NCBI GenBank assembly: GCA_032718475.1
Contig: JAUCBJ010008729.1
Location: 1 to 64,000 of the forward strand
Direction of reading: 5' to 3'
Source: Nemertoderma westbladi
Lineage: Eukaryota > Animalia > Xenacoelomorpha
DNA length: 64,000 nucleotides
Positions 1 to 64,000 of the stretch are shown one piece after another (positions within the stretch are counted from its first letter, which is position 1; the number at the start of each line of letters is the position of its first letter). The notes beneath the pieces were generated by a model. That model worked only from the letters and a program-made list of their open reading frames with translations, was not told the DNA's origin and searched no databases. Both the position numbers and the translations under genes were made by a program.

Positions 1-137
1 CTCGAAAAATCGAGAAAATCGTACGGCTGGAAATAGGTCGAATGGGGGGGGAACACTGTTTTCGCAGTAACTACGCGTCCAGTATGTAGACTGCGTCCTT
101 TAGAGGGGCGGCGAATTCACCTCACTCGACGCCGCCC

Positions 138-779
138 TTACTGAATGTTTTTAAAAAATGTTTCTTCCCACCGAGATTTGAACGCATAGAATAAGAATAG
201 TGCTAATTTCCTTGTGATTGCCTGAGAGTTATTTGATAGCAGAAGCTTGAATTTGTGGGGATTGGGTCGGTGATGGTACCAATTGTCGATGTACTTGGTA
301 CGGAGTTCCGAATATTTGGGACAAACGAGTGCAAAGTGCAGTTCGTCTTCTATTTGGTTCAGGTTACATAGTTCGCAAATTCTTTCAGTTCGCGGAACCC
401 TACGCCACCGCCCGGCCTCAATTTGCAAGTCGTGTGATGAACAACGGAATTTAGCTAGAATGTGTCGGAGTCGCGGTGAGTCCTTTAGGCTGTCCAGATA
501 CGGTTCGGTTCCAAAGCTCCTTTTGCTATATAACTGTCCTTTAGGGGATCCGGCCAGAGCTGACCACCATCCTTGCACAAATTGGTCTTTGATAATTTTT
601 TTTACTTTGAACAAAAACTGGCGTTCTGAATTTATCGCTTGGTCTTGCCACACCCAGGATAAACCCAGACTGTTTATGAGGTCCCTTGTAAGTGACACCC
701 AGTTAACCACTGAGTTGTCGTTCAGTACATCCTGATAAAGAAGATTGTACGTTTGTTTTAGTAACCGGTTATCTGGCAA
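138..779 (-). pseudogene. LINE A ORF2 C-terminus with Cys/His motif
   Basis: RCSSHDLQIEAGRW...RICELCNLNQIEDELHFALVCPKY. Confidence 0.8.
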
Positions 780-1479
780 CTTTATTCATTTAATTGTCTT
801 TAATCAAATAAAATTGATATTTATGTATTAAAAAGTGCACAGCACAATAAAAACTGACAGTTATTATAGGGTTACGATTCAAAATACCCACTTAAATTAA
901 ATGTTACAGTACCAACCACAACCCATAAAAATGGAATAAGCGCAATAAACAGTAGTTAAATATTACATATTTGAAAGTTGTGTAACCATTTGTAGTGAAG
1001 CAATAGTGCAATTTACAAGTAGAAATAGGGTGTCTTATTAAAAAAAAAATAATAATAATAATCCATGACAATATTCCAGTAGGGCTATTAAAAATTAAAT
1101 TGAAATAAAATTAGACTCGATTAAAATATCGTAAAATCCTGTCATGTTTTCCAGAGAAACTGATACCATCAAGGTCATAAGTCATTCTGATAAATTCAAT
1201 ATTTAAGATATCCTCTATGAGTGGTGTCCCCATTTCCAGCCGAGACATGAGAGATTTAAAATGATAACTAAAGTTCAATAAAGATTTAGTTGTGGGTAAC
1301 ATGGTACCGCAGACCCGGAGTGTACCACCAATGCCACTATACTTTACACCATTGTCATTTAAACACAAAGCTACTCTCAAGGCCGATTGAAGTCTTGTGT
1401 TAGGACAGTTCTTCATTCTAAAGAGTAATCCCACAGAGGCCCGAACGGATTCAAGTGACAATGGTCGCACCCCCATAAG

Positions 1480-2700
1480 TAGGGCTGGCAATCCCGGGAT
1501 CCCGGGATTCCGGGATCCCGGGATCCCGGAATAAAATGCAATCCCGAAATCCCGGGATTCAAGAACAAAAATCCCGGGATTTTGGTTAAAGCATTTCCAC
1601 AGGTTGACAGTAACAATTTAATACAGTATATCGTGACAATAATGTCATTATTAATGTCCATGTAGGTAGGGCTAGGCCTAAACCAGTAACACTGTTACAA
1701 TAGGGCCAAACTGAAACTATACCGGATGTGATGGACTGTGCATGCATACCGGTACCGGCCAGTACTGGCTGAGTGGTAGTAGGACGCACCTGTCTTTGCA
1801 ATGACATAGGCTTCTGATACTGATACTTACAGTAGTTTAGTTGTACCGGTCCTTTACCGGTAATTTGAGTTGGCCTCTATAAATAATAACAATGGCAGAT
1901 GGACAGTTTACACATTTCAAATCTGAAGGAGTATGGCAGAACTTCCTTAGACACGGGGATGTAGCTAAGTGTATATTTCAAGTATGTGATTCACCGTGTA
2001 ACAAGTTAATAAAGTGTGGTGGCGGATCTACAAAAGGTCTACACACGCACCTAAAATCCGTGCATAATACCAACCTTCTTAAAAAGAAGATTACCACCAA
2101 TTCCAATGAAAACGACACCGCTGATATTACTGAAGCTCAGGTTAAATCTACTAATAAAGCAAGGCCTATTCAAAAAACTTTAACAATCGACAACTACTTT
2201 GGGTCCAAGGAATATTCACTCAATGCAGTACTACCTAGATTAATAGCAGTCAGGCAGTGGATGGCCTTCCATTTTCTGTGTTTGAGACATCGTGTGATTT
2301 ACGTTGTCTTTTTCAAAGGTCTGGATACACCTTGCCAATTTCACATAATTCAGTCAGTTCGCATATTAAGAAATTCGCTGAAGAATGTCGAACAATTGTT
2401 AACGATTAACTACTGTTTATTAACTGTTTGTTAACTACAGTATAATAGTTAACTATAGGTTAACTACTGTATATTAGTTAACTTTAGTTAACTACTTTAA
2501 CAGTATCAGTATCAGTAATAGATACCTAATATTAATATTAAAAAAAGGAAATTCATTGCTATTAATTGACACAAGTATTTTTTCACCTACATTATTCCTG
2601 AAATTCTAAATCCCGGGATTAATCCCGGGATCCCGGGATTGGACCATTTCTGATCCCGGAATCCCGGGATTTCAATAACCCTCCGGGATTGCCAGCCCTA
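1480..2700 (+). mobile_element. Internally deleted hAT DNA transposon
   Basis: 18-bp TIR TAGGGCTGGCAATCCCGG (1480-1497) / CCGGGATTGCCAGCCCTA (2683-2700); 8-bp TSD CCCATAAG (1472-1479, 2701-2708); subterminal ATCCCGGGAT repeats at both ends. Confidence 0.93.
1892..2434 (+). pseudogene. Truncated hAT transposase N-terminus with BED zinc finger
   Basis: VWQNF...AKC..C..LIKCGGGSTKGLHTHLKSVH; no catalytic DDE domain follows. Confidence 0.8.
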
Positions 2701-4499
2701 CCCATAAGGTCATAGATTGCGGAGTTACTAACATAGCTTCCGACATGCAATAAGTTTCTGAGGACACGCCGATGCAAGGCATCATCGGACTCCCGTTCAG
2801 AACTAGAAATCGAGCCTATTACAAGGTGGGTAAAGAACAGTAGCCGAGGCTCAGCCACAGACCTCCACAGTGTAGCTATGGTATCTATGCTATACCACCT
2901 TGTTGTCCAACCCTTCGTATAGAATAAACTTGAGAGGAGTAACAGTTCTTGACGAATATCGCAAACAATATCATTTTCTGAGCCAAAGATTTTTACCCCA
3001 AGAAAGGTCATTTGTCGACCCCGCATAATATTGCAGCCGTTGATTCTTATGCTGCTGTGAATGTCAACACCCATTGGTTTGCCTGTAGGCTCCCGAACGA
3101 TCCAACATGTTTTGGAATCTTCAATGTCCAAAGAAATATTATTTGCACCCACATTAATCCGATCTGTAATAATTTGTAGATCTTTCTCTGAGGAACACAT
3201 CACGAGGTAATCATCTGCATAATTAATTACACCAAGCCACAGGCCCGCAATGATACAACCTAATCCCAGTTCTTCCAAATCAGTCATTATTTCCATTGTA
3301 TAGATATTGAAAAATAAAGGAGATAGAACTGATCCTTGTTTCACACCATTATGGACACGAAAACCAGTAACATCAATACTCTGTCCAAATTTACAATAGA
3401 AAATAGTCTGTCTGTAGTAGCTTATAATCAATAATAGCAAAGAAGGGTGAAGAATATCTTCCAATTTCCGGTAAAGTCCCAGATGGCTTACCCTATCAAA
3501 TGCAGAACTAAGATCCAGTTTGCAAAGGAATACTGGAGATCCCCCCTTTGAATAATACTCTAGAGTCTCAAAAACAAGTGCAACAACCATGTCCGTTCCT
3601 ATGCGTTTCTTGTAGGCAAACTGTAGGCTATTTATAGGAAATAATTTGTAGTTCATCATTATATCTTCCATGATAAGGGCCTCAAAGATTTTTGCAAGCA
3701 GGCAAACACTGGATACGGGTCGATATGACTTTGAAAGAAGTCTACTACGATGTCCACCTTTATATATACTGCTAATCAACGTATGTCCAAATAATTCTGG
3801 CACAGCTCCTAGTCTTAGACAATTATTAAAAAGAAATTCCAGAACATTAGTGATGAGATCAATATCCAGTGCTTGTAGATGCTCAGCTACTATTGAGGCA
3901 AAATCCGCTGCCTTACCCAGAGGGAGGCACATTATCGCCCTTCTAATAGCTCCTTTACCAAAGCTATACTTTGCTGATTTGTCACATAAGCCTTTTAGTT
4001 TATCAACCAGATTATTGATCTCCCCAACTTCATGATTTGCTTGAAATCTTTGCTTCATTTCATTCCTAAGATTTTCCTGAATAACCTCAGGGATAACATT
4101 GTCTGTTCGTTGTTTAGAGCTAAAGTGCCGCCAGAAATCTGACATATTGCTAATTGGACGAATCATATTTAGTTTATCAGATAAATGTTTCTTAGCTAGA
4201 TAATTTCTAAGCCGACGCATATGCTTTTTTGACTCTTTAAATGCAACACTATAGATATCATTCTCATCCTTCCCCCGACTGCACCATACTTTGTAAAGTT
4301 CTTTTGTTGTTGAGCATCTCTCTCTAAGAATATTACTCCTTACACGATGATTTTTAGTATATCGACGTCGACGAAGTAGAGGGATAGAATGTTTGGCAGA
4401 ATCTATAATTAGGTTCTGGAGTCTTTTGCTAAACATATTCATATCCTCTATTGTCATATTTTCCTTCATACACTGCTCCATTACTCCATCCAACTCCAT

Positions 4500-5766
4500 G
4501 TGCGTCCAAAATTTTACAATGTAAAATTTTCGACGCAAGGCTAAAGGTACCGCGCCACTTTCCCCGTATACCATAAAATTTGGTGTACTGCGCTTTATTC
4601 CTAAAACCCTTTTAATGAATCCCAAATGGACACGTTCGGCAGCCGGTGCCATGTGAAAGCCCCACACCTCTGATCCGTACATAAGTATAGGTAATATTAA
4701 ACATTCGAATAGTCTGTATCGCAATTCGAATGTAACATTTGGGAAACAGTTAAGGTGCCTAAAAAGTGAAAACAGTGCTTTCTGCGCCTTTTCGGCAAGC
4801 ACCTTTTGGGCAGTTGAGAATTTCCCTGTGGTGGTAAAATCGATTCCCAAGTAAGTATATTGGGACACCACCTCGACTACCTTTGATTTATAGAACCATT
4901 TATTACTTAGGGTGCTCCCTTTTCTAAACACTATAATCTTTGTCTTTGCCAAATTTACCTCGAGAGACCAGTAATCCGCAAACGAACCCAATGTGCCCAA
5001 AGATGTCTGCAGTTTTGTTGCGCTATTTGCCATGAGAATGACGTCATCAGCGTATAATAGGAGGAACAACTGTAGATGACCTACATGTAGACCCTCAAAC
5101 CCAACAGCTGCCAATTCCGCCTCCAAGTCGTTCAAGAATAGAGAGGGGGGATAAAGCATCCCCTTGCATTACCCCTACAAGTATATCGAACTGATCGGAA
5201 TAATTACTGTTCCACCTAACCCGAGCCTTAGCTGCGCTGTAAATGCTCTTTACGATTCCGAAGATTTTTCCTCCAAAGCCTAAACTACCAAGTTTTATCC
5301 AAAGGGCCTTGTGGTTAACGCTATCGAACGCACGACGAAAGTCAACGAAAGCGCAGTATAATTTATTCCCAGATTGTTTTGTGAAGTGGGAAATAAGACC
5401 ATGGAGAATAAGAATGTGATCAGTCGCTCCGTAACCTGTTCTGAACCCACCTTGGGCTTCCGATCTAGCACCTGTGCAATCGGCCCACCATGTCAGTCTT
5501 GCGTTTATAATTCCTGTGAAAAGTTTACCAACACAACTCAGAAGCGAAATTCCTCGGTAATTACTCGAATCTAGCCTGTCTCCCTTGTTCTTATATATCG
5601 GGTTAATTAGTGCAGTCGCCCATGCCTCCGGAAAATATTCTACATAAGGCACCTCATTGAATAATACAGTCAAGGTGGGGGTTAACTGCTCTTCACCTTC
5701 CATTAAGAATTCATTAATTAGTAAGTCTATACCTATTACTATTAATCTCCTCGTTCCTAGTTCCAA
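4500..5766 (-). pseudogene. LINE A reverse transcriptase (frameshifted near 5130-5160)
   Basis: SNYRGISLL, VDFRRAFDSV, GVMQGDALSP, then LLYADD, YTYLG in the next frame. Confidence 0.85.
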
Positions 5767-7031
5767 GATTCCTCGTTCCTAGTGCGCTTCCAGTTTGTCA
5801 CGGCTGTTTGAAATAGACATCTGTTATTTCGACAATCGTCATTGTACCACGGGTGAGATACTCTAGATGAATCATTTGTAGCGCTCAGTTTGTTAGCGGA
5901 CGCAAAATATTTGTCAGCCACCCCTGATAAACTATCACATAATTTTTCTGCCGCACAGTCGATATCGTTTTTCTCTATTTTGCCGCAAGTAACTAAATCA
6001 ATCACATCGTCTAACTTAGCCTGGAATTCAGGTGAAGCTAAGTCTTGTTTAAATTTGGACGAATATTTTTCTTTCCAGAAGTACTTTTTGTTATTGTTTA
6101 TAGTAGTCCCTTGAGTATCAGACTGGTTAGTTCTGGGTGAAGTTTGTAGCTGCGATATAGTGTTACCTGTCATAGTCATTTTCAAAACACAGTGTTTGGT
6201 AAACTCATTTGGGTCGTTTACTGTAAAAGAGCTGCATCGCTTGATAATGTCCAAACTACCAACCACATAGTCAATGGTGGATTTGCCGATCCCTTTTCCA
6301 GTTGAATAATATGTAAATTTTCCAACCCCTTTATCCTCACCTGCCCTTCCATTAAATATACGCAAGCCGGTTGCCTTACATAGTTCTAGTAACCTTTTAC
6401 CATGGGGATTTATAACAGTATCCATATTGGATCTTGGTACACTACATTCCCCCCACATATCCGGTTGAATGTCGTCGTCAAAAGAGTAATCCGGGGGAAG
6501 TAGGTCGTCCAACATAGACCCGCTTACGTCATTTTCAATATAATCTGGTTCTGATGATGTTCTAGAATTTAAGTCACCAAAAATGATTACATCATTAGAA
6601 CGTTGGTATGCACCCACACCCTCTTCGATCAGATCAAAAATTGCAATCGGATCGTTAGAGTACTGAGTGCTTCCTTGTGGTGGTATGTAGGCCGCGCACA
6701 AAATAATATCTTTGTCTAGGTCTAATTTTGTTTTATCAAGTTTAACCCATATCATGTCGTCATTTCCGAATTCTTGCAACAGAGAGACGGCGCCGTCGTA
6801 AATATCTTTGTAAAATAAAGTAACGCCCCCACTAAATCTATTTGCCCTAGGATGTTTCCTTTTTCTAGTGGTTGAAAGGGTGAAGTACCCGTATAGATTA
6901 ATATCTAACTTACTTAAAGGGCTCAGCCATGTCTCGGTTGTGATAAAAAAGTCACATTGTTTGATTATGTTGCAAAAATTTGGATCAGTAAGTTTCAGAG
7001 TTAACCCTTCAACATTTAACATACCAAACAC
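5757..7031 (-). pseudogene. LINE A apurinic-like endonuclease (EEP) domain
   Basis: LNVEGL, TETW, SGGV, YIPP, GDLNSR, STIDY, KH motifs. Confidence 0.88.
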
Positions 7032-7096
7032 TATATTACTAAAACAGCTTACAGTAGGTTTGTAGTTGGGTTTGTCATCATTCCGGTTTCGTTTAC

Positions 7097-8282
7097 CTAA
7101 CCTGCAGTCTGGTCTGGTGGGTTGGGAGGGTGTGGCGGTTGTCTAACCGAATTCCCTTGTTGAGTCATGGGGGTCTGTTCATAGTCCGTTGAGACAGGCT
7201 GGTGGTCGCCTGTTCCGTGTCTGGGTGTGTCTATTATTCTACGACGGCCCGATGGACCTATAGAATGAGACCTAGTATTGTACTGAGACCTAGATGTTTG
7301 TAAACCTTTACCCGTGGGGTTTCCAATTTTCTTTACAACATTTTCTAGACTTGTTGTTCGTTGTTGTTTAGTTTTGGGTCTACCTCTTGGGTGACCGTTT
7401 GATTGTTTGGGGGCGGGTGGATTCGCGAGGGGGGTTGGCGGCATTACTGCCGGGATAGTCTCAGGCAACTTAGAAATATTAGCAATATTTTCATTTGCAT
7501 TATTACTCTGACTTACGCCGGGCAAATATGCCTGGTTGGATAGGACGTTAGAGCGAACGCTATTCACGTTTGTAACGGTTGCTAAGGGTTGTTGGCTACT
7601 GGGAATTCTGGAATCACCTGTGTTAGCAACCCCCGCTTGAGTGGCAGATAAAATACTACTTGTATTATGATGATGGTCTACAGTAGAATGATTAAAATTA
7701 AAATTATGTTGCGCCGCCCCTTGAATATGAGTAATGCATACTGGGACTGTATATGGAATAGGAACAGAAAAGGGAACCCCAACCATATCTGGGTAGGAGC
7801 TGTTCCGTGCAAATTCATGACTGGGTAAATAGTACCTCGGTAGAGCACCAGTAGGAGCAGCCGACCCAGATATACCGTTAAACACCATGGGTACAGAACC
7901 TGGATGTACATTGTTAAGGGGTGATTGTGATTGGTTAATATTGGTAGTATGGGATGGGTGATTGTTAGTATAAAGATATTCCTTCCCTGTTATTAATATG
8001 AAAATGATTATTATGATCATAACTACTGACATTATTATCAGTTGGCATATTTGAATTGCGACTTATGAAGCTGTTACTACCGGTATACGTATTATTATGA
8101 GAGAAATAATGAGTGTTACTATTATAACTACCAGACACTACACCTGTATTAGCAGATTGTTCGCAGTTTGAAACTAGGATGTCATTCAGTCTAACATTCG
8201 TTCTGTCAAACTCAAACACCTCCCAACCGCTAATTCTTCTTCCGTTCACCATCAAGCTATTCCCGGTTACGCGTGATTGCAT
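7097..8282 (-). pseudogene. LINE A ORF1 C-terminal remnant (low complexity, frameshifted)
   Basis: Position directly upstream of the APE ORF; SLMVNGRRI motif then N/P/Q-rich tail. Confidence 0.5.
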
Positions 8283-8452
8283 TCCTCTTTTCTCCGCCTC
8301 ACGGTTCAGCCTGTGTAAAGTATAAAGTAAATATAAAGTAATTTTAATTATAGATACTAATCGTAGTTTAGTTTTATCTTTTTATTTATTATTAAACAAT
8401 TTCATTAGGAAAATTTTTAACTTTATCTCCCTTCCACTATCTTTATTTCCAG

Positions 8453-8591
8453 TACTGTGTAAAGATTTACTCTGTGGTGGACAACGTTATAAGCGGACAA
8501 GTTATTCAGACGGTCGGGCAGCACGCCGGACACACGACTCGGACACCGGGCAGGCAGGACAGAAATCTCAATAAAATCGTCATCCGAGCGG
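8453..8591 (+). CDS. TDRD9: Internal coding exon of TDRD9/spindle-E (post-Tudor region)
   Basis: Acceptor ctttatttccAG, donor GTATGT; 139 nt encoding YCVKIYSVVDNVISGQV...RNLNKIVIRA-G, resembling TDRD9 VKVFSVVHSV...INIRDVLIQQG as recalled; phase-1 end matches the exon at 52893. Not in the ORF track. Confidence 0.78.
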
Positions 8592-8720
8592 GTATGTTGG
8601 TACTCTAATAATGTTAAAATTTTATTGAGACTGAAATTTTACATGTGACGGACGTTTATTTAGGTCTGAAATCGTTTATGATTTATTATTACATAGTAAT
8701 TACGCCATAGAGACGAATAT

Positions 8721-8817
8721 TGTGGCAACAGCACCATATTGGGATGTAGCAACACCATATTGGGATGTGGCAAGGGCAACACCATATTGGGATGTAGCAA
8801 CACCATATTGGGATATA
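8721..8817. repeat. 21-bp minisatellite GCAACACCATATTGGGATGTA, about 4 copies
   Basis: Read directly; same unit as 52346-52717. Confidence 0.9.
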
Positions 8818-8984
8818 TAATAATCGGTTATACGTTTCGTTTGACATTCAAATTAATAAAATTGTCACAAATTCTATAACTAAAGTAATTCAGTTAACAC
8901 AGTTCAAATGATATAAATACCAAATACAGTACGGGTATATATAAATATAAATATAATCATAAGTATTTTTTACTTTGAAATTGT

Positions 8985-9775
8985 GTACAAAACACAGACC
9001 CCAGACCCCCAGGTACAAAACACAGACCCCCCCCCCCCAGGTACAAAACACAGACCCCCCAGGTACAAAACACAGACCCCCCCCCCCAGGTACAAAACAC
9101 AGACCCCCCCCCCAGGTACAAAACACAGACCCCCCCCAGGTACAAAACACAAACCCCCCTAGGTACAAAACACAGACCCTCCCCCCCCAGGTACAAAACA
9201 CAGACCCCACCCCCAGGTACAAAACACAGACCCCCCCCCCCCAGGTGAAAAAAACACAGACCCCTAGGTACAAAACACAGACTCCCCCAGGTACAAAACA
9301 CACACCCCCCAGGTACAAAACACAGACCCCCCCCCCCCCAGGTACAAAACACAGACCCCCCCCCAGGTACAAAACACAGACCCCCCCAGGTACAAAACAC
9401 AGACCCCCCCAGGTACAAAACACAGACCCCCCCCCCAGGTACAAAACACAGACCCCCAGGTACAAAACACAGACCCCCCCAGGTACAAAACACAGACCCC
9501 CCCAGGTACAAAACACAGACCCCCCCAGGTACAAAACACAGACCCCCCCAGGTACAAAACACAGACCCCCCAGGTACAAAACACAGACCCCCCCAGGTAC
9601 AAAACACAGACCCCCCCAGGTACAAAACACAGACCCCCACAGGTACAAAACACAGACCCCCTCAGGTACAAAACACAGACCCCCACAGGTACAAAACACA
9701 GACCCCCCCAGGTACAAAACACAGACCCCCACAGGTACAAAACACAGACCCCCCAGGTACAAAACACAGACCCCC
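8985..9775. repeat. Minisatellite of about 23 bp, C(5-12)AGGTACAAAACACAGA, roughly 33 copies
   Basis: Read directly; only the C-run length varies much. Confidence 0.97.
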
Positions 9776-10131
9776 TGAATAAACCCAAATGGGCGGAAAT
9801 GTAATATTAACTGAAAGCGGTTATTCTAAACACAATATAGAATGCGAGCAGCATAGGGTGCCATTATACATATATTGTATATTTGTAGCCAAAGAACCAC
9901 AAAAAAAGTTTTACATCTAGTATATTATATATATAAGGGGGATATATATATACATATATATGGCGATATATATTTATTCCAGGTTTCTTTGAATGATTTA
10001 ATATTTATGATCCAAAAATGTTTTGGCCTCTTAGGAAATTCCTTTCTCTGCGTTTCTTAGAAAAATTGTTTAGCTAAATTCGAGAAAATGGAAATTGAAT
10101 AAAGACATATATGACGATGAGATTTGGCCAT

Positions 10132-11272
10132 TGTTCGCGCTTTCAGACCTTTAGCAGTTTAACCTGCCAATTTTAGGTGTCCTCTTGTTTATAAATCGAC
10201 TTTAGCCTATAACAACTATTTAATGCACATGAAGTAACATTAGCCGAAGCCAGTCTATGCCCGATCATTCACCCACAGTTAAGGGAGACTGGATTCGGAT
10301 GCTTTGAAAGGATTGCGGTGCAGACCTACAGTATTATTCGATTGATAGTTACTATATAATCTCTGACAATATTATTCACTTTCGGGGAAATATTAACAGT
10401 TCCTTTAGGACGTGGCGCTTTAAGTATAAAACAGAGTTATGACTTATACTAAACATAACGAGATGGCTATTGATTTTCGTAAATGGCGCATTCTTTAGGA
10501 GATGCTTTATTATCTGTCACACTGCTGCATACGACTTCACACTGCTGCACACTGATCTGCCGACCGTCACTGAATTTGATCATATATAAGGAGGATAGCA
10601 ACTGACACATGTAGGGATTATGAAATAGCATTTAATGCACACTAAAACCACTGTAATGTAAGTCGCAATTGCTACCGGTAACCGGTCTCTCTAACCTTTG
10701 GTAATCAAGAAGATTGGGGTTTTATGATTATTTATCGATATTCTCCAAATATAACAACATATCTATCAACATGTAACAATTAATAACCGACAGTAAATAG
10801 CAGTAAAATAATGCGGTGTATAGGATTGAGTGAGTGCAGTTTCATCAGTCAGGCCCAGTCGAAATGCATTGAGTCAGTACCGCAGTTGGTAGGTGCAGAT
10901 AATAGATTTACGTTTTTATAATCAAAGCCGTCTAATGTTGGCCAAAGTCTGAAACTTCTAACACAGAAGCACAGAATAATTTCCAAGCAGTTGTTCTCGC
11001 TCAGAAAGTAAAACAAAGACCGTAATGCATTGCGCGATTTCCCGTAGGCTTCTTTGTAAGATAAAATGAAAATTGCTCTGATTGGTCGAGCGAGCCAAAC
11101 AAAGAAAGTTCCACATCAACAGCAAATCAGCTGACAGATTTCGTCATCTGAACTACACTCTATTTAGAGTATTTGGCGTATTGCGGCATAAAATGGCTTG
11201 TTATATCCGCTAAAACACCTACAGGGTACATTGCGGAGAAAATTACTGGTTATATCCGCAAAAGCTTTTACA
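10132..11272 (-). repeat. 3' LTR of outer BEL/Pao element (1141 bp)
   Basis: TGTTCGCG...TTTTACA on +; matches the split 5' LTR with about 14 substitutions by eye. Confidence 0.95.
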
Positions 11273-11280
11273 CCGCTCCC
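11273..11280 (-). promoter_or_regulatory. Polypurine-tract-like plus-strand primer site of outer element (GGGAGCGG)
   Basis: ccgctccc abuts the LTR end; GGAGCGG is also next to the inner element's 3' LTR (28655-28661). Confidence 0.75.
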
Positions 11281-11679
11281 AGAAAATGGGATTTAATTCT
11301 ATAAAATATAAAAAATCACAGTTTCTAAAATATAAAAATACTCTAAACAGTTAGTCTTTCTTACGCGGACGGCGTTTACGCAGTTTTTTGAGGCTAGCAA
11401 GAGTCCTTTTCTCTTTGGTGCGAGCCACTTTACTAGGAGGGCTATAACTCCTGGGTGAAGGGTGCAATACAATTGCATCGGAAGGTTTAGGATTACGGTC
11501 AGTGTATCCGCCGGTCGAGGTACCCGGTTGATCGATATCAACCTCAGTGGAGCGAGGTCGAACAACCTTCAGAGCGCGTTTCAGTACAGCAGCTCTTACT
11601 GGTCCCTGACGAGTCGTTTGCACGAGAGCGGTGGGTAGACCGTGAGTAGTGAGAAATTTCCTCGGTTTGATGGTTCTTT

Positions 11680-14316
11680 CTAACTCACGTTCTCGGGCTC
11701 TATATTCATAGGGCGTCTATGAACTTCCTGTAGTTCTGGATGCGAGTTGATGAACAAATCGCCATATTCCGGATCTTCACGAATGAAGTTGATCAAGTTA
11801 TAGGAATTGAGATCGTTGGGCTTAATGTTCCTGAGATATTTACGAACAAATTTGGTTGAAATACTCTCGCCAACACGCTTCATTAGTTCGTAACTTGGTA
11901 TGCGAGATTTTTGTTCAACAGACGCGAATAGATAAGGGTGGAACGCATAAACTCCTTCATAGGCGCGTCCAGGGTAATAGCGATGACGTGACTCACAATG
12001 TAAATCCGCATTCGCTTCCCAGGCTCGGATGTAGCGCAGTGTAATCATTTCATCCACGCTTTCCAGATCGCGGTTGAAAGGGCAATCAAAACTTGCATGT
12101 CCTTTAAACTGACAATCATGGCATTGAGTCATAAATTGGGGGCAGACTGAGAAAATGTGCAGGTTATTGAGTCTACAATATGCACAATAGATCTCCATAG
12201 TAGGCTGTTCATGGAAGTAGGAGCAGGGTACGTTGGAGTCTACAGGGGTGAAATGGTCTCGAGATGCGCATAATCGACAACGTTTCCTAGAGACATAATT
12301 GGCGTGTCGATAGTCGTACGCAGTGAGACATTGTGGACCCTGATACCATTCCAGGACGTAGTCGTTGTCACTACTCCGGGGTGTTGTGGGCTGAATCTCC
12401 TCAGATTCTAAGCATATTGGTTCGTCTTCCAATTGCATAGCTGAGGTAGGTGTAGCTGTCTCCTCAAGCGAACCCAGTGTCTGAACTTCCACGATAGAAT
12501 AACCCATGGGGATTTGAGGTCTTTGTATAACAGAGGAATGTAAGTTCTGTATACAAACGTCCTTGAAAATGGTGAATCCAGCGCTGTCTAACTTCTCAGC
12601 AGCTGAGTCTCTTAGGCTGAGCTTGGTCAGAGCACGGTCCTTGAACTGACTATCAACGTTACGGAACGGAGTCAGAAAGCGCCTGAAGCATTCGAAGCGG
12701 ATGAATTTATTGTGTTTATCTAGCTTGGCGAGTTTGGTTCCAAGTATTAAGGGATGGGCGCGTATAGTACGACTGCACACATCGGCTAGCCAACCGGCAA
12801 GTGCGGCGTTTTCGAAGATAGTGTATATAGCTAATGAGGGACGAAGTGGAACACTCATGAAGCTATACACGACACCAGGTGCGGTCAATGGTCCGTCGAA
12901 GTATAATCGAGAATAATGATCTCCATATACTTGTTGATAGTTGATAGGATTTCCGACTTTGAAATTCCATCCGTATTCTTGAAAGGCAAGATGTCCGATG
13001 GAGGTTCGTTGTACTTTATTGATACCGCTGGGTGTATTGGCATACATAGTTCGGAAGAAACCTCGGCCTTCTGCCCAGGGAGCAATCAACTGAGTGTCTA
13101 CGAAAGGATATGGAATGTTCTCCATGTTCCTGTTGTATTCCTAATATGTTTTCCGCCATTGATGGTAGAGAGCAGGGGAAGACCTATGTCACATTCCGAA
13201 ATATTTAGAAATACGATCTCAGTAGGAGGATGCAACATTCGAAGACCATCTTCAAATGAATTTATCCCCGATCATTAAGGGAGGTGAACAACCAGATTTA
13301 TGACACATAATGGTACCAGTTGTTCACAGACTATCCACGTGTCCTTTCAGTCCTTGTATCACGGTCGTGGACTTAAGGAAATTATTGGTGGTTGATTATC
13401 TAATCAACAACAAGAGGGATGGAAGTTGATATTATAAATACCAACACAATGGTACATGGACAGGAGGTGCGGACACCAATATAAGCATCCAAATAAACAG
13501 TAAGGGTGAGAGGTTTAGTAAGAGGCGGTACGATCAATACCACGATACGGCAATGATTGGTCGATCGTCTCCCAAAAGCTCCGAGCGCGTTGGGAAGAGA
13601 GGATGGGACGAAGTGTGTTGTATCTTTAATAGCGATGTATAGAGGGAGAATAGTAGTAAGGAGGAGGAAGGATATGTGGTAGTATCTATAAGATACCATG
13701 ATGGACATGTTTTTCCGTTACATCATCATTCATTCTTGCTCATTGATGGCGACACTGATCACAATAATTGCAGGAAGAGGATGAAGTAAGAGGAAATTAC
13801 AGCCTCCCGAAGGAGACCGCCCGCGAGCACCCGTGCCCCGGGGAAAACTATTCACATTATGGACCCTGGACATTAACGTATGATTTTTCTCCAGTGGGTT
13901 CTCCTCTACTTGCTCTTTTAAACTTTCCTCCACATTCTATCTTTCGCAGTGCGGTTTCGAATAGAATTCTCGTGTTCAATTCTTGGTTTATCGTTCCGAC
14001 TCCGCTGGGTATGATATTTAAAGAGAACCATTTCCCTTTCGGTGTCTACATCGTCCGTATCGTGTAAATCGATAGGATGGCCAGTAGTTAAGAAGTCCAT
14101 ATAAGTACCATTACGATGCGTATAGCGAGCGGTGAATTTTCTATAGTCCAATTCACGTGTGAGTTGTTCCTTGGACATTGGCGGTTCGATATAACGGCCA
14201 TCGTCCTCCGTAGTAGAGGGACTAGCGTCACCGCGTATTAAACTATCAACAAACGCTTGCAATGGTAGGGTATATCGCTCCCTGATACCAAGATCATCTT
14301 CTATCAACTCAGTCAT
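11680..14316 (-). pseudogene. Degraded accessory gene of outer element: C-terminal half of DEDDy-like exonuclease plus Cys/His knuckles (open part 11680-13125; upstream fragments to 14316)
   Basis: PFVDTQLIAPWA, SIGHLAFQEYGWNFK, YTIFEN, RRFLTPF, CRLC..H, CAYC..H..C, CHDCQFKGHASFDC align colinearly with ORF 29531-33061. Confidence 0.8.
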
Positions 14317-16053
14317 AGCTGCTATATGAGTTTAACAATATTATAATTAATTATAATTAGGCTAGCGGGCGTCCCTGCCTACCCCTCACGGCCCCCGGAC
14401 AGCGCAAGATCCTCAGCGCCGATGTACTGTTGTCGCGGTGTCTATCGCCAATGTAGTAGCTACACAATGACAACAATAACCAGCGCTAGTCACTCCACTG
14501 TCCATCCCAAGGGCTTAGATTTACTTCAGGTTCTCACTGCAGAGTTAGGGCTACTTTCACAACTGCGACTAGCTACTGTAAACACACTTTAGTAGCAACA
14601 TTCACCTATAAACGCACAAACTCCACACAACTGTCATAAATCGTACACATTCGGGCCATTTGTCCGTTAGTCAAGTGCCTTCCAGAATTCCACGTTATTA
14701 TTATATATCCTTGGATACTAGCAGTGCACTATTTATTCCATATGCTATTCAATGGGGCAAGCTTTCTATTGTTCTTTTAACTCGCTTCTAATTCTAGCGT
14801 GGTTGTTTCTATGGTGACATTATGGAAAGCTAGCAGTAGAATTAGGGTAATTTTCATGCATACAGATCTGGGATGCTATTTAATATAATAGTAATTCTTT
14901 AATTGTCAATATTCCCCTTTATACATGATTTTATGAATTTTATCGGCTATTGACTATATATTGGAGATTCTCGCACACTAATATACTTAATAGGGTGAAT
15001 CTCCGCTCCCATGATCTATTAATTAATGGAATTTTGGGAATGTTATAAATTGTATAAAATAACAATTTATCAAATTCATGAAAGGATATGAATTTAAATT
15101 TATTCCCGTAAATTTTATTATTTAATATTAAATAGGCACAATTTTATTCCAGAGCATGTCTGGGGACTAGGATCCTTGATTCTAGGAAATTTGTCCTTTT
15201 AAGAGTATCGGTAAGTGCTACGATATCTTAATCGACTAGAATTTTTAAAGGATCTAAATTTTAACAGATCTTGATTTATAGATTTTCTCGGTTTACAAAC
15301 TCCTTAGAGTTTATTTGTGTGCATTTACTCTATTATAACATTTGTTTTAATAGATTTTTATAAATATTAACTATGTAATATTTAAGATGGGCACCGATTT
15401 ATTCCAGAACATGTCTGGGGACGTTAACCACTGATTCTAGAATTTTGTCTTTCAAGTATATCGGTGGGTGCCGCGATATCTTAATCGACTAGAATTACAG
15501 ATGGTCAAAGGGTTTAACAGATTTATTTGCGTTGTACGCTACTGTTAAAGGGACATCACGCTACTACAGTATATGTATTATTTAATATACGGTATGAGAG
15601 CAATATTGCAAGAAACAATGTCAGTGAGAAGAGGCAAGTCGTTTCCAAGGTCTACCCAGAGCTTGGTTTAGCCGAGACACGAGGATCTGAACTTTGCATT
15701 CCTAATACTCTACTTACCAATAATACTTGAGTATAGTAGGAGCTTTATTGTACTTTAATAAGTACGGACATTTCATCTTACTGTAGTCACGTATTTATAA
15801 TATGATACGGACAGTAAGGAAAGAGAAAGAATTATTTCTCGCCGTTACGCTAAATATATAATATAAGTAATTAAGTAATAAACGCGAATATATATTGCAC
15901 TAATCTACTAAATAATCGCTAAAATAACATTCTACTAAATAAAAATTAAAGAAAAACGATTATTATAAAATTACATAATAATACATACCTAAATATAAAA
16001 ATAATAAAAAACGAATATAAAATAATATGGTCACACACCCACTCCAGACGCTG

Positions 16054-19000
16054 TTACGTTGGGGAGTCCCTAGATGTTTGTGAGTTTAGGGAGGTGGTCG
16101 TGGGAAGAGTATCTTGCCTTCCATAGTTTCCGGATAGTTCTCTGTCTCTTTCCAGTAAACATAAACGACCAACTGGGCGATTGAGCTGCTGCGTCTCGAA
16201 TACAATTCCAGGTTTCTTAAAGTTACGTCGCATGACGACGAGTTCTACCGATCGCACTAAACCATCATCTGAGATATGAGTCTCGATGATACGACCTGTC
16301 TGCCACCGCTTACGTGGAAGATCTGATTCCAGAATAAGGACCATGTCTCCGGCGCTGACGTTTTCTTGCTGCGCAAACCACTTGGTTCGAAGTTGTAGCG
16401 TAGGCAGATAATGTTTTTCGAAATGGTCAGCGAAACGACGGGATAATAACTGCATAAGTTGCCAAGTTTGTTGGCAGTATTCGTCTCCGTCCGTGATTTC
16501 CGATCGTGGGAGCATGGCTACAGGTTTCTTCAGTAGGAAGTGCGCGGGTGTTAGCGCTTCCAGGGAGTCGGGACTCGATGAGACTGGCATAAGTGGTCTT
16601 TCTTTAAGATAGGCGGCGATTTCTTTCATTAACGTCCGCAAAAGTTCGTCGGTGAGATACGCGCGGCACGGCACTATAAAGTGAAATGTGGTCTTCACGC
16701 TTCTTATTAATCTCTCCCAACTTCCTCCCCACCAAGGGGCGTCAGCGGCGTTGAATGTCCAGCTAGATGCTGTTACTCTTAGCTGATCGTCCACCTGTCT
16801 TTGGTTCCAATCTCTAACGTAAGCCTTGATCTCATTATTGGCGCCAATGAAGTTCGTTCCCTTATCAGATCTCATCGTGTTGCTAGTTCCAAAGCGAGCG
16901 ATCTGTGGGCGTAGACTCAGTATGAAGCTGTTGGTAGATAGATCGTTCACCATATCTAAATGGATCACTCTACAAGTCATACAGACAAAGATGACACACC
17001 ATCGCTTGACTATAGTCCTGGCACGATATACTTCAATAGGGCCAAATAAATCCACACCGGTATTAGTAAAGGGTGGTTCATAGAAGCTTACTCGTTCCCT
17101 AGGTAATTCTGCCTCTCGCTGTGTTAAAGGCCTACTGAATGCTTTCCTACAGGGTATACAGTTCCTAAGAACTTGGTTCAGAGCTCTACGGGGTTTATGA
17201 AAATAATAGCGAGTTCGAATTTCGCTAAGAACTCGTTCTCTACCAGAATGATAAAGCTTACTGTGAACATCTACAATCATCTTGATTTGTATTTCAAGAT
17301 TTCTAATGAGTATGGGAAACTTAGTGTCAAAGGATAATGGAGCATTAGTTAGTCTCCCTCCAACGCGTATTAACCCATCTATCATTGTGCTAGAGAAACG
17401 ATCCCTTAAGCGCATCTGTGGATTTCTCAACAACAGGAAATACTTATCGGAATCTTCATAGCATTGCAGGAGTCTCAGTATCTGCTTATTGGTTTCTTCA
17501 TGCTCCTGGTAACTGATCTTCTCCGTCAGAAACCTATCTGAGATTTTATATTTGGGAAGATCTTTAATAGCATGGACCTGCACAGATGTCAGTGGAGCGG
17601 TATCACTAGCGATCTTCGTCCTGGAGTAGTGATGATGAAAGCATTGCTTTAAATATACGATGGCCTTACAAAGCCGATTCCAGGAGCTATAGTGATTTAT
17701 CGCTCTCTGCAGGAGAGTGTGAGAGTCCCTGCGAGACGTCTGGTGTTCCAGATTTCCAGTCTCTCTCTCTGATTTCCACAACAGACTTATTTGTGGCAGG
17801 GGAGTTTAGATCCACAGCGTCGTCTCCGGAAATATGTAGTACAGACAGATCTATCACGGGTTTAAATAACTTCGATTTACTCGTCCGGGTTTTAGGTTTG
17901 ACTTTCTCCGCTCCCTTGGCTTGTCTAATCTCAGCCGTGATAAGATGAGGAGGCCATTCATCTTCTTCTTTACTTAGGAAGTCGGGTCCACCTAACCAGT
18001 CTGGAGTGTCTACCAGTTCTTGAGGAGTTGCTCCTCTGGAGGCGATGTTGGCTGGATTAATCGTCCCAGGGCAATGTCTCCATTGATCTACACTAGTGCG
18101 ACTAAGTATAATGGCTACTCTGTTGGTAACGAAGACGCTGAACTGACAGACTTCATTGGTTATATACTCCAAAACGAGTAAAGCATCGGTCCAATAGACA
18201 GTTTTCTCCAGTGGATAGTCGATCTGTTCTGTGACATTCCGGCCGATGGCTGTAGCGTATAGAGCCGCCTTTAACTCCGCTCGAGGAACTAGTAGCTTGT
18301 TGTTTATCAAGGCCTTAGAGGTAACCAAGGCGACTTTAATTCCATCCGGAGTTTCAACTCTCAGGTAGGCTACTATACCTATTCCCATATCGCTGGCGTC
18401 TCCAAACACATGGAGTTGATAGGAATACGTGGGGAGAACATGACCAAATTATGAACGGGAAATCGTAAAGTTCTCGATGGATGGTAGAGAATCTTCCCAT
18501 TTCATCCACTTCTTTAGTAGTTCTCCCTTAAGTGGATCGTCCCACGAGTGGTTTTCAAGCCACATATGTTGAACTAAACTCCGAGCAACCAATATAACTG
18601 GGCTAATAAATCCCAATGGATCGAAATAAGTGCTCAGGATACTTAGACAAATCCGTTTAGTTTGAACTGGATTATCTCGCTGTTTTAGCTGGAAAAACAG
18701 GATATCTCTCTCCGTGTCCCATTTCAAACCAAGCGTCGTAGTTTCTGGAAGATCGTCCTTGATTAGGTCCAGGTCTTTAACTCCTCGGTCTTCTACCGGG
18801 ATCGATTCCAGAAATTCACGGGAGTTACTAGTGAATTTGGTTAGTCTAAATCCACCATGTTTCAAACACTCTACCATTCCCTTGGCAACATCAATGGCTT
18901 CTTTCACCGATGGGAGGGACTTTAAATTATCGTCCATGTATATATCCCATTTGATGTTGTCGATAACCGCTTTAGAGAAGGCATCTCGGTTGTCATCAGC

Positions 19001-22000
19001 AGTGGTGCGCACTACTGAACAGGCGTTCGAGGGGCTCAAGATGATTCCGAAAGCCTGGATGGTCATCCAGTACTCCACAGGTTTTTGGCTGAGCTCTCCT
19101 TCAGGCCACCACAGAAATCGCAGGCTGTCTCGATCCCTATCCAGCGCCTTAACTTGTAAGAACATGCCTTCTATATCCGAGGCGAAGGCGATCGAATATT
19201 GCCGTAATCTTAAGAGTATTCCCAACAAGGATTGGAGTAAGTTGGGTCCCGGCAACAACTCCGAGTTAAGGGATTGGCCCATGTAAAGGGCGGAGCCGTC
19301 AAATACTACCCGAACTTCGTTGGGTTTACTGGGTTTGGGAACGTAATGATGGGTTAAATAATACGTTCTTCTCAGTGTTTCTTCCGGTACTCGCTCCGCA
19401 TATCCCTTATTGATAAATTTCTTCAGCTGGGTCTTGTACATCTCTTTAGCTGAAGCATTTGCCGTAAGGCGTCGATGTAATTCCGCGATTCTTTTCTCCG
19501 CCAAGGGTCGGTTATTTATAAAATTAGGTTCTCGCTTTTGGAATGGCAGACCAATCTCATACCTCCCTTGATCTCTAAGGAAACGTGTAGTCGTTGCCTG
19601 GATCTGCTTGGCTCTTTCCTCCTCGACCGATAGTGCTTTGTCGTAGGAATTAGGCTCTATAGCTTCTTGAGTAAAGAATCTTACGGCGTGTTCGTCGCGA
19701 ATCCTAGCGTTATGTCGATCTATCACCTCATTTAGCTCATCATTGTAGTTGAGTTGTCCGCCATGATAGATGAGATGGCAAAGGTGCACTTGGTTTCTCC
19801 AAGCTTCACTTTCAGTGAGGAGGTCTATCGTATTTTCCTCGTCAAATAGTTGGGTAATATCGTCGTTATCTGAGGAGTATGGTGTTCCCTCAGGTGTGAT
19901 TTCTCCCTCACTGATTTCTTCTTCCCATTCACTCATCTGATGGATTTGTTCAGTGGGTAATCTTTCCATGAGCGTTCTACGGGAAGGTCCAGTGAAGTAC
20001 CAACCTACTCTAGTTCTTCCCGCATAGGTTTGCAATGGTTGCGGTCGAGCAGGTCGTTTCTCTAATGTCTCAAGCGCCTCATGCGCATATTGGCCGATTA
20101 ATATTTGCACCCCTGGGTAGTCGGTGTTGAATCTAGGGATATTATGTTGCTGGGTAAAATCGTCTTCATCCCAGTTGTAAGGTTCTACTTGGCTGGTAGC
20201 AAAGTTCTTTATCGCCACCATTTTTACTGACCTTATGCTGTGTTCTCCTAGTTCGTCTTGGGGAGTGGACAACGCGCCTACATAGTAGTCTGTAGCTACT
20301 GTAGATTTCCAAACCTGCATAATTCCTGAAAGGTTCAACTTAGTTCGGAACTTTGGTTGTCCTGCAAAGATGTCTTCGGCTAGTTCTTTATCAATGAACG
20401 TTCCTGTGCTGCCGGAGTCCAGGAGTGCGTTGACTATAAAACTCTTACTTAATCCATGGACTCTTAGCTGAACTACGGGGAATTCCCGGATTCCGACATT
20501 GGAAGTTGGTGATTTCCAAGATGGTTGTCGGTCAGGAATAACCGGGTGCGCTTCGTTATCGGTTTCTTTCAGTCTCATACGTAAGCGCTCGATACACTGC
20601 GGTGTTTATCAGATAACAGGATTCGTTTTCGTCAGAGAATTCGTCCGTGTAGAATCCTTCCATCTCAGAACTTTGGTCAGTGTCGTTCACATCACTGAAT
20701 TGGACATGTAGTTCGGACTCACTTACCTGACTCGGGCTGTTTCTTTCAAATTCGGTGTGCAACAAGATATGATGTTTCGCGCCGTACTTAGCACACCTCG
20801 CATCGGAGTAACAGGTTCGCCGTTGGTGTCCTTGTCTGAGACAATTATAACACAACCGCTTATCCCACATGACATCACGTCTATCTTTTAGGGATTTTTT
20901 TAAGAATTCATCACACACACTTAAACGGTGGGGCCCGTCGCACAATGCACATTTTGGTTTGATGTTACTTACTTTACCTTGGGTAATGTTGTGCACACTC
21001 GTTCTTTCCTCGGGCTTTCTTCCATGAACTCTCTTGGGAGACGTAGGAGGAGTTTTTGTTACCTGTTCTCTCCGGTCACTGGTTCGAGACTTAAATTTAC
21101 TTACGTCTTTAGGTGCTTTGTTGATATAGTAAGATCTTTCGGTGTCTTTCCCGTTGTTCTCCTCTTGAGAGGTCTGGCTTTCGCCGTCGTCTGTATAACA
21201 CACTGGTGTTACCTTTCTCCTAGAAACGGGTTTTTCACTTACCTTATTTTCCGGTGTCTTCTCTCTGGACTGCTTTAGGAGCTGTAATTTTACCTCTCCA
21301 TCTAAGAATGACATGAGATCAGCCATGGTAGGGTCTCTTTGTTGTTGTTCCATCATATATAGAACTCTTTTGTCCCAACGAGTACCTACTCCACCCTTTG
21401 GCAAGGTAGATGCTACAGCTCCAATAACCATAGAACTCTGATATTCATGAGACTTACCTAGCCAATCTAATTGTCTACAAATCTCCTGGATCTCATCGGA
21501 AAATTCTATAATCCCGCTGCTAAGAAACTTTCATGGCGCTTCCAATTTCGCATACAAATACCTAGCTATGTTATTCCTATTACCATACCTGATGTTTAGT
21601 GTATCCCAAACTTGTCTTAATCCATCCGGATGTCCAATAAACTTTAACGCCATTAACTTGGGAGATCCTTCCAAGCACTCGATGAGGAATCTAAGTTTCT
21701 CTCCGTTAGATAGCACAGAGTTATGTATGTTATCTTTATAATATTCATTCAAAGGTAACCATTTCATCTCATCTCCATTGAACTTGACGATCTCTCCCAC
21801 CTTTACCGCTTGATGGGCTTCGGTTCTAGCCATTTGACGCGTAAAACTTTCTTGGGCCATCGTATTATTTAATATCGAGTTATCGGTATATAAATTTCTC
21901 GGATTATGATCAGGTCTATATGGAATATCATTATCAACAGGTTTATCGTTACCCTTAATAGGGTTTACTATAGGAGTTTCTACTTCACTAGCAGTATAGA

Positions 22001-24210
22001 TGCGTGTAGGCTCCACACCTTGCGCATGAAATACTTCAGACCTAACAGGTTGACACATTGTTACAGGGGGTGGTGGTATACCCCTTTGTATATTTACTAA
22101 TTTATCGTGTTCTAACGCGATACTCTGCTGCACTTCTTGCAGTTCTAACCTACCCTCTCTTACTGTTCCCTTTAACTGCTGCACAGTCCCTTCCATTTCT
22201 CGGACGTGCTGGGAGGAACGTATGCGCTGTTCCTCCAATTGTCCGAGCAGGAGATCCATCCCCCGCCGTCCCTCATGCACCCACTCGACTGCCGAAGCGG
22301 GAGCCGCCAACATAGTAGCGGGTAGACGAGGGACGACGGGCGATAAATCGTTGATGTCTCGCTCGGCGTCCAAGACTGGGACTGTTTCTGCGGCTATTCT
22401 ATTGGGCACAGGTAATTTAGTACTGTGCAAAGGGAATTTAGAGTTAGGTTCTGGAAGTACAGGTGTCTCCATCACAGAGGGAGTGGCTTCGAGAACAGGC
22501 CTAATTATTTCAGGCTCATCTACTATGGTAGGGAGTCTTTCTACTCTAATAATTTGATCTGAAGGCTCAGGATTACTTAGATCTACACTAGCTAGTTGCC
22601 TTCTCACGACTGGAGGCAAATTAGGCAATTGCTGACGGTGAGGCGTTCTTCTACGTCTGTAGTAACGAGATCTATTTCCTCCACCTTCAGGATCTGTCGT
22701 ATCGCCTTCATCAGATGATGTAAATCCCTGTCTCTTGGGAGTAGATCGACTTATCATCTGCATATCACTAGCTGTTATCTGTTTATTTAAGTAGTCTTGC
22801 TTCTCTTGAAGATTTTCCAACTCTAGTTGGGTTGCCTCTTCAGATGCCCTTCGTTTTGTTTCCGCCACCGCCACTGCCGCCTTTCTTTCCACTTCTGCAG
22901 CTACTGCTATCGCTTTTCTTTCCGCCTCTGCCGCTTTTCTTTCCGCTTCTGCAGCTGCTGCTGTCGCTTTTCTTTCCGCTTCTGCAGCTGCTGCTGCCGC
23001 TTTTCTTTCAGCCTCTATCGCTGCCGCTTCCTGTCTGTCTTCTATCTGTTTTTTCTTTAGCTGTTCTTCTTGGACCCTAATGATGCGGATTCTTTCATCA
23101 AATTTAGCTCGATTCGCTGCTAACCTTTCCGCATCTAACGAGTCTAGCACAAATTTGGCTCCCTCACTATTAGGGTGAATGTCCAGCTAGCCATCTCCTT
23201 AACTCTTTGTCACCTATAAATCGTTGATAGTCTGACAGATAGATGTCAATGGCGTCCTTCTTCTGAGGTTTCTCTGATGTCGCTTCGCTTTCCACCTGAG
23301 AAAAGGTAGTGTCTGTTGATTCTCCGTCGGTTGAGCGCTCAGTTAGCTGAATTTTCCATTGGGTCGTCCCTTGGACTTTAAGACCTACCCGTTGGAACCA
23401 AGTCTTTACGGCAACTTGCAACGACGTGTCTTGGCTTCTCTTCGAGGCTTCCTCAAAGGCTGATAGGATTAGTCTGATTCTTAGGATTCTTTCTCGAACT
23501 TGATAAAGCAGCTCTCCCTGCTCTTGAGGTCCTTGGGGTTGTTGAAACAGTTGTTCCTCTAATCGCTCCAGAGAGCTGAAGAATCCTTGTACATATCCGG
23601 CTGCCGACCTCTTCCACACAGCTGGATCTCTAGTGTCCTTTACCACTCCCATCCTGTATAAGTCTTCCCAGGCAGCTTCCGATAAGTTAAACGGGAGTCT
23701 GGGTCCGCGGAAGTTCCATTGCGTCTCGACAATAGACTTTAGTTCCTCCATTGTGTATCCCGCATAACTGTCCTTGGTCGATCGCTTACTTCTCGCCCAA
23801 TTGATTTGATGTTCCTCCACCGCAATCAATACCCTAGTGAGTACGGCTTCAGGAAGAATGAGAAGTGGATCTGAATAAACTGCATCTGCCATCTTTGCTC
23901 CGCGCTCGGGTGTCAACTCTACAGTATCTGAACTACTGGAGCTATCGGGCCGCTGAGAAATAAGTTCTCGGTTCGAGTGTTGCTGCTGTTTAACAGCTGC
24001 CTCTTGGTCCCGCTTGACTTGAGCCCGAGTGCCTATGATAGACCTACGGTGCTTTACTAGCCTAGGGTCTCATACTACTACTGAAGGGATGACTTTTCTT
24101 ACAGTAGGAGGGGACTTGAACTTTGGTCTCAAATGTTCGGTACTCCTGTCGGAGTCGCAGACTGTTGTTTCTAGGAGACTATCTGATAGAGTTTGCTTTG
24201 TGTCAGCCAT
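16054..24210 (-). pseudogene. Outer element gag-pol, broken by several stops and frameshifts
   Basis: ATG at 24210 in frame with 23170-23916 through a TGA at 24070-24072; BEL-type gag knuckles CALC..H..C / CYNC..H..C / HHILLH; protease ALLDSGS; RT YMDD; RNase H FGDAS/PRAEL/WTDA; integrase HSGRE..CIPC, GVDLFGP, SDKGTNF, WERL. Confidence 0.93.
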
Positions 24211-26160
24211 GTTTGATTGTACAGTTGAATGCCTACTACTATAATGACAGTTAAAGCAAGTCTAGTAAATCAGTATCAACTGTTAGCCTAGTAATTAATT
24301 ACCGATATCGTTACTCAATGTAACGCGATATATATATAATATATTAGAATACCGGTATACACTTATAGTATATATATAAGTATTATTACAGACTAGGGTT
24401 TGTCACAGAATACCGGTATATAATTTCAGCATAAATATATAGAAATATATATAATAAGCCTACCGTGAATACCGGTATACAGCATACACTTATAGTATAT
24501 ATAAGTATGATTATAGAATAGAATTAATTACAGAATACCGGTATATAATTTCAGCTTAAATTTATAGAAATAAATATAATAAGCCTATCGTAAATACCGG
24601 TAATGTCAATTATTTTACGATGCCTAAATTTTTGAATTTTAGGGTTACTTTCCTTTACTTTATTACTGTTATTAAGCAGTAGTCCAACTGATGTTAAGAC
24701 CTAATTGATGTATAACAGGCCTACTATTTTATAAATTGGTTTGAGTTGATTTATAATATATATATAACCGTATAATGGGTTTTTGACAATATTTGAAATA
24801 AATATTATTATTTCTGGTAAGGAGTCACTACACAGAAGCTGAACGCTCTCAGTGGAGTGCTACTTGTTGGACACTAAAACAAATAATTATACTTGACTAA
24901 GTTACTTATTACTACAAATTACATACAATTACTGGGCGAGATTTCAATCTCTAATAAACACAAAAATTACACGTACAAATTTTAGGGTAATTTTACAGGA
25001 AATCTAGAAACCAGCCTAACAAGGGGTTAGAATTTCTGGTTATTACAACGGACAGGATACTACGGTATTTGAAAATAATTAAGCAGTAGTAAATAAATTG
25101 CGTTGTCCAGATAAGAAAATACCACCATCTGACGACTTATAGTCTTTAGCTGTACAGCTCTATAAGTACTACGTTATGTACCCGGAGTGTTCTTACCTAG
25201 AAGTTAATTACCGCAGCCAACCAGAGCTAACGTGCCTATTAACCACTTTACAACACAAATATACTGCCTACACACTAATTACCTTCGGAAAGTACTGTAC
25301 ACTAAACCCTAAAGTAGGTACAAGTACTTATACAACAAATAACCAGCAGTTAAAAATACTTGTACAGCTAAAAGAACCACGGTATCTGCTGGAGTGACTA
25401 GAGCATAAAATCACCAGTCTTTACCTACGCCAAGCAGCCCTGATGTAGTACCGGGGTTAATTTAACTATAACGGTATATATAACAAGCACAATTACTGTA
25501 GGAATAAACTTGGGGAGTTATGTATGTTGCGAATACTCGTATATACTCTGAATAATAAATATTACGCTATCCGTGCAGACTACACAAACAAAATACAAAC
25601 TAAACGCTGGCAGACTACTATCAAGCCTAAATAAACTACAGTATATGCAGACTCCGGAATGGTTAGTTAGTATGCGTTCTAACCGAGTAGTACGACTTAT
25701 TCTTTCGGGGGGGATTTACCTTACAGCACTGGATGCCCCCACCTTCCTAACTAGTACTTTATTGGACATACACTCTACACACACTGCAATCTCTTCAGAC
25801 TCAACAACAGTCAGACAACAATCCAGCCTACAAATTATTTGTACAATTTGAGCGGGCTTACACGCCTTCTGCTCAATATTACACTTACAAATAAATAAAA
25901 CTGACAGAAATAAATAAGCTCTAAAAGAAACAAGGGGTGTACAGTCCCTAATCTCTTAAACAGCCTACCAATATACAATATCACAATCGAAATAATACTG
26001 GTACCGGTAAGTACCGGTTCGGGTGGCTAGGTAGTTAGGCCTACAGGTTACCATCCGACCGGTACAGTCGAATTTATTGCCTACGTGCAATCAAAACAAA
26101 AAATCTATTATTGTTCTTACCAGAACAATAGACAACTATATTTTTGTTTCTAAAATTTGA

Positions 26161-26171
26161 AAATCTATTAT
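26161..26171 (-). promoter_or_regulatory. Non-tRNA-like PBS-position sequence of outer element (ATAATAGATTT)
   Basis: Abuts the 5' LTR; no TGG; complementary to LTR-internal AAATCTATTAT (10899-10909, 46276-46286). Confidence 0.6.
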
Positions 26172-26457
26172 TGTTCGCGCTTTCAGACCTTTAGCAGTTT
26201 AACCTGCCAATTTTAGGTGTCCTCTTGTTTATAAATCGACTTTAGCCTATAACAACTATTTAATGCACATGAAGTAACATTAGCCGAAGCCAGTCTATGC
26301 GCGATCATTCACCCACAGTTAAGGGAGACTGGATTCGGATGCTTTGAAAGGATTGCGGTGCAGACCTACGGTATTATTCGATTGATAGTTACTATATAAT
26401 CTCTGACAATGTTATTCACTTTCGGGGAAATATTAACAGTTCCTTTAGGACGTGGCG
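26172..26457 (-). repeat. U5-side part of outer 5' LTR (interrupted by inner element)
   Basis: Near-identical to 10132-10417. Confidence 0.95.
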
Positions 26458-28654
26458 TGATAAACAACCGCGACCTCTATACTAACAGCAGAACCGTTGA
26501 ACAGACAAATACCCGTATACCTCTCTGCCAACCTAATGACTGTAATGAGCTCTCGCCTAACCAATAACAGAATAAGACACAAAGACTGCACTACTGTTAA
26601 GTAAAGGGGATCAGGAGCGTGATATTACTAAATTGTAAGGGTTGCTAAATACAAAACCGCTACTTATCGTTAGATGGCGCTAATCTGCCGTACGCTAATA
26701 TATTTACTAAATTTACACAACTCCTGCAAAATCGCTTGTTCCTTTCTCTACCGATCGCTCGATAGAGAGCTAACTGTTCGAATCTATGAGCCACGCGGGA
26801 ATAACCAAAACAATAAACCCGAGTCGGCTCCCTAAGCTTACTTAAGACGAGTGCGAGAGGCCTTGCACTCAGAGTATTCTTACGCCTAATTTTATCACTA
26901 TTAAAGCACGCTATTACCTACGTCTTTCTAATCGCGAATACTGGAGGTTCCCTAACGTAATGTGTGAATGCGAGAATATTTAAATATCAAAACGGTACAG
27001 TATCTGTTCCTACGTAAATAACATCACTCCGGGTCTAAAATCGCCTGCAGCTGGCTTTAGACCAGCAAATTACTAGCGTATCGTGCGTACCGAATAGTAC
27101 AATCTAGCTGATTGCCCGCTAATGCAAATAACCGCTCAGCGTGAATAGTTTACAGTACTCTAATTATTACTTTAGCTACTCTCCGCTATGCTGCGTACTA
27201 ATTCTTAATTTTTACTAATTAATTACAGTCACAAATATTTAACAGCGTACTAATTACTAAGAGTTCCAGAATACGTAATTCTAATTTATTACGCAACAAG
27301 TTTCGCTAGTAATAGCCTAAATTTGCCGTATTACTTTGACCTAATCAGTAACCAATTATTGTAACTAAGAAATAGAAATCAATCAAAGAAAAGGGGGGCG
27401 CCTACCTAAACATTCATAATCATAGGCACACTTCAATAACACACCAATCAGCGTTCACAGTTCGCAATTATGCAGTTAACTACTGTATAGTCCACAATTA
27501 TGCGACTCACTATTCGTACTCTACATTTAACGTTATACGCTCTAATACGCTGTAACACGTGCAGGCCTCTCCCGGGTACATATGGGACTCCTAACTAACC
27601 TGATTCCTGCCCCCTAATACTAAATAGAGACGAAACCTGGATCATCAGCCCCCTAATTACTGTACCGGCGATAGGTCTGCCCGTTGCACGCAAGTTGCCC
27701 GACCCCCGCCAGCGTTGCCTGCCTTTGAATCCTCTGCTCTCCCTTAGTCGCTCAACCCCCCGATGTGCCCACCGCCCACTGGCGCCTTAGCCCTCCATTA
27801 TGCTAATAGCTACCGTAGCGGCGCATGCAAATCACAAAGTCTGACAGTCTCAGGAATCCCTTAGGATTATTGCGCAGAAAAGAATCACATAGAACCATTA
27901 ATCAAAAGGTAGAAATCATAGTTCAGTTGTAATTAGCAGTAATCGACAGGAATTAATTGAGAAACACAAGCAAGAGTAATCGCACTAGCAAATCATTCCA
28001 AGAAATTAATCAAATTAGCAAATTGCAGAAAAATACAAGTATCAAGAAAAACAGTAAGACAGGTGCTAGGGCTAGGTGTCATGTGATGATAGGCTCTACC
28101 GGCACACCGCCAATTTATAGGTGATCCAGATGGGGTGATGCAATAGGGTGACTCAATCGCTTTCTTATTGGCTCTCCAGTCCGTGCTAGCACTAGACCAA
28201 CCTGGAAGCAGCTAGTCCAATAAGGAGGCCGGATTGTAGCCCTATTTGCTCCCCTTCCTCGAATTATTACCATATATGGTAATGGTTCACGTCTCTGGCT
28301 GCTGAATGGCCAGGACAGCGTCCCTATATGCTAGCCCTACTAAAGCTAATATCAGCAAGCACGGAATCCAGGGTCCGAATAAACTTACCCTGGAACTATC
28401 TACATATAACCTAATACAAAATTACGTAGGTAGGGCTACATACTATACAAAATGGATGGATTCAAATATATGGGTGTTTCGATTTCCCTATCTAAATACC
28501 ACTGCGTTATTATGCCTTATCTAAAATATCATGCTGCACAACGGACTAATATTACATACAGTATAACGGACTAATATTGCATACTGCATAACGGACTAAT
28601 ATTGCATACTGCATGATGACTAATATTATGGATACAGCGCCATATACCGTAACA
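26458..28654 (-). repeat. 3' LTR of inner element (2197 bp)
   Basis: Near-identical to 43574-45789; about 3 substitutions and 3 small indels by eye. Confidence 0.96.
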
Positions 28655-29530
28655 CCGCTCCAAGGGAAATCATACAATGTTTCCCTCCAATTGTAGAAGA
28701 GTATAAGGTGATGTATACAAAACAAAATAAATTTCTTCCAACCAATCTAAATAACATAATAATTCTACTATTTACAAATATTGCCATAGATATTGCATAA
28801 TGAATTTACATACAAATTAAAATTACAAAATATTGTTTCTCGTTCGTTCTACATAATGATTACTACATACAAAATTAAATTACAAAATATTACTTCCTTT
28901 ATTTACTTACAAATTGACGATCTACATATTGAAATGAAACATGGCTAGGACAATGTCCCCCATTTCCCATCTCAAATTAACAAGCAATATTAACAAGATA
29001 AACTAAATATAAACGTATTTGAGGCTAAATTTTTAACTAAATTGCATTAAAGGCCGATAATCAAATTAAATATAAAATACGTAATAATTTCTTTCATTTT
29101 CGGACTTTACTTAATTTCTTATAAAAAACGCAAATCATCTTGGTTTGATGATTGCTAGGACAAGTGAAAGGAGTAAGCCAAACCCGCAGGTTTGTCTCCC
29201 CAATCACTTCCTTCGCCTCTCTCATAATATAAATTCAAATAATTATGCAACTAGTGTATATGAGTCTAGTCGGATATTTCTAAAATGCTACAATATACAT
29301 CAGAGCGACGATCATGTATATATCTAGAGTCTGTCGCCCTGTGATACGATGCATTAACAACCCGCTCCTGGGTTCTTCGGGCTCGCTCCTCTCTTTCGCC
29401 CTCTGCCCAGATACACCAGTCGTCCTCTAGTCGACTCTGTTGACGGCGTCCGTGAGGCGTCACTCCCCGGAACCGGCGACGACGTTCCCTGAGCCCCGAC
29501 AGACTCCCGGCTCGCACTTCTCCCTCGGCC

Positions 29531-32500
29531 TCATCCCAATTGTCGCGCTCCCGTGGTCGCTTCCGCCAACTCTTCCTTCTGCAGTTGCACACGCGCTTTC
29601 TCAGACGCCCCCTGCGCCTTGCGCTGCAACCGCTGCGCTTCTATAATCGAATGGTAGTGGTCGTCCTTGACTTGACGCTTGTCTTGGACCTCTCCTCCTG
29701 GTTCTTTCCGCGAGCCTCGCGCTCCAGCGGTCGTCGCTGTGGTCGCTGCGATCCTTTGCTCTCGTATCCTCTCAGCGGTCAATGAACCCACTGGCACATG
29801 AGTCAACAAGAATTCGTTGCGGTACTGTATAGCCGCCATCCTCCAATCTCCTCGCGCGCGTACCACCTTTCTAGTCTCCGTAAATACACCCTTCGTAATG
29901 CGATCGCAAATGGCAACGAAGTTCCATGTGTACTTATTGTCCATGTTCAATTGTCTGAAGTACTCTCGAACTACGATAACTCCAGTGTTCTGTGGAAGGT
30001 CTTGAGCAGTTAGGATGAGCTCCTGATATTGTGGTAGCGATTGTAAATATGGCTCGTACGCAACATGCGATGGGTCTACCGCCCAAAACCCATATCCCGC
30101 TTTAAATGGTAACCAACGCATCTGCGCTTGGATATGGTAATCGGCCACACCCTCCCACTTATCTAACATCTCCCGAAGTAGGTTAGCGCTATGGTTTTGA
30201 AAGGAATCATCTCGTAGCTGACATCTTGCGCTACGATGTCCCTTTACCCCGCAATATTCGCATTGAGAAATGAAGACGGTGCACGTATGAAACGAATGGT
30301 CGGTCTCATTACACCAACGGCAGACCTTATGCGCCGCCTCTATTACCGCGTCGCACGACTTTAGATTGTGCCTTGTGCTGCCGCACAATTTGCACCTACG
30401 CGCTTGTGGAAACCAGGCCCTCTCGTATATGAGGTCTCCAATCGGTTTCGCACTTCCTTCTTTCCCAATGTCTAATACGATGTCGTCCTCTCCAGTCAAC
30501 GGTTGTCGATCCGGAACAAAGTAAACATCCTCGCCCTTATCCTCTATCTCCAATATTTCCTCCCGCGTTCGTTTCGGATATGTCTTCTCCACCGGGAGAT
30601 CTACTCCGAACACCTCTACTAAAGTCTCCGGCCAGCCCTCCTTAACAGGTTTATCAGCCTCCGAGTGGAAGGGAGTACCAAACCCGCGGGTTTGATTCCC
30701 GAACCACTTCTCCAAAGCTTCTGGCGTCGGATATTCCATCGACGGTCGGTCTCCCAAATCTCCGATATTCTGTCGATATATTCCTTCGAATATCGCTAAT
30801 CCTCTCCTCACCATCGACGTATTCTCTAACGATTGGTTGAAGAACGGGGTTAAGAAACGCTTCATCACGTCGGATTGGATTCCCCCTTTCGAGCGAACGT
30901 ATTGATCTCCTCCGAATACCAATGGATGACGCTTCAAAACTCGCGCAACGATATCCGCTAATAAACAAGTCACCGTGTTCGACTCAAGCACCAAATAATA
31001 TTGTAGCGACGCACGGGGTGGCGCGCAAATGTTCCAATACACTAACGCTTGCCGCTTGAAGTGGGATTTGAACTCCGCTCCCGGTGGCGTGTTGTATTCG
31101 CCGTACGCCTCCTCGTACTTCTTTTGCGTCTTTAACTTAAAGTCCCAATTATACAACAAGTGTGCTATAAAGCCCATACCAGTCTTGGCAGAGTTGGGAT
31201 ACTCCCTATAAATTCCAATATCCTGTGCCCATAGCAACAATAGCTTGGTGTCGACAAACGGTCTAGGCAATCTATCTTCCAGATCAGTCATGGCGTTGAA
31301 GTCGCTCTCCAAATCGCTCTGGACTCCCGATCCCACCTTGACGTAATCTTGGTTGAGAATAGCCTCTCTAACTTTCTTGGGTAACATCCTGGCGTCGATA
31401 CGCTCCGCTCCGTGCATACCTCCTCGCCTGCATACCTCCAAAATCTGTTCCCTAGGATCCTTTCCCTTCCGATATTGTGTCGTTATGATGGGCTCCGGTC
31501 TCTCTCGATCCGCCCTCACACGCATAAACACATGAGTCACACCATCGGCCGCACGAATCTGAATACACTTGCTGGTCAAGCATTCTTGATGGGACCCTCC
31601 TTCATTGTCGTAGAACATCACCCTCCAATCTTGCAGTGATTCCTCCGTTTTCCTCCACTGACGCTGAATCTCATCTGATGGGGTCCACATGCGCTCGATC
31701 GCCTTGTGGTCATCATATCGGGTATAAGAACCCTTCCTCCTCAGCCACGTCTGGTCTACCTCCTCGTCGTCTGGGAATGTAGCCACCGCGACCCATACCT
31801 TGATGTACTTATCCAACCATCCGAATAACTTACTCTCCTTCCCCGGAGCTCCAATCTTATCCAACGTGTCGTAATCTGTGATCTGCATTGGGACATCACG
31901 CAAGAACTTCGCGCATAAAACTTCCCGTAAACAGTCAACGTTCCAATGGTCCGCCATTCTTACCATCGGCAAGAATCGTATCGCTTCTCGCGACTCCGGA
32001 TGATCTACTAATATCGCAGGTTCGGTGCCGTCGGAATAATACACCGGTCCGGGTTGAGATACGACCTGTGGAACAAATCCGGTCACTCTCCTCGTCTCCT
32101 CTTGATGTCTATCCGCGGTCTTATTATACTCCGCTATCCTGTTCTCAAATAACTCCTTCGCCTTCGCCGCTCGCTCCTCCTGCCGCAACGCGTCTATGTC
32201 GTCCTGATGCTCAGGCGTGAGGCTTCTCACTCGGTGAGGTGAAGTAAACGTAGTCCAGGGACTCGAGAGCTCCAAACCCGCGGGTTTGGTACCCGAGTCC
32301 CGCGCCGCTTCGCGCCGCGCCTCTAGATCCTTGTAGGCTCGGTATAGCGAAATGGCCGCTGCCGTCTCTATCAAACTGGGTGTCGAACAGGGTTTAATCT
32401 CCGTATACGGATCTAATGTCGTAACGGTCGGCGTAATGGGTCTCGGAGGTCGCTTTCCGCTGAAGTCGATACTGATCATCGGGTTGCTCATCGGGTAACC

Positions 32501-33061
32501 TCCCTCGTTATATCTAAGGAATTGGTGAGCTGGACATCGCGTTAATATCGGTTCCGGATGTTGCTCGTCTAATCGGTCGGGAATCGCCACGTCCTGTTTA
32601 TTCATGCATTCACCACACTTGTAGAAGAGCTTGTATACGCTGAAGACTTTCGGCGTCTCCTGATCCTCGCCTCGAGTCCTCCGATACAGATGCATTCCGT
32701 CGAACTGGTCTCGGACTGCAGGTAGAGGCTCCTCATGTCGTAAATACATATTCATATGGTATAGTCGTGCGATTTCCTCGTCCGGATCTGCGCTAATGTC
32801 GCACACGTCCAAAGCAAAGTCGTAGGGATACCGCGTGCGATACTCTTTCCGCAAGACTTCCATCCGGTCCCCCAATGCTCTCATTCTTTCTCTCCGTAAT
32901 TCTTTATCATAACTTGGTTTATACTTCCCGTTCAGCTCCATCACGGACCGCCCATGGTAGTAAACGTTAGAGTCTTTACATCCCGGTCGCGCGAATGGTA
33001 GCTCCGCCTTTTCTCTGGCAGTAAATCCTCTGCGCGGTTGCGCTCTAATATCCCTCTCCAT
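29531..33061 (-). CDS. Accessory protein of inner element, 1176 aa: DEDDy-like (WRN-exo/RNase D/Mut-7 type) 3'-5' exonuclease plus three CCHC zinc knuckles
   Basis: ExoI VMFYDNEG (DNE at 31601-31609); CIQIRAADG..HVF; LPKKVREAILNQDYVKVGSGVQSD (ExoII); FVDT; ExoIII-like LQYYLVLES; knuckles CKLCGSTRHNLKSC, CRWCNETDHSFHTC, CEYCGVKGHRSARC (30221-30394). Confidence 0.8.
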   Translation of the reverse strand: MERDIRAQPRRGFTAREKAELPFARPGCKDSNVYYHGRSVMELNGKYKPSYDKELRRERMRALGDRMEVLRKEYRTRYPYDFALDVCDISADPDEEIARLYHMNMYLRHEEPLPAVRDQFDGMHLYRRTRGEDQETPKVFSVYKLFYKCGECMNKQDVAIPDRLDEQHPEPILTRCPAHQFLRYNEGGYPMSNPMISIDFSGKRPPRPITPTVTTLDPYTEIKPCSTPSLIETAAAISLYRAYKDLEARREAARDSGTKPAGLELSSPWTTFTSPHRVRSLTPEHQDDIDALRQEERAAKAKELFENRIAEYNKTADRHQEETRRVTGFVPQVVSQPGPVYYSDGTEPAILVDHPESREAIRFLPMVRMADHWNVDCLREVLCAKFLRDVPMQITDYDTLDKIGAPGKESKLFGWLDKYIKVWVAVATFPDDEEVDQTWLRRKGSYTRYDDHKAIERMWTPSDEIQRQWRKTEESLQDWRVMFYDNEGGSHQECLTSKCIQIRAADGVTHVFMRVRADRERPEPIITTQYRKGKDPREQILEVCRRGGMHGAERIDARMLPKKVREAILNQDYVKVGSGVQSDLESDFNAMTDLEDRLPRPFVDTKLLLLWAQDIGIYREYPNSAKTGMGFIAHLLYNWDFKLKTQKKYEEAYGEYNTPPGAEFKSHFKRQALVYWNICAPPRASLQYYLVLESNTVTCLLADIVARVLKRHPLVFGGDQYVRSKGGIQSDVMKRFLTPFFNQSLENTSMVRRGLAIFEGIYRQNIGDLGDRPSMEYPTPEALEKWFGNQTRGFGTPFHSEADKPVKEGWPETLVEVFGVDLPVEKTYPKRTREEILEIEDKGEDVYFVPDRQPLTGEDDIVLDIGKEGSAKPIGDLIYERAWFPQARRCKLCGSTRHNLKSCDAVIEAAHKVCRWCNETDHSFHTCTVFISQCEYCGVKGHRSARCQLRDDSFQNHSANLLREMLDKWEGVADYHIQAQMRWLPFKAGYGFWAVDPSHVAYEPYLQSLPQYQELILTAQDLPQNTGVIVVREYFRQLNMDNKYTWNFVAICDRITKGVFTETRKVVRARGDWRMAAIQYRNEFLLTHVPVGSLTAERIREQRIAATTATTAGARGSRKEPGGEVQDKRQVKDDHYHSIIEAQRLQRKAQGASEKARVQLQKEELAEATTGARQLG

Positions 33062-33841
33062 TATATTACGCGTATATACATATATATATATCCCAATAAG
33101 TGCCGTTACGTAACCAACTACACTGTGGGTAAATCAGTTAGATGTCGCCGAAGGACAGACCTCCCGAACCCCCCCCGCCTTCCAGCAGTTCAGGTTCGAC
33201 TCTCTAGATCCCGTCTCTTCCTAACTAACTATCCTCTAACCTATTCCCATGCATAGCGCAAAAACTTTGGAGATAAACTGGCCGTGACCAACTCACTTTT
33301 TGATGCCCAAACTACTCCCATTACTCCTACTAAACTACAGTAGTTAGAAAGGACCATAGTCACAATACTCGACTATACCAAACCCACAGGTTTGATAATC
33401 GAACATCACACATCCTGCAAACTACTGAGTGGGGTCCATGTACGCCTCTGGTGCTACTAACCTTTAGCACCTTAGTTGCACTGTTGGCACCAATCTGTGG
33501 AAGTTGCTAAACTCAATTTACACTCCTACGTAATATAGCCATCACCATGGTTTCTAAATGCTATTTTCCAGGCTTCACGACTTTTACTTTTCAAATTACT
33601 GTTTTCTATAGACGAATTTTTCTATAGACGGAAACTAAAACGCGTCTATACACAGCGTCTGGAATTGTCTTGGGTTCACTTCTAATTTTTAAAATTTTCT
33701 AATTTTCCAAAAATTTTGAAAATAAAATTTTGTTTTGATACCCACTAGACAAAACTCAACGCAAATCACCACAACCCCGCTCCTATGCATTTCCTTGTAT
33801 TTGCATACGAGGAATGCATACGAAGTGAGTTGCGTCCAACA

Positions 33842-36800
33842 CTAACTCTGTTTTGAGGCAGGAGACAAATTATAATCTCCTGTCTTGATACGTGTCTCCT
33901 CTAATAACACAATATCTTGGACCGGTCGGTCCAAGGTGTGTAAACCATTAGTTTTACACTTTTTTGGGTGCGGACACTTGCACCTAATTTTCACAGTGAC
34001 TGTGCGCACTATGTTATGCACGTCTGGGTGTGTGTGCAAGATCACTCCAGTCTCCCAATACTTTCTCTTGACAATGGGTTCGGTTATCAGTACGTAATCT
34101 CCCCTTTGGAGGCTCCGAACCGTTTTGTACCACTTTGTTCTGGTGGATATGGTGGGAAGATAGTATTCCCGCCAATATTCCCAGAATGTGTACGCTACTA
34201 ATTGAGTCACTTTCCAGCTCTTACGACTATATAGGTCGGCACTAATGGGTTCTGATGCCGGCACAAGAAATGCTGGACTCTGCATTAGCAAATGATTCGG
34301 CGTTAATGCAACACCGTCTGGTAACATAGCTATCGGCCTCGAGTTTAGGGTATGCTCGATTTCAATGAAAGCTGTGACCAGTTCGTCGTCGGTAAGTTGT
34401 TTGTTCACAGGCAATGTTTTAGCAATGGCCTGCTTTACAGAGCGAACTAAACGCTCCCAACTTCCTCCTCTCCAAGGACTTTCTGGAGTATTGAATCTCC
34501 ATTCTACTCGTTGCGGCAAAAGTGCTGCAGAAATTTCCTTATTCTGTGCTGCTTTATGAGCCGCGTTCAACTCGCTATTCCCTCCGACAAAGTTTGTACC
34601 CTTATCGGAGTAGAACGCCTTTACTAGTCCTCTCCTGGCCATAAATCTCTTTAAGGCCAGGAGCAGAGATTTGGTCGACATGTCTGCCACACGCTCAATG
34701 TGTATGGCTCTACTCGCCATACATGTCAGTAGCAGACCCCATCGTTTGTGGGTCAGCCGTCCACTCTTTGCTTCAATCGGACCAAAACAATCCACCCCTG
34801 TGTTCGTAAAGGGTGGGTCATATGCATGCACTCTCGCTTCCGGGAGTTCAGCCATCTCCTGTTCCAATACTCTGGCGTTCACTCTCTTGCAAACCAGACA
34901 GGCGTCGTACATGGTGCCTACTGCCCTGCTTGGCTGCAATAGAATGAATCGCTGTCTCGCTGCCGACAAACAGTGTAACTTTCCCGCGTGATGCAACCTC
35001 TTGTGTATATCCCATAGAATCGCTCTTTGCAATTCTGTTGGGTGACTAGGGATTATCACTGGGAACCGAAACTGTGAGTTTATGTCGACAGTCTGGATTC
35101 TCGATCTATGACAAATCAAACCCTTATGGATTAATGGACTCCATTTTCTAAGGGGTTTATAGAGAACTGGTCGTTGAGCCGATAATAGATGGAATTCTTT
35201 GGGGAAGGCACACATTTGATAATGTTTCAAATGCTTTAATTCCGCTTGATCAATCTCATCCTCTGTCAGAGGTTGTTTCAATTTCCGAATTCGCTCACTA
35301 TTGGTGCTCAATGGTTCTCTCAAATGTTTCGAATGTTTTAAACAAAGGTACGAAATGTATCGGCTTAACCACGCAGTTCTTTTACAAATTGTCAGCCAAG
35401 AGGCAGACGAATTTAGTAATTTGTCATAAATACTGCATGACTCTAATGCCAGCGACGGTTGTCCGCTAACCAATGGAAGTTTCGAATCCAAACCCGCAGG
35501 TTTGGAAACCAAAGGCTCCATTGTGTCGGTCATTTTCTGTCCGTCACTTACCAACTGTGACTCCGGTTTAGTCTGTAAGGGTGGTTTTATGTCGTAACTT
35601 ACCCTTCCTGACCTAGTAGTCACGTAAGTCTGTTGGTCTGACAGGTCTCCGGGCCGCTCCAATGACTCTTCAGGCCGCTCCAATGACTCTTCAGGCCGCT
35701 CCAATGACTTAAGTTTGGCTTTAGACTTCGACTTAGAGACTTTCTCCACTTTGACTTCTGCATCTTCAGGCATCGGATTGGTCACTATCTTTAGTCGCTC
35801 TGGCCAATGTTCCTGTGTCCTTGTTAGAAAATCAGGTCCATGCAACCAAAACTCCTGCGACTCTTCCTGACAAAATTCCGCCGGCATTGCACCTCTCGAA
35901 GTTATGTCGGCCGGGTTCAACACTCCCGGACAATGTCTCCATTGTTCCTTCGTCGAAAAGTCAACGATCTGAGCGCGTCTGTTGGCCACAAATGTCTTTA
36001 GTGCAATATTGTCGGCCGCAATGTATACTAACACTAAGGATGCGTCCGTCCAATAGAATAAGGTCAATGTCGTGTCTAATTCCTCTGTTATTTGCTTACT
36101 TACCTCGACTGAAACTACAGCCGCCTGTAACTCTGCACGAGGGACAGTCATGTATTTGACCGGCATTGTCTTTGATCTAGAAGTCACAAAGGCCGTCTCA
36201 AACTTGTCCTGACTTACCTCTCGGCGAAGGTAGGCTACCATACCAAAGCCGGTGTCACTTGCGTCACTAAACATATGCAGTTCGAGATCAGCTGGAAATA
36301 CCAGCTGATTCGGAAAGTAGGAACGGGGTACGTCTATGTTTTTCAATAGATGTAACTCGGCTTCCCACTCTCTCCACTGCTTTGCATGTATAGGAGATAT
36401 TGGTTCGTCCCACTCTACGTCGGACAACCAAATTTTCCTCATGCACGCTCGTGCCTGTAATATAACCGGACTGATAAAGTTCATCGGGTCAAATAGTCTA
36501 CTCAATGTCGATAAGCAAATCCTCTTAGTCAAAACTTTGTCTGGGCTACTGGGCTCAAATCTAACTCTTACCTGGAACTTATCTGAGTTCGGGTTCCAAG
36601 CGAGTCCCAGTACTCGCGCCATGGGGATTGGTTCTACCCCCAATTCTATGTCTCCGCTCCCGCGATCTTTTACCGGGAACGACTCTAATAGGGCCTCCGA
36701 ATTCGTAGTGAACTTGGTCAGAGGAAATCCCCCTGTAGCCAAGCACTCTTGCAGGCCGTGAGCCACTTCTATGGCTTGTTCCGCCGTGTCCTTGGACACC

Positions 36801-38815
36801 AATCCGTCGTCCATGTAGAAGTTTCTCAAGATGGACTCGATAACCTCTACTGGGTACTTACCAATCTGGGCTGTTGCCGTTTTCTTTAGAACAAACAGCG
36901 TGCCATTCGGACTATCGCGGGCGCCAAATATCCTAACGTACATTTGGTATGTAACCACTGGGCCGGATAAGTCTTCATTCTCGTACCAGAGAAAGCGAAG
37001 GCTATCCTGGTCTGCCTTACAGGCTCTTACCTGGTGGAACATCGCCTCGATGTCACAAGTAAATGCGAATCGTCGCTGTCTAAAACGCAACAGTATTCCT
37101 ATCAAATAGTTATTCAGGTTGGGACCATCCATCAACTCTGAATTCAGGGACATACCTCTATAGACTGCTGCGCAGTCGTTGACTACTCGGACTTTGTCTG
37201 GCTTGTCAGGGTGAGTCACATAGTGGTGTGGAAGGTAATAAGTCTGGTCTGTCACTAAGTCAGGGTCCTCTACCTTCCCAGCAAATCCCTTGGCGAAATA
37301 GTTGTTGATCTGGGCGCAATACTTCTCCCTAATGTCCGGATTCCTTAACAACCGAGCCCTTACTCCGTTCAATCTTTTCAAGGCTAAGTTGTAGTTGTTC
37401 TCCAACTTAGGTGGTTGTCGACGCCACAACATTCCAACTTCAAAATGTCCAGTCGGTAGCAGACGTATGGTGTCTTCCATCATCTCCAGCGACCGTTTTT
37501 CATCAGTAGACATGGCTAGGTCATATCCACCGGGTTCCATTGCGTCCCTATCCAGCCATTCGACGGTTCTGGCTCCTGTCTCGAGGTCCTGGCGTATCAA
37601 TTCCTTCTGTAATTCCTCCTCACTGTATTGGAAAATGTCGAGGTCTCGATATTTAGCCACTTGACCCTCCACTATGTCTGTATAAGTCAAAACGTTAGTC
37701 AAATAGGTAGCGTGGGCCGCTGAACCAGACCCACGGGTCTGATAACAGTAGTCCTCGGGTTCACTATCTGTCCGGTCGTTATGAAGTGGTTCCGACAACC
37801 TAACATTATCGGGAATCAACTCCTCGTCCGACTCGCTAAAGTCACTATAGTGGTCAATACAGGTTCTCCTAAACTCGTCTATGTCTGGTGGTTCTACTAA
37901 CGGTGGTTGAGTTATAGGCTGTAATTCGTCGTATCTATTCATTGGCTTGTCGCCACCTGTAAACTCATAAGACATGGGTACTCGTGTATACCAACCTAAT
38001 ATAGTCCTATGGGCATGTGGTCCATTGACATGCGGCTCAGCTGGTCTCGTTTCCCATATCTGGTGTGCGATCAGCTGTTCTGCACCAATCAACATAGAAA
38101 CATTCCTATAACCTACCTGGTGTCTGGGTATCCTGAGCTTGTCAAAATACTCCTGTGCTATGGGACTCATCGGCGGCACCTTACCTAACTGCCTGCCGAA
38201 TCCCTTCATAGCTAGACACTTAAATCCGTCCAATGGCAAAGCTTTCCGTTCTTGTCGAGTGTGTTGGTCTCTCGGTAGTAGGGAATCTAGTTCTACCGAA
38301 ATTCTGTGTCCCTTGAGGTCTCCTACCCCATGCATAGACTTCAACTCTATTTGGATCTCCTCGGCGTCCTGGAAGCTAGAAACAGCTCTCGCCACTTCCT
38401 CGTCGATATAAGATAATGTGGACGCAGTGTCCAACATCACATATATTCGCTTCGATCCCTTATCGCCAGTGAGTTTCACCGGAATCACGCTAAATATTTC
38501 CGACGTGGCCGATGATAAATACGTCCGCGCGCTGGTCGATGAACTATCCGCGGTGAAACCTTGGCAGGTCACTTCTCTCGCGCTCGACTCGCCATCCTCG
38601 TCCGACGAACCTGGTTGGTAACCATCGTCCTGGATGCCGGTGTACGTATTTCTCCTTATCGATACGGGTTCTTTGCTCCCCTTCCTGTGAGGATTTCGCT
38701 GTAAGTAACGGTCCGTCGGGGTGTGGAAATCCGCATGTAGCAACTTGTAGTCTGCCGCATTCCATGCATCCGTCCTTGCTGTTCGGGCACTGCCGCCGTA
38801 CATGACCTGGCGCAA
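33842..38815 (-). CDS. Inner element pol region (PR-RT-RNase H-integrase), BEL/Pao
   Basis: VMLDTAS; YYLPHH, CDIEAMF, FYMDD; FSDAS, PRAEL, WTDA, NPAD; HAGK..CLVC, GVDCFGP, SDKGTNF, WERL; open for 1657 codons. Confidence 0.93.
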   Translation of the reverse strand: MRQVMYGGSARTARTDAWNAADYKLLHADFHTPTDRYLQRNPHRKGSKEPVSIRRNTYTGIQDDGYQPGSSDEDGESSAREVTCQGFTADSSSTSARTYLSSATSEIFSVIPVKLTGDKGSKRIYVMLDTASTLSYIDEEVARAVSSFQDAEEIQIELKSMHGVGDLKGHRISVELDSLLPRDQHTRQERKALPLDGFKCLAMKGFGRQLGKVPPMSPIAQEYFDKLRIPRHQVGYRNVSMLIGAEQLIAHQIWETRPAEPHVNGPHAHRTILGWYTRVPMSYEFTGGDKPMNRYDELQPITQPPLVEPPDIDEFRRTCIDHYSDFSESDEELIPDNVRLSEPLHNDRTDSEPEDYCYQTRGSGSAAHATYLTNVLTYTDIVEGQVAKYRDLDIFQYSEEELQKELIRQDLETGARTVEWLDRDAMEPGGYDLAMSTDEKRSLEMMEDTIRLLPTGHFEVGMLWRRQPPKLENNYNLALKRLNGVRARLLRNPDIREKYCAQINNYFAKGFAGKVEDPDLVTDQTYYLPHHYVTHPDKPDKVRVVNDCAAVYRGMSLNSELMDGPNLNNYLIGILLRFRQRRFAFTCDIEAMFHQVRACKADQDSLRFLWYENEDLSGPVVTYQMYVRIFGARDSPNGTLFVLKKTATAQIGKYPVEVIESILRNFYMDDGLVSKDTAEQAIEVAHGLQECLATGGFPLTKFTTNSEALLESFPVKDRGSGDIELGVEPIPMARVLGLAWNPNSDKFQVRVRFEPSSPDKVLTKRICLSTLSRLFDPMNFISPVILQARACMRKIWLSDVEWDEPISPIHAKQWREWEAELHLLKNIDVPRSYFPNQLVFPADLELHMFSDASDTGFGMVAYLRREVSQDKFETAFVTSRSKTMPVKYMTVPRAELQAAVVSVEVSKQITEELDTTLTLFYWTDASLVLVYIAADNIALKTFVANRRAQIVDFSTKEQWRHCPGVLNPADITSRGAMPAEFCQEESQEFWLHGPDFLTRTQEHWPERLKIVTNPMPEDAEVKVEKVSKSKSKAKLKSLERPEESLERPEESLERPGDLSDQQTYVTTRSGRVSYDIKPPLQTKPESQLVSDGQKMTDTMEPLVSKPAGLDSKLPLVSGQPSLALESCSIYDKLLNSSASWLTICKRTAWLSRYISYLCLKHSKHLREPLSTNSERIRKLKQPLTEDEIDQAELKHLKHYQMCAFPKEFHLLSAQRPVLYKPLRKWSPLIHKGLICHRSRIQTVDINSQFRFPVIIPSHPTELQRAILWDIHKRLHHAGKLHCLSAARQRFILLQPSRAVGTMYDACLVCKRVNARVLEQEMAELPEARVHAYDPPFTNTGVDCFGPIEAKSGRLTHKRWGLLLTCMASRAIHIERVADMSTKSLLLALKRFMARRGLVKAFYSDKGTNFVGGNSELNAAHKAAQNKEISAALLPQRVEWRFNTPESPWRGGSWERLVRSVKQAIAKTLPVNKQLTDDELVTAFIEIEHTLNSRPIAMLPDGVALTPNHLLMQSPAFLVPASEPISADLYSRKSWKVTQLVAYTFWEYWREYYLPTISTRTKWYKTVRSLQRGDYVLITEPIVKRKYWETGVILHTHPDVHNIVRTVTVKIRCKCPHPKKCKTNGLHTLDRPVQDIVLLEETRIKTGDYNLSPASKQS

Positions 38816-41800
38816 GACATGCCCAACAGGTGTCCAACGTCCGCACTTGAACTCTTCTCTGTTCCGAATTTAATTCTTTGAACCGTCTGCAACTATCTAA
38901 CTTATGGTCGTCAGATCTTACCTCCTTTAGTAAACAGTATTGGCAACCTACAAATCCATCCGGCAACTCCTGTTGCTTTAACCTAGGTCTATCTAACCGC
39001 TCACCTGACCATACTCGCGAGTCTGATCTAAAGGCTGGGGTATTCGAATTATATCTGTCTACTGAGTTAAATGTCACAGTGGTCCTGTCATCGTCAAAAC
39101 TTACCATAGACTTACCGGTAACAGGTTTAGACTCCCTCATATTCTCCTCTGAGAAGTTTGATTTCATCTCTGCTACTGCGTCTGTGGCTATCATGTCATG
39201 AATATGCTGAAGTGTCAATACTTTACCTTGGCCCTCCAACTTATTCTCTAATTTGCGCCATTTCTGTCGATAACGCATATTTAGACGTCTTATTACGCTT
39301 TTCAAAACTTCGGCGTGATCACCATGATGAGGTAGATTCACCGTCCTCAGGATGTCCAATGCGTTCGAAATAGCGTTCGCTAAGTTCAAAAGCTCTAACG
39401 GAGTTGTAATCCTTCCGCCCTTACCCAAGTCTTCTACTATCGACTGCGCCATCTTGGTTTTATTCCCGTAGATGTCGCTAAGCGTCTTCATCGCTAACTC
39501 AAATGCTCTCTCGTTGCCGACGAAGTTATCAGCAATGGCTCTAGGTTCTCGATGGAGCATCTGAAGCAAATAGTTGAACTTCTCGTTGGGAGTAAAGGTG
39601 CTGTTGGTTAGCTGCTCGTCGACATAGGTTTTAAAGGTCCTCCAGTGCTTATGGTTGCCCATAAACTTCTGGGGTTGTTGCGTCGGCAGTCCTTGCCTAG
39701 CAGCAAACTTACCTATGTCCCTAAGGGTTGCGTCGTTCCGGGTTAACAAATGGTTTAGTTCCGCAGGGTTGTTAAGTCTGGTCCTTTCCCGGTGGTTCCA
39801 ACTTACCTGCTCCGCGTCGGTCCTTCTTTCCTTATAGTTTCGGGACTTCTGACGTCTCATTTCTTCCTCTTCATCGCTCGACTCGGTGTCAGTCCTTAAC
39901 GCTCGCGATGGTTTGCGCGCCGAGGCCCTGATCCAAGCCTCCTCTATAAATTTCTCGGCTGAGTTTTCGAAGTTGGGATTAGAGATGTTCGGGACAGGCG
40001 TCCTTACCTGAGGTCTATGTGGTATAGTTTCCTCCGATATGCGTACTCGTTGACTAGGCTGGACTTTGTCTAACTCAGGTCTGCTAGGATTAGAATTACT
40101 TCTTACCTGGGCTGCTTCCTTTAACCGTAGGTTGCTAAGCATGTCCGTTATAGGTTGGATGTGTGGCGATATAGCTTGCGCTAAACTAGCACTCAACTCA
40201 TCCCTCGTAATAAATTCCTGGCTAGGGTTCTGTTGTATAGTCGGCTCTATCTGAGTAATCCGCTGTCTCTCATATGATCCCTCTTCCGGTTTAACCCGGA
40301 AGTTCTCCGTCGAACTGGGTCGGCGCTCCGTCCGCGTATTCCAAACCCGCGGGTTCGGTTCGCCCAATACTCGGCCCGTCGGAGTTTCTTCTCTAAATTC
40401 TTCGTTGTCGCGTTCGGTGTATAGTGGTGCGGCGTTCCGATGACGTAGATCCTGCGCGATAGGTGAAGCACTAATACCAACTGGCGTGCGATATGTAGAG
40501 AATGGTTTAACGATCCGTGTACTCGTAATAGCTGGACCGGGTATAGGAATTTTGGTCGTCGTCGACTCGCGTATGGTCGGAGTTCTCGCTTCCTGTTCGG
40601 CCTTCTGCAGTGCGAACAGTTCTCGCAACTCGGTCCCTACACTCGCCCCACATTCTTCGATCATTCGCATCCCCTTCTCGGCGATTTCGTTCGCCTTCCT
40701 AGTCCGTTCTTCGCTCTCTAAACTTAATCTCGCACTTTCCAACTGCGCCAGTTTACGTTCTTCTTCTTCCCTCGCTCGTCTCGCTGCGCCCTCTTCTTCC
40801 ACTCGCGCCTTTTCTTCATACAATGCGCGTCTTCTTTTCTCGATCTCGAGTTCGCGTTCCTTGCGTCCGCGTTCGAGTTGAAGCTCGCGCTCCTTCTGTT
40901 CACGATCGAGTTTCTTGCGCTCGCGTTCGGCTTGGAGTTCGCGTTTCTTCGCTTCCTGTTCGCGTTCGAGTTGGAGTTCGCGTTTCTTCGCTTCCCGTTC
41001 GCATTCAAGTTGGAGTTCGCGTTTCTTCGCTTCCCGTTCGCATTCGAGTTGGAGTTCGCGTTCTCTCTGTTCGCATTCGAGTTCCTCGCGTTCGCGCTCG
41101 GCTTGGAGTTCACGTTCCCTTTGCTCGCGTTCCGCTCGCTCGCGCTTACTTATCTCTTCCAACTCTCGTAACTCTGCGTCCAACTTACGTGTGCGCTTCC
41201 GTTCCCTTTCGGCTTCCTTCCGTGCTTCCTGTGCACGCAAAACTTCCGCCTGCTGTTCGTCTAGTCGGCGTCTTCTCTCCTCCGCCGAGTTGTGAGAAAC
41301 AAGGGATCTAGCACATATTACCTTACCTCGCGCGTGACTAACCTGGGAATCGCCGCTGTCTCTAGATGCGTCGTCGGGTGGAGTCAACGTCCTCTGTTGA
41401 ATGTTCTCCGTCGTCGGTAGCACCTGACCCGGTACCACCACTCCATTCTGCATCAGCCAGCTAGTAACTTCCCTCTGATAACGGCGCTCCTCTTTATCCT
41501 GCGTCTCTTCTCGCTCCACTAAGTCTCTTAACTCTGCGTCACTCACCTGAGTCGCCTGCGCTTGTGATGCCCATAGCAGCCAGTTCTCTGTCCTAACTCG
41601 TCGGAATCGCTCCGATAACTCGCGGTGCTCTAACAAGGCTGCTAAAACCCTGTCGTAAATCCTCGTCGCCACGTCGCTCGACTGAGACTCCACTGCCTTC
41701 TTCGCTAGGACTGCAAGCTCCTCCGTCTGCTTGAATAACGCTGAGTTATTCCTCTTCTAATCTCTGCTAACTCTACCCTCCCGATGTTCGCTGAGTCGGC

Positions 41801-42292
41801 TAACATTTTCCTTACCTTGTCCGCCGTCCGGGTTATATGTCCGGCATGCGCGCGAAGTTTCTTCTTCATCGCAGTGTCGAACTCTCTATCACTTACCTGA
41901 CTTACGCTCGGTGGACTTGAAGGATTATTTCGGGAACTACGGGTACTCCTTACAGCCGCTGGGACCACGGCACTTACCATACCCACAGGTCTGGAAACCG
42001 GGCTCCGGGCTCTCGCTTCTGCTACACTACCCTCCTTATCACTCACCTCTGGTCGGGTTGCTGTACAATCCTTCCTTACAGTAGCGGTAGGGGATCCTAA
42101 TACTATTACTTGAGGTTGTTGTTCTTCCTCACTAGTCACTGTCTCGTCCTCCTGTTCACTTACGTCAGCGTCGCTCGCTGCGTCGTCATAGTCGGCATTG
42201 TCGTCAACAGTAATATTGACGCTATCGTCAGTCGGCGGTCCAGCCGCCGTCTCGTAGCTGTCCTCTAGTGCCTCTTTGTCTGAGACACTCAT
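38544..42292 (-). pseudogene. Inner element gag, with frameshifts near 41760 and near 38760
   Basis: ORFs 41705-42292 and 38544-41693; FMGNHKHWRTF..EKFNYLLQML capsid-like block; knuckles CQYC..H..C, CWAC..H..C; the third knuckle CMECG continues as KLLH in the pol frame. Confidence 0.85.
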
Positions 42293-43563
42293 AGTCTAAA
42301 TAATGTTTGCCTTCCGGCAAAATTATCTCGCAAAAGTTCGAGATATTATTATAATTTAACCGAAATACGGTCAAATTAATTGTCAAATAATCAGTTGGTC
42401 CAAAATGTCAAATAAATTCGCAATGCAATATTGTGAATTTAATGGGGTATATAGTTATAGCAAATACTAGCACAATATTTAAACAAAAATATTATTATAT
42501 AGCTACTATATAGCATTAAATACTGGTATAGCACAAAATAACTCTGAATCTAATACAAAATATTCAAAATATACTTGCCACCCGAATATTTCTAATTTTA
42601 TATATATAGCTCTAATCAACGTAATTTTAATTTCAAATATTATATGTATCCACTAGCGCGTGGCTACATCTTCGGGTTGCGACTCTCTCTAACTCTCTCT
42701 CTAACTTGAGCGATTCAAAAAACCATGGCCGGCTAAACCTAAATATCCTAACTAATAAATTGAGTTCAGCTTCGCAGTTAAACAACCGATAATTTTTTAC
42801 TGCTTCCACAAACACACTGGTGCCAACAGAACAACCAACCTTGTTTGCTGTGAGATTCCACGTCCGCGTCCAAAGATTCAGGCTCTCCGCTGATTGCAAA
42901 CCGAACCCGCAGACCCACACGAACCCCAAACTCAGAAGTTCCGTCTTGCCATGTATCTCCAGATGGTATAAAATAACTAAGCGGTTACCTAACATACCGG
43001 TACAAAACTCTAGAATTTTACAAAATAATTTTGACCGAAACTGAATTCTCGCAAACCTAGCTAATAATTTTCAAAAACTTACTAATTACAATTTGCCCTA
43101 AGGCCTAAGGAACTGTATTCGCAATTAGTAAAAACGCACTACCGTACATCCACTGTATGCAGTACAGTAAGTAAAACAGTACACCAACCTAACAGCCTAA
43201 TGATACTGTATATGTGGTACGGCAAAACAAATGTCCCTTCTACCGTACGCAGTAACAGCAATCAGCCTAATGTACTACTGTACTATTGTACGCAGCCAGT
43301 GAATACAGTAATCTAAACTAACAACCTAAAGGAATATGCTCAATGTCTTACCGTACGCTAGCCTATAGCCTACAGCAGACGATCACGTGCTCTAATTTAT
43401 TGCCTAATACTATGATACTACTAATCAGCCTAAGAATACACTATCGACTGCTGCAAGCAACAGCCAATAAATGCACGTGTTACTGATACGAAGTATCAGT
43501 AATCTAAACTAACAGCCTAAGAATACTCTATTTACTGTACGCTACAGCCTACAGCAAACAGTC

Positions 43564-43573
43564 CACGTGTTAC
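43564..43573 (-). promoter_or_regulatory. Non-tRNA-like PBS-position sequence of inner element (GTAACACGTG)
   Basis: Abuts the 5' LTR; does not start TGG; complementary to LTR-internal CACGTGTTAC (27552-27561, 44674-44683). Confidence 0.6.
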
Positions 43574-45789
43574 TGATAAACAACCGCGACCTCTATACTA
43601 ACAGCAGAACCGTTGAACAGACAAATACCCGTATACCTCTCTGCCAACCTAATGACTGTAATGAGCTCTCGCCTAACCAATAACAGAATAAGACACAAAG
43701 ACTGCTCTACTGTTAAGTAAAGGGGATCAGGAGCGTGATATTACTAAATTGTAAGGGTTGCTAAATACAAAACCGCTACTTATCGTTAGATGGCGCTAAT
43801 CTGCCGTACGCTAATATATTTACTAAATTTACACAACTCCTGCAAAATCGCTTGTTCCTTTCTCTACCGATCGCTCGATAGAGAGCTAACTGTTCGAATC
43901 TATGAGCCACGCGGGAATAACCAAAACAATAAACCCGAGTCGGCTCCCTAAGCTTACTTAAGACGAGTGCGAGAGGCCTTGCACTCAGAGTATTCTTACG
44001 CCTAATTTTATCACTATTAAAGCACGCTATTACCTACGTCTTTCTAATCGCGAATACTGGAGGTTCCCTAACGTAATGTGTGAATGCGAGAATATTTAAA
44101 TATCAAAACGGTACAGTATCTGTTCCTACGTAAATAACATCACTCCGGGTCTAAAATCGCCTGCAGCTGGCTTTAGACCAGCAAATTACTAGCGTATCGT
44201 GCGTACCGAATAGTACAATCTAGCTGATTGCCCGCTAATGCAAATAACCGCTCAGCGTGAATAGTTTACAGTACTCTAATTATTACTTTAGCTACTCTCC
44301 GCTATGCTGCGTACTAATTCTTAATTTTTACTAATTAATTACAGTCACAAATATTTAACAGCGTACTAATTACTAAGAGTTCCAGAATACGTAATTCTAA
44401 TTTATTACGCAACAAGTTTCGCTAGTAATAGCCTAAATTTGCCGTATTACTTTGACCTAATCAGTAACCAATTATTGTAACTAAGAAATAGAAATCAATC
44501 AAAGAAAAGGGGGGCGCCTACCTAAACATTCATAATCATAGGCACACTTCAATAACACACCAATCAGCGTCAGAAATTACAGTTCGCAATTATGCAGTTA
44601 ACTACTGTATAGTCCACAATTATGCGACTCACTATTCGTACTCTACATTTAACGTTGTACGCTCTAATACGCTGTAACACGTGCAGGCCTCTCCCGGGTA
44701 CATATGGGACTCCTAACTAACCTGATTCCTGCCCCCTAATACTAAATAGAGACGAAACCTGGATCATCAGCCCCCTAATTACTGTACCGGCGATAGGTCT
44801 GCCCGTTGCACGCAAGTTGCCCGACCGCAACGTTGACCCCCGCCAGCGTTGCCTGCCTTTGAATCCTCTGCTCTCCCTTAGTCGCTCAACCCCCCGATGT
44901 GCCCACCGCCCACTGGCGCCTTAGCCCTCCATTATGCTAATAGCTACCGTAGCGGCGCATGCAAATCACAAAGTCTGACAGTCTCAGGAATCCCTTAGGA
45001 TTATTGCGCAGAAAAGAATCACATAGAACCATTAATCAAAAGGTAGAAATCATAGTTCAGTTGTAATTAGCAGTAATCGACAGGAATTAATTGAGAAACA
45101 CAAGCAAGAGTAATCGCACTAGCAAATCATTCCAAGAAATTAATCAAATTAGCAAATTGCAGAAAAATACAAGTATCAAGAAAAACAGTAAGACAGGTGC
45201 TAGGGCTAGGTGTCATGTGATGATGAGGCTCTACCGGCACACCGCCAATTTATAGGTGATCCGGATGGGGTGATGCAATAGGGTGACTCAATCGCTTTCT
45301 TATTGGCTCTCCAGTCCGTGCTAGCACTAGACCAACCTGGAAGCAGCTAGTCCAATAAGGAGGCCGGATTGTAGCCCTATTTGCTCCCCTTCCTCGAATT
45401 ATTACCATATATGGTAATGGTTCACGTCTCTGGCTGCTGAATGGCCAGGACAGCGTCCCTATATGCTAGCCCTACTAAAGCTAATATCAGCAAGCACGGA
45501 ATCCAGGGTCCGAATAAACTTACCCTGGAACTATCTACATATAACCTAATACAAAATTACGTAGGTAGGGCTACATACTATACAAAATGGATGGATTCAA
45601 ATATATGGGTGTTTCGATTTCCCTATCTAAATACCACTGCGTTATTATGCCTTATCTAAAATATCATGCTGCACAACGGACTAATATTACATACAGTATA
45701 ACGGACTAATATTGCATACTGCATAACGGACTAATATTGCATACTGCATGATGACTAATATTATGGATACAGCGCCATATACCGTAACA
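43574..45789 (-). repeat. 5' LTR of inner element (2216 bp)
   Basis: Direct repeat of 26458-28654. Confidence 0.96.
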
Positions 45790-46649
45790 TGGCGCTTTAA
45801 GTATAAAACAGAGTTATGACTTATACTAAACACAACGAGATGGCTATTGATTTTCGTAAATGGCGCATTCTTTAGGAGATGCTTTATTATCTGTCACACT
45901 GCTGCATACGACTTCACACTGCTGCACACTGATCTGCCGACCGTCACTGAATTTGATCATATATAAGGAGGATAGCAACTGACACATGTAGGGATTATGA
46001 AATAGCATTTAATGCACACTAAAACCACTGTAATGTAAGTCGCAATTGCTACCGGTAACCGGTCTCTCTAACCTTTGGTAATCAAGAAGATTGGGGTTTT
46101 ATGATTATTTATCGATATTCTCCAAATATAACAACATATCCATCAACATGTAACAATTAATAACCGACAGTAAATAGCAGTAAAATAATGCGGTGAATAG
46201 GATTGAGTGAGTGCAGTTTCATCAGTCAGGCCCAGTCATAATGCATTGAGTCAGTACCGCAGTTGGTAGGTGCAGATAATAGATTTACGTTTTTATAATC
46301 AAAGCCGTCTAATGTTGGCCAAAGTCTGAAACTTCTAACACAGAAGCACAGAATAATTTCCAAGCAGTTGTTCTCGCTCAGAAAGTAAAACAAAGACCGT
46401 AATGCATTGCGCGATTTCCCGTAGGCTTCTGTGTAAGATAAAATGAAAATCGCTCTGATTGGTCGAGCGAGCCGAACAAAGAAAGTTCCACATCGACAGC
46501 AAATCAGCTGACAGATTTCGTCATCTGAACTACACTCTATTTAGAGTATTTGGCGTATTGCGGCATAAAATGGCTTGTTATGTCCGCTAAAACACCTACA
46601 GGGTACATTGCGGAGAAAATGACTGGTTATATCCGCAAAAGCTTTTACA
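45790..46649 (-). repeat. U3-side part of outer 5' LTR
   Basis: Near-identical to 10413-11272; followed by TSD GCCAT. Confidence 0.95.
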
Positions 46650-46721
46650 GCCATTGTTTAGATATATATATCCTGAAAGTGAAAATAAGGCTTTATTAGC
46701 TTTATCACACAGCAGCTTGTG

Positions 46722-47437
46722 CACACACAGCAGGGTTAACTTTGAAAGTCCTCAGCAAGTCTCTGATCGGATGAGCATAAGCTCAAAAGATGGTATGCTT
46801 GAGCATGTGGATGACTTCTGTCACCTGGGATCATGGATCCGGAAGTCAGATGAGGACCTTCGAATACGTAAGGTAAAGGCATGGGCAGCCTTGAATAGGC
46901 TTTCCAGGATTTGGAAGTCACCGAGAATTAATCGGAAACTTAAGGTCCGATTATTTAGAGCAGCAGTAGTTCCAGTACTCCTCTATGGGAGTCCATGCTG
47001 GGCTCTAACTGCTGAGGACACCAAATCTCTGGATGGCACATTCACAAGAATGCTACGCCGAGTTCATTGTGTCAAGTACAATGCACACATCTCCAACCAG
47101 ACACTATATAACATTGGAGTTGTCCCATTGGTTCCCCCAAGCTTGACACTAGAACAAAATCGCCTCCGCTTTCCAGGACATTGCTTCCGCCGTGAGGACC
47201 AGCCAGTGCATAATCTTGTACTTTGGCAGCCTCATGGAGTGAATAAGCATGGTGGACAGCCCATGACTTTCTTGAGACGCATCTTAAAGGACACTGGCCT
47301 TGGAGATGCGGATGATCTAGCAAATGTCATGGGTAATAGGGAGTTGTGGTGGTGCAATTTTGTCCATAAGCCGGCACAGCATTCTTAAAAATGCAGCTGC
47401 AATGCAGCATGCCGATCCTAGAAGTAGTAGTAGTAGT
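46722..47437 (+). mobile_element. 5'-truncated RTE-clade LINE with (TAG)n tail
   Basis: DDFCHLGSW..KAWAAL..IWKS..RLRF.GHCFR..VLWQP; TAG repeats from 47425; candidate TSD AGCTTGTG (46714-46721, 47438-47445). Confidence 0.8.
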
Positions 47438-48789
47438 AGCTTGTGGGCTTCTATGGATGAGCCATCAGAGGAGAAAACAACTCCCCGGTACAAATATTGT
47501 GACACAACCTGGACAGGAGTGCGATTATAATACCATGTGTCATTTCACAAGGAGGAGGAGGAGGAGGTCATGTGTCATAAGGAGGAGACTCCCGCCTTTT
47601 TAAAAACAACCACTTTGGTTTTATCTAAGTTCAGTTTTAGTCCCCAAAATTCACAATAGTGCGATAAGACGTGCAATGACCTCTGTAACCCATCAGGCGT
47701 TTGTGACAAGAGCACAATATCATCGGCGTAGAGTAGCATGAACAGATGTAGGGAGCCAACGTCCAAGCTGTTGACCCCACATGTACTCATGTGGCTCTCT
47801 AGGTCATTTAGAAAAAGGGAGAATAGGAGACGGGAAAGGGATTCTCCCTGCAGTACACCCACTAAACAATCGAAGGATGAAGAATCATTTCCGCCCCATC
47901 GCACACAGGATCTCATTGACTTGTATATTTCACGGACAATTGTGAAAATTCTCCCTCAAAAACACATATTACTTAATTTTAACCATAAGGCTTGTCTATC
48001 GACACTATCAAAGGTCTTATGAAAGTCGGCGAAGCAGGCAAACCATTTCATTTTAGAATTTATAAGGTGGTTAAGTGTATGCAGAGTAAATATATGGACC
48101 ACCGTGCTAAACCCCTTTCTGAATCCTGCCTGGGCATCGCTTAAGAGTCCAGATATGTCTACCCACCAACTTAGTCGTGCGTTAATTAATGAGATAAAAA
48201 GTTTGCTAACTACACTTAAGAGACTGATATGATAACCCCTGTAGTTCCCCCCATCTGACTCGCAGCCCTTATTTTTGTAAATAAGACTAATAATAGCAAA
48301 TGACTATGCCAAATTAAACCAAATTAAACTCACTAAACTTATCCATCACCCTAAAATCAATCCTACACGGCCAGAAATGCAAGGACCTGATCGCATTAAT
48401 TAATGCAGTATCAAAATATATAACGGACACGAAACGATTTAGTTTCAGTTCAAATAATAATTAATAAACTGAATTTCAAATTAATATTTCTGATCAAATG
48501 AATTATATCTAATATACATACTGTGTAATACAGTATACAAATTTTTTGAAAGTAATTCTGCACCGCTCGGTGGCGCTGCAGATTTATGCTCATTTTTTAG
48601 GTTTGTCATAAATAGTATTAAATTTTATTAACAAAAAATATCGAAAAGTTGTCTGATACTTTTATGCAGGGTGGCTATGTAGACACCCACAGAAAGTTTC
48701 AGACTAATTACTCAAAAATTGTAGAAGTAGTCGGTTTTGGAGTTGACAACGAATCCGTACGATCCTTTATATATATCTGTATACTGTGT

Positions 48790-49650
48790 AAATCATGGGC
48801 ACTGGCTAAGGGCCCTGCCGGTATCATCCCTAGGCCTTCGCCTCAGTGATGAGCAGCTGCGGGTGGGAGCAGCTCTCCGCTTGGGTACACCTATTTGCGA
48901 GGAGCACTCCTGCAGGGGTTGCGGGTCGGAAGTCGACACGAGTGGAAGTCATGGCCTCAGCTGCTTACACAATTATGGGAAATACACCCGTCATGCAGAG
49001 GCCAATGACATCATTCACCGTGCCCTCTCATCAGCCGGCGTTGGTGATGATCCAGCCTCGAGGACTTTCACAAGACGGCAAGAAACCAGACGGTTTGACC
49101 TTTGCCCTTTGGTCCTCTGGCCGCCCACTCGTTTGGGACTTTACTTGCAGGGACACCCTCGCTCCTTCCTATCTACCCGAGACAAGTAAATCTGCAGGTG
49201 CAGCCGCTTTAATGGCAGAGACCAGTAAAGGAAATAAGTATGCTGCGCTCCAGCACCACCACTTATTCCGCACTATTGCCTTAGAGACCTTAAGCCCAAT
49301 CGGTGCAGAAGGCACCGCAGTACTGCGGGAGATAGGGCGGAGAATCGCCAAGGAAACAGGTAACAGGAACAAGGAAACCTACGTCCACGGAATTCCTCTT
49401 CCAGCGGCTCTCAATTGCAGTGGTCAGAGGAAATGCGACATCTGTCCTAGGTACCACCCCCCCACCAGGCGGGCCTTGATGAGGTATTCCTACTCTGAAT
49501 CCAGGAATAGCCTTACCCCCCGCGCCCCCCATCTGTTAGGATTTTACTCCAGCAATGTGTATTATATATTATGTATTTAATGTACTTTACTTTGTGTTAC
49601 GTATCATGTATTATGATTACAATCTGATGCACTAAAAAAGCAAAAAAAAA
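48790..49650 (+). mobile_element. 5'-truncated CRE-like non-LTR retrotransposon 3' end (CCHC + restriction-like endonuclease), poly(A) tail
   Basis: WL.ALP..LGLRL..CRGCG..HGLSC..RH..ND; KPDG..VWDFTC..AE.SK.NKY; QRLSIAV.RGNA; A-run to 49650; start approximate. Confidence 0.78.
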
Positions 49651-51449
49651 ATCACTTTTGGTTGGAACTGCGCTATCACTATGTACGTAGGCCCTACACT
49701 ACAGTATAACTATGCATAATTATTTGTTGTATTTCGTAGACTAGATTAGTAACTGGGTATTGTGGAATATAGCCTTCTCTTAGATTCGACTGTTAGGAGG
49801 GTGGGATATTCACCGGCGCGTAATAATATATTTATATTTAATATATTTATATTTAATATGTTATTGGTGGTGTATTATATTATTAATAATTAATTATTAT
49901 TAATTATATTATATGTAATTAGACAGTCCGCTCAGGATGCTTTTCCTCTTTTGAGGTTTCCTGTGCGAGTGCGTCTGTCTACCTCCTCTTCGGAAAACGC
50001 TTCCCTGAGAGTAAGTTTTCAAAAAATATCTTACCCGTCCAGATTAATAGTGTTAATTTGTGGTTGGGGTTGCCAACATCGACAAAATGAAAATCATCGG
50101 AAAAATCACTATTACGTTGGCCCAGATGGAGAAATTTTTTTTCAAGATCGTTTATTGAAATATGTTTAGTACAATCAGTACCCTGATTTGTCCCCCGACT
50201 TGCCTTAGACAGTAGTTTCCAAAACAATTTAGTTTCCTTTACACATTTCCTTTACACAGAGTACTCAGCAAGCTTTTTTGATTGAGAAACTTTGAATTCG
50301 CATTTGGCCCGCCGGATCGATCCAAGGTATGCACTGCGTGCTTTTGATAGTATTGAATGCGCTTCTGGTGATCGATTTCTATTCCAAAAGTTAAGTGCGT
50401 TACGAAAGGCCTGATTTTTAATTGAACAATCACTGTTATACCACGGGTAATTGCCAGCGCCTTGGCTATTTTTGGTTTAGTTTTTGAATTTGCGAAATAC
50501 CGATCACCAGTCTTTTCTAAGCATTCATTAAAACTGTCGACAGCAAAATGTCGATCTCTTCCTGGGACAAACTACCATCTCATAAATCGTCACTAATATG
50601 ATGTAATTTTGCCTAAATATGGAAGATAATATGTTATAATGTAGAAAGTTTCGAAATGCAACAGCTTTATGTTCCTTCCAATGAAATTTTTAGATTCTAC
50701 ACGTACAAAATTATCATCGGAATCAGTTACTTTTGGTTCAGAAGGGCAACTTTTACTTCCCTCTAATTGTTTGGTATAAAAAGAAAAAACCGCAGTCACG
50801 ACACGGTGTTTAGAAAATAGATTTTCTTTACCAACAGACAGATGAGTCATCTGTTTAAATAAGGTTGGACTAGCGAGGAAATAGTCAATGGTAGACTTCC
50901 CCAGGACCTTATTTTTACCAGTACAGTGGTAAGTACACTCGCCACCAGCGAGTCCATCAGTACCAACTCTACCATTATTGGCAATTTTAAGACCAGTATT
51001 TTTCCAAAACGTCAATAATTTCCAGCCGTAGCCGTTAATTTTTGTATGCTTGTTTTTCCTTAATGTTTCAATAGGAATATTGCCAGTAATATTTGGTAGT
51101 CCATAATCTGAGAAGTCGTCAGGAGAAAGTCTGTCTAGATGTTCGCATTGCCTGTCGTTTACAATAAAGTCTGGTTCAGTCCCAGTTCTAGAGTTGAAGT
51201 CGCTAAAAAGTAGCAATTCCCCTAATTTTTATCATATTTAATAAAACCTTCCTCCAGTTGGTCAAAGACAGAAACCGGGTTGTATATAGTTGCTGTCGAT
51301 CCTTCTGGCGGTAGATAAACCAGGCCAAATACCATATCTGTAATAAAAGCGATTTTTTTTGCCTCAAAATGCACCCAAAGTATATCTGTATTACTTCTAC
51401 ACAAAACATGAACTGCCCCTTCATATTTTGATTTATAAAATTGCGTAAT

Positions 51450-52074
51450 AATAATAATTAGCGTTTAATTATCCAACGGATAAGAGAGATATGAAAATAT
51501 ACACCTTTGTAACGGTAAATAAAATAAAATATAGAATACGTAATAAAATATATATCATATATAATTATAAATTATTTAAATAAAAAGCTAAATGGAGTGG
51601 ATGTTGATGCTCACTAAAATGGGCGCAACCAGGGGCGTGGGAGATGTCAGTGGCGGTGGAGTTACAATATTTACAAAGGCAGTTATCTGTGGGTCTCCAG
51701 CAATTCGACTTGGTGCACAGCTTGTGGTGGTAACCATTCGAGAGAAACTGAGATGCGACTCTGCGTCGATTGCCGGCAAGATATTTAACATTTATCAGGG
51801 CTGAATCAGGGTAATCTATCGCGTTAAATACATTGGTTGTGGACGCATATTTTGCAATGCCGCACCATAATTTAAATAAAAAGCCCCGAACTTTTCTTAC
51901 GTGGGTGGGTTCGTTCGCCTTGATTCCTGTCTCGGAATATATTGCACCTGTAAGTGGTTGCGGGGAAAACCACTAATGACCATAGCTCCTGTGCTGATTC
52001 CAGAGAGATAGCTCCCATGTTGACCGTGAAAGCAAGACGCATGCAGGATGATATCCCACGCCGATATAAGTTGC
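51450..52074 (-). mobile_element. Short 5'-truncated LINE 3' end with (ATT)n tail
   Basis: 15-bp TSD ATAAAATTGCGTAAT (51435-51449, 52075-52089) duplicating host-LINE coding sequence; hand translation GYHHKLC..C..CLCKYC..H..C. Confidence 0.75.
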
Positions 52075-52345
52075 ATAAAATTGCGTAATTCCACCACTGT
52101 ATCGTTTAGCATTTTTATTTATTATTTTCCTGCTATTTGATACACTTGAGTAATTAGCAATGTCAATATCGAGTTCAGAAAGTGGACTGAAAACAGAAAA
52201 AAATCGTATGCAGAAATTAGGCTAGTAAAATCTGGTTCGCAAATATTATTCACAATACCATCTGCATTAAAATTCCAAAACTTGAGATTTGTTTTCAGTT
52301 CACGCCCAGATGGAGCATCCGGTCGCCCAGATGGAGCACCCGGTT

Positions 52346-52717
52346 TAGCAACACCATATTGGGATGTAGCAATACCATACTGTGATGTCTGGATGTAGTA
52401 ACACCGTATTGTTAGCAACACCATATTGGTATGTAGCAACACCATATTGGGATATAGCAACACCATACTGTGTAGTAACACCATATTAGGATGTAGCAAC
52501 ACCATACTGTGATGTAGTAACACCATATTGATAGCAACACCATATTGGGATCTAGCAACACCATATTGGGATGTAGCAACACCATATTGGGATGTAGTAA
52601 CAACATATTGGGATATAGCAACACCATATTGGGATGTAGAGACACCATATTGGGATGTAGCAACACCATATTGGAACGTATTAATACCATATTGGGACTT
52701 ACAACACCATATTGGGA
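52346..52717. repeat. 21-bp minisatellite GCAACACCATATTGGGATGTA, about 18 degenerate copies
   Basis: Read directly. Confidence 0.95.
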
Positions 52718-52892
52718 AACAAAAACATATTCGCAAAGCCGGACCTTTCATAATATTAAACATTGTGAAAGTCCTAAGTAAAAATTACACTTTTTCAAAA
52801 AATGTTGTTTAGTTGTAATTTATGAGTCTGAACCCAGCAACCAGTTTGTGTTTGTTAATCGGTAAACATTATTGATTTTCTCTCTTTATTAG

Positions 52893-53648
52893 GACTGGCG
52901 TACGAAGTAGACGAGGACTGGGCCTCCAAGAAGAACCACCAACTGCGGGTAACAGCCTTGAGGGATGGGCGTTCCAACACCGGTTCCGAAACCCACCAAT
53001 CACAGACCAACACGGATGGCCAACTCAGCCAATCACAGGCGAGCATCGGGGGTGGAGCGCTCAGCGATATTCAGATGTCGCCCAATCGGGAGCTGCTACC
53101 TGCCGGAGCCGAGACGGATACGGTCATAAGTGGCGCGCCATCAGACTCAGCCAGAAGTGGCGCGCCATTCGTTGGATTCGGGGCCAGACCCTTCGAGTTC
53201 GACCCGAGCGACGCACAATCCACCGACGGAACTGAATCCGTCGGATTCCGCACGGACCCGGTTTGGTTCCCAATCGGCTACCACATGCCTCACAGTCTCA
53301 AGGGCCAACATATGGTAAAGGGCCCCTTCAGCCCATTGGAGGTTGGATTTAGCGGCCTGACCAGCGCCGCCAAGATGAAACACGCGCACATCGACCGGGA
53401 CAGCGTCAACTGCGTGTTCCTGGACGACGCGCCCCACGTGAAGCACACCCAGCTGATGGTGGCTCAGACGGTCGCTATCAACGCTGTCGGAACTCGGATA
53501 TCCTGTCGACAGACCACGGTGTTGCCACGGATACCGGGGTTGCCATGGATCGTCGCGATGGCTTTCTCGCCTGTCGTCGAGTTGCGTTGTGACGAGCGAT
53601 TCAGTCGGATTACCGGGGCGCTGTGTGGTCTGGGAGCTGATGACCGCG
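52893..53648 (+). CDS. TDRD9: Coding exon of TDRD9/spindle-E C-terminal region
   Basis: Acceptor tctctttattAG, donor GTTAGT; LAYEVDEDWASKKNH...KGPFSPLE..IDRDSVN..LMVA..TTVLPRIPGLP..FSPVVELR..TGALCGLG matches the recalled TDRD9/Spn-E signature. Confidence 0.9.
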
Positions 53649-53669
53649 GTTAGTTCATTGTATCAAAAG

Positions 53670-54118
53670 CAACCCCCAACCCTCCAACCCTCTACCCACC
53701 CTCCACCCCGCCCCATCCCACTCAGCCTCCACCCCCCTCCATCCCACCCCAACCCACTGAGCCTCCACCCCCCTCCATCCCACCCTAACCCACTCATGTC
53801 CCACCCCCCTCCATACCCCCCCCCCCAACTCCCACCAACCCACTCAGCCTCTACCCCCTCCACCCCACCCCAACGCACTCAGCCTCTACCCCCCCCCCCC
53901 CCCATCCCACCCCAACCCACTGAGCCTCCACCCCCCCCCCCCTCCACCCCACCCCAACGCAACCCCAACGCACTCAGCCTCTACCCCCCCCCCCCCCCCC
54001 ACCCAACCCCAACCCACTCAGCCTCCACCCCCCTCCATCCCATCCCAACCCACTCAGCCTCCACCCCCCTCCATCCCTCCCCAACCCACTGAGCCTCCAC
54101 CCCCCTCCCCCCACCAAC
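53670..54118. repeat. C-rich intronic minisatellite of about 36 bp (CCCACTCAGCCTCCACCCCCCTCCATCCCACCCCAA)
   Basis: Read directly; fills most of the 546-bp intron. Confidence 0.9.
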
Positions 54119-54194
54119 CTATGAAACCCAAAGTTTAATTAGTATCTCGATATTATTAAATTAGTTGCTTATTCTTTCTTTATTGCCTCTCTAG

Positions 54195-54372
54195 GAGTTC
54201 CAATATACGCAGACCACGATATGGAACTGAGCTTCGACACTGAGATTGACTCGATCAGCGACATTCTGGAACTCAACAGTATCCGCATGTGCGTGAATCT
54301 GGCGCTAGGGGGAGACCAGCGTGTTTATGTTGGACATACAATGTTAGAACTCCAAAAGAAAGCCCGACAAAA
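54195..54372 (+). CDS. TDRD9: Coding exon of TDRD9/spindle-E
   Basis: Acceptor cctctctAG, donor GTAAGT; phase matches; GVPIYADHDMELSFDTEI..DILELNSIR..LQKKARQK resembles TDRD9 PEHDMELAFDV..LQ..ARQK. Not in the ORF track. Confidence 0.88.
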
Positions 54373-55106
54373 GTAAGTTTCATTAATCATTAAATCTTAA
54401 TATACGGCGAAATCTAATGGACTAATTGTTTTTAATAATAATTTAATTTCACACTGTAAACTATGTAAAGTAGCATTTTACAGTATTACCGGTATACCAG
54501 TATTAGTAGACCGAGTGTTTGTTAGACGGACGTAATGAAATTCAAACCAGAAGAATCAGATAACGGTGAAATAAATACTTTACAACGAGTTTGAATTATA
54601 TTATCATTTAATCCGGGGGCTATAAAAACTTAATTAAAATATAGAAATTACAGGAATGAATGAGTAAATTTATGCAGCGGTATGTAAATGTAAGTAGAAC
54701 TGCGGAGAGCAAAATGATGTATTATATTAAATATGAATTAGACATTTCCTATGGATACACGGATGTTTCATCCAAACTACTTATTCTAGAAATCAAACTA
54801 GCAATTGAGCGATGTCGAATGTGCAGAAAGATTGGTATGTTTAATCTCGCAGAAACCAAAGTTTCTACAGGTTTATATTATACAGGGCAGATGTTTCTAC
54901 ATCGGTCGCAGTCGCACACGGAAGATTAAATATAATAAAATATAAATAATACATTAAATAATATTATAATAATATTTAATATTTATACCGCGTCTTTTAC
55001 GTACTGTTCAAAGGCGCAATACGTTAGTAAAATAAAACTATACAGATATCATCACTCAAATAAAACAGACTAAAACAAAACAATACTAATATATTAATTG
55101 AAGGGC

Positions 55107-56556
55107 GGAGTTAATTGACCGGAGTGCTAAACAGGCCAGTATTAAATGTTTGCAACCGGATGTTAAAAGGGGAAAAGCCACCACCAATTTGCACTAAAGG
55201 TCAACTAAAGCCTCTCCCCAAGAAAGGAGACCTCGGCATACCAACAAACTATCGTGGGATCTGTCTGCTTGTGGTAGCTGCCAAAATATACAATAAAATG
55301 ATTCTATATAGGATTAGGCCTCACATAGAGAAACTACTGCGTAAGAGCCAAAACGGATTTCGACCAAGTAGATCAACAATAGCTCAGATACTTGCACTAC
55401 GGAGACTGAGTTAAGACTGGAATTAATGACTGGAATTAAGTCAAAGAATCTCCCCGCTGTCATGACTTTTGTGGACTTCAAGAAGGCATTCGACTCCATC
55501 CATAGAGGTAAAATGCTTGAAATCCTAAGAGCTTATGGAATACCAGAAGTAATTGTTGCTGGCATTGGATTGTTATATTGTGACACAGAAGCGCAGGTAC
55601 TCTCACCAGATGGTGAAACTGAGTTTTTCTCAATCCTGGCTGGCGTACTGCAAGGTGACACATTAGCACCATTACTATTTGTAATTGTGCTGAATTACGC
55701 AATGAGGACGGCCACAAAGGGTGAAGATCTGGGATTCACACTTCAAGAACGCAGAAGTAGTAGATATCCGGCAACTACAGTCACAGACACCGACTTTGCG
55801 GATGACATCGCCCTGCTCTCTAATACGCTAGCAGATGCACAGCTTCTACTAAATAAAATGGAGAGGGCTGCTAAGGAGGTTGGATTGCACATAAATGCTA
55901 CAAAGACAGAATTCATGACATGTAATGTTGATGGAAACTTGACAACTATTGATAATAATCAACTAAGGAAGGTCGATGACTTCCAGTACCTTGGATCATG
56001 GATAGAGAGTAGCAAAAAGGACATAGAAGTTAGGAAAGCAAAGGCTTGGGCAGCTCTATCAAAAATAGATACCATCTGGAAATCAGATCTCTCCAGGCAC
56101 CTGAAGACTAAGTTCTTTCGAGCCACAGTGGAAAGTGTATTTTTATACGGGGGTGAGACCTGGACACTGACTAAATCACTTGAACAACGAATTGATGGTT
56201 GCTACACAAGACTACTAAGGGCAGCCCTAAACATCATCTGGAGACAACACATGACAAATGCCGAGCTTTATGGTACAATACCACCTGTATCAACCACCCT
56301 CCGTGAACGCAGATTAAGATTCAGTGGGCGCTGCTGGCGAAGTAAAGACGAGGTCATACCAGATCTACTTTTCTGGCAACCAACTCATGGAAAGCGTAGT
56401 CGTGGACGACCGGCCATAACATATATAGATCAACTTGAAAGGGATACTGAACTTGGGAGAAACGAAATTGCGACAACTATGGAGAATCGGGAAGCCTGGA
56501 AGGATCTCATTTCCGCTGTCCGAGTTCGCTCGACCTAGTAGTAGTAGTAGTAGTAG
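55107..56556 (+). mobile_element. 5'-truncated RTE-clade LINE with (TAG)7 tail
   Basis: NYRGI, VDFKKAFDS, GVLQGDTLAP, FADD, YLGS; 12-bp TSD TAATTGAAGGGC (55095-55106, 56557-56568). Confidence 0.92.
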
Positions 56557-56699
56557 TAATTGAAGGGCTGTGCATAAAAAGCACACTTTTGCGGTTTTTT
56601 TTACCTACACATTACAGTTGATATTGGCATTATGTATTTTTGCATGCAAGTACATAGAGATGTACCTCAAAATATTTACTTTCAAAAATATTTTTTTTT

Positions 56700-57186
56700 C
56701 ATCTTTAAGAGATGCGAAGACTTCCATGACTTTATATCACGAAGATATCCAGTGGTTACTGCTAGCGCATTAGACACATCTGAAGGCTTGAAAGCGATAT
56801 ACAATTATTGAGTGTCATCAGTAATCAGCATTTATATAATATTGTAAGATAACCCATGTTCTTTAACATTGCTAAGTGAGCGCATATAAATGGTAAATAG
56901 CAAGTGACCTAACACGGATCCTTGGGGAACCCCAAAATGTAGCGATTTCTTACTTGAGTATGAATTTCCAATCCTCCCGGACTGACACTTGTCAGTAAGA
57001 TGTGAACGGAACCATTTTAATGCCTCACCGGTAACCAAAATATCTTTCTCTAATATATTGAGAAGAATCGAATGTTCAACCGTATCAAAGGCCGCACTAA
57101 GATGTACCAGGACAAGAATAACTCTAGATCCATCATCGATTCGTTCCAGAATATCATTATTAACTCTCAATAAGGCAGTTTCACTC
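56700..57186 (-). mobile_element. Degraded L2/CR1-group LINE RT fragment
   Basis: ETALLRVNND..LSAAFDTVEH..GVPQGSVLG..DDTQ. Confidence 0.75.
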
Positions 57187-57959
57187 GTTCCAGAATATCA
57201 TTGTTAACTCTCAATAAGGCAGTTTCATTCGTTCCAGAATATCATTGTTAACTCTCAATAAGGCAGTTTCACTCGTTCCAGAATATCATTGTTAACTCTC
57301 AATAAGGCAGTTTCATTCGTTCCAGAATATCATTGTTAACTCTCAATAAGGCAGTTTCATTCGTTCCAGAATATCATTGTTAACTCTCAATAAGGCAGTT
57401 TCATTCGTTCCAGAATATCATTGTTAACTCTCAATAAGGCAGTTTCATTCGTTCCAGAATATCATTGTTAACTCTCAATAAGGCAGTTTCATTCGTTCCG
57501 GAATATCATTGTTAACTCTCAATAAGGCAGTTTCATTCGTTCCAGAATATCATTGTTAACTCTCAATAAGGCAGTTTCATTAGTTCCAGAATATCATTGT
57601 TAACTCTCGATAAGGCAGTTTCATTCGTTCCAGAATATCATTGTTAACTCTCAATAAGGCAGTTTCATTCGTTCCAGAATATCATTGTTAACTCTCAATA
57701 AGGCAGTTTCATTCGTTCCAGAATATCATTGTTAACTCTCAATAAGGCAGTTTCATTCGTTCCAGAATATCATTGTTAACTCTCAATAAGGCAGTTTCAC
57801 TCGTTCCAGAATATCATTGTTAACTCTCAATAAGGCAGTTTCACTCGTTCCAGAATATCATTGTTAACTCTCAATAAGGCAGTTTCACTCGTTCCAGAAT
57901 ATCATTGTTAACTCTCAATAAGGCAGTTTCACTCGTTCCAGAATATCATTGTTAACTCT
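57143..57959. repeat. 44-bp tandem array, about 18.5 near-perfect copies
   Basis: Unit GTTCCAGAATATCATTGTTAACTCTCAATAAGGCAGTTTCAYTC. Confidence 0.97.
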
Positions 57960-59170
57960 TGTTGCGTTCTGTGCTCAAAAAACACTGAACAACGAAATGT
58001 AAGCCGACTACTGATTCGAATTGACTCAGATAGATTGCTTACTAATATCCTACAGCGTTTGAATAAACCACCCGTTCCAAGGCAAAACTAATATTTCTGA
58101 AATGTTCTAAATGTTGCTGCTAATTAAGGCAAAAAGGTGATACCCACATTTAAATATCACATGACTGAGTCAAGCTAAATTTGCTATATTGTAATCTAGA
58201 TTTAGCGTGTACTTTCAACATAATATAGGACTAATTTTGTAATAAATATAAATTGAAATCTAACAGCCGTGCTCCGTTAATTATCGGCTATAAGCCGCTT
58301 TTACGCAGGTCCCATTTCCAAATAATGTCATTTTGGCTTCTCCAAAACTGTAATACTTCCAATGAACCAACCAAAAGGGAGAGTCTGTCTATTATGGATG
58401 ATCAAATAGCTAACCAGCCCACCTTGTAACAGTGAATGATCCCTAAAATCGAAAGTCGGCCTAGTGATAGAAATATATATAATCAGAATTGTTAGTCCCC
58501 CAAATAATCTCAAATGAAATGTAGAATCGAAGCACCTATTTTTTACTGTCGATTCCCCTCCCAAAACTAGGAATGGTTGGAAATGGGCTGGGCTGGTCAA
58601 TAATCTAATGCGGTAATACGACCTTTAATCCAAAATGTACTAATTAAATCAAAAAAATCCTAGGGCCTACTTATTCAGCATATAACCGTCTCAGCCGTCG
58701 AAGGAATATTTCTGTATTGCACCCCACCCCCCTGCCCCAAATGAACCCCAGTGTTCCTCGCTTAATTTTGAACCCCTTCCAGTGTAGTGTTGCAGGCCTA
58801 CCGATGGGCGATAGGCTATACTTCCCTGTTCATTATACCGGTATACTGGCCGGATTTTGCTTCATCTCATACCCTCTCGCCTGTGGAATCGCCGGCAGAT
58901 CGCTCCCGGTAAAACTACTCCATTATCCTGTATGTTATTTCCATAGGCCTACTGCCATGTGCCATATGTTGAAAATTGTCCGTTTTCAGATTGTAGACGG
59001 ACAATTTAATTGAATCAGTCAATAACAGATTTAGGATTTACGGCATTTCATATTTAACTTGAAATCACAATGTCAAAGAACAAACAACAGGTATAATTCA
59101 GTACCAGTAATTATAATTATGACCAAATGACAAATTGTTGTTGTTGTGCAGTTTTCCAGTACTGCAGTTA

Positions 59171-59291
59171 GCAGTCTGCTTAAGTATCGTGCAGTCCTGC
59201 AGTCGGCAGTCTGCTTAAGTATCGTGCAGTCCTGCAGTCGGCAGTCTGCTTAAGTATCGTGCAGTCCTGCAGTCGGCAGTCTGCTTAAGTA
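59171..59291. repeat. 35-bp tandem repeat, about 3.5 copies, in putative U3
   Basis: GCAGTCTGCTTAAGTATCGTGCAGTCCTGCAGTCG. Confidence 0.9.
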
Positions 59292-59762
59292 CGAAAAACA
59301 CAATAGAGAATTCTTAATAATTAAAACTGACCAATGACTGAATGACAAAGTGACATGTCCCTTTTTAAAAAAATGTTGGGCGCGAAATTCAAACTTTCTA
59401 TAATTTAGTATACTGTATAGAATTATTTACTATATTTAATACCAGTTTGTAATGGGGAAACTTAATTGATAATGCAATTTCATCAAAAACAGTATACCGC
59501 CCCAAAGATAAAGTGAAACGGCATCTTTATCGACCGCGCATAAACGTCAATTAATATATCTAAATAGAATAACGAACAATAACGAAATATTTAAAAAATT
59601 AATTCCTTATATCCAAATATATCTTATACACAAATAAAGTAACTAAACTAAACTGCATTCATTCATATAAACTAAAATAATTACAATCTTTCTTTACTAA
59701 AATAAACTACTATATTGCATATTTAATATTTGCACTTTTTAATCATTGCGAAAAATATATAA

Positions 59763-59842
59763 TCTCTGAATCAGATTTGAACACGGGAAGTATAGTTTCT
59801 TTACAAACATTTCCGGCGCTCTACAAACTGAGCTACTCTCGC
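59763..59842 (-). other. tRNA-derived sequence (Pol III A/B-box-like), not a functional tRNA
   Basis: - strand TAGCTCAGTTTGTAGAGCG (D-arm GCTC/GAGC) and GTTCAAATC; acceptor, anticodon and T stems do not pair. Confidence 0.5.
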
Positions 59843-61199
59843 ATAGAACAAATAAAATACGTACTTAAACAAATTCTACAAAATACTCTCCAGCCTATCA
59901 GCTTACTTTATCATACGTTGCTAAGCAACATATGTAAATAAATAAAATGCATCTTATTTCCGGTATTGCAGAGCAATATGGTGTATCCTAGTAAATAGTA
60001 TCTAATATAATCTCAAGCTATAGGCTATTAATTCGTTTAAACCATATTATTACATTTAGATCAAATAGATAAATCAGCATATTACAGGATATACTAAATA
60101 GATAATAATTATCACTCAAATATCATAAATAGGGCGAACATATTTATGATCCTCAGGTATGGGCAAAACGTATAATCGCTTTCATATACCCCAGTCAGTT
60201 TTATTCTGTATAGCGACTTCCCTTCTATCTAATTGTGGTCCGTAACCACGCCCAATACCTGGTATCTGAGGTTTTGTGGCGTGTCAGCCACCCTCGTTGT
60301 GAATTCTCCCACCGTGCGCGATAGACCGACCATCGTTAACGGTTCCTCTGCGCGATGTGCGCTAATGTTTCCCGATATAATGATAGACCTCTAGACTCGT
60401 TGCCTTTGTCGCTGATATCGTAAACATCAAGAGACATGCAACATCATCTTTACTAGTATTCTCCAAATCCTTCTAATCGCAGTCCCATAATCGTATATCC
60501 AATTATTGACTCTAAAGAAAGTGCCATAATCCACTTGCTAGCACTCTGGTTGAGCGAAAGTCCCTCCGCTCCAAATAATTTCAACTATCTCAACATTATT
60601 TCACCGTGGTTCTGAAATATCCCCCAATATTCCTCTTAGCCGTGGTCTAAATGCCAACCTTTCGGCTTTCGAATATTTCAACTTAATTTTTTAGATAAAA
60701 TATTGTGAAATTCAGTTTTGATAAAACTGATGTGAATAAATTCACATATTCCTTTTCCTAGAACCCAAATAAATGATGAGATGAATTATGCAGTAATATG
60801 AAATGAAAGAAGTATATTAGTGTCAATGATTATTCAAATGATTCCATGATATGTACGTCTGCTTGCCACGACTAACGCTACACTATCAGAAATATAGCCG
60901 TACTGCCAAATCAAGTACATAATGAGATCAATAAAATCCTGAGTCTACAAAACACAATTCTAAAATTTGGCGCTTTTTGCGGTTGTTCCGGTATTAATAT
61001 TAATTCGAATAATTTTATTATTATTAAATTAATATTAATTTACTATAATTGAAATTTTCAAACATTTTTAATTCAATACATCGGCTGTCCATGAGGTGGT
61101 GTTATTCCAGCTCATTTCATAATATACCGCCCCAATGTACATAGTAATGTACATTTCTAACCTGGAATGACGCCACAAAGCAACTCCCAAATTTTAAAT

Positions 61200-63932
61200 T
61201 TATTGTTTGTTGTTTCTGGTTCTCCTCGTCCTCCTTTTAGGGACCTTTACCAGTTTCTTTTCCTTTTTTGGAATTTTGTAATCTCCGTGTTCGTATCTAG
61301 CTTCCTCAAGTAATACTAGTTTTTGAACTGGCCTGATTACTAAATCGTTGTATATACTCTTAACTGATACCGTTCGGATAACTCCATCAGTAGCGGGATG
61401 AGTTTTGACTACGACTCCCGTTATCCAATGGCGTCTCTTTACATTTTCATCAGAAAGTAATACGAAGTCACCCTTTTTTAGATTTCTAGTCAGTTTGTAC
61501 CATTTTGTCCTGGCTGAGATTGTTGGTAAATAATATTTAATCCAACTTTCCCAGAACCTGTCTGCCAAGAGTTGGGTAACTTTCCAAGATTTGCGACAGT
61601 ATAAGTCGCTGTCATTGGGTATGGATGCTGGTACCAAAGGTGTTGGTGTCAGCATAAGAATGTGGTTGGGTGTCAGTGACATAGTGTTGTCCTCACTGTC
61701 TGTCACGATGGTCAAAGGTCTCGAGTTCAACGTGTGTTCAATCTCAATGAAAACGGTAACTAACTCATCATCATTGAGTGACTTGTTTTCAGGAATCGTC
61801 TTATACATCGCTAGTTTAATTGAACGTATAAGACGTTCCCAACACCCGCCACGCCACGGGCTGTCGACTGTATTAAAGTACCACGTGATCCTTTGTGGTT
61901 GTAGTTCCTTTGAGATCTTCGAGTGATCAAGACTATTGAAAGCTCGGTTGATCTCATTTTTACCTCCCACAAAGTTACTTCCTTTATCGCAATAAATGGC
62001 CCTTACCAAGCCTCGCCGTGCAATAAATCGCCGTAATGCCAGTAAGAACGAATTTGTAGTCATATCAGCGACCCTTTCGATATGTATCGCTCTGGAGGCC
62101 ATACATATAAATAGTAGACCCCATCGCTTTATCAAACAACGGGCGCGCTTTGTTAATATCGGACCAAAGCAATCTAGCCCAGTGTTTGTAAAAGGTGGCT
62201 TATAAGCTTCCACACGCGCCAAAGGTAAGATACTCATTTCTTGACTAATTATTCTCGCTTGTAATTTCTTGCAACGAAAACAGTTGGACATCACAGACGT
62301 CAGTGCATTTGTTGGTTTCAATAAAATAAAACGTTGTCTAATGTCAGACAAGCAATGTGCACGACCTGCATGTTTAAGTTTTATGTGCGCATCTAACACA
62401 ATAGAGCGCTGTAATTCAAAATGTTGAGGTATAATAATGGGATACAAGAAATGAGTTTCAAGGTTGGCTGCTTGCAATCGGGATTTATGACATATTAAAC
62501 CCTTATAAATAGTAGGGCTTAATTTTGTCAGTTGTGATGACGTCACAGCCTTTCCGGTAGTAATTAAATTAAACTCCCGGGAAAAACTGCGAATTTGGAA
62601 ATGTTTTATTATAATATTTTCTGATTGATCTATCTCATCTTGAGACAATCCCTTGTTAAATGTTAAATCCTTGCGTTTTAATACACGAAATTTTATAATT
62701 TCTATAAAACGCCGTAACCAAGCAGTCTTCCGACATATATCTAACCAAGATGAATTTGATTTTACTAATTTATCATAAACGCACCTGGCTGGATCTGAAG
62801 GTTCAGTTGCAGAGACTGGAATAGGTTTTTTAAACCCTAATGTATTGGTAGGGTCTGTCACTCCTACTGGGTTATTAACAATACTAACCTGATTATCTAA
62901 TAATTGTGTGTCTATAGTATCTGACAATTTATTGGGCTTCGTAACTAATTGGGTGTCTATACTATCTGACGACACTTTCTTCAGATTCGTTACGGGTGAT
63001 TGACTATCGGTGACCATTATACCATTTGTCGGCCTTACAATTTTCTCCAACTTATCAATCCTAATATGACTAACCTTAGGTAGTAGTGTCTGATCCGTCT
63101 GTCCGTCTGCCTTATTGGTATTGCGCTTGCTTCTCAGAATCATCAATGTGGATTTGGTTGTATCCTCATGTTTGTCCATTTCTTTCTGAAAATGCTGGTT
63201 TGGTATTGATTTCCGCCCCAAATCCTTCCCTACGGAATTACTCACCTTAGGGTTCGAACTCGGGCCCTGTGGTTTCACGGATTTATCCTTGCAATTTCCG
63301 TCAGCCTTAGCTTTAGATTTGTTAACCTTACTAACCTTTATCTCTGCGTTGTCAGGAAAATGACCAATACTACAATCAAATATAGCAGGCCATTGATTCT
63401 TGGACTTTTGCAAGAATGTTGGCCCATGTAGCCAGAAGTCTGTGGTCTCAATCCTACAGAAGTCATTAGGCATCATGCCTCGTGAAGGTATGTCTGCCGG
63501 GTTTTGGTCCCCAGGACAATGTCTCCAATCTTCTCTGATTGTGGAATCAAGTATTTGTGCCTTCCGATTTGCTACGAATGTGGGGAATGGGACTTCGTCA
63601 CGTTTAAGATACATGAGAACTAGTGTCGAGTCAGTCCAAAATGTTGCCTTGATATCTGCTACTAACTCACGCTGTATTAACTTCGCTACTCCAGCTGATA
63701 TTGTAGCTGCTTGTAGTTCACCTCTTGCAACTTTCGTATACTTCAGAGGAAGTGTCTTAGCCCGAGAAGTTACAAATGATGATTCAAATATACCTTGACT
63801 TACCTCTCTTCTCAAATATATAACTACTCCTAAACCATCAGTACTAGCGTCACTAAAGCAGTGCATTTCTAATGATGGGGGGAATGTGGTTTGTGTGGGG
63901 AAATAGACACGCGGGATATTGAGTGTCTTCAA
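61200..63932 (-). CDS. BEL/Pao pol C-terminal part (RNase H + integrase), partial at window edge
   Basis: FSDAS, ARGEL, WTDS, NPAD; HAGR..CFRC, GLDCFGP, CDKGSNF, WERL; closely similar to the inner element pol. Confidence 0.92.
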   Translation of the reverse strand: MKTLNIPRVYFPTQTTFPPSLEMHCFSDASTDGLGVVIYLRREVSQGIFESSFVTSRAKTLPLKYTKVARGELQAATISAGVAKLIQRELVADIKATFWTDSTLVLMYLKRDEVPFPTFVANRKAQILDSTIREDWRHCPGDQNPADIPSRGMMPNDFCRIETTDFWLHGPTFLQKSKNQWPAIFDCSIGHFPDNAEIKVSKVNKSKAKADGNCKDKSVKPQGPSSNPKVSNSVGKDLGRKSIPNQHFQKEMDKHEDTTKSTLMILRSKRNTNKADGQTDQTLLPKVSHIRIDKLEKIVRPTNGIMVTDSQSPVTNLKKVSSDSIDTQLVTKPNKLSDTIDTQLLDNQVSIVNNPVGVTDPTNTLGFKKPIPVSATEPSDPARCVYDKLVKSNSSWLDICRKTAWLRRFIEIIKFRVLKRKDLTFNKGLSQDEIDQSENIIIKHFQIRSFSREFNLITTGKAVTSSQLTKLSPTIYKGLICHKSRLQAANLETHFLYPIIIPQHFELQRSIVLDAHIKLKHAGRAHCLSDIRQRFILLKPTNALTSVMSNCFRCKKLQARIISQEMSILPLARVEAYKPPFTNTGLDCFGPILTKRARCLIKRWGLLFICMASRAIHIERVADMTTNSFLLALRRFIARRGLVRAIYCDKGSNFVGGKNEINRAFNSLDHSKISKELQPQRITWYFNTVDSPWRGGCWERLIRSIKLAMYKTIPENKSLNDDELVTVFIEIEHTLNSRPLTIVTDSEDNTMSLTPNHILMLTPTPLVPASIPNDSDLYCRKSWKVTQLLADRFWESWIKYYLPTISARTKWYKLTRNLKKGDFVLLSDENVKRRHWITGVVVKTHPATDGVIRTVSVKSIYNDLVIRPVQKLVLLEEARYEHGDYKIPKKEKKLVKVPKRRTRRTRNNKQ

Positions 63933-64000
63933 TGTCGGTAACTGATCCTCCCATTGTCTCCATTGTATTGCTATCTCTTCTGATATGGGTTCATCCCAAT

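Follow-up and report, generated by a model that had tools for sequence, protein, structure and literature searches.

Complementarity between primer-binding sites and internal LTR motifs points to self-priming in two nested BEL/Pao retrotransposons

Self-priming of reverse transcription has been described for Ty3/gypsy elements and predicted for one copia lineage, whereas BEL/Pao elements are described as tRNA-primed. In Tf1 and Tf2 of Schizosaccharomyces pombe, Tj1 of S. japonicus, and the Tf1/sushi and Tcn1 groups (all Ty3/gypsy), an 11-nt primer-binding site (PBS) complements the LTR RNA of the element itself, no tRNA is used, and an RNase H cut has been proposed by analogy (available sections of PMC7175516 and PMC4600332). 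For the TAR lineage of Ty1/copia (Houba, Osr-1), self-priming was predicted from sequence (available sections of PMC6317226). The ICTV describes members of Belpaoviridae (Semotivirus) as having genomes of 4.2-10 kb, LTRs that measure 0.2-1.2 kb, and a tRNA site 18 nt long (PMC8742986). The bdelloid rotifer LTR elements Juno and Vesta carry an ORF3 of the DEDDy type with an altered DEDD motif, DEED (available sections of PMC5408684). No report of self-priming in BEL/Pao elements was found in the literature searched, and PMC8233318 and PMC8220671 contained no pertinent information.

Two nested elements and their PBS/LTR complementarity

The stretch of DNA analyzed here (64,000 nt of Nemertoderma westbladi; the window) contains two BEL/Pao elements on the minus strand, one of them inserted in the 5' LTR of the other (Table 1). 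The outer element is 17,181 bp long and the inner one 19,332 bp, and their ends are fixed by the target site duplications (TSDs) GCCAT (10127-10131/46650-46654) and TGGCG (26453-26457/45790-45794), respectively. Both elements show LTRs with TG...CA ends, a short TSD, a polypurine tract (PPT), and Pao-type Gag/Pol domains in the order PR-RT-RH-IN. DUF1759, PF05380, Integrase_H2C2, and DUF5641 were found in both, PF05380 being present in 105/108 homologues, and the domain search gave no match to a chromodomain family in either. By their predicted proteins, both elements belong to the BEL/Pao lineage, outside the ICTV description (no tRNA-type site).

Table 1. Features of the two nested elements in the window
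Feature	Positions	Strand	Remark
Outer 3' LTR, 1141 bp, TG...CA	10132..11272	-	TSD GCCAT
Outer candidate primer motif, 3' LTR copy	10899..10909	-	LTR nt 364-374
Putative TATA box, TATAAAA	10914..10920	-	11 nt before outer motif start
Outer PPT	11273..11279	-	Ends GGAGCGG, identical to end of inner tract
Outer ORF3 remnant, 486 aa	11680..13140	-	Rear part of exonuclease-like domain, zinc knuckles
Outer gag-pol, split over six reading frames	16054..24069	-	DUF1759, PF05380, integrase zinc domain, DUF5641
Outer leader hairpin	26100..26132	-	Antisense arm 26123-26132; second LTR-end/PBS junction copy 26100-26116 (17 nt)
Outer PBS position	26161..26171	-	Complement of own LTR motif over 11 nt; adjoins LTR
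Outer 5' LTR, U5-side piece	26172..26457	-	
Inner 3' LTR, 2197 bp	26458..28654	-	
Inner candidate primer motif, 3' LTR copy	27552..27561	-	
Inner ORF3, 1200 aa	29531..33133	-	Predicted DEDDy-type 3'-5' exonuclease fold, ~aa 500-720; three CCHC-type knuckles, ~aa 914-975
Inner gag and pol, three frames	33842..42295	-	196, 1070, 1675 aa
Inner leader hairpin	43474..43502	-	Antisense arm 43493-43502; second junction copy 43474-43488 (15 nt)
Inner PBS position	43564..43573	-	Complement of own LTR motif over 10 nt; covariation of 43569 with 44678
Inner 5' LTR, 2216 bp	43574..45789	-	TATAAAT 45248-45254; sole AATAAA 44401-44406
Inner candidate primer motif, 5' LTR copy	44674..44683	-	LTR nt 1107-1116
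Outer 5' LTR, U3-side piece	45795..46649	-	Motif copy at 46276-46286

The first-pass annotation of this DNA had proposed that each PBS is complementary to a motif inside the LTR of its own element, in LTRs that do not obviously resemble each other. All six motifs were located where it had placed them, and the outer and inner LTRs proved to be unrelated (best blastn E 1.1). Each match starts at the first base past the LTR-terminal CA (offset 0), as had been claimed, with the element ends set by the TSDs, and the reported lack of TGG was confirmed: none occurs within 5 nt of either LTR, so there is no tRNA-type site by that criterion. The suggested chance of about 0.002 per element was of the right order but slightly low, an offset-0 match being reached in 12/3000 (outer) and 8/3000 (inner) dinucleotide shuffles of the LTR, or in 22/3000 and 23/3000 when offsets 0-5 were allowed. 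No spliced primer exceeding the contiguous match was found in either window element, nor any tRNA gene in the window; region 42300-46700 gave no Rfam match, which leaves it without a known ribozyme or a tRNA-like primer.

The two partners are 767 (outer) and 1100 nt (inner) apart. At -8.0 kcal/mol the duplex of the outer element is a weak one, and the outer PBS is also complementary to 11 nt of an unrelated LTR, that of family L039. In equilibrium folds (993 and 1301 nt models), the pair probability of the motif/PBS helix was 0.000. Tf1 has supporting RNA structure around its duplex; a flanking helix of this kind did not rise above cross-pairs in the one helix tested, between the primer downstream flank and the LTR end (-4.9 vs -5.1 kcal/mol in cross-pairs). 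As the first-pass annotation held, the putative promoter motifs do not seem to place the transcription start at the motif: relative to it, the TATA-like sequence is at -11 in the outer element and at -571 in the inner one. Poly(A) hexamers are located only downstream of the motif. A duplicated LTR-end/PBS junction, not mentioned in that annotation, is present in both leaders.

ORF3 is predicted to adopt a DnaQ-like (DEDDy exonuclease) fold. Its model, with a pLDDT of only 46, matched Nibbler EXO with Z 11.8 and rmsd 3.9 over 193 aligned residues, and a single-sequence fold reached a pLDDT of 33. A profile match to EXD2 was obtained (E 8.7e-7), the best Foldseek E value was 0.002, Pfam returned just a weak knuckle match, and word-index searches with ORF3 gave no match. 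In an 11-row alignment inspected by eye, the D-x-E of ExoI, the D of ExoII, and the Y of the catalytic residues are present, and the last D is replaced by E. The outer ORF3 remnant is 24% identical to inner ORF3. Assignment of ORF3 as env was abandoned once the fold result was obtained.

Complementarity in related families and among copies

To judge from the sequences compared, the trait extends beyond one lineage and needs a splice junction in most relatives. With related families included, an own-LTR match of at least 10 nt was found in 16/19 families against 11/342 cross-pairs (six of these 11 falling among three families with one common primer). This count was confined to families whose LTR end was defined by two copies, which was not so for 42/59 families, and its rules for splicing, as well as four of the LTR ends, were chosen after the sequences had been viewed. 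Fits made by eye (L038, L069, and L074) were excluded from the counts. A blind search of six loci with an unfixed LTR end gave 6-10 nt vs 7-10 nt in 30 cross-pairs, and these loci were dropped because their range did not stand out from that of cross-pairs. Ten relatives require removal of an LTR intron by splicing, five are contiguous like the window pair, and two (L049 and L059) retain TGG, at sites which we take to be tRNA sites; a single family, L042, comprises both intron-bearing and intron-less forms. The distance between the LTR end and the start of the match is 0-5 nt in every family, which is where the site of the TGG families lies, and the PBS letters vary in step with the LTR from family to family. 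The motif ends in AC or AT in 16/17, and AATAAA or ATTAAA lies downstream of it in 14/16 LTRs and upstream in none. In the tree, the 17 self-complementary rows fall on one side of a branch (SH-aLRT 92), apart from the two TGG families. The 92 pattern matches in viral contigs included no relatives, and PBS terms were not found in the supplement of PMC13524379.

Among further copies of the inner family, the two paired letters were changed jointly (G-C vs A-U), a compensatory pair that is seen in short contigs, and hence unphased, and that represents one event in two studies. Motif position 44678 is T for C at full depth in X1 (11 contigs) and X3 (6 contigs). At PBS position 43569, A replaces G in 12078/12128 (X1), 12773/13070 (X2), and 12648/12648 (X3), one of just two near-fixed substitutions across 221 bp; this change was predicted before look-up, after that in the motif had been seen. 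No covariation was found for the outer family in the 40/624 rows displayed. The first-pass annotation had read the pair as a self-priming BEL/Pao lineage and had named sister families and covariation as the places to look. Complementarity kept with different letters in the former, together with the compensatory pair among inner-family copies, supports that reading, and neither of these two checks spoke against it.

Proposed priming mechanism and alternatives

We consider it fairly probable that minus-strand DNA is primed by an internal 10-11 nt of the element's own 5' LTR RNA and not by a tRNA. Transcription would start upstream of the motif, which would pair with the PBS, probably aided by nucleocapsid, and be cut at its 3' end by RNase H, as in Tf1. 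Reverse transcriptase would then copy through U5 and R until it reached the cut, before jumping to the 3' R, and plus-strand synthesis would recopy the PBS from the primer, which is the proposed reason for the covariation of motif and PBS. In most relatives the motif would be assembled across an LTR splice junction, and the window pair is likely an intron-less form of this system. A larger scenario, which we regard as unlikely, is that a large aquatic-animal BEL/Pao clade swapped the tRNA for an internal self-primer at first built by host splicing, and that the giant pair, without an intron, acquired two additions: a switch made of decoy hairpins that covers the primer site, and a Nibbler-like exonuclease trimming an RNA end to the duplex, thereby making the primer.

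We favour the 5' copy as the probable source of the primer. Should the outer TATAAAA act as promoter, however, the 5' copy of the motif would go untranscribed, and the position of TATAAAA 11 nt before the motif would leave the motif in the 3' copy only. Self-priming by the 3' LTR copy, or by another RNA molecule acting in trans, with the 3' end trimmed to the duplex (perhaps through the exonuclease of ORF3), seems somewhat unlikely. It would agree with the failure of the cis helix to form in folding models and with the predicted Nibbler/RNase D-like fold of ORF3, in which the D-x-E of ExoI is kept. However, in 15 self-complementary relatives there is no room for ORF3, because only 1.5-2.0 kb separate RT-RH from the LTR. 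Trimming would also cost that RNA its 3' R, which extends 263-268 nt to the first poly(A) hexamer, and it is a cap-proximal intron that would be expected to undergo splicing.

Internal self-priming also has to be weighed against a pairing that is real and selected but acts as a structural switch (in packaging, dimerisation, or translation), with another primer such as a tRNA fragment. Half-tRNA priming is known in copia (available sections of PMC6317226), and in both leaders the antisense arm and the second junction copy could form alternative hairpins. This explanation appears quite unlikely: the match of every family sits where the TGG families have their site, and a host RNA would not account for a PBS that changes in concert with the LTR from one family to the next. 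Chance complementarity between two AT-rich or palindromic sites would draw on the many elements taken in by a genome scan, at a chance of 0.003-0.008 per element, and on the cross-pair match that involves the outer PBS. Its occurrence in both elements, the predicted compensatory change, and the excess of own-LTR matches over cross-pairs make it very improbable.

Comparison with known systems

If internal self-priming is true, BEL/Pao would be a third superfamily with a self-priming origin, using an internal primer that in most relatives is spliced together. Reverse transcription would be tied to RNA processing, a large animal clade would be freed from tRNAs, and the failure of PBS finders on such elements would be explained. 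Self-complementarity would provide a sequence rule for finding them, and the contiguous window pair is the simplest case for primer mapping.

With Juno and Vesta, as presented in the available sections of PMC5408684, the window pair shares a third ORF that follows pol and resembles an exonuclease, its DEDD motif apparently altered. Those are other elements, with DEED where the window ORF3 has Y-x-x-x-E in ExoIII and three zinc knuckles, and their ORF3 is not linked to priming in those sections. The window pair resembles Belpaoviridae in its DUF1759 Gag, PR-RT-RH-IN order, LTRs, and PPT, and differs in having no tRNA site, a 2.2-kb LTR (inner), and a length of 17-19 kb. As in the TAR lineage, self-priming is read from sequence outside Ty3/gypsy, although TAR members are plant copia elements with another domain order (available sections of PMC6317226). 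The likeness to the Tf1/sushi group lies in PBSs complementary to about 11 nt of the own LTR and in the lack of a tRNA-type site. Tf1, however, has a Ty3/gypsy chromovirus Pol, whereas the window pair has BEL/Pao proteins without a chromodomain match; in Tf1 the RNA begins with the 11 nt that serve as primer, whereas the putative promoter motifs of the window pair do not seem to put the start at the motif; and in ten relatives of the window pair the motif spans a splice junction.

Nested BEL/Pao elements and complementarity to their own LTRs

Two BEL/Pao retrotransposons were delimited in the window, the inner one inserted in the 5' LTR of the outer one. The LTR pair of the outer element differs at 14 of 1141 positions and that of the inner one by 4 mismatches and 3 gaps in 2216, in line with the nesting order. 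Both elements code for DUF1759, PF05380, an integrase zinc domain and DUF5641, and their closest homologues are BEL/Pao proteins (about 40% identity; the top named ones from echinoderms, a hemichordate and fish); the gag-pol of the outer element is split across six frames. Other repeats of the window are included in the table.

Features of the window
Feature	Position	Strand	Basis or remark
Outer element	10132-46649	minus	ends fixed by 5-base target duplications
Inner element	26458-45789	minus	5-base target duplications
Outer motif	10899-10909; 46276-46286		
Outer PBS	26161-26171		
Inner motif	27552-27561; 44674-44683		
Inner PBS	43564-43573		
Outer leader, second junction copy and antisense arm	26100-26132	minus	sequence comparison
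Inner leader, second junction copy and antisense arm	43474-43502	minus	sequence comparison
Outer ORF3, exonuclease fold and zinc knuckles	11680-13140	minus	24% identity to inner ORF3
Inner ORF3, exonuclease fold and zinc knuckles	29531-33133	minus	profile and predicted-structure matches
Inner LTR, strong splice donor	45518-45525		
Inner LTR, splice acceptor	44742-44757		59 nt before motif
Third BEL/Pao pol fragment	61200-63998		49-55% identity to inner Pol; 5' end beyond window
LINE-type remnant	2619-8062		endonuclease and RT, several frames
LINE-type remnant	55372-56538		separate RT fragment
Tandem repeat arrays	8985-9775; 57139-57959; 59157-59291		units of ~23, ~44 and ~35 bp, respectively
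Tandem repeat arrays	52345-52717; 53670-54119		

The first-pass annotation had described primer-binding sites (PBS) complementary to a motif in the element's own LTR and abutting the LTR boundary. All six coordinates were confirmed, and each complementary site starts at the first base past CA. With shuffled LTRs, the match length was reached in 12 of 3000 (outer) and 8 of 3000 (inner) cases, or in 22 and 23 of 3000 when offsets 0-5 were permitted. Duplex energy was -8.0 kcal/mol for the outer element versus -13.5 for the inner one; the outer PBS also pairs with 11 nt of the LTR of a related locus (L039), which we ascribe to chance. Equilibrium folding of 993- and 1301-nt models gave a motif/PBS helix probability of 0.000, so chaperoning or trans pairing would be needed, and a helix of the motif flank with U5 was not above cross-pairs. 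At 46197-46275, related-copy contigs match on the motif side and diverge for 48-77 nt directly past the 3' end of the outer motif.

Related families and covariation

A metagenome scan yielded at least 539 relatives in 598 stretches (21 of 64 parts), and the best 80 of the 539 were kept, corresponding to 59 families. Two copies fixed the LTR end in 17 families, and the other 42 were excluded; four ends were trimmed by eye, namely by 1 nt in L009/L010, L024 and L055 and by about 10 nt in L046, the last once its fit had been seen. LTRs were tested both contiguous and spliced. Under splice rules set after the loci had been viewed, an own-LTR match of at least 10 nt was present in 16 of 19 families (17 relatives plus the window pair), compared with 11 of 342 cross-pairs, 6 of these among three families with one common primer. 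Own-LTR complementarity is therefore kept in sister families, where the annotation had proposed to look for it. Nine of the 16 match via a strong GT-AG junction (11-15 nt) and five relatives contiguously (10-12 nt), the remaining two being the window elements. L013/L075 reached 14 nt solely under a looser splice rule, which has no null, and L049 and L059 matched over just 4 nt, with TGG at offsets 5 and 2, respectively. The splice-type site at L013:56-70 starts TGGT like a tRNA site, most self-primers ending AC; speculatively, it is possibly a relic of tRNA priming. Blind extension to six further loci gave no discrimination.

All 17 self-complementary rows of a 36-row RT tree fell to the same side of one branch, whose SH-aLRT was 92 (not starred), with the window elements as sisters (98, long branches); a FastTree analysis with 82 rows agreed. 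Contiguous primer forms were scattered among spliced ones. Locus L042 carries a 5' LTR piece (1-326) with an intron acceptor and a 3' LTR (6694-7103) without the intron, at 88% identity and in a possibly chimeric assembly. The scattering and the presence of both forms in L042, if not chimeric, suggest repeated intron loss.

Covariation was found within the inner family. When contigs of four sequencing runs were mapped on 42800-46800, motif position 44678 showed T for C at full depth in X1 and X3 among the 40 of 624 rows listed, X4 and X5 having no cover. The partner change expected at PBS position 43569 was written down before four runs were mapped on 43430-43650. There, A replaced G at 12078/12128 in X1 (26 contigs), 12773/13070 in X2 (9 contigs; same sample as X1) and 12648/12648 in X3 (9 contigs), X4 having no cover; one other near-fixed substitution occurred among 221 positions. 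Thus, the window inner copy has a G-C pair where most copies have A-U, a single, unphased event. The change is compensatory, and a matched motif/PBS change is what recopying of the PBS from the primer predicts. At the equivalent position of the second PBS copy (43479), there was no listed change, depth drops and one loose end has the change. No covarying row of the outer family appeared among the 40 of 624 listed. We conclude that the PBS/LTR complementarity is a real feature.

Proposed primer source and accessory features

Self-priming of some form is very likely, and self-priming through the 5' LTR copy with an RNase H cut is moderately so. In 14 of 16 LTRs the poly(A) hexamers are located 3' of the motif, and none of the 16 has one 5' of it; in the window pair, the first follows the motif by 263 and 268 nt. 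The motif is thus unlikely to terminate the RNA naturally, so that cleavage would be required. Motif 3' ends among the 17, whose members are not independent, are AC (13), AT (3) and CT (1), a possible cut signature. As the annotation had noted, TATA-like boxes do not set the start at the motif. The inner box lies 571 nt upstream, which places the motif inside R. The box of the outer element, TATAAAA, precedes its motif by 11 nt, a spacing that appears to suit neither a start of the Tf1 kind nor transcription of the 5' motif; with a CCAAT box at LTR nt 188, an earlier start would be possible. The inner splice sites could bound a candidate 781-nt intron containing the TATA box. Between the two RNA copies, the 5' one would be the favoured primer source, because spliced relatives need one unspliced copy to keep the intron and splicing would be expected of a short exon close to the cap. 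During copying, the PBS would be recopied from the primer and so follow any change in the motif. The primer end may be created by RNase H cleavage, by analogy with the self-priming of Tf1 (PMC7175516).

In both leaders, the LTR-end/PBS junction is repeated 56 or 86 nt on, adjoining an antisense arm; arm and repeat fold together. The direct repeat spans 17 nt (outer) and 15 nt (inner), and none of 17 relatives exceeds 8 nt; L017 and L031 equal the arm taken by itself (8 and 9 nt). This arm could be a switch that covers the true primer site instead.

Both elements also contain ORF3, a third reading frame after pol (24% mutual identity). An atlas search with ORF3 returned PF01612 in 24 of 30 matches (at 0.91), and its profile (11 rows) matched EXD2 (E 8.7e-7). 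A low-confidence model (pLDDT 46) aligned with the Nibbler EXO domain (Z 11.8, rmsd 3.9, 193 aligned), and Foldseek ranked the same fold top, E 0.001 not being reached. Among 1.84 billion representatives there were 10 distant relatives, for which no functional name was found. Since 17 relatives have no space for an ORF3, it is not required for self-priming.

Comparison with known systems

BEL/Pao elements are described as tRNA-primed (PMC8742986), one having a tRNA-Tyr site (PMC4580426). No report of BEL/Pao self-priming was found in literature covering few subscription journals, and supplements or Repbase entries could mention it. It was absent from the portions seen of PMC7175516, PMC4600332, PMC3601003, PMC8220671, PMC8233318, PMC5408684, PMC6934838, PMC6317226 and PMC13524379, and from the results of two supplement searches; within the available text, PMC3118150 lacks the words primer, PBS and tRNA, and PMC554778 does not mention the PBS. 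The window pair departs from the ICTV description of BEL/Pao, and its lengths, 17.2 kb (outer) and 19.3 kb (inner), both exceed the ICTV range. It is not a member of the Tf1/sushi group; its likeness to Tf1 would lie in the way of working, the self-priming from the own LTR proposed here.

Follow-up and report, generated by a model that had tools for sequence, protein, structure and literature searches.

A putative RNase D/EXD2-type exonuclease with three zinc knuckles in the env position of a BEL/Pao retrotransposon of Nemertoderma westbladi

ORF3 within two nested BEL/Pao elements

The window analysed here, a whole stretch of 64,000 nucleotides of N. westbladi DNA, harbours a young BEL/Pao retrotransposon nested in an older BEL/Pao element, and the young element carries as cargo a third open reading frame, ORF3 (29531-33061), of which the older one retains a broken homolog. 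All features described below lie on the reverse strand. The inner element, 19.3 kb in length, is bounded by a 5' LTR (43574-45789) and a 3' LTR (26458-28654, with a purine-rich tract just upstream), a pair that shows 4 mismatches in 2.2 kb and 19 gap columns; in both elements the LTRs read TG...CA and are flanked by a 5-bp TSD. Its gag region (38544-42292) comprises two ORFs, one with DUF1759 and a CCHC knuckle (38544-41453) and an upstream one corresponding to an acidic N-terminus (41705-42292), presumably part of gag. The inner pol (33842-38803) encodes a YMDD RT, Peptidase_A17, an integrase and DUF5641, and the BEL/Pao type of the element was assigned by Pfam matches in pol and gag (PF05380 at 1.7e-39, PF18701 at 7.2e-17 and PF03564 at 1.8e-9) together with the YMDD motif of pol.

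The pol protein of the outer element is 34% identical to that of the inner one. Next to the outer 3' LTR (10132-11272), the outer ORF3 homolog (11680-13125) covers the C-terminal half of the exonuclease, the knuckles and the C-terminal domain, with 24% identity to ORF3 over aa 596-1049 (E 3e-30); ExoI and ExoII were not detected in it, and no frame yielded its N-terminal half. ORF3 is an accessory gene, since a search behind the third BEL pol of the window did not reveal any homolog. Its copies are diverse, many contigs being less than 95% alike, and contig joints reveal ORF3 derivatives with internal deletions.

ORF3 encodes a protein of 1176 aa (P0001) made of an N-terminal region, a DEDDy-like exonuclease domain, a linker, three CCHC knuckles and a conserved C-terminal domain. 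It has the same sense as pol and starts 780 nt past it, ahead of the 3' LTR, as a separate ORF without fusion to the RT, and no intron was seen in it. The initial annotation had described this ORF as intact, but the window copy is probably slightly truncated, since the first base of its stop codon differs in most other copies and 58 further open codons follow (29357-29533, stop codon included). In terms of contig depth, 20963/20976 in run X1, 33942/33990 in X3 and 163/163 in X5 differ from the window copy at this base, that is, in three of the four runs compared, X4 having no cover at the site, and the stop appears nearly private to the window copy.

In spite of the env position, Pfam returned no env family match for ORF3, and hydropathy reveals no clear TM anchor, the highest 19-residue value being 1.34, which bears out the earlier remark that neither a signal peptide nor a TM segment is obvious. 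The N-terminal CxxC..CxxH pattern pointed out at the same time is present at aa 149-179 (32525-32617; CxxC at 149, CxxH at 176) and, from the sequence only, forms a putative zinc site that none of the homologs found covers.

A DEDDy-like exonuclease domain

The DEDDy/DnaQ-like exonuclease domain spans about aa 465-712 (30926-31669) and is supported by profile, structure alignment and variant counts. All the motifs first read from the translation were located, namely YDNEG at 484, the LP..V...ILN.DYVKVGSGV.SD block ending at D583, FVDT at 602 and YLVLE at 689-693, and a 10-row alignment places among them ExoI D485 and E487 (31601-31609), ExoII D583 (31313-31315) and ExoIII Y689-x3-E693 (30983-30997). 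The ExoI D-x-E is kept in 7/10 rows, the region being absent in two and D-x-K in one (homolog P0002), while the ExoII Asp is kept in eight rows, with a Ser in one and a gap in one. P0002 has lost both the ExoI Glu and the ExoII Asp and has kept a doubled knuckle module; with this exception, all six further homologs spanning the whole domain have retained the first three acids, at about 20% identity. As for ExoIII, the Tyr is found in 8/10 rows, and the acid is Glu in four (e.g. P0003) and Asp in six (e.g. P0004). The Glu had been noticed in both the window copy and the outer homolog, and YLVLE indeed aligns opposite YTIFE. Given its occurrence in four of the ten aligned sequences, this Glu is, on the evidence of the alignment, a family variant and not decay; compared to the canonical DEDDy ExoIII (Y-x3-D), the Tyr is present and the Glu is a conservative, strictly non-canonical variant. 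On the comparable replacement in Klenow, D501E, no publication turned up in the literature covered.

Regarding the fold, three methods agree on a DnaQ/RNase H-like alpha-beta arrangement, as predicted in a low-confidence structure model (mean pLDDT 48, built from 10 sequences; the fold from P0001 alone is uninformative, with a pLDDT of 32). The 10-sequence profile matches EXD2 (E 3.2e-5), and an exonuclease-only profile made from the eight outside homologs gives the ORF3 protein 68.4 bits, whereas none of 1000 shuffles exceeds 15.6 bits, a result that is partly circular because these homologs had been found with the ORF3 protein itself. When the model (residues 108-362, corresponding to aa 458-712) was compared by VIA-align, EXD2 came first (Z 9.5, rmsd 5.1, 122 aligned), followed by Nibbler (Z 8.9, rmsd 4.0, 180 aligned), RNase D (Z 8.7, rmsd 4.2, 167 aligned), EXD1 (Z 8.5), WRN (Z 8.2) and TbRND (Z 7.4), Z-scores that exceed the background given for the tool (7-8) by no more than a moderate margin. 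Judging by their titles, we take all 50 rows listed to be DnaQ-like domains or polymerases containing one. Foldseek likewise ranked EXD2 first, at E 1.7e-3, with no match at E <= 1e-3, and ESM Atlas returned a PF01612 cluster at 0.91 (rank 3) for aa 360-760.

Pfam assigned no family to P0001: the gathering threshold of PF01612 DNA_pol_A_exo1 (23.6 bits) was not reached, homolog P0003 scored 11.9 bits against the same family, below this threshold, and HRDC, a trait of RNase D proper and Rrp6, gave no match, the knuckles occupying that place. A single-sequence phmmer search of the PDB reached E 0.056 at best. Word-index searches returned nothing from P0001 or the alignment, and P0003 returned itself only. 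No phage match was found, nor any in the viral structure library at E <= 1e-3, nor any close cellular relative of the ORF3 protein among 1.84 billion representatives. The initial proposal of a DEDDy-like, DnaQ-like exonuclease is therefore supported by profile, structure and motif conservation, but not by the Pfam DNA_pol_A_exo1 check. The model and alignment make it very probable that the domain adopts a DnaQ-like DEDDy fold with D485, E487, D583 and Y689-x3-E693 as its metal-binding site. The domain is also likely to be catalytically active, in view of the acids kept across such distant homologs.

Zinc knuckles, C-terminal domain and distant homologs

The three CX2CX4HX4C zinc knuckles reported earlier are found at aa 890-947 (30221-30394), starting at 890, 914 and 934. 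Over the ten rows, nine Cys and two His are invariant and the third His is at least 90% conserved, and the family profile also matches Lin28 and nucleocapsid knuckles. Behind the knuckles there is always a further conserved domain, C-terminal and unnamed (about aa 951-1045; 29927-30211), in which an Ala and a Gly are invariant and a Glu, an Arg and a Tyr near-invariant in the ten rows; its pLDDT is mostly 60-84, and no sequence-profile match was found for it in the PDB. Eight distant homologs share the same layout of exonuclease, linker, three CCHC knuckles and unnamed C-terminal domain; P0009, one of the nine phmmer matches and a knuckle-repeat protein, was omitted from the alignment. Six of seven locus scans for the homologs were empty, and the locus that was found, L001 (3.7 kb, encoding P0002), contains no pol and no recognisable LTR, so that the eight outside homologs are known from proteins and not from elements.

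Purifying selection on the nuclease domain

Neutral evolution across copies, named in the initial annotation as an outcome contrary to its reading, is contradicted by the variants common among copies in the nuclease domain, 26/27 of which are synonymous and one nonsynonymous, compared to a synonymous expectation of 34% for transitions (p 1e-11; rough pN/pS 0.02), the count covering the ORF3 nuclease domain only. No common variant falls in the catalytic codons, those of ExoIII included. In the light of this 26:1 excess, the nuclease domain is under strong purifying selection.

A candidate self-priming signature

A tRNA-type primer site is absent from both the inner and the outer element. In the inner one, the 10 nt at the primer-site position (43564-43573) are a perfect complement of a candidate self-primer site in the LTR (44674-44683), upstream of the LTR's only AATAAA, with a predicted pairing probability of about 0.99. 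In the outer element, the 11 nt at this position (26161-26171) are the complement of LTR position 364 (46276-46286 in the 5' LTR, the candidate site of the 3' LTR being at 10899-10909). In a post hoc shuffle test, such lengths were reached in 14/3000 (10 nt, inner) and 13/3000 (11 nt, outer) shuffles. The pairing letters differ between the two elements, and the pairing ends exactly at the LTR end in both. Self-primers have been recognised by at least 10 bp of complementarity starting 0-5 bp after the LTR (PMC6317226), and in the two elements the complementarity extends over 10 and 11 bp, directly from the LTR end (offset 0). Both ORF3-bearing elements thereby carry a candidate Tf1-like self-priming signature, in which the complementary LTR site would have to be the 5' end of the transcript and serve as primer, and L001 shows no clean equivalent. 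An element-encoded tRNA primer was considered as well and rejected, ARAGORN predicting 0 genes with default settings and, once the threshold was relaxed, 2 poor matches.

The Tf1/sushi self-primed elements likewise have a primer site complementary to their own LTR, but they belong to Ty3/gypsy, with the addition of the plant copia element TAR, and produce their primer via RNase H, no accessory nuclease being described in the available text of the two reports (PMC4600332, PMC6317226). In the literature covered, which leaves out most subscription journals and Repbase reports, nothing was found on BEL/Pao self-priming or on a BEL/Pao exonuclease ORF3.

Relation to known exonucleases and retroelements

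In terms of architecture, the closest system is the RNase D of Trypanosoma brucei, TbRND (PDB 7c42), in which an RNase D-type exonuclease is likewise followed by tandem CCHC knuckles (PMC7797062), and which the family profile matches at the knuckles (E 1.5e-4), in addition to the fold match mentioned above. The top Atlas cluster for P0003, from Euglenozoa with PF01612 and zf-CCHC (0.86), is probably TbRND too, as a lead only. However, TbRND is a cellular enzyme that trims guide RNAs in the mitochondrion, and it has a canonical DEDD and four fingers behind a linker of 28 aa (PMC7797062). In ORF3 the linker measures about 175 aa and the knuckles number three, and there are in addition a 460-aa N-terminal region and a C-terminal domain. 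The structural alignment gives 16% identity, while more than 80% is typical within the trypanosomatid family, of which ORF3 is therefore no member, and convergence accounts for the likeness as readily as common descent. Among the PF01612 group, EXD2, Nibbler/Mut-7, WRN-exo, EXD1 and Egalitarian provide the best profile and fold matches, but at 8-18% identity only and with no matched chain having the domain layout of ORF3; as the Z-scores are tied within about 1, a single donor cannot be named.

In terms of context, the closest cases are the DEDDy ORF3s of rotifer retroelements, and the precedent named in the initial annotation for bdelloid LTR elements is real (PMC5408684). The ORF3s of rotifer Juno and Vesta LTR elements and of Athena/Terminon also encode a DEDDy-type domain behind pol, without a TM segment and with one acid replaced by Glu (PMC5408684). 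[quoted passage not shown] Finally, Dada transposons of Laccaria and Ectocarpus bear a DEDDy domain as well, but inside the DDE transposase, with a canonical DEDD and a proposed role in DNA-end processing (PMC3706591).

Possible roles of the ORF3 product

We tentatively propose, at less than even confidence, that the ORF3 product is an RNase D/EXD2-type 3'-5' exonuclease that would trim ssRNA, most likely against the small RNAs of host silencing. Beginning with a cargo gene in env position that is observed under purifying selection, the three knuckles would hold single-stranded RNA and the DEDDy domain would trim its 3' end, and host piRNAs/siRNAs or their precursors would be over-trimmed or degraded ahead of 3' protection. 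Provided that the domain is active, its substrate would quite probably be RNA held by the knuckles, by analogy with TbRND, which binds and cleaves hardly any RNA once its CCHC domain is deleted (PMC7797062). The choice of host piRNAs/siRNAs or precursors as the target is the weakest step and, given the rest, stands at even chances or slightly better. A host-facing role is favoured by the recurrence of DEDDy cargo in elements of unrelated replication chemistry, that is, in rotifer LTR and Penelope-like elements (PMC5408684) and in some DNA transposons of the Dada type (PMC3706591), as well as by the accessory nature of the gene. Suppression of host defence by an ExoN domain is also on record for viruses, e.g. 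arenaviruses (PMC7968707).

Several observations count against this reading. The structure model is weak, its Z-scores and Foldseek values are modest, Pfam recognises no family, and the Glu found as fourth acid may or may not support catalysis. The strong conservation leaves no arms-race signal, P0002 indicates that the family can persist without catalysis, the presence of EXD1 and Egalitarian, inactive RNA-binding relatives, among the structural matches speaks against catalysis, and the self-priming signature of both ORF3-bearing elements suggests an alternative role in replication. In addition, mature piRNAs are 2'-O-methylated and PIWI-bound, which would protect them. In its complete form, the counter-defence proposal would be that of an old animal lineage of self-primed BEL/Pao elements encoding, as a new protein family, a knuckle-guided Nibbler/RNase D-like suppressor that destroys or mis-trims piRNA precursors, which is conceivable but doubtful.

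A different and unlikely possibility is that the nuclease finishes the primer or RNA ends of the element itself: the RNA 5' end would pair with the primer site, a cut would leave a 3' tail in single-stranded form, and the exonuclease, guided by its knuckles and packaged together with the RNA, would shorten this tail as far as the LTR boundary, where the duplex ends. Both ORF3 elements, distant as their pol proteins are, combine the lack of a tRNA-type site with perfect LTR complementarity, the ORF3 knuckles resemble those of nucleocapsid, and RNase D-type enzymes trim the single-stranded tails of structured RNA (PMC5408684). However, the Tf1 primer is made by the RNase H of the RT (PMC4600332), which would make an extra nuclease unneeded, the supporting pairing test is post hoc, and L001 shows no clean equivalent of the signature.

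It is rather improbable that ORF3 encodes a weak or dead nuclease which, in the manner of Egalitarian or EXD1, serves as an adaptor that binds RNA and as a non-envelope env substitute, and which would shield the element RNA or route it, e.g. into germ cells. The Glu at ExoIII, the two acids lost in P0002, the lack of a TM segment in a gene at the env position, and the fold matches to EXD1 and to Egalitarian, which is bound to I-factor RNA, would fit such a role, but the first three acids persist in the six other full-domain homologs, whereas a binding-only protein is expected to lose them, as in EXD1 and Maelstrom (PMC5408684). Proofreading or editing of the cDNA of this unusually long element is very unlikely: the fold includes the proofreading domains of family A polymerases, and ExoN enabled nidovirus genome growth (PMC7968707), but ORF3 is a separate ORF past pol, unfused to the RT, its best fold matches and knuckles indicate RNA, and the copies are diverse. 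Last, a captured host gene kept as a passenger without benefit, to which the truncated outer copy and the internally deleted derivatives could point, is already largely refuted by the synonymous excess, by the retention of an apparently intronless ORF3 in two elements with such divergent pol and by the lack of a close cellular relative among the representatives searched.

The role of DEDDy cargo has been open since the rotifer report, which did not demonstrate catalysis and whose neutrality test dealt with ORF3s of the env- and GDSL-like types and not with DEDDy ones (PMC5408684). The present case adds another retrotransposon superfamily, a clear signal of purifying selection, a defined layout with a studied analogue, TbRND, and two separable hypotheses. 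Should host small RNA be the target, ORF3 would be a case of an animal transposon encoding its own enzymatic counter-defence; should the self-primer be the target, it would represent a new step in reverse transcription.

Two nested elements carrying ORF3

The window contains two nested minus-strand LTR retrotransposons. The inner one extends from 45789 to 26458 (19.3 kb) between LTRs with TG...CA ends (43574-45789, 5'; 26458-28654, 3'), and is considered young because these LTRs are near-identical (4 mismatches and 19 gap columns apart) and a 5-bp duplication flanks the element. Its gag (DUF1759, CCHC) and its pol (YMDD, Peptidase_A17, integrase, DUF5641) place it in BEL/Pao, described in PMC3601003 as an animals-only group. 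It is inserted into the 5' LTR of another BEL/Pao element, older and broken, hereafter the outer element, the two pols sharing 34% identity over protease and RT. The inner gag region (38544-42292) is split into two ORFs, and the gag and pol ORFs overlap by 260 nt in different frames, which is compatible both with a programmed frameshift and with mutation. A third BEL/Pao pol fragment also occurs in the window (61200-63866), and a search of 58000-61300 turned up no homolog of ORF3. Elsewhere there are pieces of LINE type that encode endonuclease and RT domains (2619-8032 and 55426-56538), and tandem arrays at 8985-9775, 52328-52717 and 57139-57959, with units of ~23, ~21 and ~44 nt, respectively.

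ORF3 of the inner element (33061-29531, minus strand, 1176 aa) starts 780 nt past pol. All the motifs listed for it in the initial annotation are present and, as stated there, it has no clear TM segment; it is not an env gene. The outer element bears an ORF3 homolog (13125-11680, minus strand; 24% identity over aa 596-1049, E 3e-30), whose ExoI/II half is absent in all frames checked; in 13140-14331, upstream of this remnant, the missing nuclease half is undetectable, which is compatible with deletion or replacement. The ORF3 copy in the window is probably slightly short, since nearly all contig depth differs from it at the stop codon in three of four public sequencing runs (the fourth having no cover there) and 58 open codons follow. 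Contig joints in 29851-33244 reveal ORF3 derivatives with internal deletions, one missing ~2.4 kb in three runs, which are possible non-autonomous copies.

A predicted DnaQ-like fold in a family of homologs

The ORF3 protein was matched neither by Pfam, where it falls below the PF01612 threshold, nor by a single-sequence PDB search. A full HMMER scan with aa 351-1060 against 1.84 billion representatives returned nine matches, of which eight were retained, the other being a dropped knuckle repeat. These homologs (514-727 aa, annotated as unnamed or "hypothetical") share a layout made of the exonuclease, a variable linker, three CCHC knuckles and a conserved C-terminal domain, their identity to ORF3 being 13-22% for the exonuclease and 25-32% for the knuckles. 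ExoI reads D-x-E in 7 of the 10 alignment rows (two are without the region and one has D-x-K), while the ExoII Asp and the ExoIII Tyr are each found in eight. Since the ExoIII acid is Glu in four rows and Asp in six at the same column, the Glu is a recurring variant at the right position. The homolog P0002 (124-2022 of its 3.7-kb locus) has a degenerate nuclease site, two catalytic acids being gone, and a tandem doubling of the knuckles and C-terminal module. No pol was found in this locus, the single homolog locus examined; at its end, beyond a non-coding stretch of 1.4 kb, an acidic ORF begins whose start loosely resembles that of the inner gag, which is only suggestive of an association of P0002 with a retroelement.

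The family profile matches the exonuclease EXD2 in the PDB (E 3.2e-5) and, more weakly, WRN (E 0.41), its knuckle part matching Lin28, the Trypanosoma brucei RNase D (TbRND), nucleocapsids and Air2. The AlphaFold2 model computed from the alignment has low overall confidence (pLDDT 48). When its aa 458-712 were compared with 48,161 chains, EXD2 scored Z 9.5 (rmsd 5.1, 122 residues), Nibbler 8.9 (rmsd 4.0, 180 residues), RNase D 8.7 (rmsd 4.2, 167 residues), EXD1 8.5, WRN 8.2, Rrp6 8.1 and TbRND 7.4. All the structure matches listed are, going by their titles, what we take to be DnaQ-like folds; their Z values are modest and tied, so that no donor family can be named for the nuclease. The top Foldseek match, below that tool's own threshold, is consistent (EXD2, E 1.7e-3), and the ESM Atlas gives a PF01612 cluster at 0.91. 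The exonuclease region of ORF3 very probably adopts a DnaQ-like fold, with profile, structure and motif conservation bearing out the DEDDy-like assignment first made from the sequence.

Selection on ORF3

Variants over ORF3 were taken from contigs of public runs (7836 records in run X1 and 3532 in run X3), which cover it deeply and reveal many variants, as expected of a many-copy family; contig depth is not copy number, contigs mix copies and alleles, and rare variants are dropped. Neutral evolution across copies, held by the initial annotation to speak against its reading, is not what was observed: among the 27 sites listed at a frequency of at least 10% in the nuclease region (30930-31660), 26 are synonymous and one is not, where transitions would give 34% synonymous (p 1e-11; rough pN/pS 0.02, for ORF3 alone). 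Codons 485, 487, 583, 604, 689 and 693 are untouched by any of these variants. Of the best-supported 40 of 476 sites, 31 lie in ORF3 (23 synonymous, 7 nonsynonymous, 1 in the stop). The ORF3 observation is real, and selection acts to preserve its protein, with the tightest constraint in the nuclease domain.

Putative mechanism and target

TbRND, in which four CCHC fingers come after an RNase D exonuclease, offers the best working model: the fingers hold RNA upstream of its 3' end, and without them binding and cutting are nearly lost (PMC7797062). ORF3 is predicted to work likewise, yet lies outside the TbRND family: its three knuckles would grip single-stranded RNA, from which a two-metal site would remove 3' nucleotides. 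DEDDy ORF3s also occur in the rotifer LTR retrotransposons Juno and Vesta, with a DEED motif and undemonstrated activity; in contrast to the three knuckles of ORF3, no knuckle array is described for them in the excerpted text of PMC5408684. No BEL/Pao case was found in the literature, among open-licence papers.

As to the gripped RNA, host silencing RNAs are overall the favoured target, albeit tentatively, because the gene is accessory to the element, because DEDDy cargo recurs across unrelated replication chemistries (PMC5408684, PMC6431247, PMC3706591), and because the near fold neighbours include several small-RNA trimmers, TbRND among them (PMC7797062). That ORF3 instead finishes the element's own primer seems rather unlikely, yet it is the only target reading with local evidence. 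A tRNA-type primer site is absent from both elements. In the inner one, the first 10 nt past the 5' LTR (43564-43573) form a perfect complement to LTR position 1107 (44674-44683) and, in the outer one, the first 11 nt (26161-26171) to LTR position 364 (46276-46286; 10899-10909). The letters differ between the elements, the pairing stops exactly at the LTR boundary, and in each LTR the single AATAAA comes downstream of the complementary site; shuffled LTRs reached the same complementarity in 14/3000 (inner) and 13/3000 (outer) cases in this post hoc test. By the self-primer criterion published in PMC6317226, both elements would count as self-priming, and their putative sites resemble those described for Tf1 and Tj1 (PMC4600332), making this a candidate Tf1-like signature. 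The primer-site sequence is repeated once per leader, at offsets 90 (inner, ~43472-43483) and 60 (outer, ~26101-26111), and these second copies could compete with the first ones for pairing to the complementary LTR site. In the outer LTR this site lies just 11 nt from the start of a TATAAA, too near for a usual start site. Against primer finishing, Tf1 requires just RNase H.

A non-catalytic adaptor, as allowed by the ExoIII Glu and by P0002, is somewhat less probable still. Proofreading fits poorly and is improbable, neutral cargo fits poorly too and is scarcely credible, and roles outside those named take the remaining probability. For the favoured target, host silencing RNAs, Nibbler provides a further small-RNA trimmer among the fold neighbours. 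If this reading is true, ORF3 might be an anti-piRNA enzyme of a BEL/Pao element.
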